Of a DNA stretch of 64,000 bases, positions 1-64,000 are shown one piece after another. How positions within the stretch are numbered: the stretch's first letter is position 1; each line of letters opens with the position of its first letter. The notes under the pieces were generated by a model. The model saw only the letters and a list, made by a program, of their open reading frames with translations. It was not told where the DNA came from and searched no databases. The DNA is from Candidatus Kapaibacterium sp. (lineage in GTDB: Bacteria > Bacteroidota > Ignavibacteria > Kapaibacteriales > UBA2268). A program made the translations under genes and the position numbers. Where the stretch lies: the NCBI GenBank assembly GCA_035445085.1, contig DAOMQA010000004.1, positions 86,788 to 150,787 of the forward strand, written 5' to 3'.

Positions 1-953
1 TTTATTATCCCAATAATACCAGCCATAGCTATTGCACCTACGCCTATCGGTCTTACAAACTGCCTAAATATATCATCGGGCGACATCGATGCAAAGAAAT
101 TTACACCACCTTGCCCAGCACTTATTTCGCCAATAGAATTTATTAGAGGTATCAGTACAATCCAAGATAGTAGAGAACCAACAGTAATAATAGTAGAAAA
201 TTTTAGCCCAACTAAGTAGCCAAAACTAAAAATTAAAGAGCTAATATTTAATTTTAATACAATTTTAGATTTATCGGCTAAAGTAGCTCCAATAGGTATA
301 ATCTTGGAAGTAATTACATCAGCCCATAACTTAAATGATGTAAACATAAAATCAAATAAGCCGCCAATTAAACCACTAACAATTAATATCCCTGCTTGCT
401 TCCCACCTTTTTCACCCGTTATCAAAATTTCTGTTGTTGCTGTTGCTTCAGGAAATGGGAATTTGCCATGCATATCCTTAACAAAGTACTTTCTAAATGG
501 GATTAAAAATAAAATACCTAAGAAACCACCAAGTAAAGATGAAAAGAATATTTGCCAGAAGTTTACTTGGATTTCAGGATATTTGTATTGTAAAATATAT
601 AAACCCGGTATTGTAAAAATTGCACCGGCAACTATTACACCACTACTAGCTCCAATTGACTGGATAATTACATTTTGCCCTAAAGCATTTTTCTTCTTGA
701 AAAATGAGGAAGCTCCAACTGCTATAATAGATATGGGAATTGCTGCCTCGAATACTTGCCCAATTTTTAATCCTGAAAAGGCAGCTGCTGCTGAAAATAT
801 TATTGCCATAAGCAAGCCCATTCCCACAGACCAAGGTGTAATCTCTGGTACATTTGTATTAGCAGGCATTACCGGATGATATTCTTCACCAACGTTTAGT
901 TCCCGATACGCATTCTCAGGCAAATTTGACTGTCCATTTGTATTGTGTTCCAT
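1..953 (-). CDS. OPT family oligopeptide transporter (N-terminal part; continues beyond the window start)
   Basis: Own minus-strand translation from the ATG at 953..951 gives MEHNTNGQSNLPENAYRELNVGEEYHPVMPANTNVPEITPWSVGMGLLMAIIFSAAAAFSGLKIGQVFEAAIPISIIAVGAS.... The frame stays open to position 1 (FVRPIGVGAIAMAGIIGII at the edge) and shows a typical OPT-family N-terminus with multiple TM helices. It is absent from the ORF track because no stop lies within the window. The +191 aa ORF at 304..879 is its shadow. Confidence 0.6.
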   Translation of the reverse strand, partial: MEHNTNGQSNLPENAYRELNVGEEYHPVMPANTNVPEITPWSVGMGLLMAIIFSAAAAFSGLKIGQVFEAAIPISIIAVGASSFFKKKNALGQNVIIQSIGASSGVIVAGAIFTIPGLYILQYKYPEIQVNFWQIFFSSLLGGFLGILFLIPFRKYFVKDMHGKFPFPEATATTEILITGEKGGKQAGILIVSGLIGGLFDFMFTSFKLWADVITSKIIPIGATLADKSKIVLKLNISSLIFSFGYLVGLKFSTIITVGSLLSWIVLIPLINSIGEISAGQGGVNFFASMSPDDIFRQFVRPIGVGAIAMAGIIGII

Positions 954-966
954 ATAGTTCCAATTA

Positions 967-2226
967 TTATTTATTTATTGATTTTTCTAACCATACTTTA
1001 GATAGCTCTAAAATTGTCTCAACAGATACTTGCAAGAAGTCAATAGAAACCCATTCAGTTTTGCTATGAAAATTCTGACCACCTGTATATATGTTTGGTG
1101 TAGGCAATCCCATAGCCGTAAGGCGTGAACCATCAGTTCCTCCACGTATTGGACTCCAATATGGATTCGCTCCTACCCTTTCGCATGCTTCCCATAAATA
1201 ATCTAAGCCATGCGGTTGACTTTCTAAATCATCTAACATATTTCTATAATATTCTACAATTTCCATTTCTATACGAGTTTTTGGATGATTAGCTTGCACT
1301 TTATCTACAATCCCTTGCATTATACTTTTTTGTGTATCTAACCCTTCAGTTTTAAAATCTCTAAATAAAATTTGTAATTCTGATTTATCAATTGTACCTG
1401 TAACTTTGTGAGGATGTATATAAGGTTGATAGCCATCAGTAGTTTCAGGGGCCATATCACGAGGCATAAGTGCAATAATATCAGCTATAGCTCTAATTGA
1501 GTTTATCATTATATCTTTAGCATAGCCAGGGTGAATATCCCTACCATATGCTCTAATAATACATGCATTAGCACTAAAAGTTTCTTTATTGATTTCTCCA
1601 GGCATCTCGCCATCAATTGTATAAGCGTATTCGCAATTAAACTTTTCTACGTCAAAAAAGTTTGCACCGCGCCCTATTTCTTCGTCAGGAGTAAAACCAA
1701 TTCTTATATCACCATGTAAAATATCTTTATTTTTTATCAAATGACTAACTGCCGTCATAATTGCAGTTACACCAGATTTGTCATCAGAACCCAATAGAGT
1801 AGTTCCATCTGTAGTTATAATCGTATGGCCAATACATCTTGAAAGTGTCTTATTTTCACTCATTCTGATAACAACACTATTATCAGCAGGCAAAACTATA
1901 TCCCCACCTTGATAACTTTCAATTATTTGTGGTTGTACATTAGTACCACTCGAGTCTGGTGAAGTATCTACGTGCGCTATAAAGCCTATTTGGGGTACTT
2001 TCCCATAAGCTGGATGATCGTTGGGTATATTAGATGGTAGTGTAGCATATACATAACATTTATCGTTAATTTCTGCATCGACAATACCCATTTCTTTTAA
2101 TTCTTTAACTAACAAATTTGCTAAGTCAAATTGTTTTTGAGTAGAAGGAGTGCTTTGACTGTCAGGGTCTGACTGTGTATCAATCTTAACATATCTGACT
2201 AACCTATCAATAATTTCTGATTTCAT
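967..2226 (-). CDS. pepT: Peptidase T (tripeptide aminopeptidase, M20B family)
   Basis: 419-aa ORF. The N-terminus MKSEIIDRLVRYVKIDTQSDP, the HVDTSPD metal-binding motif, and GSDDKSG / TPDEEIG are characteristic of PepT and M20 peptidases. Confidence 0.88.
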   Translation of the reverse strand: MKSEIIDRLVRYVKIDTQSDPDSQSTPSTQKQFDLANLLVKELKEMGIVDAEINDKCYVYATLPSNIPNDHPAYGKVPQIGFIAHVDTSPDSSGTNVQPQIIESYQGGDIVLPADNSVVIRMSENKTLSRCIGHTIITTDGTTLLGSDDKSGVTAIMTAVSHLIKNKDILHGDIRIGFTPDEEIGRGANFFDVEKFNCEYAYTIDGEMPGEINKETFSANACIIRAYGRDIHPGYAKDIMINSIRAIADIIALMPRDMAPETTDGYQPYIHPHKVTGTIDKSELQILFRDFKTEGLDTQKSIMQGIVDKVQANHPKTRIEMEIVEYYRNMLDDLESQPHGLDYLWEACERVGANPYWSPIRGGTDGSRLTAMGLPTPNIYTGGQNFHSKTEWVSIDFLQVSVETILELSKVWLEKSINK

Positions 2227-2370
2227 ATTATTCCAAAAATTTGAAAAACATTAAACTCTAAGTTAATTAAAAGTTTTTAGATTAACAAAAAATATTACTC
2301 AATTGTAGTATTTACCGCAAATATTCTAATTTTATATTATTTTTGAATATAGTAACTATATGGTATTAAA

Positions 2371-3276
2371 TTGGAATCTTGGAAAGCCGAATCAGCTTTA
2401 TTTGTAGTAACAATAATTTGGGGCGCTACATTTCTTTTAACAAAAATTGGATTAGATGGAACTACTCCATCAATTTTTCTATTATTAAGATTATCATTAG
2501 CATTACTCATCAGCTTAATATTTTTTGGTAAGTACTTATTACGCTTAAACAAGACAATACTTGCTCAAGGGACGGTCTTAGGCTTGTTGTTTGGTGTGGG
2601 CTTTTTATTGCAAACGTATGGATTAAAATTCACGTCGGTATCAAAAACAGCTTTTATCACTGGTATTACGGTCGTAATAACTCCTTTTGTATATTTTTTA
2701 GTCAAAAAGAAAGCAATAGGAAGATGGGCTAAAGTTGGTGTAATTATAGCATCAATTGGTTTATATATCTTCACTAAACCAGATTTCGATAATTTGAACA
2801 TAGGAGATATTTTAACTTTACTTTCAACAATTATGTGGGCTTTCTATATTACCCTGATGGACACTTTTACAAAGGGGAAAAGCGGAATGGCTTTAACTTC
2901 CAACTTAGTAATATTACAATTTTTTATTTCTACATTATTATTTATTATATCGTTCTTTTTATTTGATTTTAATAACTATAAGCTCGTGATTAGTAATTCT
3001 TTATTAATTGCAGTCGCTTTTAATGGGATTTTGGCATCGTTTGCTGTTTCGTTTATACATACTGCCTTTCAGAGATACACAACGCCAGTAAAGGCAGCGC
3101 TAATCTTTTCGTTAGAACCATTATTTGCTGGGACATTTGCTATTATCTTTATAAACGAAATTTTATCAACAAGAGAGTATATTGGTGGTGGCATACTATT
3201 TATAGGTGTAATGATTTCTGAATTAGGTGTATTTTTAGAACCATTACTAAAAAAGATGAAGATACTAAATTCTTAA
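2371..3276 (+). CDS. EamA/DMT family permease (two EamA repeats, about 10 TM helices)
   Basis: 301-aa polytopic membrane protein with duplicated EamA-like halves (TIIWGATFLLTK... / TLLSTIMWAFYITLM...). It uses a TTG start because an in-frame stop lies at 2353. Confidence 0.65.
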   Translation: MESWKAESALFVVTIIWGATFLLTKIGLDGTTPSIFLLLRLSLALLISLIFFGKYLLRLNKTILAQGTVLGLLFGVGFLLQTYGLKFTSVSKTAFITGITVVITPFVYFLVKKKAIGRWAKVGVIIASIGLYIFTKPDFDNLNIGDILTLLSTIMWAFYITLMDTFTKGKSGMALTSNLVILQFFISTLLFIISFFLFDFNNYKLVISNSLLIAVAFNGILASFAVSFIHTAFQRYTTPVKAALIFSLEPLFAGTFAIIFINEILSTREYIGGGILFIGVMISELGVFLEPLLKKMKILNS

Positions 3277-5097
3277 AAATTTTTGATAAAATTGCTCACT
3301 ATTTAGTTTTGTATAAATTCTCGCTCCGTTTGGTGCAATTAATTTATGTTCACATTTCTTTAAATTTATTATGAGTGCCTTCATCTCTTCAATACTTAGT
3401 ACTTGCCCGACCTTGATAGCTAAGGTATTAGAAATTTCTTTATATATATTATCTACAATATCTAAATTAATAATATTAGGTAATTGAATTAACTGGATAA
3501 CTAAATCATTCAAAACTTCACTTTCTTTGCCTTCAGATATTAGTGATGGGATTTCATAAAAGCAAAGTTTACTATCTATTTTAAAATAAAAGCCAGCTTT
3601 ATTCAATAATTCTAAATTTTCCTTAAAAAAAGGCTTATCTTCAATGGATATATCAATATTGATTGGAAATAATAATTTATTGGTCTCAAACTTGATACTG
3701 TTAGACTTTAATGAATCATAAATTATTCTCTTATGCGTAGAATTTTGCTCATAAATTTCTAATTCATTATTAAATTCATTTATAATATATCTATTTAATA
3801 ACTGATATACCTTTCCAATTGGATTATCTATAATAACTTCTTGCTTGTTTGAGAAAATCAAATCAAAAGCAGAATTTAGTTGATTATTTTGATAAAGTAA
3901 TCTTGATTTTTCATCTTCTTGGTAATTATCAATTTTTTGATAACTAGTAGAATTATAATTTTTCTTTAAATTATCATAAGCTCTATTAGGCGTTGTATCT
4001 AAAATTTCTCCTGTAACCTTATTCACTTCAATAAATTCATTATCGAGCTGTATATTGATAAATGGAGACGTTATATTTATTTCATTTAAGTCCGGAATAA
4101 AATGTTTATTGAATAAAGCAGAACTAACAACATCTTTTAAAGTATTATATATAAACCTCTCTTCTTCAAATTTTACTTCATTCTTTTGAGGGTGTATATT
4201 AATATCTATTTTTTTGTAATCTACAGTTAAATTAATAATGAAAAATGGTTTCTGATTCCTATCTAATATCTTTTCATATACAGAGTTAATTGAGTGAGCT
4301 AAAGTTGGTGAAAATATAGCTCTTCGATTTAAAAAAAAATATTGTCCACTCCTATTTTGTTTTGCAAGCTCAGGTCCACCAATATAACCATTTATTTCAA
4401 GTCGTTCATCTTTATAGCTTATAGGAATTAATTTATTGCTAATTTGTGAGCCTAAGATTTCATTTATCCTATTAAATAAATCTGTTGCTTTTACATCAAA
4501 AATCAGAACATTATCATCATAAAAAGTAAATCTAATTTCTGGATAACTTAAAGCAAATTTTATCATTGTATCAGAGATATACTTAAACTCCGTCATATCT
4601 GATTTGAGAAATTTGCGTCTGGCTGGAACATTATAAAATAAATTTCTTATAAATATTTGCGTTCCCTTATCTGCATTAAAGGGATTAATAAGTTCGTCTT
4701 TCAATGGTTCGGAAATTAATTGCCAACCGAACTCAGAGCCTGATTGTTTAGTTCTAATTTCAACATTTGCAACAGAACAAACAGACGCTAAGGCTTCTCC
4801 CCTAAATCCAAAAGTTTTAATTTGCTCTAAGTCTTCAGAAGTAAATACTTTGCTTGTTGCATGCCTTCTAATAGATAACTTCAAATCTTCTTTATTCATA
4901 CCTTGTCCATTATCTACGATATGAATAAGTTTTTTACCAGATTGCTTTACTATTACAACTATAGAATCAGCACCCGCATCTATAGAATTTTCTACTAATT
5001 CCTTAACAACAGATTCGGGTCTTTGTACAACCTCCCCTGCTGCAATTTGATTAGCAATAAATTCTGGCAGTACTCTAATTTTATTTTCTATCATCAA
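3265..5097 (-). CDS. mutL: DNA mismatch repair protein MutL
   Basis: N-terminal GHKL ATPase motifs (IAAGEVVQRPESVVKELVENSIDAGA, DNGQGM, FGFRGEAL). 610 aa, with a C-terminal dimerisation region. Confidence 0.92.
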   Translation of the reverse strand: MMIENKIRVLPEFIANQIAAGEVVQRPESVVKELVENSIDAGADSIVVIVKQSGKKLIHIVDNGQGMNKEDLKLSIRRHATSKVFTSEDLEQIKTFGFRGEALASVCSVANVEIRTKQSGSEFGWQLISEPLKDELINPFNADKGTQIFIRNLFYNVPARRKFLKSDMTEFKYISDTMIKFALSYPEIRFTFYDDNVLIFDVKATDLFNRINEILGSQISNKLIPISYKDERLEINGYIGGPELAKQNRSGQYFFLNRRAIFSPTLAHSINSVYEKILDRNQKPFFIINLTVDYKKIDINIHPQKNEVKFEEERFIYNTLKDVVSSALFNKHFIPDLNEINITSPFINIQLDNEFIEVNKVTGEILDTTPNRAYDNLKKNYNSTSYQKIDNYQEDEKSRLLYQNNQLNSAFDLIFSNKQEVIIDNPIGKVYQLLNRYIINEFNNELEIYEQNSTHKRIIYDSLKSNSIKFETNKLLFPINIDISIEDKPFFKENLELLNKAGFYFKIDSKLCFYEIPSLISEGKESEVLNDLVIQLIQLPNIINLDIVDNIYKEISNTLAIKVGQVLSIEEMKALIINLKKCEHKLIAPNGARIYTKLNSEQFYQKFLRI

Positions 5098-5180
5098 AAA
5101 ATACTTTTATAAAACACAAATATTTCAGATTTAAAATTAAGTTAAATAATTGACTTAGTAAAGAAATAATATCAATAAAA

Positions 5181-5205
5181 ATAAAAAAAGCCGATTTTCA
5201 TCGGC
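5181..5205 (-). terminator. Rho-independent terminator downstream of tRNA-Phe
   Basis: On the minus strand, a GCCGA-TGAAAA-TCGGC hairpin is followed by a T7 tract (plus-strand A-run 5183..5189), immediately 3' of the tRNA. Confidence 0.55.
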
Positions 5206-5210
5206 TTCTG

Positions 5211-5283
5211 TGGTTGGAGAGGGAATTGAACCCCCGACACAAGGATTTTCAGTCCTTTGCTCTACCAACTGAGCTACCCAACC
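5211..5283 (-). tRNA. tRNA-Phe (anticodon GAA)
   Basis: The reverse complement gives GGTTGGGTAGCTCAGTTGGTAGAGCAAAGGACTGAAAATCCTTGTGTCGGGGGTTCAATTCCCTCTCCAACCA. It has a 73-nt cloverleaf with a 7-bp acceptor stem, GCTC/GAGC D-stem, anticodon loop CTGAAAA, TTCAATT T-loop and discriminator A. CCA is not encoded. Confidence 0.92.
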
Positions 5284-5294
5284 GATAGAGATTA

Positions 5295-5326
5295 CAAAAG
5301 TAGGCAATAATCACATTACTACCAAA
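5295..5326 (-). promoter_or_regulatory. Candidate FCB/Bacteroidota-type promoter (TTTG-N20-TAcTTTTG) for tRNA-Phe
   Basis: On the minus strand: aaaTTTGgtagtaatgtgattattgccTACTTTTGtaatctctatc followed by the tRNA 5' end. This matches the -33 TTTG / -7 TAnnTTTG pattern. Confidence 0.3.
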
Positions 5327-5334
5327 TTTATTTT

Positions 5335-7773
5335 TTAAAAATCATCATTTTGTTGATTATTTTCGTCAGGCGATCTTCTCTCTTTTTGCTTAATGCCTTG
5401 ATTTATCTTATATTGAATACCTAAAGAAATAAATTGAGTCATTCTTTTCATATCAAAATTATAAGTAAAACCCGGTCCAGAAGATACTTGATAGAACTTT
5501 TGAGTATCAAAAATATCACTTGCTCTCAATGACAAAGATAAATCTTCTAAAATGTCATATCTTAGTCCAGCATCTACTGAGTAACTTTCTGACCTTGAGC
5601 CTTGGGCCGTTACTGTAGGTGCAGTATAATATCCAGAAACCTGAAGATTAAATTGTTTACTTAAAAGCATATTAAACGATAGTCTTGATGACCAAGTATA
5701 GTCTTGTCTTGATTCTCTGCTCGCATCTATACCTTCAATTTTATAATTATAATACGATATATCACCGTTAAAACGCATCCATTTAAATATAGGACCGTTT
5801 AAATTCAATTCTATACCATAAGATTGGCTTTTAGCCATATTTTCCCAAGTAGATAGTATTACAGAATCAGAAATCATCTTTTGGTATCTTTCCATTACAT
5901 TATCTGTAAATCTATAAAATAACCCTGGATTTATTGCAATACCTCCAATATTATGAATAGTCCCTAATTCAAATAAATTTGAATATTCTGGCTTCAAATT
6001 GGGGTTACCAGACCTAATAGTGTAAATATCAGTATAATCCGTCCATGGGTTAAGTGACCAGCCACGAGGTCGCGTGATTCTCTGACTATAGTTTGCTTGA
6101 ACTTGGAGAGCGGGGCTAAACTTATAGCTAATATTAGCACTTGGAAATAAGTTAAAGTAAGTTTGACTATTTACCATACCTTTATTTGTTAAATCGCCAA
6201 TAATATTTGAATTTTCGGCTCTCAAACCAGCTTGTAGAAACAACGCATTAAAATCAGCTGACAAAATGAAATATCCCGCCATTATATTCTCATTATATTC
6301 ATAATAATTTTTCCGTGCTGTGTCTGACTGCCAATTACCACTAATTTGATTATTATAATCAAATTTAGTATCCCTAACTACTGATGAAGCTCTAATACCT
6401 GATTCAATTTTAAAATTTTCATTAAACTTATTACTATAATCTATTTGATATACTATAGATTTATCTTTTTCAATACTAATTGATTTTTCTAATGCATTAT
6501 TTAATGGATCGTAGCTTAAATATTGATCGTAATCAGTAAATTCGTCGTCATTTGAAGTAGAATAAAACAAATCACTTGTTAAATAATGCTCTTTATCAAA
6601 ATTGAGCCTATAGTTAGCAGAAAAATCAAAATTAGGGCTATGGCTATCCTCATAAGAAGATCGCCTTACTGTATCTATGTTTGGTGAAACCACATAGCTT
6701 TGGTTAGTTAAAGTATAGCCTCTCACATCAGCAAATCGAGGTCTGTACGAACCGCTTATTATTAGGCTTTGATTTTTATCTAGATTCCACTCAAAACCTG
6801 CTTTTACATTATGCATAAGCATTGCCCTATTTCTATCAGAAGTTTGAAACAATAATGAAGTGTCATTAACGGCGGGTAGTTGCGTAACTCTATTAGAAGT
6901 TCCACCCATTCCCCAAATAAACCTATTGAATGAATAAGAAGCGAAAAGATTTATCCCATTTACTTTATAATTTAAATTTAATGAAGATGAATATCTATCT
7001 TGTGTTCCAATATTAATATTAACCAAGCCATTAAGTCCAGAGTCTCTTTCTTCTTTTAAAACAATATTCAAGATACCTGTTGCCCCTTCCGCTTCATACT
7101 TTGCAGATGGATTAGTAATAATTTCTATATGGTCTATAATATCGGCTGGCAATTGTTCTAATGCAGACGAACCACCCCCTAAAAATGTAGTTGGTTTACC
7201 ATTGATAAGAATATTTACATTCCCTGAACCTCTTAGTGCAACATTGCCATCAATATCTACATTTACAGATGGGGCATTCTTAAGAACGTCTAAAGCATTC
7301 CCACCTTTTGAAGCAATGTCTTGGTCTACATTTATTACTCTTTTGCCAGATTGAAATTGAATGACATCTTTATCTGCTGTTATAGTAATTTCATCTGTCA
7401 ATTGTGATGTTTGATTTAATTCGATTGTCCCAAAATTATATGTAGGCTTAGACGAAGAAATAGTGAATGATTCGATGAATAGTTGTTGATAACCAACATA
7501 ATTAATTCTTAACAAATATTTACCACTATGAATTTTTTCTATCAGTAAATTCCCATGCTCATCAGTATACGCTCCCCCAGCAATCGTGGAATCTTTTTGT
7601 CTTAGCAAAGTTGCACTGGCTCTTGTTAAACCCTGCTTTGTATCGCCATCTATAATTCTTCCTTTGATTTCGCCACTTTTAAAATCTTCATTTCTATTAG
7701 TTTGTGAGTATAAAACTGTTGTTAGACATATAAATAGCACATAACTTGCTATCCAAAATTTTGTAAATCTCAT
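5335..7773 (-). CDS. TonB-dependent receptor-like outer-membrane beta-barrel protein with an N-terminal carboxypeptidase-regulatory-like domain
   Basis: 812 aa. Signal peptide, then a CarbopepD_reg-like segment (GEIKGRIIDGDTKQGL...GKYLLRINYVGYQQ), a plug-like region and a long beta-strand-rich barrel ending in a C-terminal aromatic residue (…NDDF). Confidence 0.75.
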   Translation of the reverse strand: MRFTKFWIASYVLFICLTTVLYSQTNRNEDFKSGEIKGRIIDGDTKQGLTRASATLLRQKDSTIAGGAYTDEHGNLLIEKIHSGKYLLRINYVGYQQLFIESFTISSSKPTYNFGTIELNQTSQLTDEITITADKDVIQFQSGKRVINVDQDIASKGGNALDVLKNAPSVNVDIDGNVALRGSGNVNILINGKPTTFLGGGSSALEQLPADIIDHIEIITNPSAKYEAEGATGILNIVLKEERDSGLNGLVNINIGTQDRYSSSLNLNYKVNGINLFASYSFNRFIWGMGGTSNRVTQLPAVNDTSLLFQTSDRNRAMLMHNVKAGFEWNLDKNQSLIISGSYRPRFADVRGYTLTNQSYVVSPNIDTVRRSSYEDSHSPNFDFSANYRLNFDKEHYLTSDLFYSTSNDDEFTDYDQYLSYDPLNNALEKSISIEKDKSIVYQIDYSNKFNENFKIESGIRASSVVRDTKFDYNNQISGNWQSDTARKNYYEYNENIMAGYFILSADFNALFLQAGLRAENSNIIGDLTNKGMVNSQTYFNLFPSANISYKFSPALQVQANYSQRITRPRGWSLNPWTDYTDIYTIRSGNPNLKPEYSNLFELGTIHNIGGIAINPGLFYRFTDNVMERYQKMISDSVILSTWENMAKSQSYGIELNLNGPIFKWMRFNGDISYYNYKIEGIDASRESRQDYTWSSRLSFNMLLSKQFNLQVSGYYTAPTVTAQGSRSESYSVDAGLRYDILEDLSLSLRASDIFDTQKFYQVSSGPGFTYNFDMKRMTQFISLGIQYKINQGIKQKERRSPDENNQQNDDF

Positions 7774-8036
7774 AAAATATTCTTAATAATTATTAAATTG
7801 CGTTAATATAATACTATATAGACGAGTAAAAAGTTACAATATATTTAAAAAATTACAGAATTTTCATTTTATTCTTGATATTTGTTCTTACAAATATTGC
7901 TTTTATATCATTGAGTATTAGAAATTCTAATTAGCTTTTATTATATATTTTTTTTAACTTTGTAATTCAATTTTATGATATTACAAAATAAGATAAATAA
8001 TAAGTAATAATTAACACTTTAAATATATTACATAGA

Positions 8037-9020
8037 GTGAATTTAAGTAAACAGCAATTTCAACAATTAAAAAAAATTTGTATCATTAGAACTGATAAAC
8101 TTGGTGATATGGTTCTAACATTACCAATGTTTCGCATCATCAAATATATCAACCCACAAGTACAGACAATATTAATATGCTCTATTTATGTAAGTCCATT
8201 AGTAGAAGGTATTGAGTTTGTTGATAAAATATATTATATAGAAGAGACTACAATTAAAGAAATCAACAAAATTGAAAATATTGATTTAATTTTTTTCCCC
8301 AGAGCTGAATTCAGTGAGATTTGGCAGTCTTATATTTCTGGGATTAAATATCGAGTTGGTACAGCATATAGATTATATAGCTTTTTATATACTATTAAAA
8401 TAAAGGATCATAGAAAAGTATCAAAATTTCACGAAGCAGAATATAATTTAAGAATGATTAGCCAAATTACGAATGAAACATATCATGTAAATCTTGTAGC
8501 TCCTCAAATTAATATAAAAGATACTATTTACCCAAGTTTTAATGATAATAAGCAATTAATAATCCTTCACCCAGGCAGCAACGGCTCTGCAAAAGATATA
8601 ACATCAGAAACGTGGCGTATCGTAATAAATAAGCTATTATCTATGAATTTTCGCCTAATAATTACTGGATTAGAAAAAGAAAAAGAGTTGTGCGATAGTT
8701 TAGCTAATCAATCCGACGAAATTATTAACTTTTGCGGTAAATTATCTTTAAAAGAGACAATAGCTCTAATAAGTCGATGTAATTGCTTAATTGCAAATTC
8801 TACGGGTATCATACATATTGCTGCTTCCTTAAATATAGCAACAATTGGTTTTTACCCTAATACTCCCCACATAGGTGCTGCCAGATGGGGTCCATATAAT
8901 AAAAAGACACTCATAGTTAGTCCCAAGCATGGAGACGATATGTCTTTAATTGATAGTGAGATGGTAGAAAGTGCTATCAATCAAATTACTAAAATTATGA
9001 ATGAGACGGATATTTGTTAA
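8037..9020 (+). CDS. Glycosyltransferase family 9 (LPS heptosyltransferase-like)
   Basis: GT9 hallmarks IIRTDKLGDMVLTLPM, ILHPGSNGSAKD, NSTGIIHIAASL. GTG start. Confidence 0.72.
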   Translation: MNLSKQQFQQLKKICIIRTDKLGDMVLTLPMFRIIKYINPQVQTILICSIYVSPLVEGIEFVDKIYYIEETTIKEINKIENIDLIFFPRAEFSEIWQSYISGIKYRVGTAYRLYSFLYTIKIKDHRKVSKFHEAEYNLRMISQITNETYHVNLVAPQINIKDTIYPSFNDNKQLIILHPGSNGSAKDITSETWRIVINKLLSMNFRLIITGLEKEKELCDSLANQSDEIINFCGKLSLKETIALISRCNCLIANSTGIIHIAASLNIATIGFYPNTPHIGAARWGPYNKKTLIVSPKHGDDMSLIDSEMVESAINQITKIMNETDIC

Positions 9021-9021
9021 T

Positions 9022-11226
9022 ATGGAACTACAATATATAAAAGGAGTTGGACCAAGTCGCGCAAAAATATTAGAAAGCGCTGGATTAGCAACAATAGAAG
9101 ATTTAATAAACTATTATCCCAAATCATATATTGATAGAGAAGCAGTAAAAAGTATTAGGGAATTAAAGCACTTTATATTAAATAGAGATAATATAAAAAT
9201 TAACCTTAATGGAATAAATGATATTAAAATTTCAAGCGAAGTGTCAATAATTGGAAAAATTACTTATAAGAAAATACTGAACTTTTCTAAAAAAGAAATG
9301 TTAAAACTAACAATTAGCGATGGAAGCGATAGTTGTTCTATAATTTTTTGGAATAGGGCACAGTTTTTTGGAAAAGTTTATAGTATTGGCGAATTACTTT
9401 TAATAAGTGGCGTTCCCGAGTTAGATGATTATAAGCAATTAAGTTTTACGCACCCCGATATTGATAAAATAGACAAAGAAGACGAAGATAATTTTCATTT
9501 AGGGAAGATTTTACCCAAATATAGTTTAAATGATAAGTTAGTCAAAGGAAATATTACACAGAAAGTACTTAGATTAATAATTAAAAATACTTTTGATTTA
9601 TATAAAGTTAAAATCGTTGAAACTCTACCGCCACATATCCTGTTTAAATATAATTTAGACAGTTTAGAAAAGAGTATTATGAATATACATTTCCCAGAGG
9701 ATAAGCAAGAGTTAGAGAGTGCCATTTATAGGCTGAAATTTGATGAGATTCTATATTATCTGCTAAATGTAAAATTACTTAAATCTGGCTATCAACACAA
9801 ATATAATGGGATAAAGATAGATTCTAAAAGCATTAAAGCAAGAACTTTATATGATAGTTTGCCATTTGAATTAACCAAAGACCAAAAAAAAGTATTGAAT
9901 GATATCGCCAAAGATATGAAATCAGACGAGCCAATGAACCGCCTAATACAGGGCGATGTTGGCTCTGGTAAGACAATAGTATCAATTTTGGCAATGCTTA
10001 TGGTAGTTGATGCAGGTTATCAATGTTTAATAATGGCGCCAACTGAAATATTAGCTGAGCAACATTATAGGAGCTTAAGTAATTATTTAAGTACCTTCGG
10101 CATAAAAATATACTTATTAACGGGAAGTATTAGATCTAAATTAAAAAAAGAAATACTTGCTAATATCAAAGAGGAATCACCTGTTATAATTATAGGCACA
10201 CATGCCCTTTTTCAAAGTAACATCGAATACAAAGACTTAGCGCTAATTGTCATTGATGAACAACATAGATTTGGAGTAGAACAAAGAGCAGACTTAATAG
10301 ATAGAGCTAAACTATCATTAGACAGGACAGATATAAGCCCACATATTTTAGTCTTAAGTGCTACTCCAATTCCTAGGACCTTAAGCATGACAATTTACGG
10401 GGATTTAGATATTTCCATTATTAAATCTATGCCTAAAAATAGAAAGGCAATTATTAGCAAAGTTGTTTTTGATAGCGATAGGCTCAAGGTTTATAATTTT
10501 ATAAAAGAGAATATTAGGAAAGGTTACCAAGCTTTTATAGTATATCCCTTAGTTGAGAAATCAGAAAAATTAGAACTAAAGGCTGCCACAGAGCATTACG
10601 AAGCTCTTTGTAATGAAATATTCCCAGAACTTAAAATTGGTTTAATTCATGGGCAAATGCCTTGGAATGAGAAAGATGAGGTAATGCAGAAATTTTTAAA
10701 TAAAGAATTTCATATTTTAGTAGCTACTACCGTCATTGAGGTTGGTATAGATATTCCTAATGCTAATATTATGCTAATTGAAGATGCACATAGATTTGGA
10801 TTGTCCCAATTACACCAATTACGCGGAAGAGTTGGGCGGTCAGACCTACAATCATATTGTTTTTTAATGACAAAAGAACATTATAAATTTCATATCAACA
10901 AGAAAAAAGAGGATTCAGCCTTTGAAAGGAACTTAGCTATCATTAGATTGAATGCAATGGAAAAAACTAATGATGGCTTTGAATTAGCAGAAATTGATTT
11001 GAAATTAAGAGGACCCGGAGACATGTTAGGCACTAAACAAAGTGGCTTGCCTGATTTCAATTTTTTAGATTTAGTAAATGATGTAGAACTCATTGAAAAT
11101 GTAAAAACTATAGTAGAAGAAATAATTATAGGCGATCCTGACTTTTCTAAATCGGAAAATAAAATATTAAAAAATGAATTACTATTCAGATATGGGAAAA
11201 ATAAATCTTTCTATAATATAGCTTAA
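9022..11226 (+). CDS. recG: ATP-dependent DNA helicase RecG
   Basis: Wedge/OB N-domain followed by SF2 helicase motifs (GDVGSGKTIVSILAM, DEQHRFGV, QLRGRVGR). The start is placed at MELQYIKG, directly after the upstream stop. The track ORF begins 21 nt earlier in the same frame. Confidence 0.9.
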   Translation: MELQYIKGVGPSRAKILESAGLATIEDLINYYPKSYIDREAVKSIRELKHFILNRDNIKINLNGINDIKISSEVSIIGKITYKKILNFSKKEMLKLTISDGSDSCSIIFWNRAQFFGKVYSIGELLLISGVPELDDYKQLSFTHPDIDKIDKEDEDNFHLGKILPKYSLNDKLVKGNITQKVLRLIIKNTFDLYKVKIVETLPPHILFKYNLDSLEKSIMNIHFPEDKQELESAIYRLKFDEILYYLLNVKLLKSGYQHKYNGIKIDSKSIKARTLYDSLPFELTKDQKKVLNDIAKDMKSDEPMNRLIQGDVGSGKTIVSILAMLMVVDAGYQCLIMAPTEILAEQHYRSLSNYLSTFGIKIYLLTGSIRSKLKKEILANIKEESPVIIIGTHALFQSNIEYKDLALIVIDEQHRFGVEQRADLIDRAKLSLDRTDISPHILVLSATPIPRTLSMTIYGDLDISIIKSMPKNRKAIISKVVFDSDRLKVYNFIKENIRKGYQAFIVYPLVEKSEKLELKAATEHYEALCNEIFPELKIGLIHGQMPWNEKDEVMQKFLNKEFHILVATTVIEVGIDIPNANIMLIEDAHRFGLSQLHQLRGRVGRSDLQSYCFLMTKEHYKFHINKKKEDSAFERNLAIIRLNAMEKTNDGFELAEIDLKLRGPGDMLGTKQSGLPDFNFLDLVNDVELIENVKTIVEEIIIGDPDFSKSENKILKNELLFRYGKNKSFYNIA

Positions 11227-11239
11227 TTGAGGAGGAATA

Positions 11240-14200
11240 ATGCCAATTATAGTTCATAATACAGAATTTGATATTAATAAAAACCAGCTTAATTTAAATG
11301 AAATTATTAGTAACTATATTGTTAAAGATAAAATAGATGAATTATTTATAGTATTACCTACTGCTAAATGGCAAAGATATTTGAATAATCATATTGTAAG
11401 GCAGTATTTTGAGCACCATAAAAAGCCTACACCATCTTTAAACATATATAATTTAAGTAAATTTACTGAATTTATATATTCAAAATTATTCAAGCAAAAT
11501 GAACATGTATTAATTTCCGATGCCTTTAGGCTTTCAAAGTTTGAGGAAGCATGCAACAAAGCAGACTTACATTTCTTTCGTAACTTTGGACAGAAAATGA
11601 ATTTAAATTTAGTAAAACGCTTATCAGATACAATCTATGGACTAAAGGAAGATGGTATCAGGGTAAATGATTTAATGAAGGATATTGAAGTAATTGCTAC
11701 TTCTATCGAGGGCGGTATTGACTATTCTTATGATTTAGGTCGTCTAAAAGATATTTATCAGATTTACAAAGAATTTGAATATTTATTAAAAAGTAAGTTA
11801 CTTGATTTGCCAGCTTTAATAGATTTAGTAAGCCAAAAGCTAAGTGATGTAAATTTACTAAACCCTAATAGTATTAAGGAATTAGTTTTTGACAATCGTG
11901 ATATAGTTATTTTTGTTTACGGCTTCACTGATTTTAAAAAGCCCGAGATTGATTTTTTATCAAAGTTTGGCTACTCAAATATTCCTTTAGCAATTCATAT
12001 TGACTTTTCTTCAAAGAATGGTCCTTTGTATAGCAATATGAGGGAAATAGTAAACTGGCTTGAACAAACGCAAAGATTTAAGTCTTTTGAAGATGACATG
12101 AATGACGAGCTTAATGGCAAGCAAGATCCAACACAGCTTAATATTAACACTTTTCTGCGTAAGCATTTGTTTATTGAAAAGAGTATTATGAACTACTCAC
12201 AACTAAACGACAAGCTAACTATTTATGAGCTTGACGATATAAATAATGAAGTGATATTTATAGCTAAATTAGTAAAAAAATTGATTATCGAAGATAAATA
12301 CAAAGCAAATGAGATATGCGTTGTAGCGCGTCAGCCATCAGTATATACCGATTTAATAAGAAATGAATTTAATAAAGAGAGAATTCCTCATAACATCTCT
12401 GATAGGTTCGAACTTAAAAGTTCACCCATAATCACTTTGATATTCAATGTATTAGAATTAATAACAAATGATTATCACCGAGACACTTATATCAAAATAC
12501 TAAAAAATCCACTTGTAAATTTTGAAAAGAATATAAAAGAAGATGTACACATTGATATCGATAATTTAATCAGGGTATTTTCTGCTTTTAAATTATTAAG
12601 GTACCCTTGGGACAATAAGTTTGACAGTAGAATAAACTATCTGAATCACAGAATTAATCAAAAGAATGAGGATGCTGCCGAAGAATTTGAAATCAATTTA
12701 TTAAAACATGAATTAGCTAATGTAATTAAAGCAAAAAATGATTTTTTAATTATTAACTCAAAATTACCACAATTAAATGGTAAAACTGATCTTACTTCAG
12801 ATGAGTTTACTAACTTAGTCAAAGATAATATTATAGATAGGTTAGGAGTCATTGAAAAGATTAAAGACTTTTATAAGAGGACATTTGAAATACATACTAA
12901 AGGGCTATATACATCACATATTAATTTTACAATTGATGAAATAGAAAAGTTATCTAAATCTATCAATAAATTTATAAAACTACTTAATGAGATAAATTAC
13001 ATCAATAATATGCTAAATCCCAATATCAAATTTAGTATTTATGAGCTCATTGAAAGGTTAAAGATTGCTGTTAGCGGTGAAAAATATAATATTCATGAAA
13101 AAGTAAACTACGGAGTAGATATAACCTCTATTGAACAAACAAGAGGTATTCCATATAAAGTCTCTATCTTATGCGGAGCTTTTGAAGGCAATCTACCTAT
13201 TGCCTTCAAAACAGATTCATTTATTGGCAAAGACATACCCAATTCTAAAGAACGACACTATAATTCAGAACAAGTACAATTTTATCAATTTCTGACTAAT
13301 AATTCTGCTCAACAAGGTTATAAGCTATTTATTACTTATCCTAGTAAAATGGATAATAATGACTTGGTGCCATCGCACTTTTTATTATCATTATATAAAA
13401 TTACTGGCATAGACAAGCATTCACTCTATAAAATATCCTACAACAACGTTGAGCATATGAAATGGTTTAGTTATTTAACTAATATCAGCGAAATTGAAGA
13501 GGAACGATTTAAAACGCTACACGATAAGCATGATACGTATTTTAATTACTTAGCTAACAGGAAATCTACACTACCTCTAGTTCGTATCCTCTCCGATAAC
13601 CCTCAAGTAGATTATAATTTTAATATAGATAGTAATAGTATATTATCAATATCAACTCTTGAAAACTACAATGAATGCCCTTATAAATACTATGTATCAA
13701 AAGTTTTAAAAATTCAAGAAGAAAAAGACACTAACAAGGAATTGTCTTCTTTAGAAAAAGGAGATTTAATTCATTATGTTCTATTTAAATTTTATAATAG
13801 CTTAAAAGAGGATATAGCATCTGATAATTCTAATACTACATTTAATACAATCAAGCTATGCACACAAAAACAAGATGAAATCTATACTTTATTTATTCAT
13901 ATAGCGCATGCAATTTTCAAAGAATTTAAAGACTCCGATATATTCTTTGATTTATTCTATAATGAAATGTTAGGATTTGATTTTAGAGAAGAGTTAGGCG
14001 AATACCCAGGTTTAAGTGATAATAAGGGCAAGCTATTACAATGGTTAAAGAAGGAGTTAAAAAGACAATCTGACGATAAATTTTATAAACCAGCTTTATT
14101 TGAATATGCTTTTGGCTTTAAAAAAGAAACAGCAGTACTTATAGATAATAAATTTAGATTACGTGGTAAGATTGATAGGATTGAATTAAAAGAAGGAGAT

Positions 14201-14641
14201 AACGTAATTAAATTTAATGTTGCAGACTATAAAATGGTCTTAGGCAAAAAACATTCATATTCTTCAATTATCAAAGGCGAGTCATTACAAATGCCTTTAT
14301 ATATGTATGCTTTCAAAAAGATATTAGAGGGACAAGAGGCAATAAATAAATTACAAGTTGATTACCATGGGGCAGTATACTATCCTACTACTAAGTTTTA
14401 TGAAAATAAAAATAGCGTTTTTTATAAATTTGCACTATATGATGATGAATTAATAGAGCAAGAAGTCAGCCCAAGGTCAAAAAAGAATATTAAAAACATT
14501 AATGAAGTAATTGATAATTCAATCCAGCACGCAAGCCACATCGTTGATAATATCAATAGTGGAATTTTTGATATAAAGCCAGGGCGGCACTGCCAATTTT
14601 GTACCTTTGCTGCTATTTGTAGAAAAAACACTTTAATTTAA
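11240..14641 (+). CDS. AddB-like PD-(D/E)XK (RecB-family) nuclease with a Cas4/AddB-type Fe-S cluster and a degenerate N-terminal helicase-like region
   Basis: 1133 aa. The C-terminal nuclease module has Cys in ECPYKYYV, RecB motifs GKIDRIE / ADYKMV / QMPLY, and a terminal C-x2-C-x5-C (HCQFCTFAAIC). The N-terminal roughly 800 aa has no intact Walker A (LPTAKWQ sits where GSGKT is expected). Strong SD GGAGG lies 6 nt before the ATG, 13 nt after the recG stop. Confidence 0.6.
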   Translation: MPIIVHNTEFDINKNQLNLNEIISNYIVKDKIDELFIVLPTAKWQRYLNNHIVRQYFEHHKKPTPSLNIYNLSKFTEFIYSKLFKQNEHVLISDAFRLSKFEEACNKADLHFFRNFGQKMNLNLVKRLSDTIYGLKEDGIRVNDLMKDIEVIATSIEGGIDYSYDLGRLKDIYQIYKEFEYLLKSKLLDLPALIDLVSQKLSDVNLLNPNSIKELVFDNRDIVIFVYGFTDFKKPEIDFLSKFGYSNIPLAIHIDFSSKNGPLYSNMREIVNWLEQTQRFKSFEDDMNDELNGKQDPTQLNINTFLRKHLFIEKSIMNYSQLNDKLTIYELDDINNEVIFIAKLVKKLIIEDKYKANEICVVARQPSVYTDLIRNEFNKERIPHNISDRFELKSSPIITLIFNVLELITNDYHRDTYIKILKNPLVNFEKNIKEDVHIDIDNLIRVFSAFKLLRYPWDNKFDSRINYLNHRINQKNEDAAEEFEINLLKHELANVIKAKNDFLIINSKLPQLNGKTDLTSDEFTNLVKDNIIDRLGVIEKIKDFYKRTFEIHTKGLYTSHINFTIDEIEKLSKSINKFIKLLNEINYINNMLNPNIKFSIYELIERLKIAVSGEKYNIHEKVNYGVDITSIEQTRGIPYKVSILCGAFEGNLPIAFKTDSFIGKDIPNSKERHYNSEQVQFYQFLTNNSAQQGYKLFITYPSKMDNNDLVPSHFLLSLYKITGIDKHSLYKISYNNVEHMKWFSYLTNISEIEEERFKTLHDKHDTYFNYLANRKSTLPLVRILSDNPQVDYNFNIDSNSILSISTLENYNECPYKYYVSKVLKIQEEKDTNKELSSLEKGDLIHYVLFKFYNSLKEDIASDNSNTTFNTIKLCTQKQDEIYTLFIHIAHAIFKEFKDSDIFFDLFYNEMLGFDFREELGEYPGLSDNKGKLLQWLKKELKRQSDDKFYKPALFEYAFGFKKETAVLIDNKFRLRGKIDRIELKEGDNVIKFNVADYKMVLGKKHSYSSIIKGESLQMPLYMYAFKKILEGQEAINKLQVDYHGAVYYPTTKFYENKNSVFYKFALYDDELIEQEVSPRSKKNIKNINEVIDNSIQHASHIVDNINSGIFDIKPGRHCQFCTFAAICRKNTLI

Positions 14642-14642
14642 C

Positions 14643-15755
14643 TTATTTAAAAATTTGATCTTTCCACTTAATATTTGATTTAAATACAAGGGGCGGTATA
14701 AGTAATTCCATAATAAGAAAGAAAGCTACTGCTGGCAACGTCCATTTTACTATATTGCTTTTACCAATACCAATGAGCGCTTGGCTGATAAGGATAGAAT
14801 CGCTTACCAATCTAACTGTTAATAATATCAAAAATAATAAATATTGTCCACTAAATAATGTCGCAAGCAAAGCACCCCATACTGCTACAGAACTTAATAC
14901 AAAGAAAAATGCAACCCATTTAAGATCTAAACCACCTCTACCCCATCTCCTTAATTGGGAAACTAAGTCTGGAAAGGATTTACAAGGATTAGTTTCAACT
15001 ACAGCATCAGGATTGGTTATATAGGTAGCAATCCCACCCATTTTCATTATTGTCTTCAATAATGCATAATCTTCAGTTATTGAAAATGGTATTTTGCTAT
15101 AACCCCCTATTTCTTTATATATATTACGTCTAATTGCAAGGTTAGTTCCAAAACAACCTAAAGGATAATTAAATGCCGGACCTGCGCTTGCCATTTTGTG
15201 AAGATATACCCATTGAACGGCTTGTATTTTATCAAAAATTCTATCTCCCTTAAGCGTCGTGTAAGCGGATACAATATTAACTTTAGGGTTTGAAAAATAC
15301 TTTACAATTGTAGAAATCCACTTCGGATTTACTTCACAATCTGCATCAGTCATTAGTATCAATTCACCTTTAGATATATTAATTCCATAGTCTAATGCTC
15401 CTGGTTTACCTCTCAAATTATTATTCTTATTTGCTTCGCTAATATTTATAATTTTTAAATTAGGAATACTTAAAGCTAATTTATCTAATATTTTCAACGT
15501 GTTATCTTTTGAACGATCATTTACTGCAATAATCTCATAATTATCAATAGGATAATTTGATTTGCTAATACAAGTTATTGCATTCTCTATATTATTTTCT
15601 TCGTTACGGGCAGGAACAATTATTGATACAAATGGCTGATAATCTAATTGTAAATCTTCAACAGACTTTCTTTTGGTTTTTCTGGCGCCAATAAAAATCA
15701 GCAAACTCCTTATTATAAAGAGTAAAATTGCAATATATGCTATTATTAATATCAT
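14643..15755 (-). CDS. Glycosyltransferase family 2 membrane protein
   Basis: N-terminal TM helix, then the GT-A motifs VSIIVPARNEE, MTDADC and QxxRW-like (QLRRWGRGG), followed by C-terminal TM helices. Confidence 0.75.
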   Translation of the reverse strand: MILIIAYIAILLFIIRSLLIFIGARKTKRKSVEDLQLDYQPFVSIIVPARNEENNIENAITCISKSNYPIDNYEIIAVNDRSKDNTLKILDKLALSIPNLKIINISEANKNNNLRGKPGALDYGINISKGELILMTDADCEVNPKWISTIVKYFSNPKVNIVSAYTTLKGDRIFDKIQAVQWVYLHKMASAGPAFNYPLGCFGTNLAIRRNIYKEIGGYSKIPFSITEDYALLKTIMKMGGIATYITNPDAVVETNPCKSFPDLVSQLRRWGRGGLDLKWVAFFFVLSSVAVWGALLATLFSGQYLLFLILLTVRLVSDSILISQALIGIGKSNIVKWTLPAVAFFLIMELLIPPLVFKSNIKWKDQIFK

Positions 15756-15795
15756 TTGTTATATACAATCTATCAAAAATAATTACCCAACACAA

Positions 15796-15822
15796 TACAA
15801 GGGAGCATATGCCCCCTTGTGT
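15796..15822 (-). terminator. Stem-loop, putative clpC terminator
   Basis: ACAAGGGAGCAT/ATGCCCCCTTGT inverted repeat 44 nt downstream of the clpC stop. The flanking T-tract is only moderate. Confidence 0.35.
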
Positions 15823-15865
15823 ATCTTTTAATATTTAGTAAACCTTTAATTATCTTACAATTAAC

Positions 15866-18382
15866 CTAATTAATAGGTTCTTCTAAAGTCTTTAATCTTT
15901 GTTGAGTCATTAACTTTTCATCTAATACAGTTTCACCTGGTACATAAGTAAACTTTAAGTTCTTATTTATATCATCATAATCGGCAGAAATCGTAGCTCC
16001 TATACCAAGATTTTCCCTTAATATAAGTTCAGCTAACTCATCTTCAACGTATTTCTGAATAGATCTACGCAATGGCCTAGCTCCATACTTTTGGTCATAC
16101 CCTTTTTCAACAAGAAAATCTTTTGCCTTATCAGATAAAATTAATTCCATTTTATTATTTTTAATACGTTTCATTAATTCACGTAATTGAATATCAATAA
16201 TACCATAAATATGAGATTTATCTAATTGGTGGAATACTATAAAATCATCAACTCTATTAATAAATTCTGGGTTAAACATTCTCTTAACTGCTTCATCTAT
16301 AATAGACTTAACATTTTCAAAATCTTCTTTTTCCTTATTTGCAGAGAAGCCAATTTTACCACCAGCTTTCACATCTCTAGTGCCAATATTTGAAGTCATT
16401 ATAATTATAGTGTTCTTAAAATCCACCTTTCTACCCAATCCATCAGTTAAAATACCATCATCAAAAACTTGTAATAATATATTAAATACATCTGGGTGAG
16501 CCTTCTCGATTTCATCTAATAATATAATACTGTATGGTTTTCTTCTAACTTTTTCGGTTAATTGTCCGCCTTCTTCATAACCAACATAACCAGGAGGTGC
16601 ACCAACTAATCTCGAAACAGAAAACTTTTCAATATATTCACTCATATCAATTCTAATTAAAGCATCTTCTGTATTAAACATTACACGCGCTAGCGCTTTT
16701 GCTAATTCAGTTTTACCAACACCTGTGGGACCCAAGAACATAAATGAACCAATTGGTCTTTTTGGGTCTTTAAGTCCAGCTCTTGCTCTACGTATCGCTT
16801 TAGACAGCGAATCAATAGCATCATTTTGCCCTACAACGTATTGCTTTAAGTCGTCTGATAATTTTAATAATTTATTAGTTTCTGATTCGGCAATTTTGTT
16901 TACAGGAATACCTGTTATCATTGCTACTACATCCGATACATCGTCTTCGGTAACAGGAAATACATTTTCGGTAGATTTACTTTCCCAATTTATTTTTGCC
17001 TGCTCCAGATCGCTTTGAAGTTTTCTTTCTTCATCTCTTAATCTAGCTGCTTCTTCAAAGTTTTGCTTTTTAACTACTAAATTTTTATCATTTCTAATAG
17101 TATTAATCTTTTCTTCTAACTCTATTATATCTTTAGGTACTACAATATTAGCTAAATGCACTTTAGCACCAGCTTCATCTAATACATCAATAGCCTTATC
17201 TGGAAACATTCTATCTGATATATATCTATCAGATAAATGAACACAACTTAAAATAGCTTCATCTGTATAAGCTACATTATGATGTTCTTCATATTTATCC
17301 TTAATATTATTGAGGATAGTGATAGTATCTTCTGCGGTAGGTGGCTCAACCAATACTTTTTGAAAACGCCTATCCAAAGCTCCATCTTTTTCAATAAATT
17401 GCCTATACTCATCTAAAGTTGTTGCACCAATACATTGTATATCCCCTCTTGCTAGTGCAGGCTTAAACATATTAGAAGCATCTAAAGAGCCTGAAGCACC
17501 TCCAGCACCAACAATAGTATGAATCTCATCAATAAATAAAATTACATCGGTAGCTTTTTCTAATTCTGTAAGTACAGCTTTCATTCTTTCTTCAAATTGC
17601 CCGCGGTATTTGGTGCCAGCAACTAAGGATGCAACATCTAAGGTAACAATTCTTTTATCGAATAATGCGCGTGATACTTTCTTTTGAACTATCTGTAAAG
17701 CTAATCCTTCAACAATAGCTGTTTTGCCTACACCAGGTTCACCAATAAGGACTGGATTATTTTTCTTCCTCCTAGATAAGACCTGAGATACTCTTTCTAT
17801 TTCTTTACTTCTACCGATAACTGGGTCTAACTTTCCTTCTAATGCTAACTTAGTTAAATCCCTTCCAAAGTTATCTAAGACAGGTGTCTTTGGCTTTTCT
17901 TTACTATTTTTAGTCTTTTGAGCTACTTGCTTAGGTGCTGTTGGAGTACCATTCAAAATATTATCTAATTCTTTCTTTGAATTTTCGTAAAAGACTGCAA
18001 ATTGAGCTAATATTTGAGCTGCGATATTCTCTTCGTCTCTCAATAGAGAAAGCAGCAAATGTTCAGTCCCAATAACATCTGACTTATATAATTTTGCTTC
18101 TAAATATGTAATTTTTAATACTTTTTCTGCTTGTTTAGTTAAAGGAATGTTACCAATTGTCATAGTACCACTATTAGATTTAACCGTATCTTCTATACTT
18201 CTTTTTAATTTATATAGATCAGTACCTAGATTCTTTAAAATCTTAACAGCTAAACCTTCCCCTTCTCTAATAATACCTAATAGCAGGTGTTCAGTTCCAA
18301 TATAATCATGACCTAATCTAATAGCTTCTTCTCTACTTAGTCTAATTACATCATTTACTCTGCTTGAGAAATTTCCTTCCAT
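15866..18382 (-). CDS. clpC: ATP-dependent Clp protease ATP-binding subunit ClpC (class I AAA+ with Clp_N repeats)
   Basis: Two Clp_N repeats ([15 protein letters not shown] / [11 protein letters not shown]), two AAA+ modules ([18 protein letters not shown]), a short UVR-like linker and the sensor/KYGARPLRR motif. Confidence 0.85.
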
Positions 18383-18537
18383 AAATTTTCCAATTTACAA
18401 CATTTGTTATATTCGACGTGAAAATTATAATAATATTTGTTTTTGAGCTTATAGCAACAATTTTACTATAATCATTTAAAAAAAAATAATACTTTTGCTA
18501 TATTCTTTAGTAAATAAATTGATGGTATGTTTTCCTT

Positions 18538-19512
18538 ATGAGTAAATCAATAAAAAAGATTTTGATAACTGGTGCATTAGGCCAAATTGGTTCAGAATTA
18601 ACCCAAGAATTAAGAAAAAAATATGGTATTGACAACGTAATTGCTTCCGATATAAGGAATAATCCACCAGAGCACTTTGCTAATTCGGGCACTTATGAAT
18701 GTATAGATGTTCTTAATAGAGAAAGCATTGAAAATGTCGTTAATAAATACAATATAGACACTATTTTTCATTTAGCTGCAATTCTTTCGGCAGCTGGCGA
18801 AAGAGATCCGCTTTTCTGTTGGAACGTCAATATGAATGGTTCATTAAATATATTAGAAATTGGCGTAAAATACAAATTAAATAGGGTGATTATCCCAAGT
18901 TCGATTGCTGTTTGGGGGAAACATGCCCCGCAAGAAAACACTCCACAGGAAACGGTCCTCAAACCAAGCTCGATGTACGGTATCACAAAGGTAGCTGGTG
19001 AATTATTATGCGATTATTATGTTAGCAAATTTGGGTTAGATTGCAGAGGGCTTCGTTATCCGGGTATTATTTCTTCCGAGACTTTACCTGGTGGCGGCAC
19101 TACTGATTATGCTGTCGAAATTTTCTATGAAGCAGTAAAAAATAAGAAATATAATTGTTTTCTGAGAGCAAATACTATTCTGCCAATGATGTATATGCCA
19201 GATTGTATTAAAGCTACTATTGATTTAGCCGAAGCGGATTTTGACAAATTAGATCATCATAGCGACTATAATTTAGCTGCATTTAGTTTTGACCCTCAAA
19301 CCTTAGCGAATGAAATAAAAAAACACATACCTGAATTTGAAATTAGTTATAACCCAGATTATCGCCAAGCAATTGCTGATAGTTGGCCTCAATCTATTGA
19401 TGATTCAAGCGCAAGAAATGAGTGGGGCTGGTCTCCTAATTTTGATTTACAATCAATGACTAAAGATATGATTATTAGATTAACTGATAAATATAAAAAT
19501 GGATTGATATAA
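18538..19512 (+). CDS. tdh: NAD-dependent epimerase/dehydratase-family L-threonine 3-dehydrogenase (SDR/GalE-like TDH type)
   Basis: ILITGALGQIGSEL Rossmann motif and YGITK catalytic Y/K. The block GLDCRGLRYPGIISSETLPGGGTTDYAVEIF is near-identical in pattern to the animal/flavobacterial SDR-type TDH. Confidence 0.62.
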   Translation: MSKSIKKILITGALGQIGSELTQELRKKYGIDNVIASDIRNNPPEHFANSGTYECIDVLNRESIENVVNKYNIDTIFHLAAILSAAGERDPLFCWNVNMNGSLNILEIGVKYKLNRVIIPSSIAVWGKHAPQENTPQETVLKPSSMYGITKVAGELLCDYYVSKFGLDCRGLRYPGIISSETLPGGGTTDYAVEIFYEAVKNKKYNCFLRANTILPMMYMPDCIKATIDLAEADFDKLDHHSDYNLAAFSFDPQTLANEIKKHIPEFEISYNPDYRQAIADSWPQSIDDSSARNEWGWSPNFDLQSMTKDMIIRLTDKYKNGLI

Positions 19513-19517
19513 TATAA

Positions 19518-21002
19518 ATGCCAACTGCAATTTCTCTTTTTGCTTTATCATTTTTTTTGGAAATATACCAAATTTTTAGCTTAGGCTCTACTGGTGTAAC
19601 GTTTAGCGACGTTATTACCATGGGAATGTTCTTATATTTTATTAAGTATACTATATGGGATGGTAAGACAATAAAAATCTCAAAAAATCCAGCTATTTTA
19701 TTCTTATTTTTATTTTACATTATCACATTAATCTCTGGGTTTGCTCCTATTAGTAGAGGCATTTCTGGAGAAATGACTCAATTTATTAAATCTTTATCGC
19801 ATTATCATTTCTCCCTACTTTTCTTAACAATTAATATTTTAATTTCTAACAAAAATGAGACATGGGAAAATTTTATAAAAATTTGGATAGTTGCCTCTAT
19901 ATTTATCAATATATTTGGTATCTATCAAATTATTGCCAGAGGGCTTAATTTACCTTTAGCTTGGTTAGAAATTGGCAACAATGCTTATTTAGCGCGTGGT
20001 ATGTATGATAATTTAGAAGATGTTTCGCAGATTAGCTTAAAGTTTGGAAATTTTTTTAGAGCAACTTCAATTTTTTCTGAGCCGAGTGCATTAGCAGCAT
20101 TTGATGCCTTAGTATTAGTTTTTTTGATAATACCTTATATACAAAATTTCAAGCCATTTTTAAAAAGTAAATTTTTAACTATTACTTCGGTAATATCTAC
20201 AATTTTAGGATTATTATTGGCTTTTTCTCTTACTGGCTTAACTTCCTTTGGCTTAGTTATTGGGAGTATTATCTTATTTGAGAAATTTAAAAATTTAAAA
20301 TTATTCGTTAAAATACTTTTTTTCTTAATAATATTTCTAATAATTGCAGACCAAATAGTTACCTTATACTTTGGCATAAGTATCTTTGAATTATTTTATA
20401 AACGTATTTATGGTGTAATTCAATTTTTACTTACTAACCAGGTAAGCGCAATTGAAGGAGAGTCATTTTCAGGTCGTTCCGACAATGCTAGCGCTATGTT
20501 TAATATTTTTACACATAACCCTATTATTGGCACTGGATTAGGCTTAACTTCTGCCAGCCCATATTCTGATGGTTGGTTCTTTGCCGATATTACTATAATG
20601 GCAGTATTAGCTGAAACTGGGATAATTGGTTTTTTTGCATATATTAGTTTTTCTGCCTTACTTTTATTTCAAAGCATCAAGTTCTTAGTATTCCGGGATA
20701 GATATACAAACATTGACGATAGCCAACGTAGACTACAAATGATACTCTTCTATATCTTGATGATTTACATTGTAGTTAATTATTTAAGTGGCAATCAATT
20801 ATTAAATGTATTTTCGCTTATAATGTTATCATTAATTTTCAATGTAATAGATAACTATTACTTAAATTATTTAAAAAAGTTCTATGAAGTTAAGTTCGTT
20901 AACAAACCACTATCAATTATATTTAAACAAGCTTTATTATCAAACGTCTCTAATAGTAAACTATCGAGAAAAGTAAATGAAAATGGAAATCAAATTATAT
21001 AA
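19518..21002 (+). CDS. O-antigen ligase / Wzy-like polytopic membrane protein
   Basis: 494 aa, more than 10 TM helices. A periplasmic loop carries R...FSEPS and HNPIIGTGLG motifs typical of the Wzy_C/O-antigen ligase family. Confidence 0.5.
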   Translation: MPTAISLFALSFFLEIYQIFSLGSTGVTFSDVITMGMFLYFIKYTIWDGKTIKISKNPAILFLFLFYIITLISGFAPISRGISGEMTQFIKSLSHYHFSLLFLTINILISNKNETWENFIKIWIVASIFINIFGIYQIIARGLNLPLAWLEIGNNAYLARGMYDNLEDVSQISLKFGNFFRATSIFSEPSALAAFDALVLVFLIIPYIQNFKPFLKSKFLTITSVISTILGLLLAFSLTGLTSFGLVIGSIILFEKFKNLKLFVKILFFLIIFLIIADQIVTLYFGISIFELFYKRIYGVIQFLLTNQVSAIEGESFSGRSDNASAMFNIFTHNPIIGTGLGLTSASPYSDGWFFADITIMAVLAETGIIGFFAYISFSALLLFQSIKFLVFRDRYTNIDDSQRRLQMILFYILMIYIVVNYLSGNQLLNVFSLIMLSLIFNVIDNYYLNYLKKFYEVKFVNKPLSIIFKQALLSNVSNSKLSRKVNENGNQII

Positions 21003-22443
21003 TTCTGCTACAAGACAAATTGAATATTTTAAGCCTATTAATAGCAATGAAGTTAAAATGTACTCTTGCGGGCCAACAGTTTATAATTTTGCGCATATTG
21101 GTAATATGCGAGCTTTTTTGTTTGCTGATTTATTGCAGAGAGTGCTTAGAGTTGTTGGTCAATACGATTTGAAATGGGTAATGAATATAACGGATATTGA
21201 TGACAAGACAATTCGCGGCAGCAAAAAAGGCTCAAGTAATTGGATAGCTGAAATGGGAGTTCAAGGCGATTCGGCAATAGATAATTTGAATAGTTTTACA
21301 AATTTATATTTTGATTATTTTATTGAAGATATAAGTAGTTTAGGTATAAATATCGAGGATTTTTATGCTCTCCCTTTTGCAACAGACTACATAGAAGAAA
21401 TGCAAGAGTTGATTTCAAAAATCTTTAAAAATGGTTATGCTTATATAAATGATGGTTCTGTATACTTTAATGTTAAAAAGTGGGCTAACGATGATAAATA
21501 TGGCAAATTATTTAATATAGATTTTGAAAATTTTATTTCAGGTGCAAGAGTTGATTCTGATGAATACGAAAAAGAAAACGTAAGTGATTTTGTATTATGG
21601 AAAGCCCAAAAAGACGGTGAGCCATCTTGGGACTATGAGCTTGATGGCATAAAATGCCCTGGTAGGCCTGGTTGGCATATAGAGTGTTCTGCTATGGAAT
21701 ATGAACTCTTAGGTTTGCCATTTGATATTCATACTGGCGGAGTAGATTTAAAATTTCCTCACCATGAAGATGAAATTGCCCAATCAAAAGCAGGTTATGG
21801 ATATGAGCCTACAAATTATTGGCTGCACAACGAATTCTTAGAGGTTGAAGGTCAAAAAATGTCTAAATCATTAGGAAATTTTTATACTATCAGGGATTTG
21901 CTCAATAAAGGGTTAAATCCGATTGATATTCGTTTTGCAATGCTATCTACACATTATAGAACTAAGTATAATTTTACATTCAATGGTATAGAATCTACTA
22001 AGAAAGCTAGGCAACGCATTCAAGAGTTTATCTATGAATTATTTGATGATACTATTTATGGCAAAATAAGTATTAATGTTGATGATATGCAACAAGTTAT
22101 TTTTGGTCAATTAGCCAATGATTTGCATACGCCTAAAGCATTAGCTGAACTTTTTAATATTATTAACTCCATCAAAATAAATGAATTAGATAAAGATAGT
22201 AAAGATAAACTAATTACCTTAATGAAGAAATTAAATTTGATTTTTGGCTCATGGGTTTTTGAATCAAGGAATATTGAAGTAATTAATTTCCCTGCCGAAG
22301 TTCTTGAATTAGCTGAAAAAAGGTGGCAGGCAAAGTTAAATAAACAATTTACTGATGCAGATAATTATAGAAACAAATTAGAAGAGCTTGGCTATATAAT
22401 TAAAGATTCTAAGGAAACATATATTATTCAAGAAAAAATATAA
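20977..22443 (+). CDS. cysS: Cysteine--tRNA ligase
   Basis: HIGN and KMSKS class-I signatures, a CGPTVY Zn-binding region and an anticodon-binding C-terminus. It overlaps the upstream gene by 26 nt. Confidence 0.92.
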   Translation: MKMEIKLYNSATRQIEYFKPINSNEVKMYSCGPTVYNFAHIGNMRAFLFADLLQRVLRVVGQYDLKWVMNITDIDDKTIRGSKKGSSNWIAEMGVQGDSAIDNLNSFTNLYFDYFIEDISSLGINIEDFYALPFATDYIEEMQELISKIFKNGYAYINDGSVYFNVKKWANDDKYGKLFNIDFENFISGARVDSDEYEKENVSDFVLWKAQKDGEPSWDYELDGIKCPGRPGWHIECSAMEYELLGLPFDIHTGGVDLKFPHHEDEIAQSKAGYGYEPTNYWLHNEFLEVEGQKMSKSLGNFYTIRDLLNKGLNPIDIRFAMLSTHYRTKYNFTFNGIESTKKARQRIQEFIYELFDDTIYGKISINVDDMQQVIFGQLANDLHTPKALAELFNIINSIKINELDKDSKDKLITLMKKLNLIFGSWVFESRNIEVINFPAEVLELAEKRWQAKLNKQFTDADNYRNKLEELGYIIKDSKETYIIQEKI

Positions 22444-23333
22444 TGTTAGAGCAAGGGAGCGTTGGTGTAATTGGGTCTGGACAAGTAGGAGCTTTATTAG
22501 CAATAAGACTTCATCAGCAGAACTTACTAAAATATATAATCAACAGAAATAGCAACAGATTACAGCGTTTACTTGATAATGGAATAGATAGCACTATAAT
22601 ATTAGATAATATATCTAGTATTACAGATAAGGTTGATTTTATAATCATTGCAACGCAAGAGAACCAAATTCAAAATGTAGTTATAGATTTATTAAGATTA
22701 ACTATTCCATTAGACAATACTATTATATTTCATACCTCTGGGTCTTTAACAAAAGAAGTGTTAAAAGACTTGTCCGTTGCTAAGGCAGGCATTGCCGCCG
22801 CTCACCCTTTCCAAACTTTCTATAAATTTGATATTAGTACTTTGAAAAAAATAGCTTGGGGCATCGATTCTTCGGCATCTGACTTCCTACTAATTAGCCA
22901 ACTTATTCAAGCAATTGATGGAGTTCCTATCAAACTAAGTAAAAAGGCAATAGAACAGAAAGATTTATATCATATTTCTGCAATAATAGCTTCAAATTTT
23001 CTGATGGGTTTACTAACTAATACAAAAGAATTATTGGGGGATATTGACTTAAAACCGGAGGTATTCTTAGCTCCCATTGTCCATCAAACAGTTCATAATT
23101 TCTTTGAAAACGAAAATAATCAAAATATTCCTATCACTGGTCCAATTGCTAGGGCAGATAATATTACAATTAGAAGACACATTACTGCCTTAGAAAAATT
23201 ACCTGAATTTCAAAAATTTTATAGTGAATACTCTCTACTACTACTAAATACTCTTAAATCTAAGGAATTAATAAATTCTGATTCTTATCTTGAATTATTG
23301 AAATCTTTAAATATTAGCAATAGTTCACTTTAA
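22443..23333 (+). CDS. Rossmann-fold / DUF2520 domain protein (ketopantoate-reductase/prephenate-dehydrogenase-like)
   Basis: N-terminal GVIGSGQVG dinucleotide-binding motif. The C-terminal AHPFQTF and TGPIARAD match DUF2520 hallmarks. The ATG overlaps the cysS TAA (TAATG). Confidence 0.65.
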   Translation: MLEQGSVGVIGSGQVGALLAIRLHQQNLLKYIINRNSNRLQRLLDNGIDSTIILDNISSITDKVDFIIIATQENQIQNVVIDLLRLTIPLDNTIIFHTSGSLTKEVLKDLSVAKAGIAAAHPFQTFYKFDISTLKKIAWGIDSSASDFLLISQLIQAIDGVPIKLSKKAIEQKDLYHISAIIASNFLMGLLTNTKELLGDIDLKPEVFLAPIVHQTVHNFFENENNQNIPITGPIARADNITIRRHITALEKLPEFQKFYSEYSLLLLNTLKSKELINSDSYLELLKSLNISNSSL

Positions 23334-23417
23334 GAAAAAAAATCACACTTCAATTTAGAATGTAACTATCTTATTTATCTATAGATTGTTATTATATATT
23401 TTTTATTCAGTGCATTC

Positions 23418-23431
23418 AAAAAAAAAAAAAA
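23418..23431. repeat. Homopolymeric A14 tract in the promoter region of the T9SS cargo gene
   Basis: gcattcAAAAAAAAAAAAAActgtt, about 55 nt upstream of the ATG at 23486. It is the longest homopolymer in the window. Confidence 0.9.
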
Positions 23432-23485
23432 CTGTTACAAATCAAAGCTTCAGTTGTCTATTAGGATAAGTTAGGAGTACATTTT

Positions 23486-25564
23486 ATGAAAAAATATTTA
23501 ATCCTCTGTTTTGTTATTGTACAAATCAATGCCTTTGGATTCGATTTGAATATAAGTAATCAATCAAAATCCAAAATCGTGTGTAATGGGGATAGTGCGA
23601 ATTTGTGGGTTGATGTTGATGGAAGTAATCTTAAATTCATTTGGACCTATAATAACCAGGTAATTGAGAACGAACATTATAGAATACTTACTATAAAGAA
23701 TTTTGATTATACCAAGTCAGGTATTTATAATTGTTTTGTAAGCGACTCTATTAGCAAGAAAATAGTAAAATCTGAAGATATAGTATTATATAACGCCACA
23801 GAAACAATTTTCATTAAGCAAGCAAAAAATGTTTTATTCAATATTAATACCAATGCTATATTTGAAACAAAAATTCATACAAATCTAAATGCCGAGAACA
23901 ACGTAAAATTACAGTGGTATTTTTTGCCGGAAAGTGATTTGTGGGATATAAGCAAATTAGTTAAAATTGAAGATGACAATAAATTTTCAGGAACTACAAC
24001 AGAAATTTTATCAATCAATACTATGAAATATGCAGATAAAGGCGCATATTATTGTATTGCACAGGGAGAGTGTGGTAATGATACAGCAATTGCAATATTA
24101 AGCGATAATTTATACTTTAAGCTAACTAATATCTCTAAGGATTATGAGGATTGCGAGGGGCACGACGTTACATTTGAAGTTAAAATCGAAAATAACTCTG
24201 GTACTACATTGGATTTACAGTGGTTCAACCCTGTGCTTAAAGAGATTAATGAATCTGATAAATATATTGGGACCAAAACTAATAAACTCACTATAAAAAA
24301 TGTCAATAGTAAAGATAATAAAGCCTACTATCTAAAGGTTACAAGTAAAGAACTAAATATGTTTAAAAGGAGCGACCACTTTTATCTACAAGCACAAACG
24401 AAGCCTGAAATCTTAGTACAACCAGCTGATTATACAATTTTAGATAGAGAGTTACATCCCACATACCATGGGCAAACCTATGTAGGAGTAACAGTAAAAA
24501 ATAGTGGCATTTGTAAATTCAATTGGTATAGAAACGATACCTTAGTACGTTCAACGAACAATTATTATTCATCTAATTACTTTTTAGGCAGCAATGGCGT
24601 AATTATACCAGCCAAGATGTCTGATGTTGGCGAATACCAGTGCGAGATAATAAACGAATGTGGCACTACTTGGTCTAAGAAAGCTACTGTAGTTTGGGGG
24701 TACAAAGATATATTTTCGTGCGAGGGTTCAGATGTTGAGTTAATCTCTGATAGCATAAGCAAAAATACCAATAAATATAGTTACGTTTGGTATTTCAAGG
24801 ATAAAGAGATAAAAGAAAGCAATAAATATAAAAATGTAACTACTAATAAACTCACTATCAACAAATTAACAAGCAAGGATCAGGGTTCATATTACGTATA
24901 TTATAAAACCTTATTAAGCGGAGTATCCAAATTTTTAGGTAAAGTATATTTGCAAGTAAATATAGTGCCTAAAATAACAAGGCAATTACCAGATACTATG
25001 TACCTTGATGGGAAATTTATAAAAAAAGACGCAATCGTCGTTAATGTAGTTGGCGATATCTTTAGCTACCAAATCTTTAATAAAGATAATGAGCCAATGG
25101 GAAACTCCATTTCTAAAAAGATTACTAATATTTATGATGAGTATCAAATTATATATTTAGGTGGACCAGATTTGACGCTTGCTGACGGAACTTACTATTT
25201 CAAATTCTGGAATACTTGTGGTATAGTAAAGTCTAATTACTTTACTATTAACAGTATCCAGAAACCTGTTAGAATAATTATAGATAGCCTACTAATCTCT
25301 TCAATAAAAGATAAAGAGAGTAGTCATAATTTTTCACTTTATCCTAACCCAAGCCAGTATATTTTAAATATTAAAACAGATCAAGCAGAGTTTCATAAAT
25401 CAGAGCTAAAAGTATTTAATGCATTAGGGCAAGATTTAAGCAATTATATAATTGCATCAACGATGAAAGAAAATGAAATTCAAATTGATATATCTGCACT
25501 AAAAGAAGGTATATATTATATTAGGTATTTAAACTATACAGGGAAGTTTGTTAGAATTAATTAG
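23486..25564 (+). CDS. Secreted multi-Ig-like-domain protein with a C-terminal T9SS (Por) sorting domain
   Basis: Signal peptide. There are at least 5 repeats carrying Ig-like Y-x-C cores (YNCFVSDS, YYCIAQGECGNDT, YQCEIINECGTTWS, GSYYVYY...). The last roughly 80 aa (LYPNPSQYILNI...VFNALGQDL...GIYYIRY...) match the type-A T9SS C-terminal domain. AGGAGT SD. Confidence 0.7.
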   Translation: MKKYLILCFVIVQINAFGFDLNISNQSKSKIVCNGDSANLWVDVDGSNLKFIWTYNNQVIENEHYRILTIKNFDYTKSGIYNCFVSDSISKKIVKSEDIVLYNATETIFIKQAKNVLFNINTNAIFETKIHTNLNAENNVKLQWYFLPESDLWDISKLVKIEDDNKFSGTTTEILSINTMKYADKGAYYCIAQGECGNDTAIAILSDNLYFKLTNISKDYEDCEGHDVTFEVKIENNSGTTLDLQWFNPVLKEINESDKYIGTKTNKLTIKNVNSKDNKAYYLKVTSKELNMFKRSDHFYLQAQTKPEILVQPADYTILDRELHPTYHGQTYVGVTVKNSGICKFNWYRNDTLVRSTNNYYSSNYFLGSNGVIIPAKMSDVGEYQCEIINECGTTWSKKATVVWGYKDIFSCEGSDVELISDSISKNTNKYSYVWYFKDKEIKESNKYKNVTTNKLTINKLTSKDQGSYYVYYKTLLSGVSKFLGKVYLQVNIVPKITRQLPDTMYLDGKFIKKDAIVVNVVGDIFSYQIFNKDNEPMGNSISKKITNIYDEYQIIYLGGPDLTLADGTYYFKFWNTCGIVKSNYFTINSIQKPVRIIIDSLLISSIKDKESSHNFSLYPNPSQYILNIKTDQAEFHKSELKVFNALGQDLSNYIIASTMKENEIQIDISALKEGIYYIRYLNYTGKFVRIN

Positions 25565-25595
25565 CATGTAGAATAGAATAATACCGCAGTAGGCA

Positions 25596-25623
25596 CTAAC
25601 AATGCTCTACTGCTATTTATATT
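25596..25623. terminator. Inverted repeat between convergent genes (putative bidirectional terminator)
   Basis: GCAGTAG-N14-CTACTGC followed by TATTT. It lies about 30 nt past both flanking stops. Confidence 0.35.
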
Positions 25624-25651
25624 GATTTGTAATACTATGTTTATCTTGTAT

Positions 25652-25936
25652 TTAGCTTGCAACGGCTGAATTTGGTTTTTCACTAACATTGGTATTATGA
25701 TTATTCGTAGCTGTTGGGCTTTTTGTGTGGCTATTAGCGTAGTCAGTTATATAAAAGCCTGAGCCTTGAAATACGAGTCCAATATTCTTACTAATGACCC
25801 TATGTATCTTCCCTCTTTCCCCATCTTGGTCTTTACAATTTGGGTCTGGGCAAATTTCTAATGGCTTATCATTGATAGATTGCTTAATTTCAAAATTCTT
25901 TTTGCAAGTATCACATTTATAATTATATATTGGCAT
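25652..25936 (-). CDS. FmdB-family zinc-ribbon protein (CxxC...CxxC)
   Basis: MPIYNYKCDTCKKNFE...ICPDPNCKD matches the FmdB/putative regulatory zinc-ribbon family. Low-complexity C-terminal tail. Confidence 0.6.
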   Translation of the reverse strand: MPIYNYKCDTCKKNFEIKQSINDKPLEICPDPNCKDQDGERGKIHRVISKNIGLVFQGSGFYITDYANSHTKSPTATNNHNTNVSEKPNSAVAS

Positions 25937-25974
25937 TTCTAAAATCGCTTTCTATTCTACTACATATATCGGGA

Positions 25975-27303
25975 TTAGAGACGATATTCATTCTTTAATG
26001 TTTGATTTAAAAGATTTGCTAATTCTTTGGCCGCATTTTTCCTCTCATACTTATTAATTAAACTCAGTTGCGGAGAATATAATGGTAAGTTATTCTTCCA
26101 TTTTTCAAAATATTCTTTGATATTCGTGGCTATTGCACCAATATCAGACTGATGAGCTAATAGACCGGTGTTCGTTTCTGTTAATAATTTATGGATAGCA
26201 CTATTTAGAGGCGCTATAGCTAAGATTGGCTTTTTAATACCCATATATTCATATACTTTGCCAGGTACTATCTCCTCGCTTTCTTTTGATTCATCCACTA
26301 TCAACAGCAAAACGTCAGCTTTTTGTAATTCTTTAATACTTTCACTATGAGGCAAGTAATGAATTATATTGATAGATTCCTTGAAGCCAGAATTGTCAAT
26401 CATTTGATAAATTTCATTCCCAAAGCGACCTATAAAATTAATTTGAAAATCATTTATATTTATTTCACCATTATTAATCAATAAATTGAAAGCTTTAAAT
26501 AATGCCTCTGGGTTTCTTCTGCCGTACATCGAGCCAGTATATGTTAAAATGAACTTACTGCTCTTAGGATAAGTTGCAATAGTAAAATCATTACTATCAA
26601 AACCATTGGGGATATGGATAAATTTAGATTCATTTAAATCAGGATATTTACTTAGTGCATCTTTACTTATCCCCTCCCAAGCTACTTCTACATAGTCTGC
26701 CTCTTTAAATACACTATGCTCCATTGCTTTATCAATGAGCTTAGGTAAAAACCACCTCTTAGGTGTAGAAATAAAATCCGTCCAAGGATCTCTAAATCCA
26801 GCTATCCAAGGAATATTCTTCTTTCTCTTTACATATCTTGCAATCAATGAGCAAGTATAAGGTGGCGAAGAACTATAAACAGCTTCTATATTATATTTTT
26901 CAACTAATTCTAAGGCTTTACTTTTTGCGGTTAGAAGCCAGCCTATTCGTGCATCAGGAATAAAAAATGTAGAGCGTATAAACTCTGCTATTACTTCACT
27001 CCCCTTGAGCTTGGCACCATCTTTATGTATTACGTTAACATCAACAGCTGCACCCTTTTCTTTGCCAGTGAACATTCTATACAAATCATAAGGTTCATAG
27101 ATTTTAGTTCTATAAACTAATATATTTTCCGGTATTTTTTTTAACAAAGTTTCATCTTTAGCAGGAAATTGACCGTTCTCAACAGTTAAAATAATTGGAT
27201 TATATCCAAATTCAGATAAATATTGGGTATGCTTTAATACTCTTTGAACACCTGGACCTCCAGATGGCGGAAAGTAATAAGCGATTATTAACAAGTTTTT
27301 CAT
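25975..27303 (-). CDS. Glycosyltransferase family 4 (group 1 glycosyltransferase)
   Basis: GT-B fold, with an N-terminal MKNLLIIAYYFPPSGGPG-type motif and the C-terminal E-x7-E region (EYMGIKKPILAI). The start is chosen at the internal Met (27303). The track ORF extends 32 codons further upstream. Confidence 0.68.
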   Translation of the reverse strand: MKNLLIIAYYFPPSGGPGVQRVLKHTQYLSEFGYNPIILTVENGQFPAKDETLLKKIPENILVYRTKIYEPYDLYRMFTGKEKGAAVDVNVIHKDGAKLKGSEVIAEFIRSTFFIPDARIGWLLTAKSKALELVEKYNIEAVYSSSPPYTCSLIARYVKRKKNIPWIAGFRDPWTDFISTPKRWFLPKLIDKAMEHSVFKEADYVEVAWEGISKDALSKYPDLNESKFIHIPNGFDSNDFTIATYPKSSKFILTYTGSMYGRRNPEALFKAFNLLINNGEININDFQINFIGRFGNEIYQMIDNSGFKESINIIHYLPHSESIKELQKADVLLLIVDESKESEEIVPGKVYEYMGIKKPILAIAPLNSAIHKLLTETNTGLLAHQSDIGAIATNIKEYFEKWKNNLPLYSPQLSLINKYERKNAAKELANLLNQTLKNEYRL

Positions 27304-27361
27304 ATTCTTGACGTTTTTATACTTACAAACTTTAAAAATAAAGAAAATTAAAAACATAAGT

Positions 27362-28243
27362 ATGAAAATTGTATTAGTGGTGGTATTTGTTTTTTGCAAT
27401 TTGACATTTTCTTCTATAGCAAATGATATATTAGTAGAAAGCGAAAGTAGATGGGAGTCTTTTTTGAAGAACTTTTATTCTAAACCAGATTATGTTAAAA
27501 ATAAAACATTGCTATCAGCCTTTTATGGACGCTCTTTTACAGATATTAACCAAAAAAGTATTACTAAATTCTCTGAAATTCACAATCTTGATTTTTATTA
27601 TGGTTTTATCAGGGTTAATGATAAGATTAAATTTAAAGATATGTTTTCTCATCAAGGAGAGTATGCCTTTATTAGCAATACTTCTACAAATTTTAAAACA
27701 TTTAAATTTCAATTAGATGGTATAGTTACCGATTCGTGGCGATTTGGATTTGGTTTGAATGATGGGTATGGCATAAATTTGCTTGATAATAGATTATATT
27801 TCAACCACTCTACCGCACTAACATGGATAAGAATTGATGTAGATTATTTTTCTGGCAATGAGAATGATATTGATTTTATCAAACGATTTGATGAAAGATT
27901 TAAATTTGGGTCATTATACAAAACAGGTTTAACATATCAACTATATGATGTATTAAATTTAGAAATAAATTACGAGCATGCTTATTATTTTCCTGATTTT
28001 CAATTTATACCATGGTTTGGGTCTTTTATTGTTGATAATATCATTCAAAGAGGACCTGAATTATTTGAGAAAGAGCTTGAAGCTACGTTTAAAAATTCTT
28101 ATCCATTTATTAAAATGATATACAAAAATATTGCTTCATTCATATTAACTGAACTAAGAAGATATGATGGATATGCACCTTTTCCTTCAGAGCATACCTT
28201 AAACTATGACACTTTTAAAATCGGAATAGTGCTTATTATATAG
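27362..28243 (+). CDS. Hypothetical secreted, beta-strand-rich protein (possible outer-membrane barrel)
   Basis: Signal peptide (MKIVLVVVFVFCNLTFSSIA), then alternating hydrophobic/polar beta-strand patterning (FKFQLDGIVTDSWRFGFGLNDGYGINL). I recognise no family. The start is taken at the Met with the signal peptide. Confidence 0.4.
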   Translation: MKIVLVVVFVFCNLTFSSIANDILVESESRWESFLKNFYSKPDYVKNKTLLSAFYGRSFTDINQKSITKFSEIHNLDFYYGFIRVNDKIKFKDMFSHQGEYAFISNTSTNFKTFKFQLDGIVTDSWRFGFGLNDGYGINLLDNRLYFNHSTALTWIRIDVDYFSGNENDIDFIKRFDERFKFGSLYKTGLTYQLYDVLNLEINYEHAYYFPDFQFIPWFGSFIVDNIIQRGPELFEKELEATFKNSYPFIKMIYKNIASFILTELRRYDGYAPFPSEHTLNYDTFKIGIVLII

Positions 28244-28333
28244 TACAATAAAAGATTGTTATATTATCACTTTATATTAAAAATTGATACTCTTTTCTAA
28301 CATTATTAAATTCAAATAATGATAAATGAATTC

Positions 28334-28708
28334 TTAAGAGTTAAGGTATTCTATCGCTTCTTCTTCGTTGTTTGTAATTTTAATAAAGGTATCAATTCGT
28401 AGCATTTTAAATAGTGTAGTGTTCGTACTATTTAGTCCAAAAATCACAAATTTATATACTTCATCTTCAAATTTCTCTTGTAATTTTATACAATAGTCGT
28501 TAATTGAAATCAAAGCTCCTATTCCTGGGCTTCCAATATAGGTAACTTTACTTAAATCCATTGCTATTAGCTTAACATTAGTATCGTACAACTTCTCTAC
28601 CGTATCTCTAAGATGTGAATGCTCTAAATTTGACATCTTAGTTTCGTGGTATCTACAAATAGCAACACTTTCTTTATAATCAACATTTACTAACATATCT
28701 TTTATCAA
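28334..28708 (-). CDS. STAS-domain protein (anti-sigma-factor-antagonist-like)
   Basis: The core KLIAMDLSKVTYIGSPGIGALIS followed by KFVIFGLNSTNTTLFKMLRIDTF fits the SpoIIAA/STAS fold pattern. Confidence 0.5.
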   Translation of the reverse strand: MIKDMLVNVDYKESVAICRYHETKMSNLEHSHLRDTVEKLYDTNVKLIAMDLSKVTYIGSPGIGALISINDYCIKLQEKFEDEVYKFVIFGLNSTNTTLFKMLRIDTFIKITNNEEEAIEYLNS

Positions 28709-28780
28709 TTTATCAATATCATAAAAAACTAAAATACATAAACTTAGCTAATTTAAAAATGAATTTGTTGTAATAATTTT

Positions 28781-29164
28781 TTAATATCTCACTTTACAAG
28801 CATTTAACCCTAATAATTTAGAAATTATAGCCCGATTTATAGCTATTAGTCTATATATTGGAGTAAATAATAGAATTAAGAGTCGATTATTAAGTAGACT
28901 TCCAAGTATATGGTATATACCTCTTAAATTTATTAATATCCTAAAAACTGCTTCTGCTTCAATATAATAGCTGCTATTTTCTTTGTTAATCACAATTATA
29001 GTGCTCTCCCCAAGTTCTTGACTAATACCTGGGTAGAGCTTAAATTCAAAAAATTGACTTGGCAAAATTTCAAATGTAGCATTTATATCTTTATTGTGTA
29101 CAAACTCTGCACATTTGCTACAGATACCGCAATCTCCATCATATAATAGATAGTATTTTACCAT
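28781..29164 (-). CDS. DCC-family thiol-disulfide oxidoreductase (DUF393)
   Basis: The N-terminal YYLLYDGDCGICSKCAEFV motif is typical of the DCC1-like family. Confidence 0.7.
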   Translation of the reverse strand: MVKYYLLYDGDCGICSKCAEFVHNKDINATFEILPSQFFEFKLYPGISQELGESTIIVINKENSSYYIEAEAVFRILINLRGIYHILGSLLNNRLLILLFTPIYRLIAINRAIISKLLGLNACKVRY

Positions 29165-30450
29165 TCTAAGTATTGTATGCCCTTTACAGCAATATCATTT
29201 CGATTATACTTATTCTCATAACTAATAAAAGAGGCAGCTTTATATACTTTGGTAATTGCATCAAACAAGTTAGTATCGATGGCTACAACGTTTAATACTC
29301 TACCCCCATTTGTTCGAATCACTCCATTATCATAAATCGTTCCTGCATGGTAAATAGTAGCAACTGACTCTGCTTCGGCTAAGCCTTGTATCTCAAAGCC
29401 CTTTTCAAAATTATCAGGGTAGCCCTTAGATGCCAAAACTAGGCATACGGCGAAAGAATTATCTACTTGTTTTACTGCGTTCTTATCTATTTCTCCTATG
29501 GAGGCTGAATATAATAACTTTAAAAAGTCCCCTTCAATTACATTCAGAACTGCTTGAGTCTCTGGGTCTCCAAATCTAACATTAAACTCTACAACCTTAG
29601 GTTCTTTGTCTGGCGTAATCATTAAGCCTGCATATAGGCAACCTATAAATGGAGTGCCATTTATTTCCATTTGCTTGACCATAGGCTTAATCACTAACTC
29701 TTCTATTTTACTCATCATCTCAGAGTTTACTAAAGGAGTAGGGCAATAAGAACCCATACCACCTGTATTTTTACCCATTTCTCCATCGTTAATCTTTTTG
29801 TGGTCTTGAGAAGCTGGTAAAACAAAATAGTCCTTTCCATCGCATATTGCAAAAATCGATGCCTCGTCGCCTTTCATAAATTCTTCAATAATTATCTTTT
29901 TACTTGATTCGCCAAATTTGCCACTAAAGAATTCATCTACTGTATTTTCTGCTTCGCCTATATTATTTGCTATAACAACACCCTTGCCTGCTGCTAAACC
30001 ATCCGCTTTAATAACAATAGGGTAAAGTTGCTCTTTAAGATAACGAATTGCTTCATGATATTCATTTATGTTAAAAACTTGATAATTTGCAGTAGGTACC
30101 CCTGCTTGTCTCATTATATTTTTGGCATATTCTTTAGAAGTCTCTAATTTTGATGCTTCCATAGAAGGACCAAAAACATTAATTCCTTCTAATCTTAATT
30201 TATCAGCAATACCTTCTGCTAAGTATTGCTCTGGTCCAACTACTACAAGTCCAATATCTCTACTTTTGCAAAATCTAATTATATCATAATAATTAGACAA
30301 ATTAATAGACATATTTATTGCGATTTTCGAGGTACCGGGGTTCCCACTACAAATATATAATTGTCCACAAGATTCTGATAGGGAAATTTTATGAGTTAAG
30401 GCATTTTCTCTACCACCCGAACCTATTACTAAAGTATTTATTTTCTTCAT
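29158..30450 (-). CDS. purD: Phosphoribosylamine--glycine ligase
   Basis: GSGGRE N-terminus, ATP-grasp motifs and the C-terminal GGRVLNVVA. Confidence 0.92.
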   Translation of the reverse strand: MKKINTLVIGSGGRENALTHKISLSESCGQLYICSGNPGTSKIAINMSINLSNYYDIIRFCKSRDIGLVVVGPEQYLAEGIADKLRLEGINVFGPSMEASKLETSKEYAKNIMRQAGVPTANYQVFNINEYHEAIRYLKEQLYPIVIKADGLAAGKGVVIANNIGEAENTVDEFFSGKFGESSKKIIIEEFMKGDEASIFAICDGKDYFVLPASQDHKKINDGEMGKNTGGMGSYCPTPLVNSEMMSKIEELVIKPMVKQMEINGTPFIGCLYAGLMITPDKEPKVVEFNVRFGDPETQAVLNVIEGDFLKLLYSASIGEIDKNAVKQVDNSFAVCLVLASKGYPDNFEKGFEIQGLAEAESVATIYHAGTIYDNGVIRTNGGRVLNVVAIDTNLFDAITKVYKAASFISYENKYNRNDIAVKGIQYLEW

Positions 30451-30579
30451 GTTTAGCTTTCTTATTTCTTTTATACTTAAATTACTACTCTACAAGTTGT
30501 TATAAACATACAATTTAGTGTTTTATTATAATATTTTATTAATTTTAATGCTAATATGTTGTACGCTATCATAAATAGA

Positions 30580-30607
30580 AATGGCTTACATATTGTAGTA
30601 AGCCATT
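30580..30607 (-). terminator. 10-bp-stem inverted repeat downstream of the DUF1015 gene
   Basis: AATGGCTTAC-N8-GTAAGCCATT. Flanking T-richness is modest on both strands. Confidence 0.35.
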
Positions 30608-30643
30608 TTGCTTTAAAATATATCAAAGATTTTTGTATTAATT

Positions 30644-31885
30644 TTAGTCCAAAAAGTGAACGAACAAGCCATCTCTTAATTTTGGCTCAAACCAAGTAGA
30701 TTTGGGCGGCATTACTTCACCAGCATCAGCTATAGCAATTAGCTCATCAATTGAAGTGTGGTGCATAGCAAAAGCTAAAGCCATTTCCCCGCTATCAACT
30801 CTTTTTTCTAACTCTGATAAACCGCGAATACCTCCCACAAAATCAATATTCTTATTCGTTCTTGGGTCGTCTATACCTAATATATTAGTTAAAATATACT
30901 TCTGCAGAATAGCTACATCTAAACTTTCCACAGGATCATTTGTATTAGTAAATTCATTCTTAAAAGTTAATTTATACCATTTGCCATCAATATATAGACC
31001 AAGTTCACCTTTTTGTTTAGGTTTATATATCCCATTGTTTTCAGTAATATCGCATACAGCAGCAAGTTTATTAAAAAATTCTTCTTGTGAATTTCCATTT
31101 AGATTTTTAATTAGCCTATTGTAGTCCATAATATATAAGTGGGAAGCAGGAAATATTACAGAAAGAAAATAATTATACTCTTCATTACCAGTGTGATTTG
31201 GATTAGCGTCCATTCTTTCTTTCCCAACAATGGCAGCAGCAGCAGAGCGATGATGACCGTCTGCTACATATAAATACGGAATAGAGGAAAAAATTTCTTC
31301 TATTTTTGTATTTGTAGCTTTATCTTGAATAACCCATACCTGATGGCGGATGCCATCATTTGTTAAAATATCTGTTTCTGGAGTTAATTTTGTTATATTG
31401 CTTACAATATCATTGATTTCGTTGTTATCTGGATATGTTAAGAATATAGGACCCGTATGAGCGTTAGTAATCCTTACGTGATTGCACCTATCTTCTTCTT
31501 TATCTTTTCTGGTTTTCTCATGTTTTTTGATTGTATCATTCCAATAATCTTGAATACTTGCAACGCCTACCAAGCCAAATTGAGTTCTACCATCCATAGT
31601 TTGAGCATATATATAGAATTTAGCTTCTGGATAATTTACTAAATAATTCCCGTCGATTAACTTTTGTAAATTTTCCTTACCCTTGTTGTATACTTGGGCA
31701 TCATATAAATTAACATCTGTGGGTAAATCAATTTCCGGCTTTCCAACATGTAAAAAAGATAAAGGATGACCTTCTACCATAGCTCTTGCTTCGTCTGAAT
31801 TCAGTACGTCATAAGGAGGAGCTGCTATTTCGCTAGCGAATTCTGGTTTAGGTCTATAAGAAGACATAGGTTTAAATACAGCCAT
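30644..31885 (-). CDS. DUF1015 family protein
   Basis: MAVFKPMSSYRPKPEFASEIAAPPYDVLNSDEARAM... is the conserved DUF1015 N-terminus. 413 aa. Confidence 0.78.
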   Translation of the reverse strand: MAVFKPMSSYRPKPEFASEIAAPPYDVLNSDEARAMVEGHPLSFLHVGKPEIDLPTDVNLYDAQVYNKGKENLQKLIDGNYLVNYPEAKFYIYAQTMDGRTQFGLVGVASIQDYWNDTIKKHEKTRKDKEEDRCNHVRITNAHTGPIFLTYPDNNEINDIVSNITKLTPETDILTNDGIRHQVWVIQDKATNTKIEEIFSSIPYLYVADGHHRSAAAAIVGKERMDANPNHTGNEEYNYFLSVIFPASHLYIMDYNRLIKNLNGNSQEEFFNKLAAVCDITENNGIYKPKQKGELGLYIDGKWYKLTFKNEFTNTNDPVESLDVAILQKYILTNILGIDDPRTNKNIDFVGGIRGLSELEKRVDSGEMALAFAMHHTSIDELIAIADAGEVMPPKSTWFEPKLRDGLFVHFLD

Positions 31886-32026
31886 TTCAAAACTTCCAAA
31901 TAATGATATAATTTAAAAATTAATAATCTAAAATCTTAAGATTTATTAAGTAGTAAACTTGATATTTATAAAATTATTTTAAAAAAAGCCATTTCAAACA
32001 AATTTTCAAGATAATGGTTAATTTAA

Positions 32027-32061
32027 ATAAAAAAAAAGGTTACCCATAATAGATAACCTTT
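32027..32061 (-). terminator. Rho-independent terminator of the TPR/tonB-locus transcript
   Basis: On the minus strand, an AAGGTTAT...ATAACCTT hairpin (8-bp stem) is followed by T6ATTT. It lies 36 nt after the TPR gene stop. Confidence 0.7.
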
Positions 32062-32097
32062 CGACATATTTTAGTATGTAATTTATAATGAGTTCAT

Positions 32098-33861
32098 TTA
32101 ATTGCAGGCGCCTTGTTTTTTTAGAATATCTAAATTCTTCTTTGCTGTTTCATTGTTTGGGTCTAATTTTAATACTTTTTTATAATTTGCACATGCTTGG
32201 GCAAAATTTTGCAAATTATGATTTGCGATAGCCTGATATAAATAGGCATAAAGTTGCTCAGGGAAAAACGAAGCCCATTTTTCTCCTACGCTAACTACTT
32301 CTTTAAAATTCTTTTTATCTAAGTTAAGTTGAGCTAATTTTGCTAAAGATTGATTTAATGGGTAACTATTTTTTGCTGTATCTAATTTTGCAATATCAAT
32401 GATATTATTCAATATTACTTCAGATACTGCAACGCTATCCATGTTGGTATACGCATCAGCTAAGCTAATACGTGCAAACAAGAAAGCTGAATCGAGAGAA
32501 ATTGAGTGTTTTAAAGATTCTATCGATTTTGTATAATCTTTTAACATTAAATATGATTGCCCTATTAAATAATATGCAATATGGTCATTGCTTCCTTTGC
32601 ATTTTTCATTAGATACTCTTCTTGTTAGGACATCGATTGCTTCGTTATACTTACCCATTTTTTGATACATATACCCCATATTATCCATTAACTTACAACT
32701 TTCATTAGGATCTAATTTAATAGCTTTCTCCCATTCAATAAAAGCATTTATAGTATCCTTTAATTGCATATAAGATTGCCCTATTTTTTGGAAGTCAAGT
32801 ACGTTCAAGATTGTATCTTTCTCAGATTGCTTATAAGACTCTATTGATTGTTGGTATAAATGAGCAGCACCTGCGTTATCCTTCTTATTTAATAATTCTG
32901 CTGCATCAAATAAAGTACGAGACCTCTTTAATGTAGCTTTAATTTTTACAGAATCTATTTCCTTAGCCACGATATTTAAATGATATGCAGCAGTATCAAA
33001 GGCGCCAATTTCATCTAAAGATTGTGCTAAATACCATCTTCCGAGCGAACCAGAAGGTCTTAAATTTACATAGTTTCTTAAGGAAATAACTGCATCTTTA
33101 AAATTCTTAGATAAGAATAAAATCTTTCCTTGTTCAAAAAACGCTTTAGCATTTTTTGGGTCTTGAGTTGTAATCTTGTTCCATTCTTCTAATGAGCGAG
33201 AGAAATACTTGGTTGATAGTTCTTTATCTGCCTCTCTATTACCCAACCAATACAAAGATATAGCCAATTTCTCACGAGCATCTTCTAAATTCGGGTTTAA
33301 AGTCAGGGCTTCATCGTAGTTTTGCATTGCTAATTCATAAACACGTTGTTTGAAATAATAATCGCCCAATGCTACAAATGAAGCAGGTTCTTTTTTATTC
33401 ATTTCACGCGCTTTAGTAATTAATAGTTCAGCCTTAGTTAAATCGTCGCTTGTTAAATTGTCCTTTAGTAAATAAACATTCGCCATTTCTAACAAAACAA
33501 ATACATTAGTTTCATCTCTATCTTGTGCATCTTCTAAAGTTGCCATAGCTTGCTCTCTTTTACCTGATAAAGTAAGAGAGTGTGCTAATTTAATTCGTGC
33601 ATCAATATTGTTTTTATCTAAATCTACGACCTTTTGAAACATCGCCTCAGCGTCAGTATATTTGTCCATTTCTAAGTAAACTTCACCTGCTATATAATAT
33701 ATATTAGCATCTTTTGGTTTTTCACTTACGGCTTTTGGAATTAACTGTAAAGCGGCTTCATAATCTTTTTGTTCTACAGCTTTTAAAAATTCTTCACTTG
33801 ATTGAGAAAATGCAATATTTAAACTTATCGCAATTCCTATTAAAATCAATATATACTTCAT
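32098..33861 (-). CDS. Tetratricopeptide-repeat lipoprotein/secreted protein (tonB-locus TPR protein)
   Basis: Signal peptide plus TPR consensus W-LG-Y-A-F-A-P throughout 587 aa. Confidence 0.7.
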   Translation of the reverse strand: MKYILILIGIAISLNIAFSQSSEEFLKAVEQKDYEAALQLIPKAVSEKPKDANIYYIAGEVYLEMDKYTDAEAMFQKVVDLDKNNIDARIKLAHSLTLSGKREQAMATLEDAQDRDETNVFVLLEMANVYLLKDNLTSDDLTKAELLITKAREMNKKEPASFVALGDYYFKQRVYELAMQNYDEALTLNPNLEDAREKLAISLYWLGNREADKELSTKYFSRSLEEWNKITTQDPKNAKAFFEQGKILFLSKNFKDAVISLRNYVNLRPSGSLGRWYLAQSLDEIGAFDTAAYHLNIVAKEIDSVKIKATLKRSRTLFDAAELLNKKDNAGAAHLYQQSIESYKQSEKDTILNVLDFQKIGQSYMQLKDTINAFIEWEKAIKLDPNESCKLMDNMGYMYQKMGKYNEAIDVLTRRVSNEKCKGSNDHIAYYLIGQSYLMLKDYTKSIESLKHSISLDSAFLFARISLADAYTNMDSVAVSEVILNNIIDIAKLDTAKNSYPLNQSLAKLAQLNLDKKNFKEVVSVGEKWASFFPEQLYAYLYQAIANHNLQNFAQACANYKKVLKLDPNNETAKKNLDILKKQGACN

Positions 33862-33897
33862 TTATAATTAGTCCTTTAAAATATTATATTTATTATA

Positions 33898-34854
33898 TTA
33901 TTTAATTTCATTATCTGCTTCATGCAGTTTTATTTTAGCAAAAGCTGGTACAATACCATAATCTAAGAAATATTTTTGCACTTTTGTTTCCTTAGATAGA
34001 TAAGATGCAAACCAGAACGGCTTATTCATTCTATCCTCAAGTAATATAACTTTATCAGTTATAATATACGGGTATTTTTCTTGTACGATAAAGCCTTGAT
34101 GCACTATCTGCGGCGGTATCCTTATACCTTGTTTATTTACAAAAGAAATTCTTATCTTGGTGAGTTGTGATAACTTTATCACATTAGATAAATATGCAAC
34201 ACCAATTGCATTATCATTTTTACTTACATAATCTATAAGCTCTTGCATTGAAGCTAATTGCTTAACTTTATGAGTTATTTTATTATTTCTTGCAGCGGTG
34301 TTTATTAAATTTTGATAATGTGAATTATTAATATCGGTTGTAACTAATTCTGGCTCAACTTTTAAATGTGAGTAGTAATCTTTAAAATTCTTACCAGCTG
34401 TAAGTATATTAAAGATTTGTTCGTCATTTAAGGTATCTAATCCAATTTTGCCATTATGGAAAAAGACTAAGCCATCTTTAGCCATTTCCATTTCTGGTCT
34501 TATAAGTTGATATTCTTTGTTTAATGAATCTTCATCTTTCAGGTAATTCCGTGATAATACTATAGCTTCAGCTTTACCTGAAAAAAGAAGAGCAACTGCT
34601 TTTCTTGAATTCACATAATTAACTTTTAAGTTAATTTTTGGATAAGATTGTCTGTAGAAATCCATTACAGGTTCTATCATATTTATAAGTAATGTATCTA
34701 CATATACTTCTAAATTTCCTTCATCGATGGATTGCTCTTTTGCTTGTTGTGATTTCTTTGAATTTTTACTTTCATCTTCACAGGAACTACAAGCAAGCGA
34801 AAGTATAATAATAGCAATAAATAGAAAGCTAATTTTTGTTTTCATCATCATCAT
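33898..34854 (-). CDS. PstS-like (PBP superfamily) phosphate-binding-type lipoprotein of the tonB locus
   Basis: Lipoprotein signal (LSLACSSC). A periplasmic-binding-protein type II fold is suggested by ...AEAIVLSRNYL...NAIGVAYLSNV.... Its position 3' of tonB matches the conserved FCB arrangement. Confidence 0.55.
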   Translation of the reverse strand: MMMMKTKISFLFIAIIILSLACSSCEDESKNSKKSQQAKEQSIDEGNLEVYVDTLLINMIEPVMDFYRQSYPKINLKVNYVNSRKAVALLFSGKAEAIVLSRNYLKDEDSLNKEYQLIRPEMEMAKDGLVFFHNGKIGLDTLNDEQIFNILTAGKNFKDYYSHLKVEPELVTTDINNSHYQNLINTAARNNKITHKVKQLASMQELIDYVSKNDNAIGVAYLSNVIKLSQLTKIRISFVNKQGIRIPPQIVHQGFIVQEKYPYIITDKVILLEDRMNKPFWFASYLSKETKVQKYFLDYGIVPAFAKIKLHEADNEIK

Positions 34855-35050
34855 CCTCCTTCATAAATTTATATCTTTTTTCTTGAGTATATAATAAAGA
34901 TATTCGATATATTCCAAAAAGTGTGAAAACTATACCTGCCATTATTCTAAACTGTGGTTCTAAGTCGCTTAAAATAATACCGCTCAGTAGCAATATGCCT
35001 ATTACAACGATTAATATTCTTACTGTGTAATTTATTATTCTTAATATCAA
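34829..35050 (-). CDS. Small two-TM membrane protein with an acidic C-terminal tail (hypothetical)
   Basis: 73 aa: two hydrophobic helices and a DDDDENKN tail. It overlaps the downstream PstS-like gene start by 26 nt. Confidence 0.3.
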   Translation of the reverse strand: MILRIINYTVRILIVVIGILLLSGIILSDLEPQFRIMAGIVFTLFGIYRISLLYTQEKRYKFMKEDDDDENKN

Positions 35051-35092
35051 TTTTCTATCGTCATAATAATTTAACTGAGCGGTCTCTAAACA

Positions 35093-35881
35093 TTATCTTA
35101 GTCTGAAAGTAATAGGAATACTTACCCAGCATGTAATAGCATTGCCATTTTGAATCGCTGGAGTGAATAATCCATAATTCTTAATAGCATCTAATGCTGC
35201 TTGATTTAATAATTCATGGTCGGAAGATTCAATAAAATACTTCCTTGCTCTTCCGTCAGAACCTACAAGCACTCTTACTACTACTCTGCCTTCTACATTA
35301 GCACGGCGTGCTAAGTCTGGATATACTATACTTTTCTGAAGTTTGCCTAAATCAACTCCTGGTTCTTTTTCTACTGGAATAAAGTCATCTGGAGCAGGCT
35401 CAGCTTCTTTGTGTTCAATTTTTATTTCTCTCTTTTCACCAATATTAATATTTGATGAGAACCCACCTAAATCAACACCATCGCCACCTACTGAAGAAGC
35501 ACGGCTCATCACATCTATTGTAGCAAAATCCTTCATATCAGCAGTAATTTGCGCATCTGGCACCCCTATTGGAGTTCCAGCTCTAGCCGCAGGTCCTGTA
35601 CTGATAATCTCCTGTGGAGGAGGTGGGGGCGCTACTTCCGCAGCGTCTGCTGAAGGAAGCTGATCAAGTGTTACTTTTACAATTGGAGCTAACTTAGGAG
35701 CAGTTTTTGCACTTTCATTCCTCATTTGTATTCCAACATACAATAATAGAAGTAAAAGCGTAAGTGCTACTGTCATAATAAAGCCTCTGACAGTATATTT
35801 ACGAATTAATTCCTTTAATTCGGAAGCTCCGTAACCTGAAGGAGCTGGAACTTCGATTACTAATTTTGCTGCGTTTGCCAT
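35093..35881 (-). CDS. tonB: Energy transducer TonB
   Basis: N-terminal TM anchor, a Pro-rich spacer (AEVAPPPPPQE) and a C-terminal TonB domain (YPDLARRANVEGRVVVRVLV...). Confidence 0.82.
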   Translation of the reverse strand: MANAAKLVIEVPAPSGYGASELKELIRKYTVRGFIMTVALTLLLLLLYVGIQMRNESAKTAPKLAPIVKVTLDQLPSADAAEVAPPPPPQEIISTGPAARAGTPIGVPDAQITADMKDFATIDVMSRASSVGGDGVDLGGFSSNINIGEKREIKIEHKEAEPAPDDFIPVEKEPGVDLGKLQKSIVYPDLARRANVEGRVVVRVLVGSDGRARKYFIESSDHELLNQAALDAIKNYGLFTPAIQNGNAITCWVSIPITFRLR

Positions 35882-35883
35882 AA

Positions 35884-36453
35884 CTATAATCCTATAATTT
35901 TTTCACGTTCCTTTTCAGAAATTGGTGCGATTGTAAATCTTCGTTGTCTTTTTGTCGGATTTCCTGTACTATCTAATCCCTTAGCTATATCAGAAGTAAT
36001 TGATACTTCAGCTAAATTCAGTTCGTCTAAAACATTAACTACTGTTCCATAGGCAGCTAAAGTATCTGGCTTTAGCGCAGTAATTAACTTATTTTTTACA
36101 GATTCTTTTAAATTCAACCTTATAGCTAAACTCTTAATGTCTTTCAAAGCTACCTCTTGAGGTTCGTCTTCTCCTATTGTATAATATATCTTATTATCAT
36201 TTCTGATAAATAATTGAAATAACTCTGATATTCTCACTTCAACTTCATCTTCAATCTCAGGTGGTATAGACATTTCCATAACCTGAGGGGTTGCCATTGT
36301 AGTAGTAAACATAAAGAAAGTCAAAAGTAAAAATGTAATATCCACAAGTGGAGTCATATCTAAATAAAAACCAACTCTTTTCTTTTTCTTTCTCTTAGTC
36401 GATTTCCCTCTTTTGGATCTTTCGGCTGATAAAGCACCACCGCCACCGCTCAT
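35884..36453 (-). CDS. exbD: Biopolymer transport protein ExbD/TolR
   Basis: Basic N-terminus, single TM (TPLVDITFLLLTFFMFT) and a periplasmic domain. Confidence 0.8.
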   Translation of the reverse strand: MSGGGGALSAERSKRGKSTKRKKKKRVGFYLDMTPLVDITFLLLTFFMFTTTMATPQVMEMSIPPEIEDEVEVRISELFQLFIRNDNKIYYTIGEDEPQEVALKDIKSLAIRLNLKESVKNKLITALKPDTLAAYGTVVNVLDELNLAEVSITSDIAKGLDSTGNPTKRQRRFTIAPISEKEREKIIGL

Positions 36454-36518
36454 TTTATCCTCCCTAATCTTGTCTTAATTTAAAGACGATTTTATTAATT
36501 AAATGGTTACACATTATT

Positions 36519-37031
36519 TTAACCGCGCTTATCAGTTACATAATTAAACACGGGAGCGTTATTTTTTCTAAGTACGTCCATTGCATTAAATATCCATTTA
36601 AATGGTAAACGTTTGTCTGCGTCTATAGCAAATTTAGTATTAGCACGTATTTGACGTGTATTCCCAATTAATTCACTTAATTGGTCTAAATTTGAAACTT
36701 TAATTTGAGACTTTTCTTGTTGCTCTGGCGAAAGTGATTTAGACATTGCCCATACTTGAGGTCTATCAGTCTCATTTACTATTTCATAGTAATAGCTAGT
36801 ATCAGTGGTAACAGTATCGACAGCAATTTTGATTACTGCTAAGTCTTTATCAGGTACTTTAGAAGTATCTGCCGAAACTTCAGGGCGTTCAATCACAAAC
36901 TTTTGTTCAGACTCTGCCTGAGATTTAAATTTTGCAGTAAACATAAAGAAAGTTAATAGCAAAAATGTAATATCAACAAGTGGAGTCATATCGATAACAA
37001 AACCGGTCCTTTTTTTCTTTATCTTAGGCAC
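36519..37031 (-). CDS. exbD: Biopolymer transport protein ExbD/TolR (second copy)
   Basis: Same ExbD architecture (IDMTPLVDITFLLLTFFMFT). Confidence 0.8.
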   Translation of the reverse strand: MPKIKKKRTGFVIDMTPLVDITFLLLTFFMFTAKFKSQAESEQKFVIERPEVSADTSKVPDKDLAVIKIAVDTVTTDTSYYYEIVNETDRPQVWAMSKSLSPEQQEKSQIKVSNLDQLSELIGNTRQIRANTKFAIDADKRLPFKWIFNAMDVLRKNNAPVFNYVTDKRG

Positions 37032-37065
37032 GCATTTCTCCTATAATTAATTGATAATACACTAT

Positions 37066-37848
37066 TTAATTTTTAATTCTAATTGTGAAAATTTGAGTAA
37101 TATTTAAAATTGCTTCATCAATCATATAAATAAAATTATCAACTTTAGTTGTAAAGAAATTATAGAAAACAATTGATAAAATCGCACCAATCAAACCGCC
37201 TGCAGTATTATATAAGGCTTCAGAAATACCTAAAGATAATTGAACAGCTGAAACAGTACCGCTAAGAGCAAGAGCTTGGAACGCTCTAATCATACCAACA
37301 GTAGTTCCTAATAGACCAACCATTGTAGCAACAGAAGCTACTGTAGAAAGTATAACTAAATTCTTTTCTAAAAGAGGAGTTTCCAAATTCATAGCTTCAT
37401 CTATTGCTCTTTGAATTTCAGATATTTTCTTTTCACCAGAATATTCTGGGTCATGTTCAATATCTTTAAAACGTAGAATAGCTGAACGTAATACATTCGC
37501 CATACTACCCCTCTGGTTGTCGCAGGCGCTTACGGCTGCATCTAAGTCCCCCTTGGTGAGATGATTAATCACATCTTTAATGAACACTGAAGGATTGCCT
37601 TTGCCATTTGCCTTACTTATTGAGAAGAATCTTTCAAATACAAACGTAATAGATATTAATATAAAAGATAATAATAAACCAACAAGAGGACCACCTGTAT
37701 ATATCGTACCTAACACATTACCAGCCTTAGGTTCGTGTTTAATTTCTGGGTCATTAAAATTATTTGGATTACCCATAACAAGGTAGTATACAGAATATGC
37801 AACTACAAATGATAATGTAATTACTATTACGTTAAAAAGATTTTTCAT
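37066..37848 (-). CDS. exbB: MotA/TolQ/ExbB proton-channel protein
   Basis: Three-TM ExbB topology with the conserved C-terminal GTVSAVQLSLGISEALYNTAGGL region. Confidence 0.85.
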   Translation of the reverse strand: MKNLFNVIVITLSFVVAYSVYYLVMGNPNNFNDPEIKHEPKAGNVLGTIYTGGPLVGLLLSFILISITFVFERFFSISKANGKGNPSVFIKDVINHLTKGDLDAAVSACDNQRGSMANVLRSAILRFKDIEHDPEYSGEKKISEIQRAIDEAMNLETPLLEKNLVILSTVASVATMVGLLGTTVGMIRAFQALALSGTVSAVQLSLGISEALYNTAGGLIGAILSIVFYNFFTTKVDNFIYMIDEAILNITQIFTIRIKN

Positions 37849-37880
37849 ATAAAAACTCCATTATTTAATAAAAAAATTAT

Positions 37881-38225
37881 TTACTCATTAATTAATTTTA
37901 AAGCATCACTTAAGGTATCAGTAATTGTAAAAACTAAAGTCAATTTAGTGATTACAAAAATATTCTCTAATGACTTACTTACATTACAAAGGATAATTTT
38001 ACCATTACGTTTAGTAAAATTTGTATGAGAAGAAATTAGCACACCAAGAGCAGTAGAATTGAGATAAGTTACATTTTCTAAATCAATGATTAAACTATTC
38101 GTTTGCTTCTCAGCTAAACTTTTTAGGGTATCTCTCATTTCGTCTGTTTCTGGACCTCCAATAAATTGTCCTCGCAATTTTATAACTGCTCCGCCAATCT
38201 GCTCTTCTACTTTAACTTGGGACAT
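37881..38225 (-). CDS. STAS-domain anti-sigma-factor antagonist (SpoIIAA-like)
   Basis: LIIDLENVTYLNSTALGVLIS...GKIILCNVSKSLENIF is the canonical anti-anti-sigma pattern. It sits 32 nt upstream of exbB on the same strand. Confidence 0.68.
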   Translation of the reverse strand: MSQVKVEEQIGGAVIKLRGQFIGGPETDEMRDTLKSLAEKQTNSLIIDLENVTYLNSTALGVLISSHTNFTKRNGKIILCNVSKSLENIFVITKLTLVFTITDTLSDALKLINE

Positions 38226-38363
38226 AATAAACCTCTTTAATAAAATAAAAAAAATAACAACTTTAAGATTTCAAATTTAACAAATAAATAACTATTTTTA
38301 GTTAATAATTTGTTAATATACTGTAAATAAACACTTCAATCACATAAAAAGTTACAAGAGTTA

Positions 38364-39221
38364 TTAATTATTATTAATCTTTTTGCCAATTAAAAATCTT
38401 TGATAATTATTATAATCATTATAAGACTCTATTTTATAATGATTTGCAAAAATATCACTTAAAATACTATATTGATTAAATGCCATTTCCAAAAAGAATA
38501 AGCCATCATCTTTTAAAATCGTTTTAAATATATTATTGAACCTTCTATAAAAATTTAAACCATCACCATTATCTGTTAAAGCTAATAATGGTTCGTAATC
38601 TTTAACTTCAGGTTCGCATAATAATAGTTCTTCATTAGAAATATATGGTGGATTAGAAATTATAACATCATACTTATCATTAGGAAATGTGCTAAGAATA
38701 TCCATTACGTCAAAAGTAATATTACTTACATTATTACTTTTAGCGTTCATTTCTGCAATTAAGATCGCTTCTTTAGAATAATCAACTGAATATATAGTAG
38801 AATTGACAAAGTAATTACCCAAAGCAATACTTATACAGCCACTACCACAACCAAGCTCTAATATTTTTAGATTTTCATTTGGATCATATTTCCTGTATAC
38901 TAACTCTACCAGTTGCTCTGTTTCAGGGCGAGGTATCAATACATTCTTATTAACACCGATAGTAAATTGCATAAATTGTGCATTACCAATTATATATTGT
39001 AATGGCTCTCTATTAACTTTACGTTTTACATACTCTTTAATAAGAGCTAATTCGGAATCATTTAATGGTTTTTCAAAATCCATATACAATCTTATTCTAT
39101 CACATTCTAATACTTTGCAAAGTAATAGTTCGATACACAACCTAGCATCATCAATATTTTTGTTATTAAAATATTCAATCGCCCAATTAATAATATCAAT
39201 AACTCTCCAAGTTCTATTCAA
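38364..39221 (-). CDS. prmC: Release-factor glutamine N5-methyltransferase PrmC (HemK)
   Basis: ILELGCGSGCISIAL SAM motif and the NPPY catalytic motif (ISNPPYIS). Confidence 0.82.
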   Translation of the reverse strand: MNRTWRVIDIINWAIEYFNNKNIDDARLCIELLLCKVLECDRIRLYMDFEKPLNDSELALIKEYVKRKVNREPLQYIIGNAQFMQFTIGVNKNVLIPRPETEQLVELVYRKYDPNENLKILELGCGSGCISIALGNYFVNSTIYSVDYSKEAILIAEMNAKSNNVSNITFDVMDILSTFPNDKYDVIISNPPYISNEELLLCEPEVKDYEPLLALTDNGDGLNFYRRFNNIFKTILKDDGLFFLEMAFNQYSILSDIFANHYKIESYNDYNNYQRFLIGKKINNN

Positions 39222-39223
39222 GA

Positions 39224-40150
39224 TTATTTAAACCTCTGACCTAATAAAGCTAATAAAGCCATTCTTATAAATACACCATGCGTAACTTGCGTTTGAATTA
39301 AACAGTTCTTTTCAAAACTAATATTATAATCTAATTCAACACCGTAATTTACAGGTCCAGGGTGCATTACAACTAAGTCTTTTTTCCTTTTAAATTGCTC
39401 TATACTCAAACCATAGTATCTATTAAATTCACGTATCGAAGGTAGCATTCCGTTTTCCATTCTTTCACGTTGTAATCTAAGTACTAATATTACGTCTGCC
39501 CATTCCACTGCCTCGTCCATAGTTTCGCAAAATTGACAGTCCCAAATATTTAAATGCCTTGGCAATAGTGTACCCGGTCCGCATAAACGTACTTCGGCAC
39601 CTAAAGTTTTAAGTAAAGCGATATTGGAGCGCGCTACTCTACTATGCAAAATATCTCCACTAATACATACTTTCAAGTCCTTAAAAGTTTTGAAATGTTG
39701 GCGTAAAGTATATGCATCTAATAAGGCTTGAGTAGGGTGTGCGTGTTTGCCATCACCTGCGTTCAATATCGTATCATCAGTATGATCTTGAAGAAACTTA
39801 GGTGTACCACTCTTTGAATGCCTAACTACATACATTTGCACGCCCATAGCTTCAATAGTTCTTAAAGTATCAATTAATGACTCACCTTTTGTTAAGCTAC
39901 TTGTTGAAGATTGGAATGAAATACTATCAGCAGAAAGTCTTTTTGCAGCAATATCAAAAGATAATTTGGTTCTTGTTGAAGGCTCAAAGAAAGCCATTGC
40001 AATAGTAATACCCTTAAGTTCATCGAACTTAGTACCAGGCTTATAATTGGATATATAATAGTCAGTTAATTCAAAAATTGTCTGAATATCATCAAAAGTT
40101 AAATCAGACGATTGTATTAGCGAGGTTACAGATAATCTTTTATTTAGCAT
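39224..40150 (-). CDS. pyrB: Aspartate carbamoyltransferase catalytic subunit
   Basis: STRTKLSF carbamoyl-phosphate motif and HPTQALLD. 308 aa. Confidence 0.9.
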   Translation of the reverse strand: MLNKRLSVTSLIQSSDLTFDDIQTIFELTDYYISNYKPGTKFDELKGITIAMAFFEPSTRTKLSFDIAAKRLSADSISFQSSTSSLTKGESLIDTLRTIEAMGVQMYVVRHSKSGTPKFLQDHTDDTILNAGDGKHAHPTQALLDAYTLRQHFKTFKDLKVCISGDILHSRVARSNIALLKTLGAEVRLCGPGTLLPRHLNIWDCQFCETMDEAVEWADVILVLRLQRERMENGMLPSIREFNRYYGLSIEQFKRKKDLVVMHPGPVNYGVELDYNISFEKNCLIQTQVTHGVFIRMALLALLGQRFK

Positions 40151-40182
40151 ATTTTTTTATCATAAATTAATAAATTTTACAA

Positions 40183-40211
40183 AAATAAAAAAAGCCGTTC
40201 AAAAAACGGCT
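40183..40211 (-). terminator. Rho-independent terminator of the HU gene
   Basis: On the minus strand, a GCCGTTTTTTGAACGGC hairpin is followed by T6AT5. It lies about 27 nt after the HU stop. Confidence 0.6.
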
Positions 40212-40237
40212 AATTATTTTTATAAATAGAAGGTAAT

Positions 40238-40549
40238 TTATTTTTTCTTACCTTTCTTTTTCGGAGCTTCCACAACTGGATTAACTAAATCCTTTAAGGT
40301 TTTACCTGCTTTAAACTTAGCAGTCTTTCTTGCTGGGATTTCAATTGTTTCACCAGTACGCGGATTTTTACCAGTTCTGGCTTGTTTTTCCATTACAGAA
40401 AAAGTTCCAAAACCAATTAAAGTAACAGAATCACCATTTTTCAAAGCAGTAGATACCGCTTCAAAAGTGGCTTTAATTGCCTTTTCTGCATTTACCTTAG
40501 TAAGGTCTGCAACTTCGGCAACATGATTAACTAGATCAGTTTTATTCAT
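40238..40549 (-). CDS. hup: HU family DNA-binding protein with a Lys-rich C-terminal tail
   Basis: MNKTDLVNHVAE...GFGTF...RTGKNPRTGETIEIPA is the HU/IHF fold. The tail is KKKGKKK. The start is taken at the Met preceded by AGGAGTG at -10. The track ORF extends 10 codons upstream and would swallow the SD. Confidence 0.8.
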   Translation of the reverse strand: MNKTDLVNHVAEVADLTKVNAEKAIKATFEAVSTALKNGDSVTLIGFGTFSVMEKQARTGKNPRTGETIEIPARKTAKFKAGKTLKDLVNPVVEAPKKKGKKK

Positions 40550-40712
40550 TCCAATCAGCACTCCTATATTGTGTAACAAAAATAATTAATAATGAAAACT
40601 AATAAAATCTTAATAGTTGTCTTAAATAATTAAGAATTAATAGTTTCTACAATAGCACTTTTGTAAAGTTAATAAATAATAAATTAACAAACAATACATT
40701 TTTATTTTTTTT

Positions 40713-40737
40713 GTATAAAAAAAGCTTTTTTTTATAC
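40713..40737. repeat. A/T-tract palindrome (GTATA7GC T8ATAC) immediately 3' of pgpA
   Basis: Near-perfect 25-bp palindrome centred on AGCT, 7 nt after the pgpA stop. It could act as a weak bidirectional terminator. Confidence 0.3.
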
Positions 40738-40744
40738 ATTTTCT

Positions 40745-41233
40745 TTAAATTTTTGCTATAAAGATTAAATTTTGAATAAAAATTATCAATTTAATCGATA
40801 TAACTGTAAAAATAGCAGCTAAAATATCATCAGCAATAACATAAAAGCTACCATTACGATTATTTAATAAATTTATAGGGAATGGCTTTAAAATATCAAA
40901 AAAGCGAAATAAAAATAAAGCTAAAAGCGAAATAAAAATATCATCAGCAATCAAACGGCTACTATAAATAAAACTCATTGCTATAAATTCGTCAACAACA
41001 ATAAAATCAGGATCAAAGCCAAACTCTCCCTCTACCCTTTTGATAGCAAAATATGATAATACTAATATTATACAAAGTATAATATTAGTAACTACAATAT
41101 ACGCTGGAGGTATACTTAGTATTATTAGGGCTAAGATAGAACCATAAGTGCCGGGCGCAGGCTTTAGTTTACCTACACCAAGCATTGTCGTTAATAATAA
41201 ATCAATCTTTCTTTGTAGCTTTTGGTTTAGCAA
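40745..41233 (-). CDS. pgpA: Phosphatidylglycerophosphatase A
   Basis: The PAPGTYGS motif and membrane topology are typical of PgpA. Confidence 0.72.
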   Translation of the reverse strand: MLNQKLQRKIDLLLTTMLGVGKLKPAPGTYGSILALIILSIPPAYIVVTNIILCIILVLSYFAIKRVEGEFGFDPDFIVVDEFIAMSFIYSSRLIADDIFISLLALFLFRFFDILKPFPINLLNNRNGSFYVIADDILAAIFTVISIKLIIFIQNLIFIAKI

Positions 41234-41792
41234 TGAATGTTACTCCATAGTCTATTAATGTCCAAACTGAAACAGCAGTAATTATAAGCATCATAGCATC
41301 AATATAGTTTGAATACAAAAGTTCACGATATAACTTATAAGAAATGTCAATACATTTAGAATAATATACTAAAATAATAGTGAGTACATAAAATATAAAA
41401 AGCATTTGTAGAAACGTTTTCCATTTAGCTGTTTTACTCGTTATAAGCCCACTCTTAGTTTCAAACTTATAAATTCTCATTAATGTAGTAAATAGGTCTC
41501 TAAAAATTACAATTACAACTAACCATATATTAATTATTTGAAAATTTGCAAATGCTAAAAAAGCAAAACTTGTTAAAAATTTATCAGCTAAAGGGTCAAA
41601 GAAATTTCCAAACTTAGACATTGAATTATATCTTCTGGCAAAAAAACCATCTAAATAATCCGTAATAGCTCCAAATACATATAGACAATATGCAATAATA
41701 ATTAGATTACTATCCCTCGATATTAATAATAGAAAAAATATAGGGGATAATATTAACCTAAGTATACTTAATATATTTGGTAAATAACTCAA
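41202..41792 (-). CDS. pgsA: CDP-diacylglycerol--glycerol-3-phosphate 3-phosphatidyltransferase
   Basis: CDP-alcohol phosphotransferase motif DYLDGFFARRYNSMSKFGNFFDPLADK. Confidence 0.8.
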   Translation of the reverse strand: MSYLPNILSILRLILSPIFFLLLISRDSNLIIIAYCLYVFGAITDYLDGFFARRYNSMSKFGNFFDPLADKFLTSFAFLAFANFQIINIWLVVIVIFRDLFTTLMRIYKFETKSGLITSKTAKWKTFLQMLFIFYVLTIILVYYSKCIDISYKLYRELLYSNYIDAMMLIITAVSVWTLIDYGVTFIAKPKATKKD

Positions 41793-42553
41793 TCCTTGCT
41801 AATCGTATCGGCTATTTTAATAATTGTAACAAACGAATTTAGTTTAAGTGAGGCCCCGCCTATTAATCCACCGTCAATATCTGGCATCTTCAATAATTCT
41901 TCAGCATTATTTTCATTTAAACTTCCACCATATAATATTCTATTATCAGAGATACCGTAATTATCATTAATAAAGTTTCTTAAAAAAGAGTGGACTTCTT
42001 GGGCTTGCTCTGAGCTTGCAGAAACACCTGTTCCAATCGCCCAAACAGGCTCATAAGCTAAAGTTACTCTCAATAAATCTTCATTGTTTATATCATCAAA
42101 AGCCTTTGATATTTGTTGCTCTAACACCTGAAATGTCTTATGAGATTGTCGTTCTTCTAAAGTTTCACCAATACATAAGATAGGATTCACTGTACTATTT
42201 AGCAATGCCTTTAATTTTAAATTAATTAGCTTATCATTTTCTAAAAAAATATGTCTTCTCTCTGAATGTCCAATAATCGAATATTGTATATTAATATCTT
42301 CTAACATTGTGATAGAAATTTCACCTGTAAATGCTCCTTTATCTTCATAAAAGCAATTCTGTGAACCTATTTGTATTTTGCTCCCAGCTAATTTACTACG
42401 TATAGCTTGTAGCCAAATAGTCGGTGGACAAATTAATACATCGCTATGAAGCATCTTTGCCTCATAGTCATTATTAATATTAGAAGATAAGTTTATTGCT
42501 TCTTGGAAAGAAAGGTTCATTTTCCAATTACCAGCTATCAAAAATTTTCTCAT
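41789..42553 (-). CDS. tpiA: Triosephosphate isomerase
   Basis: IAGNWKMN, the AYEPVWAIGTG active-site loop and GGSL motifs. Confidence 0.92.
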   Translation of the reverse strand: MRKFLIAGNWKMNLSFQEAINLSSNINNDYEAKMLHSDVLICPPTIWLQAIRSKLAGSKIQIGSQNCFYEDKGAFTGEISITMLEDINIQYSIIGHSERRHIFLENDKLINLKLKALLNSTVNPILCIGETLEERQSHKTFQVLEQQISKAFDDINNEDLLRVTLAYEPVWAIGTGVSASSEQAQEVHSFLRNFINDNYGISDNRILYGGSLNENNAEELLKMPDIDGGLIGGASLKLNSFVTIIKIADTISKD

Positions 42554-42558
42554 AGTTA

Positions 42559-43101
42559 TTACCTCGCCCTTTGAATTCCACTTACTTTAAAAATTTTATA
42601 ATTACTTAAATCAGGATTACTTTCAAATCCATACCCTGTTATTAATTCATTTTTAGTATTTATTTTAACAAACTCTTTAGAAAAAATTTTCTGTTTTGAA
42701 TTATCCCAATTCAATACTTCAGTTTCAAGCCTAACATTATTAGAATCAGATATAACTACTACATTACCCATAGCAATCATATCTTTTGATAAATCATCAA
42801 TTCTAGCGCTATCACTCGTTAGGATACTCATTCTTTTTTGAGTAAATCTTGATAAAAATACAACATTGACCATACTATCTAAAAATGTAGTATGTATTTT
42901 ATTAAATATACGTGCTTGTTTCGATTTTAATATTGCTTTGGTTATACTTGAATCTGCAAAAATAACTACAACATCGTTTGCAATTTGGTCTGCTTGCTCT
43001 TCATTCTGTAAAGAATTTGGTTTATAAGCTAACATTTCACTTCTATCTTTACAAGAGATAAATATACACACAGAAAATAGTATAATCACAATATACTTCA
43101 T
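42559..43101 (-). CDS. lptC: LptC-like LPS export periplasmic lipoprotein (OstA-fold)
   Basis: Lipoprotein signal (CIFISC) and OstA/LptC-type beta-jellyroll patterning (ADSS...GNVVVISDSNNVRLETEVLNWDNSKQKIFS). It overlaps the kdsA stop by 4 nt. Confidence 0.55.
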   Translation of the reverse strand: MKYIVIILFSVCIFISCKDRSEMLAYKPNSLQNEEQADQIANDVVVIFADSSITKAILKSKQARIFNKIHTTFLDSMVNVVFLSRFTQKRMSILTSDSARIDDLSKDMIAMGNVVVISDSNNVRLETEVLNWDNSKQKIFSKEFVKINTKNELITGYGFESNPDLSNYKIFKVSGIQRAR

Positions 43102-43877
43102 AAACTTTGTCTAAAATCGTAAATTTTTTTCAAATTATTTATAAAAGAATCTACCTCACTTAATTTTAGTTGTGTTGCAGCATCGCTTAAAGCTAATTTC
43201 GGTTCAGGATGGGTCTCAAAGAAAATGCCATCAATTCCTAAATTTAACGCTGAATATGCCAAAGGTAAAATAAATTCTGGGCGACCGCCAGAAACTTCAC
43301 CTTTAGATGGTTGCTGCACAGAATGCGTCGCATCGTATATAACGGGATAAATAGATTGCTTCATTGTAATCATAGATCTAAAATCAACTACTAAGTCGTG
43401 ATAGCCAAAAAAAGTACCTCGCTCTGTAAGTAATATTTGGCTGTTCCCCGTACTTCTGACTTTATCAGCAGCTTTAATTACATCTTCTGGGGCCATAAAT
43501 TGAGCCTTTTTAATATTAACTACTTTACCTGTATTACCAGCGGCTAACAAAATGTCTGTTTGTCGAGATAAAAACGCTGGAATTTGAAGTACATCTACAA
43601 ATTCTGCTGCCATTTTTGCCTCATTATCAGAATGAATATCGGTAATTGTTTTTACATTATATTTAGAGGCAATTTGAGCTATCCAATCTAATGCTTTAGA
43701 ATCCCCAACCCCACTAATAGAATTTATACTAGTCCTATTCGCTTTACGATACGATGCTTTAAAGTAAAAATCTATTTTATCATTATCGATTACTTGCAAT
43801 AAATGGCTACAAACTTCATCTAATAAAGATAGAGATTCTGCTAAACAAGGACCAGCTATTAAAGTTAATTTATTCAA
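43098..43877 (-). CDS. kdsA: 3-deoxy-8-phosphooctulonate synthase
   Basis: The LIAGPCLAES N-terminus and conserved DAHF-family motifs. 259 aa. Confidence 0.9.
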   Translation of the reverse strand: MNKLTLIAGPCLAESLSLLDEVCSHLLQVIDNDKIDFYFKASYRKANRTSINSISGVGDSKALDWIAQIASKYNVKTITDIHSDNEAKMAAEFVDVLQIPAFLSRQTDILLAAGNTGKVVNIKKAQFMAPEDVIKAADKVRSTGNSQILLTERGTFFGYHDLVVDFRSMITMKQSIYPVIYDATHSVQQPSKGEVSGGRPEFILPLAYSALNLGIDGIFFETHPEPKLALSDAATQLKLSEVDSFINNLKKIYDFRQSL

Positions 43878-43945
43878 AATTTTTCCAAAGTTTATTAGTC
43901 ATTAGTCAAAAATACATATTTTTGATAAGATTGAAAAGTTTGATA

Positions 43946-43967
43946 TTACAAATTAAAATATTTGTAA
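43946..43967. promoter_or_regulatory. Perfect 8-bp inverted repeat (TTACAAAT-N6-ATTTGTAA), a candidate operator upstream of comB
   Basis: It sits in the divergent kdsA/comB intergenic region, 27 nt before the comB ATG. A tandem ATTAGTC ATTAGTC lies just upstream. Confidence 0.3.
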
Positions 43968-43993
43968 TATAGTATAAGAGCATTTATGGGGGA

Positions 43994-44770
43994 ATGAAAA
44001 TGTTTATTGATACTTATTTAAGTCCTTATTTTCCTGAGACTGAAAATTTATTTGACGATAGTATAGTTGTAATGATTGACGTACTTAGAGCTAGTACAAC
44101 AATTTGTGCAGCATTGTATAATGGTGCCAAAGAAGTAATCCCTTGCGATACCTTAGACAAAGCCGTTTCGGTATACAATAATATGAGTAAAGATGTTAGG
44201 TTTTTGGGCGGAGAGCGAAATGGACTTAAGCCAAGTGGGTTTGATGCAGGTAATTCGCCTTTAGAATATACTAACGACATAATTAAAGATAAATCTGTAA
44301 TTATGTCTACCTCTAACGGCACTAAAACTTTTTTAAAGGCGAAATTAGCACGCCGCAAAGTTGTGGCAGGTTTCGTTAATCATAGCACAATACTTGATTT
44401 CCTAGATTCTCAAATAGATGAATATAATAGTGAAAATAGACAAATTCGTATATTTATATTATGCTCTGGTACCAATGGTAGATTATCATATGAAGATATC
44501 ATTTGTGCAGGCTCGTTCGTTAATGCGCTATCTAATAAGTATATATTTGATAAATTAAGTGATTCTGCAGAAATCGCCAAAAAACTCTACTCTATTAATC
44601 AAAGCTCACTCAAACAAGTACTTACCGATAGTGAACATGCAAAAAGATTGATAGAAATAGGTTTTGTTGAAGACGTAAATATAGCTTTCTCTTATGATAC
44701 TTATCCTATTTTACCTAAATTTGTTGGAAGCTCAATAAAAAATTTGCAACAAACCTTAAGTGATTTATAG
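43994..44770 (+). CDS. comB: 2-phosphosulfolactate phosphatase family protein (ComB-like)
   Basis: IDVLRASTTICAAL and the overall roughly 250-aa ComB-family pattern. Confidence 0.72.
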   Translation: MKMFIDTYLSPYFPETENLFDDSIVVMIDVLRASTTICAALYNGAKEVIPCDTLDKAVSVYNNMSKDVRFLGGERNGLKPSGFDAGNSPLEYTNDIIKDKSVIMSTSNGTKTFLKAKLARRKVVAGFVNHSTILDFLDSQIDEYNSENRQIRIFILCSGTNGRLSYEDIICAGSFVNALSNKYIFDKLSDSAEIAKKLYSINQSSLKQVLTDSEHAKRLIEIGFVEDVNIAFSYDTYPILPKFVGSSIKNLQQTLSDL

Positions 44771-44771
44771 A

Positions 44772-47711
44772 ATGAACGAGACAAATACGAATATTGACAG
44801 CGACGTTCAACAAGCAAACTATAATATGCAAATACGGATAATATCTATTTTAGGAATATTAATATCTGTTCTTATCTTCTTGTCATTACTTTCATTTAGC
44901 CCTTCTGATGAACAAAATGCTCAAATTAGTGTATCCGATATATTTAAGTTGTTTACTGGAGATGATGAATTAGAGGCAAAGGCATCAATAACTAAAAACT
45001 GGTTAGGCTTAGCAGGTGCAAAAATATCCGATATTATCTATAATGGCACTATTGGCTATTATGCATTTTCATTTCCACTCATTATAATATATTGGTTGGT
45101 AGTGATATTTTTAAAGAAAAATATTTCAAAAAACTTAATAAAATACACTATCATTTATTTTCTAATGGGAATATTTTTCTCTGGCTTTATTGGTTCACTA
45201 CAACATATTGATTTCCTAAATACTATCCCAAAAGAATGGAGTGGCAGTATTGGACAGTTTATCTCAAATCTATTAATATCAATAGTGGGCATATTTTTTT
45301 CTATAGTCGTTTTTGCTTCTGGAATTGTATTCGTAATCTATTTAAGTTCAGAAGTTAGAACAATCATAGATGACAAGATTAATATAAAAGAAAAATTAAT
45401 ACACTTTTTTGATTTTAACCAAATATTTAGAAAAGAAGATAATACTAATACTACACAGAAAGTTACAAACACGGATAATGAATCAATAATCGATAATAAT
45501 GTTGATACAAAGAAAGAAGATAATACGAATATAATTAATACTAATGATGTTGCAATTGAAGAAGAGTCGTTTAGCCCTAATCTCCCCTATGCTAATCCAA
45601 TTGAAAATTCAAATTTAACTAATGTTCCAAATGACTTTGCTTCAGACCCTATTGTTAAGATACTGAAGTCCCCTAAATTAAATATAAAGAAAATTAATCC
45701 TGAAGAGCTTAACAATAGTATAGATTATAATCCATTTGAAGATAATATAGCTAGCAACGAATCTTCCGAAAATGATTTTTTACTTAAAGAACATAAAATC
45801 AATCAAATTGATAATGATACACCCAAAAAATTATTAAACGCCGAAGAAATCGACAAACAAAACACTGAGTTATTAGTTAAATTTGATAGTGCTATAAATG
45901 ATTTACAGGAATTAATTGAGTCCGATAATACAACAGCAAGTTTAGCACCATTAAAGGAAAATCATACTAATAAACCTTCCGATGAACAATCTTCTGTAAA
46001 GGAGAATTTGAAAGCAATTAAGGCAACGATAAATTTAAATACAAGTAAACTCGAAACGGCAGATAAAGATTCTTCATATACTGAAGAAACTAATCTCAAA
46101 GCAGTAGAACATAAAAAGATAGATACTTTAATAGAACAACCTGTATCTTCTCCAAAGCCAGTAAATATAAACATATCCAAGGATATCAGCAAGGATAATG
46201 AATTGCCATTTCAATTATCTACTGCAATCCATGATGAGAATATAGTATACCAAAATCCAAGTTTTAACTTACTAAATAACCAATCTTCTAAAACGAATGT
46301 AAATGAAGCAGAACTTGAGACAAATGCACGTATACTACAAGAAAAATTAGAAACATTTAAAATTTATATTGAAGACCTTACTGTAACACCTGGTCCAGTA
46401 GTTACACAATATGAATTCGTTCCAGCTCCTGGGATTAAAATATCAAAAATAGAGAGCCTAACTGATGACTTAGCTATGGCGCTCAAAGCTAAAGGTATTA
46501 GAATTATTGCCCCAATTCCTGGCAAAGGTACCATTGGAGTGGAAATACCAAATACCAATCCTTCAGTAGTGAGATTTGGCGAGATAGTAAACAGCAATAA
46601 ATTCCATAATTCTAACGCAAAACTTCCTATCGCACTAGGAAAAACGATTTCGGGCGAGGTATTTATTGCGGACTTAACAAAAATGCCCCACCTATTGATA
46701 GCTGGTTCAACTGGTTCGGGTAAATCCGTTGGGGTTAATACTTTAATCGCTTCTATACTATACAAAAAACATCCATCTGAAGTGAAATTTGTAATCATCG
46801 ATCCTAAAAAAGTAGAACTTAGACAGTATGAAGGCTTGGCTAACCATTATATGGCAACGTCTCCTGATATTGAAGATATAATTGTTACCAAGTCTGAAGA
46901 CGCTGTTATTATCTTAAAATCAGCAGTCAAAGAAATGGAATTGAGATATGATTTATTAGCTTCAGTTGCACAACGTAACATAAGCGATTATAACGAAAGA
47001 GTAGCTAATGGAACTCTAAAAGTAAAAGATAATGAAGCATATAGAAAAATGCCATATATTGTTGTAATCATAGACGAGCTGGCTGACTTAATGCTCACAG
47101 CTTCTAAGGAAATTGAAGAACCAATAACCAGATTAGCTCAAATGGCAAGAGCAGTTGGTATACACTTAGTTATAGCAACACAAAGACCATCTGTGGATGT
47201 AATTACAGGTATAATAAAAGCAAATTTCCCAGCTAGGATAGCATATTTAGTTGCTTCTAAAATCGACTCAAGGACTATTTTAGATATGCAGGGTGCAGAG
47301 CAACTATTGGGTCAAGGAGATATGTTATTTTTACCATCTGGACAACCGAAGCCTGTTAGAATTCAGAACGCATATATAAGCACTGAGGAAGTTGAATCAG
47401 TGTGTGAGTTTATTGAAGCTCAACAAGGATATTCCGAGCCTTATTATATGCCAACCTTAACAGAAAAAACAAATAAAGATATGATAAGTCCAGAAGATAG
47501 AGATGAATTATTTGAAGAAGCGGCAAGACTCATTATTAGAACACAGCAGGGTTCAGTATCTTTACTTCAACGAAGACTCAAGATTGGGTATGCAAGAGCT
47601 GGAAGGATTGTCGATGAGTTAGAAGCCGCAGGCGTGGTTGGACCATTTGATGGCAGCAAAGCTAGGTTAGTATTATTAGATTCTGAAAGCCAGCTTGAGG
47701 CAATACTATGA
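44772..47711 (+). CDS. ftsK: DNA translocase FtsK/SpoIIIE
   Basis: N-terminal 4-5 TM segments, a long N/D/T-rich linker, the motor domain (GSTGSGKSVGVN, DELADLM, ATQRPS) and the C-terminal gamma wHTH (SVSLLQRRLKIGYARAGRIVDELE). The start is placed at MNETN just after the comB stop. Confidence 0.9.
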   Translation: MNETNTNIDSDVQQANYNMQIRIISILGILISVLIFLSLLSFSPSDEQNAQISVSDIFKLFTGDDELEAKASITKNWLGLAGAKISDIIYNGTIGYYAFSFPLIIIYWLVVIFLKKNISKNLIKYTIIYFLMGIFFSGFIGSLQHIDFLNTIPKEWSGSIGQFISNLLISIVGIFFSIVVFASGIVFVIYLSSEVRTIIDDKINIKEKLIHFFDFNQIFRKEDNTNTTQKVTNTDNESIIDNNVDTKKEDNTNIINTNDVAIEEESFSPNLPYANPIENSNLTNVPNDFASDPIVKILKSPKLNIKKINPEELNNSIDYNPFEDNIASNESSENDFLLKEHKINQIDNDTPKKLLNAEEIDKQNTELLVKFDSAINDLQELIESDNTTASLAPLKENHTNKPSDEQSSVKENLKAIKATINLNTSKLETADKDSSYTEETNLKAVEHKKIDTLIEQPVSSPKPVNINISKDISKDNELPFQLSTAIHDENIVYQNPSFNLLNNQSSKTNVNEAELETNARILQEKLETFKIYIEDLTVTPGPVVTQYEFVPAPGIKISKIESLTDDLAMALKAKGIRIIAPIPGKGTIGVEIPNTNPSVVRFGEIVNSNKFHNSNAKLPIALGKTISGEVFIADLTKMPHLLIAGSTGSGKSVGVNTLIASILYKKHPSEVKFVIIDPKKVELRQYEGLANHYMATSPDIEDIIVTKSEDAVIILKSAVKEMELRYDLLASVAQRNISDYNERVANGTLKVKDNEAYRKMPYIVVIIDELADLMLTASKEIEEPITRLAQMARAVGIHLVIATQRPSVDVITGIIKANFPARIAYLVASKIDSRTILDMQGAEQLLGQGDMLFLPSGQPKPVRIQNAYISTEEVESVCEFIEAQQGYSEPYYMPTLTEKTNKDMISPEDRDELFEEAARLIIRTQQGSVSLLQRRLKIGYARAGRIVDELEAAGVVGPFDGSKARLVLLDSESQLEAIL

Positions 47712-49423
47712 TAAAATCATTAAAAATTAAAAATTTCATTCTCATTGACGAAATTGAAATACACTTATCCCCCTATCTTAATATTATCATAGGAGAGACT
47801 GGCTCAGGCAAGTCAATGTTACTCGACGCTTTATTAATATTATTCGGGGGGCGTGCCTCAGTAGAATTTGTTCGTAAAGGCGAAAATAAAGCCCTGATAG
47901 AAGCAGAAATAATTCATTTTAACAATAGCGTGAGTAAATTTTTATCTGATAATGACTTGGATTCAGAAGAAGACTTACTATTGATTCGCAAGGAAATATC
48001 AGCCAAAGGTAATACGCGAAATTTTATTAATGATACACCAGTTAATTTATCTCAATTAAAGGAGCTTGGTGATATATTAATTGATTTTCACGGACAGCAC
48101 GAGCACCAATCTTTATTAAATGCACTGAACCATATAAATGTCCTTGATAATTCTAGTAATTATAAGGAATTAATGACAATATACGCACAAGAATATGATA
48201 AGCTAAAGCAGACACTAAATGAATTAAATCTGATTTTAAAACGAGAAAGCGATTTAAGCCAAAGAATAAAACAACGCCAATTTATTTATGAAGAAATAGT
48301 TAGTATCGATCCAGTTCAAAACGAAGATGTTAATTTGGAAAATGAGCTAAAATTATTAGAGAACTCAGAACTATTAATACATAGCTCTAATGAAATATAC
48401 AACGATCTATACGCTAATGATAATTCAATCTTCAGTAAACTATCTGAAATTATTTCTAAAATAAATAAAATTACATCTTTTAATCCAAATATTCAAGATC
48501 AAGTAGAAGAGCTAAATTCATCTCGAATTATCACCAAAGAAGTTGCCAACACTATAAAAACAATAAGTGAAAAAATAGAATTTTCATCTGATAAAATAGA
48601 AGATTTTAGATTAAGGTATTCTAAAATTAAATCTCTAATAAAGAAATATGGTAGTTTAGATGAAATTTTAAGACTTAGACTCGAAATAGAAACGGAAAAT
48701 GCAAACATAGAAGGTTTTGACTTAAAGATACAAGAATTAAAAGCGGAATTAAGTAAACAACAGAAATTAGTTGGTAATTTAGCTTTTGATTTAAGTCGTA
48801 AGAGAAAAACTGCGGCAAACGAACTTTCTCTTCAAATATCTGAATTACTCAAGGATATGGGTATTAAATATGTAGAGTTTGAGACTAAGTTTGAAGTAAC
48901 AAAAATTCAACAAGACAAAGCAAGTAAAGTATATTGCGAGATTAATGATGAATTTTACGAATGTAGTAGCACCGGTATAGATAAGGTAGAGTTTTATATT
49001 TCTACAAATAAAGGGCAAAGTATAGCTCCGTTAGCAGTTGTGGCTTCGGGTGGAGAAATTAGCAGAATTATGTTAGCTTTAAAGAAAGTAATTTCTAATA
49101 GTGACATAATTGATACTATGGTATTTGACGAAATAGATACTGGGATTAGTGGGAGAATTGCCCAGATGGTCGGTAGTATGATGAAACAAATATCAATGCA
49201 GAAACAAATTATTGCTATAACTCACCTCCCACAGATAGCCGCGCTTGGGGATAAAAACTTTGTCGTAAAAAAACAAGAAGAGAGCGGAATCGAAATATCT
49301 AAAACGTTTGAATTAAATAAAGAAGAAAAAATTGAAGAAATTGCGAGAATGTTGAGTGGGGAATCTATAAGTGAGAATACGTTGCAATCAGCATTAGAGC
49401 TTATTAACTTTTCAAAACAATAA
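47708..49423 (+). CDS. recN: DNA repair protein RecN
   Basis: Walker A GETGSGKS at the N-terminus, coiled-coil middle, C-terminal signature/Walker B (VFDEIDTGISG). ATGA overlap with the ftsK stop. Confidence 0.9.
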   Translation: MIKSLKIKNFILIDEIEIHLSPYLNIIIGETGSGKSMLLDALLILFGGRASVEFVRKGENKALIEAEIIHFNNSVSKFLSDNDLDSEEDLLLIRKEISAKGNTRNFINDTPVNLSQLKELGDILIDFHGQHEHQSLLNALNHINVLDNSSNYKELMTIYAQEYDKLKQTLNELNLILKRESDLSQRIKQRQFIYEEIVSIDPVQNEDVNLENELKLLENSELLIHSSNEIYNDLYANDNSIFSKLSEIISKINKITSFNPNIQDQVEELNSSRIITKEVANTIKTISEKIEFSSDKIEDFRLRYSKIKSLIKKYGSLDEILRLRLEIETENANIEGFDLKIQELKAELSKQQKLVGNLAFDLSRKRKTAANELSLQISELLKDMGIKYVEFETKFEVTKIQQDKASKVYCEINDEFYECSSTGIDKVEFYISTNKGQSIAPLAVVASGGEISRIMLALKKVISNSDIIDTMVFDEIDTGISGRIAQMVGSMMKQISMQKQIIAITHLPQIAALGDKNFVVKKQEESGIEISKTFELNKEEKIEEIARMLSGESISENTLQSALELINFSKQ

Positions 49424-49466
49424 TCTTATCAAATTCTACGTTAAGGCAAAGAAATTAGACTGAATT

Positions 49467-50057
49467 ATGGAAAATAAATACTTTCTATCAAAAGATGAAT
49501 TAGTAAGATTATTGGAAAATAATTTTAATCCAATTGATATAAATGATATTATTAGTGCTTATGATATAGCAGACCAAGCATATGGCGGGAAAAAGGCACT
49601 ATCTGGGCAACCCTATTTTTTCCATACTACTAGGGTTATCAAAATCTTAATTGAAGAACTATTTATTAAAGAATCTAATTTAATCATCGCAGCCTTATTA
49701 CATGATATAAATAAGACAAGCGCTGATATATCTGATGAAATTATAAATTATAATTTTAACCCCTATGTTACAAAATTAATCAATATTCTCAAAGAAGATT
49801 ATGAGTATATTGAGAGAAATCAACACTTGCTCAAGGAGTTTAATTTGAATGAACTTCAAGATGATTATTTAATAATATGGTTAGCCGAGCATTTAGATAA
49901 CTTGCGTTACCCAGCAGTAACTCCAGAACTAAATCCTTTAAATTATGTGCTGAATGTTAGTGCATATTATTTCCCAATATCAAAAAATTCAAACAGCCCT
50001 ATAGTAAAATACCTCATATCTGAATTGAAAAAAGAAAAAAATAAGATTTTAAGTTAA
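49467..50057 (+). CDS. RelA/SpoT-type HD-domain mini-protein (small-alarmone-hydrolase-like) with a degenerate HDxxED motif
   Basis: The blocks AYDIADQAYGGKKALSGQPYFFHTTRVIKIL...AALLHDINKTSAD and LAEHLDNLRY align to SpoT blocks (AHxGQxRxSGEPYIxHP...AALLHDVVEDT and LADRLHNMRT). The ED of HDxxED is replaced by KT, and the Asp of LADRLHN by Glu. Confidence 0.5.
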   Translation: MENKYFLSKDELVRLLENNFNPIDINDIISAYDIADQAYGGKKALSGQPYFFHTTRVIKILIEELFIKESNLIIAALLHDINKTSADISDEIINYNFNPYVTKLINILKEDYEYIERNQHLLKEFNLNELQDDYLIIWLAEHLDNLRYPAVTPELNPLNYVLNVSAYYFPISKNSNSPIVKYLISELKKEKNKILS

Positions 50058-50114
50058 GTATTTCTATTTTTTTTAATTACATTTGAAGTTTGTCTAAAAT
50101 AGTAAAAGAAATAT

Positions 50115-51248
50115 ATGAAAAAGGCATTCATCACGGGGATAACAGGGCAAGACGGGTCATACTTAGCTGAATACTTGCTCATGTTAGGCTATGAAGTTCA
50201 CGGTATTAAAAGAAGAAGTAGTTCATTTAATACTATGCGAATTGATCATATATACCAAGATCCTCACAAACAGGGTAAAAAGTTATTCCTATATTATGGA
50301 GATTTGTCTGATTCGAGTAATTTAAATCAACTTATAGCAGATATAAAGCCTGATGAGCTTTATCATATGGGAGCGCAAAGCCACGTTAAAGTTTCCTTTG
50401 ATATGCCTGAATATACTGGTGAAATTACAGGGTTAGGTACTACAAGATTACTTGAAGCGATTAAACAAAACACTCCTAAAACCAAGTTTTACCAAGCATC
50501 ATCGTCAGAACTTTTTGGCAGTGCTGTAGCTCCTCAAAATGAAAACACATATTTTGAGCCACAAAGCCCCTATGCAATTGCCAAATTGTATGCCTACTGG
50601 ATGACTATTAATTATAGAAATGCATATAATATATTTGCTTGCAATGGTATCTTATTTAATCATGAGAGCCCTAGACGTGGCGAGACATTTGTAACGAGAA
50701 AAATTACCTATTCAATAGCCAGAATATTAGCAGGGCTACAAAGTGTATTATATTTAGGGAATCTAGACGCTAAGAGAGATTGGGGTTACGCTCCTGAATA
50801 TGTAGTGATGGCACATAAAATAATGCAGCTGGACGAACCTACAGACTTAGTAATTGGAACTGGTGAAAGTCATTCTGTAAGAGACTTCGCAAGCAAAGCA
50901 TTTGAATATTGCGGTATAGAAATAGAGTGGCACGGCGAAGGTGTAGAGGAAGTCGGCAAAGTTAAATCACTAAACAATAGCTCCAATGATAATATTAGAG
51001 TTGGTGATACCTTAATAAGGGTTGATAAGTCATATTATAGACCTACTGAAGTAAATTTTCTTTTAGCTGATATTAGCAAAGCTAAAAAGACTTTTAATTG
51101 GGAACCAGCAGTCAATTTTGATTCATTAGTAAAAATAATGATGGATTTTGATTTAAACCATTTTGGCGTTAGACAAGAATTTGAATCCGACGAGTTATTA
51201 GAATCATTAGGCTATGCTTGGACAAAAGGTATAAAAAAGAAAAATTAG
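50115..51248 (+). CDS. gmd: GDP-mannose 4,6-dehydratase
   Basis: [28 protein letters not shown] and YxxxK. 377 aa. Confidence 0.92.
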
Positions 51249-51255
51249 TGCAAAA

Positions 51256-52323
51256 ATGAAGAAGAATTCTAAAATATTTATTGCTGGACATAAAGGTTTA
51301 GTTGGTAGTGTTATATATAAAAATCTATTACAACAGGGCTTTGAAAATATTATTGTAGCTGAAAAAAGTAGTTTGGATTTAAGAAATCAAGCTCAAATAA
51401 ATAATTTTTTCGCTATACACAAACCTGAATTTGTAATTTTAGCAGCAGGTAAAGTTGGTGGTATTATAGCCAACAGCACTTATAAGGCAGAATTTATTTA
51501 TGACAATCTAATGATTGCCGCCAATATAATAAATGCGGCTAAAGAATATGGCATTAAAAAGTTATTAAATTTAGGTTCATCATGTATCTTTCCTAAGCAA
51601 GCTACTATTCCAATTAAGGAAGAATATCTATTAACTGGAGCTTTAGAAGCAACTAACGAACCTTATGCAATTGCCAAGATTGCTGCGATTAAACTATGTC
51701 GCTATTATAATGAACAATATGGAACAGATTTTATTTCCGTTATGCCGAATAATTTATACGGTATTAATGATAATTATAATTTTGAGACAAGCCATGTGTT
51801 GCCTGCTTTAATACGAAAAAATATTATAGCCAAGGCATTATCTGAAAATAATTTTGACTTGATTCTAAAAGATAGTAAGCTACATAAAATCGGCTTTGGC
51901 TTAGATGATAATAATAATAATAATATAGATTTAATTTTAAATAAATACTCTCAATTGGGAATAACATCAAACGAAATTACATTATGGGGTACTGGTAATG
52001 TTTATAGGGAATTTCTGTTTAATGAAGATTTAGCTGAGGCTTGTATATTCTTAATGCAAAATTATTCTGCAAATGAAATAGGTGAGTTCATTAATGTAGG
52101 CTACGGCACAGATATAACTATCAAAGAAGTTACCAATATTATAAGAGATATTGTTGGCTATAATGGTTCTATAAAATTTGACTCAAGTAAGCCAGATGGC
52201 ACTTATAGAAAATTAATGGATACAAGTCGAATTAATAATTTGGGTTGGAAACCTAATACTAACTTAGAGACCGGTATTAAGATTGTAGTTGATGGCTATT
52301 ATAATAAGCTAAAAGAATTATAA
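51256..52323 (+). CDS. fcl: GDP-L-fucose synthase (GDP-4-keto-6-deoxymannose 3,5-epimerase/4-reductase) with a roughly 30-aa Asn-rich insertion
   Basis: KIFIAGHKGLVGSAI-type N-terminus, the YAIAK catalytic motif and a C-terminal WKP region. The insertion LKDSKLHKIGFGLDDNNNNNIDLILNKYSQLG is encoded in part by (AAT)5 at 51910..51924. Confidence 0.85.
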   Translation: MKKNSKIFIAGHKGLVGSVIYKNLLQQGFENIIVAEKSSLDLRNQAQINNFFAIHKPEFVILAAGKVGGIIANSTYKAEFIYDNLMIAANIINAAKEYGIKKLLNLGSSCIFPKQATIPIKEEYLLTGALEATNEPYAIAKIAAIKLCRYYNEQYGTDFISVMPNNLYGINDNYNFETSHVLPALIRKNIIAKALSENNFDLILKDSKLHKIGFGLDDNNNNNIDLILNKYSQLGITSNEITLWGTGNVYREFLFNEDLAEACIFLMQNYSANEIGEFINVGYGTDITIKEVTNIIRDIVGYNGSIKFDSSKPDGTYRKLMDTSRINNLGWKPNTNLETGIKIVVDGYYNKLKEL

Positions 52324-52374
52324 TTTCCTTTAAAGATTATTATTATAATAGCTTAATACTGCTTCAATAACTAA

Positions 52375-52414
52375 TTTTATATATCTTTTATGATTAACCT
52401 GAAGATATATAAAA
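52375..52414. terminator. 13-bp-arm inverted repeat between convergent fcl and pit (bidirectional terminator candidate)
   Basis: TTTTATATATCTT-N14-AAGATATATAAAA. It lies 52 nt past the fcl stop and 33 nt past the pit stop. Confidence 0.45.
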
Positions 52415-52446
52415 TTTAGTTGTTATAGTAATTATTACTTCCTATG

Positions 52447-54708
52447 CTAATTTTTATGCTCTATATAATACATAAACGAATCTTTTGTCGCTTGATAAAT
52501 AAATAATAAATCTTTTGCAAACATTTCGATATCAATCAACGTACTCATATATATTGTAGATCGTTTAAAATTAATGTTCTTTTTTACTAACATTCTATGT
52601 AAATGAAAGTCAATTTTTGATTTAATATTTACATTTATATCTACATTCATAAAATCAATCTCTTCATCATTTTCAAAGTTTGATTTTATTATTCTATCCG
52701 CAATTTTTAAAGCAAATTCTTCGTAGCTTTTTAATAGCTCTTTAGTCTCTCTTATTTGATCGTTTGTGAATTGATTATGATTATTATCTATATATTTATG
52801 ATTTTGCTTAGTTACTATAATTAGTCTATCCCCTAATTCTTGAAATGCTAATATTGATTTAGTATATAAATACCCATCATCGGGCACTTTAGGAGAGCTT
52901 TCAATATAGAGTTTTAGTATATTTTTAATAAAAGTACTCCCTTCATCATCTAATTTTTTTGCTAATTTAAAATTTGCTTTTAGATTTGTTGCTTCTGGTT
53001 TAAAAAATGATTCAAAACTATTGAGCAAAATTGAGGTATGCTTGTTAATATAATCGCTTATTGAATTTAAAATAAATTCAACCTTCTTGTCTGGATTTTC
53101 TTTTTCTGCAAGTAGTTTTCTTAGTTTTTCTTCTTCTTCCCTTTCTTTTTCTTTGTGCATTTTGCCCGTTCTTATAAATGCTACCACTACAAACAGTCCC
53201 ACACCTAATACACCAAAGTAAGAGCCGAAATAAAGAATTAAAGCTATAATAGATGCCATTATAGTAGCCATAACACCTGTAAAGAACCAGCCTGCAACAA
53301 CTGTAATCACTCCAGATACTCTATATACAGCAGAGTCTCTCCCCCACGCTTTGTCTGGGAGTGCTGCAGCCATTGCAACGATAAATGTAACATATGTAGT
53401 AGATAAAGGCAATTGTAGAGATGTAGCAAAAGAAATAAGCCCAGATGAAACAACAAGAATTACAGCAGCACGGATTAGGTCAAAAGATGGTGGTTGCTCA
53501 CCTTCTATAATAATTGGCTTATATTTCGATAAATCAAATCTTTTAGATATTTTATTACTAATCGCTGGTGGCGTAATCTTAAGGATAAAATAAGCGAAAT
53601 CAATGGCTATACGAACTAACAATCTTGCAAGCACATTAGATTCAAATCTTTCTGCACCTTCATCTTGCCTTCCTAAATTTAGCTCTGTTTTGGCAACATT
53701 CTGAGCTTTTTTAGAAAAATATAAAGTTATAACCATTATAACGCCTGATAACAATAAAATGAGCATATCAGCCTTGACTGGCTCTGTTAAATATGCCATC
53801 GTTTGATTAGCAGTATTAGGGTCGGCTAAGTAATAATAATATGCACTTAATCCAGCTAATGGTGCGCCAATAAAGTTTACTAAATCATTAGCGGAAAATG
53901 CCAATGCTAACCCAAAAGTACCTACCAATACAATAACTTTGAGCATATTTATTTTAGTAAACCACATTAACAATTGTATCACAATTGTCCAAAATACAAT
54001 TAATCCACAAACTATTATACTCACATTGTTATTGATATATTGAAGTAGACCTTCTGATACAAAGGTAGCTCCTTTTGCACCTTTCATAAATATAAACATA
54101 AATATCATAGACAGAGCTACACCACTCCATATAGCACCATACTTTTTGAATTTGTCAATATAATCAAATGTAAATATCATCCTAGTAAGAAATTGGAAAA
54201 GATAGCCAAATATAAAGGCAAAGAAAATAGAACTAATAATCCCAACAATTATATTTAACAAACTTGATAAGTTTAAATATTCATAAACAGTAGAGAATTC
54301 TCCTCCTACATTTATTACTTTGATTGCAGAGATAGCAACAGATGCCCCTAATAACGTAAAAACCAATGAAACCGTAGTAGATGTAGGCAAACCAAAGGTA
54401 TTAAAAAGATCAATCAATAAAACTTGCGCATATATCATTGCTAAAAATATAATTAATACTTCAGTAACATTGAATCTTTCTGGGTTAAATACACCAGTCC
54501 TAGCAACCTCTATCATTCCATTAGAGAAAAAGATACCAGTAAAAACACCAATGGCAGCCACTGTAAGAGCAGTCTTGAATTTGGCAGCTTTGGAGCCTAA
54601 GGCGGAATTAAGAAAGTTGATTGCATCGTTGGCAACACCTACCGTAAGATTTACAGCTGCTAATATTAACAGCAGTATTACCATTAATAAATTTATATCA
54701 AAAGACAT
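52447..54708 (-). CDS. pit: PiT-family inorganic phosphate transporter with a roughly 230-aa cytoplasmic C-terminal extension
   Basis: The N-terminal GVANDAINFLNSALGS PHO4 signature is repeated in the second half (FSANDLVNFIGAPLAG). After the last TM (about residue 520) a charged helix (HKEKEREEEEKLRKLLAEKE) opens a soluble helical domain running to the C-terminus. Confidence 0.78.
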   Translation of the reverse strand: MSFDINLLMVILLLILAAVNLTVGVANDAINFLNSALGSKAAKFKTALTVAAIGVFTGIFFSNGMIEVARTGVFNPERFNVTEVLIIFLAMIYAQVLLIDLFNTFGLPTSTTVSLVFTLLGASVAISAIKVINVGGEFSTVYEYLNLSSLLNIIVGIISSIFFAFIFGYLFQFLTRMIFTFDYIDKFKKYGAIWSGVALSMIFMFIFMKGAKGATFVSEGLLQYINNNVSIIVCGLIVFWTIVIQLLMWFTKINMLKVIVLVGTFGLALAFSANDLVNFIGAPLAGLSAYYYYLADPNTANQTMAYLTEPVKADMLILLLSGVIMVITLYFSKKAQNVAKTELNLGRQDEGAERFESNVLARLLVRIAIDFAYFILKITPPAISNKISKRFDLSKYKPIIIEGEQPPSFDLIRAAVILVVSSGLISFATSLQLPLSTTYVTFIVAMAAALPDKAWGRDSAVYRVSGVITVVAGWFFTGVMATIMASIIALILYFGSYFGVLGVGLFVVVAFIRTGKMHKEKEREEEEKLRKLLAEKENPDKKVEFILNSISDYINKHTSILLNSFESFFKPEATNLKANFKLAKKLDDEGSTFIKNILKLYIESSPKVPDDGYLYTKSILAFQELGDRLIIVTKQNHKYIDNNHNQFTNDQIRETKELLKSYEEFALKIADRIIKSNFENDEEIDFMNVDINVNIKSKIDFHLHRMLVKKNINFKRSTIYMSTLIDIEMFAKDLLFIYQATKDSFMYYIEHKN

Positions 54709-54793
54709 AAAATTCCATAATTGTTAGTATAATACGTTTCAAATATAAAAATAAAATGATTTGAAAATGTTAAGAAATCTTAATATTTAGAAT

Positions 54794-55957
54794 TTATTTT
54801 AAGTCGCCAATAAGTTCAGATATAAATAAAGTTATAGAATCACTTGTAAAATACCCATTAGAGTTCAATTTCAATAATTTATTATTGAATATTTCAATTT
54901 TATCAGCAAAAACCTGAAAATTACTCTGCTTAAATATATTATATAAATCGATATGATAATCTTTTTGAAATCTATTAAAATCAAGACCGCTTGAACGAAG
55001 TTCTAAATAAATTCGTTCTAATATTAGCTCATTCACCTTTAATATTTCAAAATTTTCTTCAGGCAATTCATTTTTTTCTAACAAAGCAAAATATTTGTGA
55101 TTATTGCGGTAATTCCAGTATCTCCTATTATCTAAATATCCATGTGCAGAAGGACCAAAGGAGAAATACTCACCTTGCTCCCAATAATTCATATTATGTT
55201 TACACTCTTTGTTATTTTTCGAATAATTAGAAACTTCATAATGCTCAAAACCGTTAGCTGTTAGTAGTTTGTCGGCTAAATTATACATTAAATAGTCTGC
55301 ATCTTCATCAGTTTTTTTTACTTTACCTGCTAAAAATTGATTATTTAACGGCGTCCCTTCTTCGTAAATTAAACTATAACAGGAAATATGTTCCGTTTCT
55401 AATTCAATCGCCCTCTCTAAAGTATTTGCCCAGCTTTCTATAGTTTGATTTGGTAATGCAAACATTAAGTCAATATTTATATTGTCAAATCCTATCGAAC
55501 GCGCTTTACTTACTGATTTATATATGTCGTCAATATTATGTATTCTCTCTAAGAATTGTAGCTCATCCATATTAAAGGATTGCACACCAAAACTCAGCCT
55601 ATTAGCACCCAATTGCTTATAAAACTCTAAATTTTTAGAATCAATCGTTCCCGGATTGCATTCAATCGTCCATTCATAATGTTCACTTAAATTAAAATTC
55701 CTATTAATTGCCTCTACCATTTGTTCAAATTGATGTGGCTTCATAAGTGAAGGAGTACCGCCACCGAAGAAAATAGATTTTAAAACAGGCTTATTATAAT
55801 TCGTTAGCCTCAAATCTATTTCCTTCGACAACATTTTTGCAAATTGATTACGTGAATTTAAATTCTCGATAGAATAGAAATCACAATAAGAGCATTTATG
55901 AATACAGTATGGAAAATGAATATACAATCCATATTCTTTATTAATCATATCGCTCAA
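54794..55957 (-). CDS. hemW: Radical-SAM heme chaperone HemW (oxygen-independent coproporphyrinogen-III-oxidase-like)
   Basis: The YIHFPYCIHKCSYCDFYS CxxxCxxC radical-SAM motif and the HemN_C-like C-terminus. Confidence 0.85.
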   Translation of the reverse strand: MSDMINKEYGLYIHFPYCIHKCSYCDFYSIENLNSRNQFAKMLSKEIDLRLTNYNKPVLKSIFFGGGTPSLMKPHQFEQMVEAINRNFNLSEHYEWTIECNPGTIDSKNLEFYKQLGANRLSFGVQSFNMDELQFLERIHNIDDIYKSVSKARSIGFDNINIDLMFALPNQTIESWANTLERAIELETEHISCYSLIYEEGTPLNNQFLAGKVKKTDEDADYLMYNLADKLLTANGFEHYEVSNYSKNNKECKHNMNYWEQGEYFSFGPSAHGYLDNRRYWNYRNNHKYFALLEKNELPEENFEILKVNELILERIYLELRSSGLDFNRFQKDYHIDLYNIFKQSNFQVFADKIEIFNNKLLKLNSNGYFTSDSITLFISELIGDLK

Positions 55958-56651
55958 AGTGTATCATTTTCCTACTATAGCCCATATTCAGAAGGTTTGT
56001 ACGTGCTTCGCTAACCATCTCTTTCCAACCGCATATATAAAATTCAGCGTCTGGCTTACTTGCCAATAATTCTTGGTATACTTTATGAACATATCCTCTA
56101 TGACCGTTCCATTCTGGAGAAGTTTCTCTTGATAAGACTGGGTGGAAATGAAATGAATCTACTTTAGATAATTCTTCCATTTCGTCTAAATACGTCATAT
56201 CTCTCATAAATCTAGTACCAAAAATTAAATGAATATTTTTGTGGGGAATATTTTTATTAAAAATATCTAAATATATTGAACGGAGTGGTGCTAAGCCAGT
56301 TCCTGTACAAATCATATACAAATCAGTTGTAATTTCATTTTTTAACATAAAATTACCGCGCGGTTCTGATGTTTTTAAAAAAGAGCCGATATGAATTTCA
56401 TTAAATAAATAGGTAGTAGCTACCCCATTAGGATCTAATACTATTAATAGCTCAATAATATTGCTACCATTTGGAGCACTTGCTATCGAGTATTCTCTAT
56501 AATTCTTCTTAGCAGGTATAGGAAATTCGATTTTAACGTGTTGCCCGGCTTCAAAATCGTAAGTTTCTAAATCATTAAATCTTAAATAAAACCTTCTTAC
56601 ATTAAAAGCTTCTTTGACTATATCAACAACCTCAGCCTGATACCATTGCAT
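55941..56651 (-). CDS. FAD/NAD(P)-binding oxidoreductase (ferredoxin-NADP reductase-like)
   Basis: The FAD-binding R-x-Y-S motif (REYSIAS) and the NAD-binding GTGLAP motif. 236 aa. Confidence 0.7.
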   Translation of the reverse strand: MQWYQAEVVDIVKEAFNVRRFYLRFNDLETYDFEAGQHVKIEFPIPAKKNYREYSIASAPNGSNIIELLIVLDPNGVATTYLFNEIHIGSFLKTSEPRGNFMLKNEITTDLYMICTGTGLAPLRSIYLDIFNKNIPHKNIHLIFGTRFMRDMTYLDEMEELSKVDSFHFHPVLSRETSPEWNGHRGYVHKVYQELLASKPDAEFYICGWKEMVSEARTNLLNMGYSRKMIHFERYD

Positions 56652-56772
56652 GTATTAATTTACCTTTATTAAGTTTATTAAATTGTTATAATATAAGTTT
56701 ATTAAAACGAATTAATCTAATTTTTACGTTTAATAATAATCAAAATACTATTTTTGTAATATTAACACAATA

Positions 56773-57888
56773 TTGATTGTAATGTTTAGAAAAGTATTAA
56801 AACAAATTGAAATCTATAATAAGTGGCTTATTTTATTTATTTTAAAGGTATTTTTAAGAAATAAACCGCAAGTATTTCCAGTTTCACCGCAGCAAGTTAA
56901 GAAACTATTACTGCTTAGATATGATGTATTAGGAGATATGGTAATTACTTTACCTATGATTCACTATTTACAACAATATTTACCTGATACACAAATAGAT
57001 ATTTTATGCACTAACAGAAATAATACTTTAGCTGAGCATACACCCGGTCTCAAAAACATATATCTATATAGCAGAAAAAAGCTATTCTTTAAAGAATTGC
57101 GACCCCTAAGAAAAGAGAAATACGATATGATAATTTCATTAGTATTTAATCGAACTACAATCGCTGGCTTAATTGCCAATTACATCAACCGTAAAGCTAT
57201 AAAAGTACATTTGAAAGATAGCGACAATGTTGCATTGTATTCAATATTATTCAACGTGTTGTTACCATTTGAAAATATTAGATTTAAAATTACATTATTA
57301 GAACTACAAGTGAGAATGGCAGCAATGTTATTTGGAGTAGATTTTAAATACGAAGATATCAAAAAGGATAACTTGATTCTTAGTAATGACTTATTAACAA
57401 ATGCTTTAAACTTATTTTCTGAGACAAGCCAAATAAAAATTATTTATAATATTTCGGCAGGGGCAGAGCATCGGCAATTTTCAACTATCAAAAATATAAC
57501 GATCTTAAAGCATTTAACCGAGAGCCTATCTAAGTGTAATTTTTATGTTAGTTGTAGTCCCAATGATATTGAAAAAGCTAAATCAATAGTGTTAGGTGTA
57601 GATAAACCTAATTGCAGACTTGCTATACACTCTTCCAACGTTATGCAGAGCTTTGCAATTATTCAACTCGCTGATTTTGTAATTACTCCTGATACTGCTT
57701 TTGTTCAAATTGCTTCAATGTTTAATATTCCAACTATAATATTTTATTCTACTTTGACAGTTTTGCCTGACGAATGGCTTCCATATCGTAATAAATATAC
57801 TTTCATGGTTACTAAAGAAAAAACATCAATTGAAGAATTAGATAACAATGAAATAATTAGAAGTATTATTGATTTTATAAATAAATAA
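56773..57888 (+). CDS. Glycosyltransferase family 9 (heptosyltransferase-like), second paralogue
   Basis: LLLRYDVLGDMVITLPM N-terminal GT9 motif and the C-terminal DTAFVQIASMFNIPTI. Confidence 0.68.
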   Translation: MIVMFRKVLKQIEIYNKWLILFILKVFLRNKPQVFPVSPQQVKKLLLLRYDVLGDMVITLPMIHYLQQYLPDTQIDILCTNRNNTLAEHTPGLKNIYLYSRKKLFFKELRPLRKEKYDMIISLVFNRTTIAGLIANYINRKAIKVHLKDSDNVALYSILFNVLLPFENIRFKITLLELQVRMAAMLFGVDFKYEDIKKDNLILSNDLLTNALNLFSETSQIKIIYNISAGAEHRQFSTIKNITILKHLTESLSKCNFYVSCSPNDIEKAKSIVLGVDKPNCRLAIHSSNVMQSFAIIQLADFVITPDTAFVQIASMFNIPTIIFYSTLTVLPDEWLPYRNKYTFMVTKEKTSIEELDNNEIIRSIIDFINK

Positions 57889-57890
57889 AG

Positions 57891-59189
57891 TTATTTTTTC
57901 ATGTTAGCGCGTAATATTAGCTGTTTTTGCTTAGGTTTATCTTCATTCCATTGGAACAGTGGTAAATTGAATTTCATAGGGTCGTCAAAAATTAAATTTT
58001 CTGGTATAAATTCTGCTATTGTAGTTCCTATCCAATAAATTTTATCTACTTCACCATTATCAAATTTGATACGTATAGAATCTGTGCTTTTCCTATCCAC
58101 ACCATTCTCTCCTTTATCATCAGCAAAAAAATACAAACTTTTCGCATCACCATTTGAATAAACAGATTGGACCGTTGCCGAATCAATATCAATAATTATG
58201 TCCTTACCAACTATTTGATTAAATCTATTTTTTTCTATACTATCGTGAACCATCACCATAATAGAATTATTAAAAGCATATAAATTCTTGACTTTATTAT
58301 CTTTTAATTTAATTATTATAGAGTCTGCGTATAACTGAGATTGCTTATACCATACGATAGGCTTATGATTTAGAATAATAGAATCCTTGGAATATATAGC
58401 TTCGTTACTCTTTGTCATTATATCTCCTTTAACCAACTCTACGTTACCAGAGAACTTATAGTATTCATTTGAAGTATTTCGAAAAGCCTCCATAGTATCT
58501 GCCGAAATAGTCAAAGTATCGTACTTTGCCATTGTATTATAGCTATCTAAGCTGTCAGTAATATAAGTTGTATCTATTTTATATAATACCGGCTTGCCAA
58601 AAGCTGCATAATAATTATCATTTGGAAATGAGTATATAGTGTCCGCAGTAATCAATACATCAGTAAATTTTCCTTTAATAAATACATCTCCAAAGGCTTT
58701 ACTAACCCTTGTAGCTCTATTATAAACAATTCTATTTGCAAAGATATTAATAGAATCATCTTCTATATTAACATTTATAATAAAATCAGCTATATAATTT
58801 TTTATATCATACGAACCTTCGGTAGCTTTAAGTACTGTTTTTTTATCGATAATTTTTACAGAATCGTACGCATAAGCAAAAGCGGCATTCCCGTCATAAT
58901 GAATCTTAGGCGATAATAAAAGCATCGTATTTTGCTCTATTTTAACATTACCCAGCAAATCTGCTTTATTTTGTTCAATATATTGCTTGGCATACTTGCT
59001 TTTTACTATTACATCTCTATGCTTCAATACAACATTACCATAAAATTCTCTATATGATTGTTCGTTAAATGTTGAACCTACTAATGAGTCCGCATTCTCA
59101 AGGATAATATCATTATTAATGTTTTGAGAAGTTTCAGCAAACAACAAAATATACGATATAAGAGCAATAAAAGGAATATATTTATACAT
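57891..59189 (-). CDS. OstA-like (LptA/LptD-N-terminal-fold) periplasmic protein
   Basis: Signal peptide, then repeated A-D-x...G-N-V-x-I / Y-D signature blocks (ENADSL...FYGNVVLKHRDVIVKSKYA...ADLLGNVKIEQ...IHYDGNAAFAYAYDSVKI) typical of OstA domains. Confidence 0.55.
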   Translation of the reverse strand: MYKYIPFIALISYILLFAETSQNINNDIILENADSLVGSTFNEQSYREFYGNVVLKHRDVIVKSKYAKQYIEQNKADLLGNVKIEQNTMLLLSPKIHYDGNAAFAYAYDSVKIIDKKTVLKATEGSYDIKNYIADFIINVNIEDDSINIFANRIVYNRATRVSKAFGDVFIKGKFTDVLITADTIYSFPNDNYYAAFGKPVLYKIDTTYITDSLDSYNTMAKYDTLTISADTMEAFRNTSNEYYKFSGNVELVKGDIMTKSNEAIYSKDSIILNHKPIVWYKQSQLYADSIIIKLKDNKVKNLYAFNNSIMVMVHDSIEKNRFNQIVGKDIIIDIDSATVQSVYSNGDAKSLYFFADDKGENGVDRKSTDSIRIKFDNGEVDKIYWIGTTIAEFIPENLIFDDPMKFNLPLFQWNEDKPKQKQLILRANMKK

Positions 59190-59719
59190 TACTTTTCTAT
59201 AGCTAATTTTAAATCTAACAAACTACTCTCTTGGTCCCTCCCCATATACTTCTCCATCAACATTCCAAAAACTCTTGCAGCTGGATTAAAGCCTAATTCA
59301 CCATAATCCACCCACTTTACTCTAATCCCATTATTTAGTGAGTCCAGAAAAAAAGTTCCGTTAATTCTATGCTCGTCATCATTTATAATTATTTCATAAT
59401 CTATACTTTTATTAGGCTTATAGTTGAATATTCTTAAAACACCTGCCCCCATAAACTTACTTTTCCACTTTGCAGAACTATAAGGTCCTAAATTATTTTG
59501 TTGATAGCTAATAGTCATAGATGTATCTTTTTTAGTTGACATATAAGACCAATCTTCCCATTTTCTTAAATCAATAATATAATCTTCGATAGTAGCAAAA
59601 TTTGAATCAATGATAATTTCTCGCTCAATTTTATATTTTGATGGTAAAAATAAGCTAATTAGAATTATTATAGCTAAAATTGACGTAGCAAAAATGAGAA
59701 TATATTTAACAACTTTCAT
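59189..59719 (-). CDS. Membrane-anchored SRPBCC-like protein (hypothetical)
   Basis: N-terminal TM anchor and a roughly 150-aa alpha/beta domain reminiscent of the polyketide-cyclase/SRPBCC family. Its stop overlaps the downstream OstA-like start by 1 nt. Confidence 0.38.
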   Translation of the reverse strand: MKVVKYILIFATSILAIIILISLFLPSKYKIEREIIIDSNFATIEDYIIDLRKWEDWSYMSTKKDTSMTISYQQNNLGPYSSAKWKSKFMGAGVLRIFNYKPNKSIDYEIIINDDEHRINGTFFLDSLNNGIRVKWVDYGELGFNPAARVFGMLMEKYMGRDQESSLLDLKLAIEK

Positions 59720-59796
59720 AGAAATTTAAATTATTAATAACTTTAAACCTATTAAGACGTCAAATGCAATAAAGTAAATATAAATTTTATAGCGAA

Positions 59797-61608
59797 ATGA
59801 AAAAAATCATTATTATCAGTATCTTATACTTATTATTTAATGTAATTGAAAATGTGCAAGCTCAATCCGTCAATCAACAAAAATATCAATTAGGATTGTC
59901 TTATGAAAAGAATGGCATGAATGAGGAGGCAGAAAGAATATTTGATGAGTTAATCAAAGCCGAGCCTAATAATAAAAATTTCTTTGATGCCTATGTTGTG
60001 ATTATGAAAAGACAAAATAAATTTTCTCAATTGGAAGTTATAGCTGAAAATTATTATAATAAGAATAAAAATGCAGAAACTGCAAATTTAATGGCAGAAT
60101 TATATTGGAGGTCTGGCAAGTTAGATAAAGCTAATGATTTATGGGACGAGTCTATAAATTATGATAAATCTTCTAAAGATTTATATACTCTAATATCTAA
60201 CACACAAATTGACTTGCGCTTGTTTGATAAAGCAATTTCTACTTTATTACTGGGTAGAGAAAACTTAGATGATTCGTTTATATTTTCGGACCAACTAATT
60301 AAATTATATATTTCTACTAATAATTATAAAAGTGGCTTTAAAGAAATATTAAATTCTTTAAATAATAATATGGACTTGGCTACAGCGCAAGGTAGAATTT
60401 ATGCTTTGATGAGCAATCAAGAGTCTATTGATTTTTTAAATAATGGGCTTAAGGATTTGGCAAATCAAAACAAGCAAGCCTTAGCATATCAGGAGCTTTA
60501 TGCTTGGTTTTTAAGAACAACTGAACGTTTAGATGAAGCATTGGATATTTATGTAAGATTAGATGAATTAAAAAAGACAAATGGCTATGAAATAATGAAT
60601 TTTGCTACAATGAGCACTAAAGATGGTAATTATGATATTGCCCTCAAGGCTTATGACTTATTAATGGCAAAGGGTAGAAACAATCCTTATTATTCGTCTG
60701 CCGTTTATGGATATACAAAAGTATTAGACGATAAGATTGCTAATAATGAAGAGAATATAGACGCAAAATTATATAGCGAAATTATTGATAGGTATAATAA
60801 AATTATTACAGAATACCCAAAGACTGGACAAGCAGCAGATTCAAGACTAAGAATTGCAATGATTTATGGAGACAAGTTAAACGATATTGATAATGCTATT
60901 AAGGAATTGTACTCATTAAGAGAGGAATTTCCAAATACAATTCAGTTTGTGAATGGTTCACTTAGATTAGGGAAATATTTGTTAATGGAAGGTAAGCCCG
61001 ATAAAGCTATAACTATATTCAAGGAGGTTTTGAATAATAAAAGAATAGTTAGCCCTAACCAAACTGATGAAGCAGAATATAACCTTGCTTTATGTGAATA
61101 TTATACTGGAAGTATCGAAGAAGCTAAAAAGAATTTTAAAGTCATTTCTAAAGATACAGAATCTAATTCTTCAAACGATGCACTTACTATACTAACCTTT
61201 TTAGAAGAGAATAAAACATTTGTAGAGCCTTTAAACACCTATATAGCAGCAGAATATAAAAAATATCAAAGAAAATACAACGATGCTTTCGATTTATATT
61301 TAGAAACAGAAAGTAAAGCCGAAAATTCAAGTCTTGGCGAGCTCGCTCTATTTAATGCTGCAATGATTAAATTTGAGAATAAAGACTATTCTAAGTTTAG
61401 AGATATTATCAATAACCTATTAACAAAATACCCTAACTCCTTACGAGGTGATGAAATTATCTATTATTTAGCTGGATCTTTTTATAATGAGAAAAATGAA
61501 GCAGAGGCGCTTAAAAATTATACAGAGTTATTAACAAAATACCCTAACTCTATATATTTGAATGATGCACGTAAAAAAATAAGAATTTTACGTAAAGAAA
61601 AACTCTAA
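59797..61608 (+). CDS. Tetratricopeptide-repeat protein with signal peptide
   Basis: 603 aa. Signal peptide, then TPR consensus throughout. Confidence 0.68.
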   Translation: MKKIIIISILYLLFNVIENVQAQSVNQQKYQLGLSYEKNGMNEEAERIFDELIKAEPNNKNFFDAYVVIMKRQNKFSQLEVIAENYYNKNKNAETANLMAELYWRSGKLDKANDLWDESINYDKSSKDLYTLISNTQIDLRLFDKAISTLLLGRENLDDSFIFSDQLIKLYISTNNYKSGFKEILNSLNNNMDLATAQGRIYALMSNQESIDFLNNGLKDLANQNKQALAYQELYAWFLRTTERLDEALDIYVRLDELKKTNGYEIMNFATMSTKDGNYDIALKAYDLLMAKGRNNPYYSSAVYGYTKVLDDKIANNEENIDAKLYSEIIDRYNKIITEYPKTGQAADSRLRIAMIYGDKLNDIDNAIKELYSLREEFPNTIQFVNGSLRLGKYLLMEGKPDKAITIFKEVLNNKRIVSPNQTDEAEYNLALCEYYTGSIEEAKKNFKVISKDTESNSSNDALTILTFLEENKTFVEPLNTYIAAEYKKYQRKYNDAFDLYLETESKAENSSLGELALFNAAMIKFENKDYSKFRDIINNLLTKYPNSLRGDEIIYYLAGSFYNEKNEAEALKNYTELLTKYPNSIYLNDARKKIRILRKEKL

Positions 61609-61958
61609 TTATCCCAAGGTAAATTTACAGTTATTGGGATTGATTTACTCGCTTTTGGATTCAACTTAGGTTTTAATCTATTGACTAAGTATGTTTCTAT
61701 ACCAGACTGAGTAAGCACCCCTACTTTTGCCCAAGTAACAAAACAGCCGTGCGATTGAAATGCTGCAATTGCTGGATCTTTAGCTAATTTATTTAATTCA
61801 GATTTTATATTTCCTTTTCCTACATAAATAATATCATCTGTGCCATTACCACCAAAAATAACAAATACTCCATTAACATCTAATAATGAATGGCTTAAAT
61901 CAAGTTTATAAAGCTCACACCATATTTCTCCTTTACATTTTAGCCAATCTACTGTCAT
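61605..61958 (-). CDS. Small GIY-YIG-like domain protein (hypothetical)
   Basis: GVFVIFGGNGTDDIIYVGKGNIKSEL resembles the UvrC/Slx1-type GIY-(10)-YIG core. 117 aa. It lies 3 nt downstream of rsmE. Confidence 0.35.
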   Translation of the reverse strand: MTVDWLKCKGEIWCELYKLDLSHSLLDVNGVFVIFGGNGTDDIIYVGKGNIKSELNKLAKDPAIAAFQSHGCFVTWAKVGVLTQSGIETYLVNRLKPKLNPKASKSIPITVNLPWDN

Positions 61959-61961
61959 AAT

Positions 61962-62672
61962 TTATCCTTTATTACTTAATATACTATTAAACATTGAAAT
62001 TGAAGAAATCGCAGCCGTTTCCGCCCTTAACCTACTATCTCCTATTTTAAATATTGTCGTCGTTTCGTTATTCGAAAAGACTCTTAATTCTTCTTCGCTT
62101 AACCCACCTTCAGGTCCAATAATTATGAGTGAATTTCTCTCTACTTCCGAACCCGAAAGATTATTTCCACTAATATCCGCTACAAATATTTGTGAAAAGT
62201 AATATTTTTTTTCGATTATTTCAAATATATTATTTAAAAAAAATAGATTTGTTAGTCTGCTACGCATAGACTGTTGAAAGGCAGCTAAAATTTTTGACTC
62301 TAATCGCTCTCTCTTATATTCTTTTTTGCCAGAATATTTAGATTTCGCCACATAAATATTACTAACTCCTAATTCTACAGCTTTCTCTACCGCAAATTCC
62401 ATCCTATCCTTATTATCTAAAGAAGCTAACAAAATTGACAAATTATAATTATTTTCATTTTTGTTTGCTTCTACATATTTATGTACCTTAAACATCGTTG
62501 TTTGCTTATCGCTATAAAAATTACCTATGGCAGCAATACCTTTACCATTAGAAACAAAAACTTCTTCATTTTGCTTAAGCCTAAGCGCTCTAATATGATT
62601 AATTATATTAGAATTTTTAATAATAAGCTCGCCAATATCTAAGTCAAAATCTACTAAATATATACTTTCCAC
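61962..62672 (-). CDS. rsmE: 16S rRNA (uracil1498-N3)-methyltransferase RsmE
   Basis: N-terminal PUA-like region (HIRALRLKQNEEV) and a C-terminal SPOUT knot with IIIGPEGGLSEEE. Confidence 0.7.
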   Translation of the reverse strand: MESIYLVDFDLDIGELIIKNSNIINHIRALRLKQNEEVFVSNGKGIAAIGNFYSDKQTTMFKVHKYVEANKNENNYNLSILLASLDNKDRMEFAVEKAVELGVSNIYVAKSKYSGKKEYKRERLESKILAAFQQSMRSRLTNLFFLNNIFEIIEKKYYFSQIFVADISGNNLSGSEVERNSLIIIGPEGGLSEEELRVFSNNETTTIFKIGDSRLRAETAAISSISMFNSILSNKG

Positions 62673-62742
62673 TAATTAATACCTTTTTTCATTACTAAAA
62701 TAATCGTATTTTTGGTTTTATTGATTAAAAATCAGTTTCAAA

Positions 62743-64000
62743 ATGAAGAATATTAAAGAAACTTTATATAATAAGATAGTACAAGAGCGACTTAGCTCAA
62801 ATATCAACTTTGGTAATAGCAATAACAATAGTAATATAAAATATATTATTATTAGTATAACTTTCATTATTATTTCTTTTTTCTTTGTATTTCATATTGA
62901 GAACAAAGATATTAGTAAAAATGAACATAGGTTGCAAGTTGGAATGATTTGGGAAGACCCACCTTTAATAGCTGACTTTGCATTTCCAATTTATAAAAAT
63001 TATGAAGAATATATATCGCAACGTAATTTAGAGTCAGAAAAAGCACTACCCGTATTTATTTTAGATAATTCTGTTAAAGTTAATGCCATAAAATATGTTA
63101 ATAATACTTTAAATATTATTAGAGATACGCCAGATATTATCAGCGACGCTGGTTTATCAAAAAAGGATATTATATTTTTTGATTTAATGGCTAAAAGCCA
63201 AAAAGACTTAAGTATTACTAGTTTAAGAGCGTTTCTATTAAATTATATTGATAATATTTATAACAGAGGTTATGTAAATGTAGCATCTGACAAATTAAAC
63301 AATAATGAAATTATAGTTCAAATTGGAGCTAACCGTAGGTATTTGCTACAAACCGAATATTTAATAGATAAGACAATTTTTATCGAGCAAGCTCAAGATA
63401 AGTCAAAAAGTATTTTAAATCCTAATGTGCAAAGCTTAGCTTTACTCATCTTAAATAAGTTAAATACTCCAAATTTAGTATTTAGCAAAGATTTGACTGA
63501 TAAAAATATGATTCAAGCTATGGAATCTGTTCCAAGGACCTTGGGTATAGTACGAGCAGGTGAAATTATTGTCAATAATGGCGATAAACTAAGCACCGCA
63601 ACAATACAAAGGATAACATCTTACCAAAGTTCTAAACAATTAATCAGTGATACAAGATATGGATTGTTCTATTATTTAAGTAACATTGGACAATCAGCAA
63701 TGATATTAATGATATTGGTTGTATACTTGTTAATACTTAGAAAGCGAATTGTCAATGACCCTGTGCAATTAATAATAATTATGTTACAATTAATAATAAT
63801 TGCAATAATCTCATGGTTTACGGGTAATTATATAACATCTTACCCAACAGAGTTTTTTATTGTAATACCATCTTTTGCAATGCTAAGTACAATTGTTTTT
63901 GATTCAAGAACAGCTTTTGTTCTAACCCTATCTATGGGGCTTATTGCAGCAGGGATAAGGAATAATGATTATATTTTAAGCCTTATTATGTTATTTTCTG
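62743..64000 (+). CDS. 7TM receptor with intracellular HD hydrolase (7TMR-HDED/PgpH-like), N-terminal part; continues beyond the window end
   Basis: Own translation from the ATG at 62743 gives MKNIKETLYNKIVQERLSS...(one TM)...a large extracellular domain...then a run of TM helices (IGQSAMILMILVVYLLIL..., LIIIMLQLIIIAIISWF..., FFIVIPSFAMLSTIVF...). This is the 7TMR-HD extracellular-plus-7TM arrangement. The frame stays open to the window end. It is absent from the ORF track because no stop lies in the window. Confidence 0.55.
   Translation, partial: MKNIKETLYNKIVQERLSSNINFGNSNNNSNIKYIIISITFIIISFFFVFHIENKDISKNEHRLQVGMIWEDPPLIADFAFPIYKNYEEYISQRNLESEKALPVFILDNSVKVNAIKYVNNTLNIIRDTPDIISDAGLSKKDIIFFDLMAKSQKDLSITSLRAFLLNYIDNIYNRGYVNVASDKLNNNEIIVQIGANRRYLLQTEYLIDKTIFIEQAQDKSKSILNPNVQSLALLILNKLNTPNLVFSKDLTDKNMIQAMESVPRTLGIVRAGEIIVNNGDKLSTATIQRITSYQSSKQLISDTRYGLFYYLSNIGQSAMILMILVVYLLILRKRIVNDPVQLIIIMLQLIIIAIISWFTGNYITSYPTEFFIVIPSFAMLSTIVFDSRTAFVLTLSMGLIAAGIRNNDYILSLIMLFS

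Follow-up and report, generated by a model that had tools for sequence, protein, structure and literature searches.

Described AddB proteins and their partners

In AddAB enzymes, as seen in structures 3U4Q and 4CEH, the AddB subunit is fed by a motor that moves 3'-5' on single-stranded DNA; RecG, in contrast, is a translocase of branched double-stranded DNA. An N-terminal Walker A motif is not carried by every type of AddB, and in Proteobacteria the AddB types without it function with AddA. The E. coli RecC protein functions only in complex with a UvrD-family motor, and RecC has neither catalytic nuclease residues nor an Fe-S cluster. H. pylori AddAB is a working enzyme without gene linkage; its addA (hp1553) and addB (hp0275), unlinked and yet forming that enzyme, were reportedly described by Amundsen and colleagues in 2008. 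Rocha et al. (2005, PMC1193525) count colocalised add genes in 13 of 13 genomes of Proteobacteria and name Clostridium tetani as the exception in the firmicute count, and an unlinked pair of add genes thus appears to have precedent.

The canonical low-GC arrangement is represented in our comparison by an addB-addA operon (L090) in which addA, encoding a protein of 1315 aa with UvrD-helicase, UvrD_C, and PDDEXK_1 domains, overlaps the addB stop codon by 14 nt. Its AddB (1083 aa; ADDB_N and PDDEXK_1) is similar in length to the 1133-aa protein studied here. The window, by which we mean the whole 64-kb stretch of DNA that was analysed, derives from a Kapabacteria MAG; unlike the L090 operon and the B. 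subtilis genes, it holds an addB-type gene that does not adjoin addA. Our search of the literature found no paper connecting Kapabacteria with AddAB.

Organization of the GT9-recG-addB block

The first-pass annotation described a recG gene, an 1133-aa nuclease gene beginning 13 nt further on, and a convergent GT2 gene, and the coordinates of the open reading frames agree with this layout. The block, which is conserved, opens with a gene for an LPS-type GT9 (heptosyltransferase-like) glycosyltransferase at 8037..9020 on the plus strand (Pfam Glyco_transf_9, E 4.9e-20). The recG gene (9022..11226, plus strand, 734 aa) starts at an ATG at 9022, 1 nt past the GT9 stop; the mechanically called reading frame begins at an in-frame ATG at 9001, within the GT9 gene. 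Its TAA stop at 11224-11226 is followed by the spacer (11227..11239, plus strand), which carries AGGAGG at 11230-11235, 4 nt ahead of the ATG at 11240 that opens the addB-type gene (11240..14641, plus strand; HRP01703.1). Only 1 nt separates the end of this gene from the GT2 glycosyltransferase gene at 14643..15755 on the minus strand (Pfam Glycos_transf_2, E 5.9e-27), which ends the block and leaves no space there for addA.

The close spacing is ordinary for this DNA. Among the 33 same-strand neighbour pairs in the window, 17 have a gap of at most 15 nt, and the median, at 13 nt, equals the recG-addB gap. Since short gaps are usual here and the GT9-recG gap is itself 1 nt, a functional pair cannot be read from close spacing. 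The Shine-Dalgarno sequence, which had been singled out as a strong GGAGG, is present and uncommon for this genome, a GGAGG-type 5-mer lying upstream of only 5 of 47 window genes; however, it is not conserved at this junction in relatives, as seen in L001 and L008; L091 has AGGAG. A terminator scan found no terminator-like site between recG and addB, and a promoter scan performed no better than shuffled sequence (57 promoter-like sites versus 54). Translational coupling of recG to addB may occur, and the GT9, recG, and addB genes are probably co-transcribed.

The helicase encoded by recG is conventional. Its Pfam domains are RecG_wedge, DEAD, Helicase_C, and RecG_dom3_C, it exceeds the cut-offs of both NCBIfam equivalogs (NF008168, 819 bits against 718; TIGR00643, 710 bits against 659), and all expected motifs were found, including the Walker A GDVGSGKT, DEQH, SAT, and QLRGRVGR. 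Judged from its sequence, the recG product is a standard housekeeping, branch-migration RecG without an extra domain.

The 1133-aa protein is a divergent AddB

Pfam placed a UvrD_C domain at residues 312-659 (E 1.7e-12) and a PDDEXK_1 domain at residues 802-1128 (E 2.6e-29) of the 1133-aa protein. The protein also matched chain B of the B. subtilis AddB structure in a phmmer search of the PDB (3u44_B, E 9.7e-10). In the NCBIfam AddB equivalog test, which comprised TIGR02773, TIGR02786, and TIGR02774, the best match was to TIGR02773 (addB_Gpos) at E 3.4e-28, with 98 bits against a cut-off of 904; TIGR02786 gave 35 bits against a cut-off of 487. By these profile scores the protein is a divergent AddB subfamily that falls outside the curated NCBIfam equivalogs.

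Structure comparison covered the remainder of the chain. An AF2 model (pLDDT 81.9) was searched with Foldseek, and the best five matches were all B. subtilis AddB chains, with E values from 7e-33 to 1e-31 and TM scores of 0.67-0.69 over ~1150 residues; the top match was 4cej_B (E 7e-33, TM 0.69). Other classes scored lower, namely RecC (TM 0.44-0.50), AdnA (0.43-0.47), and AddA (0.32-0.35). On the strength of the predicted model, the protein is AddB-like along its full length. This bears out the earlier suggestion of an AddB-like protein for residues 1-800 as well, a region that contains the UvrD_C match. The window protein thus resembles B. subtilis AddB (3U44, 3U4Q, and 4CEH-4CEJ, chain B) in its full-length architecture and fold, in size (1133 aa versus 1166 aa), in its RecB-family nuclease motifs, and in the C...CxxCx5C pattern of Fe-S cysteines. 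It differs in sequence, with ~14% identity in the structural alignment, in scoring far under the TIGR02773 cut-off, and in having no N-terminal Walker A. H. pylori AddB is likewise divergent and encoded far from addA, but belongs to another phylum and is much shorter.

The NCBI record HRP01703.1 names the protein 'exodeoxyribonuclease V subunit gamma', which would make it a RecC that pairs with RecB and RecD encoded elsewhere. RecC is indeed the second-best structural class, and in E. coli RecC, as in the window protein, a nuclease-fold domain comes after a dead-helicase scaffold that lacks Walker A. However, AddB was far the better match (TM 0.69, E 7e-33 versus ~1e-16 for RecC), no NCBIfam recC match was obtained for the window protein, and a complete PD-(D/E)XK site is present along with the Fe-S cysteines. 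We consider the RecC assignment highly improbable; the RecC-type name of the record is wrong and the protein is AddB.

Two further identities were considered and rejected. An AdnAB-type enzyme, in which both subunits are active motors, does not fit a protein without Walker A and with the lower AdnA score. An anti-phage defence nuclease-helicase was set aside as the PADLOC hits were partial, weak, and at the superfamily level only (GajB of Gabija, 35 bits over 117 residues; Cas4, 27 bits).

A live nuclease site and a missing ATP site

The gene can be divided at the boundary between the two regions of the protein. Codons 1 to ~790 (11240..13609, plus strand) encode an inactive SF1-helicase-like region without Walker A, and codons 800-1133 (13637..14638, plus strand) encode a RecB-family PD-(D/E)XK nuclease domain together with four Fe-S cysteines. 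The PD-(D/E)XK/RecB nuclease motifs (E, GxxDR, D-x-K, and QxxxY) are all present. All 66 relatives retain E955, D979, D996, K998, and Q1017, and 65 of the 66 retain Y1021. The first-pass annotation had called the protein an Fe-S nuclease, and this is consistent with the cysteines C813, C1118, C1121, and C1127, each of which occurs in 64 of 66 relatives; the four are predicted 4Fe-4S ligands around the nuclease domain.

The N-terminal region gave the opposite picture for ATP binding. None of the 66 AddB family members carries GxxxxGK[ST] at the P-loop position, which instead holds 'xxNxxF', whereas the control AddB of the L090 operon has the Walker A GESHSGKS at residues 9-16. The sole match to the Walker A expression in the family, at residue 116 of L079, lies away from the P-loop position. 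The 'VPTGK' segment was considered as a degenerate Walker A and rejected, as its position in the model, on the second beta-strand and past helix 19-28, is that of the 'VPxQ' segment which canonical AddB conserves behind the P-loop helix ('LIVPEQS' in L090). Having no Walker A, the 1133-aa AddB is without a motor of its own.

An active site and Fe-S ligands that are strictly conserved, in a family of which no member retains the ATP site and at whose loci no linked partner gene was seen at any position examined, could be read as the mark of a protein that acts alone. Its AddB ancestry would then be only historical, and it would be a motor-less, structure-specific Fe-S nuclease like Cas4 or the Dna2 nuclease domain. 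Residues 1-700, however, are rich in invariant columns, and such strong conservation of the ~790-residue helicase-like scaffold makes little sense unless it guides a strand within a translocating complex. Moreover, the proteobacterial AddB types that lack Walker A do work with AddA. We therefore regard solitary action as very unlikely.

AddA is not linked to addB in Kapabacteria

The absence of any UvrD/Rep-like helicase from the window, as previously noted, was upheld. Pfam searches of all 16 open reading frames of at least 470 aa found no UvrD-type helicase, and tblastn of canonical AddA and UvrD against the window gave no match at E<=1e-3. Two Logan contigs with identical end-of-window proteins, which add ~2 kb and ~8 kb, also contained no UvrD-type helicase.

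We then extended the comparison to addB orthologues at 74 species-level Kapabacteria loci. AddA was found within 10 kb of addB at none of the 74. The single UvrD-like exception within this distance was a 760-aa UvrD/PcrA-like gene located 7 kb from addB in L046. No AddA was seen in all the Kapabacteria sequence searched, ~1.5 Mb in total, and the closest outgroup family (1050 aa, P0020-P0023) also lacks an adjacent AddA. The lack of an adjacent AddA partner, first remarked upon for the window, is therefore general across the class Kapabacteria rather than special to this locus. The expectation that addB sits next to addA fails for an entire class of Bacteroidota.

We favour the interpretation, with a probability of about 0.62, that the window encodes a canonical-type AddB of an AddAB-type end-processing enzyme, that addA lies unlinked elsewhere on the chromosome, and that there is no RecG-AddB machine. 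The 1133-aa protein would serve as the AddB subunit of an enzyme that processes double-strand-break ends. Its dead SF1-helicase-like scaffold would, as in AddAB, guide and scan the 3' strand, and its live RecB-family nuclease domain, pinned by the four-cysteine Fe-S cluster, would cut the 5' strand. Without an ATP-binding motif this AddB should be unable to move on DNA alone and would need a motor subunit, for which the likeliest candidate is a UvrD-family helicase-nuclease of the AddA type whose gene lies at another chromosomal site. Within the sub-clade of the window, addB has become the last gene of a compact, probably co-transcribed GT9-recG-addB block. We infer that an unlinked AddA most likely exists, this being more likely than a partnership between RecG and the nuclease. 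The outcome is then a correction of the NCBI name and a modest comparative finding.

Weighing against this explanation are the ~1.5 Mb without AddA, the unlinked outgroup, the L047 adjacency described below, and the NCBIfam AddB score of 98 bits against a cut-off of 904. If it is true that complete Kapabacteria genomes lack any AddA/RecB-type helicase-nuclease, an undescribed partner and break-processing mechanism would be implied.

Conservation of the recG-addB adjacency

Directly upstream of addB, recG was found only in one NJ clade, composed of the window, L012, L013, and P0003. The pair is present in four of four lineages of this clade at AddB identities of 43-57% and with gaps of 8-28 nt, and the recG-linked AddB proteins are 1129-1141 aa long with no added module. 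In L001-L003 and L091, recG is likewise preceded by GT9. The check suggested in the first-pass annotation, whether recG followed by the nuclease is a conserved pair in relatives, thus comes out positive within the immediate clade but not beyond it, as ~70 other Kapabacteria species carry an addB orthologue without recG upstream. The flanks of addB differ widely among the loci, upstream contexts numbering at least 22 and downstream contexts at least 26, and even in L001 and L008 the downstream gene is not the same as that of the window. Scans of metagenomes found no close relatives of the 1133-aa protein.

This distribution bears on the reading in which Kapabacteria are without AddA and AddB is paired with RecG, in the sub-clade of the window, or with UvrD/PcrA or another helicase, as an undescribed resection or fork-processing enzyme. 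The lack of AddA within 10 kb at all 74 loci, the likewise unlinked outgroup family, and the retention of recG-addB throughout one clade at short gaps are in its favour, as is a second recG adjacency in another clade. Against it stand the ~70 orthologues with no recG nearby and in many contexts, and a RecG that is ordinary, scores above the equivalog cut-offs, and has no added domain. The recG-linked AddB proteins have likewise gained no module, and the 150 best representatives out of 27,836 profile hits, which reach at most 1347 aa, include no AddB-helicase fusion. The tight spacing is usual in this genome and joins GT9 to recG too, and RecG as a motor type is mechanistically unlike the motor that feeds AddB. 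We judge such a pairing unlikely. The evolutionary form of this idea, that the class Kapabacteria, and possibly the 1050-aa AddB lineage too, lost AddA and kept a motor-less but catalytically intact AddB that works with RecG where the two genes share an operon, or with UvrD/PcrA in other lineages, seems to us improbable; were AddA loss the true history, it would point to an enzyme of a new type for end resection or fork processing.

A functional machine composed of RecG and the nuclease, as raised by the first-pass annotation, is not supported given the clade-restricted gene order and the equally tight GT9-recG junction. The recG-addB adjacency is a lineage-specific gene order of a compact genome and would mean no more than that two repair genes are expressed together; the tight spacing is a clade-specific accident. 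The second adjacency occurs in L047, a distant genome, where recG lies downstream of addB in convergent orientation. If this second adjacency is truly independent, pure chance is an unlikely source of it, with a probability of ~0.02 by our own estimate (~47 other contexts over ~3000 genes).

The Kapabacteria protein is a motor-less AddB

The gene behind recG (11240-14641) encodes a 1133-aa protein identical to HRP01703.1, which belongs to a ‘Candidatus Kapabacteria bacterium’ MAG. In this protein Pfam places a UvrD_C domain (residues 312-659) and a PDDEXK_1 domain (802-1128). The protein is AddB-like, as the first-pass annotation had proposed, and it is so along its entire length, beyond the nuclease domain. 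In a phmmer search of the PDB, B. subtilis AddB was the sole match (3u44_B, E 9.7e-10, residues 181-458). The top NCBIfam model was TIGR02773 addB_Gpos (E 3.4e-28), with a score of 98 bits that is far under the 904-bit equivalog cut-off; in the relatives P0012 and P0021 this model aligned across almost its full length. An AlphaFold2 model built with 19 homologues (mean pLDDT 81.9) was used as the Foldseek query against the PDB, and the top five matches were all B. subtilis AddB chains (E 7e-33 to 1e-31, TM 0.67-0.69), with RecC (TM 0.44-0.50), AdnA (0.43-0.47), and AddA (0.32-0.35) at lower ranks. The NCBI name of the protein, ‘exodeoxyribonuclease V subunit gamma’ (RecC), is unsupported, as AddB is a far better structural match than RecC.

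A pattern scan with the family alignment, covering one genome per GTDB species, yielded 74 loci, several of them on closed chromosomes of 2.2-5.5 Mb. The residues that the proposed Fe-S nuclease would need are kept across this family: E955, D979, D996, K998, and Q1017 are invariant in 66/66 full-length members, Y1021 is retained in 65, and C813, C1118, C1121, and C1127 are each present in 64. This conservation implies strong selection on both the nuclease residues and the Fe-S ligands. No Walker A motif occurs at the N-terminal P-loop position in any of the 66 full-length members; the canonical control, the AddB of the low-GC locus L090 that adjoins an AddA, carries GESHSGKS at residues 9-16. 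The 1133-aa protein is thus an AddB without a motor.

Informative record titles among the 74 loci are Kapabacteria/Kapaibacterium, ‘Chlorobiota’, ‘Ignavibacteria’, and Bacteroidota MAGs, while ~23 loci are titled ‘uncultured Hyphomicrobiales’ and other labels occur once or twice each. The ‘uncultured Hyphomicrobiales’, ‘Chloroflexota’, and ‘Desulfobulbaceae’ titles sit on Kapabacteria-type addB contigs (L013, L019-L022, L027, L029, L030, L046, L068, and others) and are probably placeholder or wrong MAG taxonomy.

No AddA gene adjoins the Kapabacteria addB

We searched for a UvrD-family partner at several scales. Within the window, Pfam found no UvrD-type helicase among the ORFs of at least 470 aa, and canonical AddA and UvrD queries gave no tblastn match, which bears out the earlier statement that the 64 kb lack such an enzyme. 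Logan contigs with identical end-of-window proteins added a few kb per side without a helicase. A motif scan, phmmer, and tblastn detected an AddA-like ORF within 10 kb at none of the 74 family loci; the lone UvrD-family find was in L046, where a 760-aa UvrD/PcrA-like gene lies 7 kb downstream. When 1.84 billion representatives were searched exhaustively with the family profile, 3244 matches passed E<=1e-30. The top 150 of them range from 493 to 1347 aa, so none of these contains a helicase fusion that would reveal the partner.

The closest outgroup family, with proteins of 1050 aa (P0020-P0023), also lacks an adjacent AddA, and the unlinked arrangement of addB may therefore extend past Kapabacteria. 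This 1050-aa lineage is found in ‘Bacteroidetes bacterium’ MAGs (L009, L086, L087), with a CYTH-domain gene upstream and obg downstream. The more distant AddB P0024, of locus L090, shows the textbook addB-addA overlap.

AddB has no motor of its own, and in the solved AddAB complexes AddA supplies the 3'-5' ssDNA motor on which it relies. Conservation is dense along the ~790-residue scaffold of the Kapabacteria protein, a pattern that fits a strand-guiding role within a translocating complex. The data are read most simply as a canonical AddAB with unlinked genes throughout the class, addA presumably being encoded elsewhere in the genome. H. pylori carries addA and addB at unlinked positions. 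Published counts appear to offer a further precedent: Rocha et al. 2005 (PMC1193525) found the add genes colocalised in 13/13 proteobacterial genomes and, among the firmicutes counted, named Clostridium tetani as the exception. Should closed Kapabacteria chromosomes prove to be without any AddA/RecB-type protein, the finding would be considerably more interesting.

The recG-addB junction and its conservation

The first-pass annotation raised a functional pairing of the nuclease with RecG, with an AddA encoded elsewhere as the alternative. Our ORF map agrees with that annotation. It has, in order, a GT9 glycosyltransferase gene (8037-9020), recG (9022-11226) with its ATG 1 nt past the GT9 stop, a 13-nt spacer containing AGGAGG at 11230-11235, the 1133-aa ORF, and a convergent GT2 glycosyltransferase gene (14643-15755). 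RecG has the full Pfam domain set, exceeds two equivalog cut-offs, and keeps every motor motif intact; judged by its sequence, it is ordinary and complete.

The recG-addB junction is not special. Among same-strand neighbours in the window, gaps are <=15 nt in 17/33 pairs (median 13 nt), and equally tight pairs without a functional link include GT9/recG (1 nt), FtsK/RecN-like (4-nt overlap), and the overlapping O-antigen-ligase-like gene and CysS. An AGGAG or GGAGG 5-mer lies within 20 nt upstream of just 5/47 called genes, so by the standard of this genome addB has an unusually strong Shine-Dalgarno sequence, but it is not conserved in relatives: GGAGG is absent from the junctions of L001 and L008, and L091 has AGGAG only. 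Co-transcription of recG and addB is likely because no terminator-like site lies between them in the window, and translational coupling is possible.

Conservation of the gene pair is partial. A same-strand recG directly upstream of addB is a feature that the window shares with three relatives: P0003 (L091; AddB identity 56-57%, gap 11 nt), P0004 (L001-L003 and L012; 53%, 8 nt), and P0005 (L008 and L013; 43%, 28 nt), the last with a contig-end 43-residue fragment that matches the C-terminus of RecG at 61% identity. These lineages form a single clade in a rough NJ tree, and a GT9 gene precedes recG wherever the contigs extend far enough. Some 70 other species lack an upstream recG, and in these none was found within 10 kb of addB, with the exception of L047. 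There (1648-7490) a 752-aa RecG with the full domain set is encoded tail-to-tail with addB, 8 nt downstream; here the two genes adjoin a second time, with recG reversed and in an NJ clade other than that of the window. This convergent arrangement hints weakly at some association of the two repair genes; by a rough estimate a second adjacency would arise by chance with a probability of ~0.02 if the events were independent, which the NJ tree is too poorly resolved to establish. Since the upstream linkage belongs to one clade and its row includes an unrelated GT9 gene, it does not point to a RecG-AddB machine, and the proposed functional pairing is not supported.

Other neighbors of addB and of the window

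What flanks addB varies widely: at least 22 different contexts were counted upstream and at least 26 downstream. The commonest neighbors are polyprenyl synthase (20 loci), DprA (14), CCA-adding enzyme (11), a LonC-like protease (7), and LigA (5). The commonest order in the class is dprA, polyprenyl synthase gene, addB (L029:7892-13531 and about 14-20 other loci), often with a convergent gene for the CCA-adding enzyme downstream. In at least seven Kapabacteria loci the LonC-like AAA protease gene (~840 aa; LonC_helical, AAA_32, Lon_C) is an immediate same-strand neighbor of addB, either just upstream and 4 nt away or in overlap with the 3' end of addB (for example, L079:13381-15897 and L004:7471-9996).

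The remaining window ORFs of at least 470 aa encode a TonB-dependent receptor, ClpB, FtsK, a RecN-like SMC protein, MutL, a PHO4 transporter, TPR proteins, CysS, and glycosyltransferases. ftsK (983 aa) and the RecN-like SMC_N gene (571 aa) form a tightly packed DNA-handling pair at 44760-49423. A 692-aa protein (23486-25564) consists of immunoglobulin-like repeats and ends in a Por_Secre_tail domain for T9SS sorting. The stretch 3265-5283 holds, both on the minus strand, mutL (610 aa) and, just upstream of it, tRNA-Phe (5210-5283); no other RNA gene was detected in the window.
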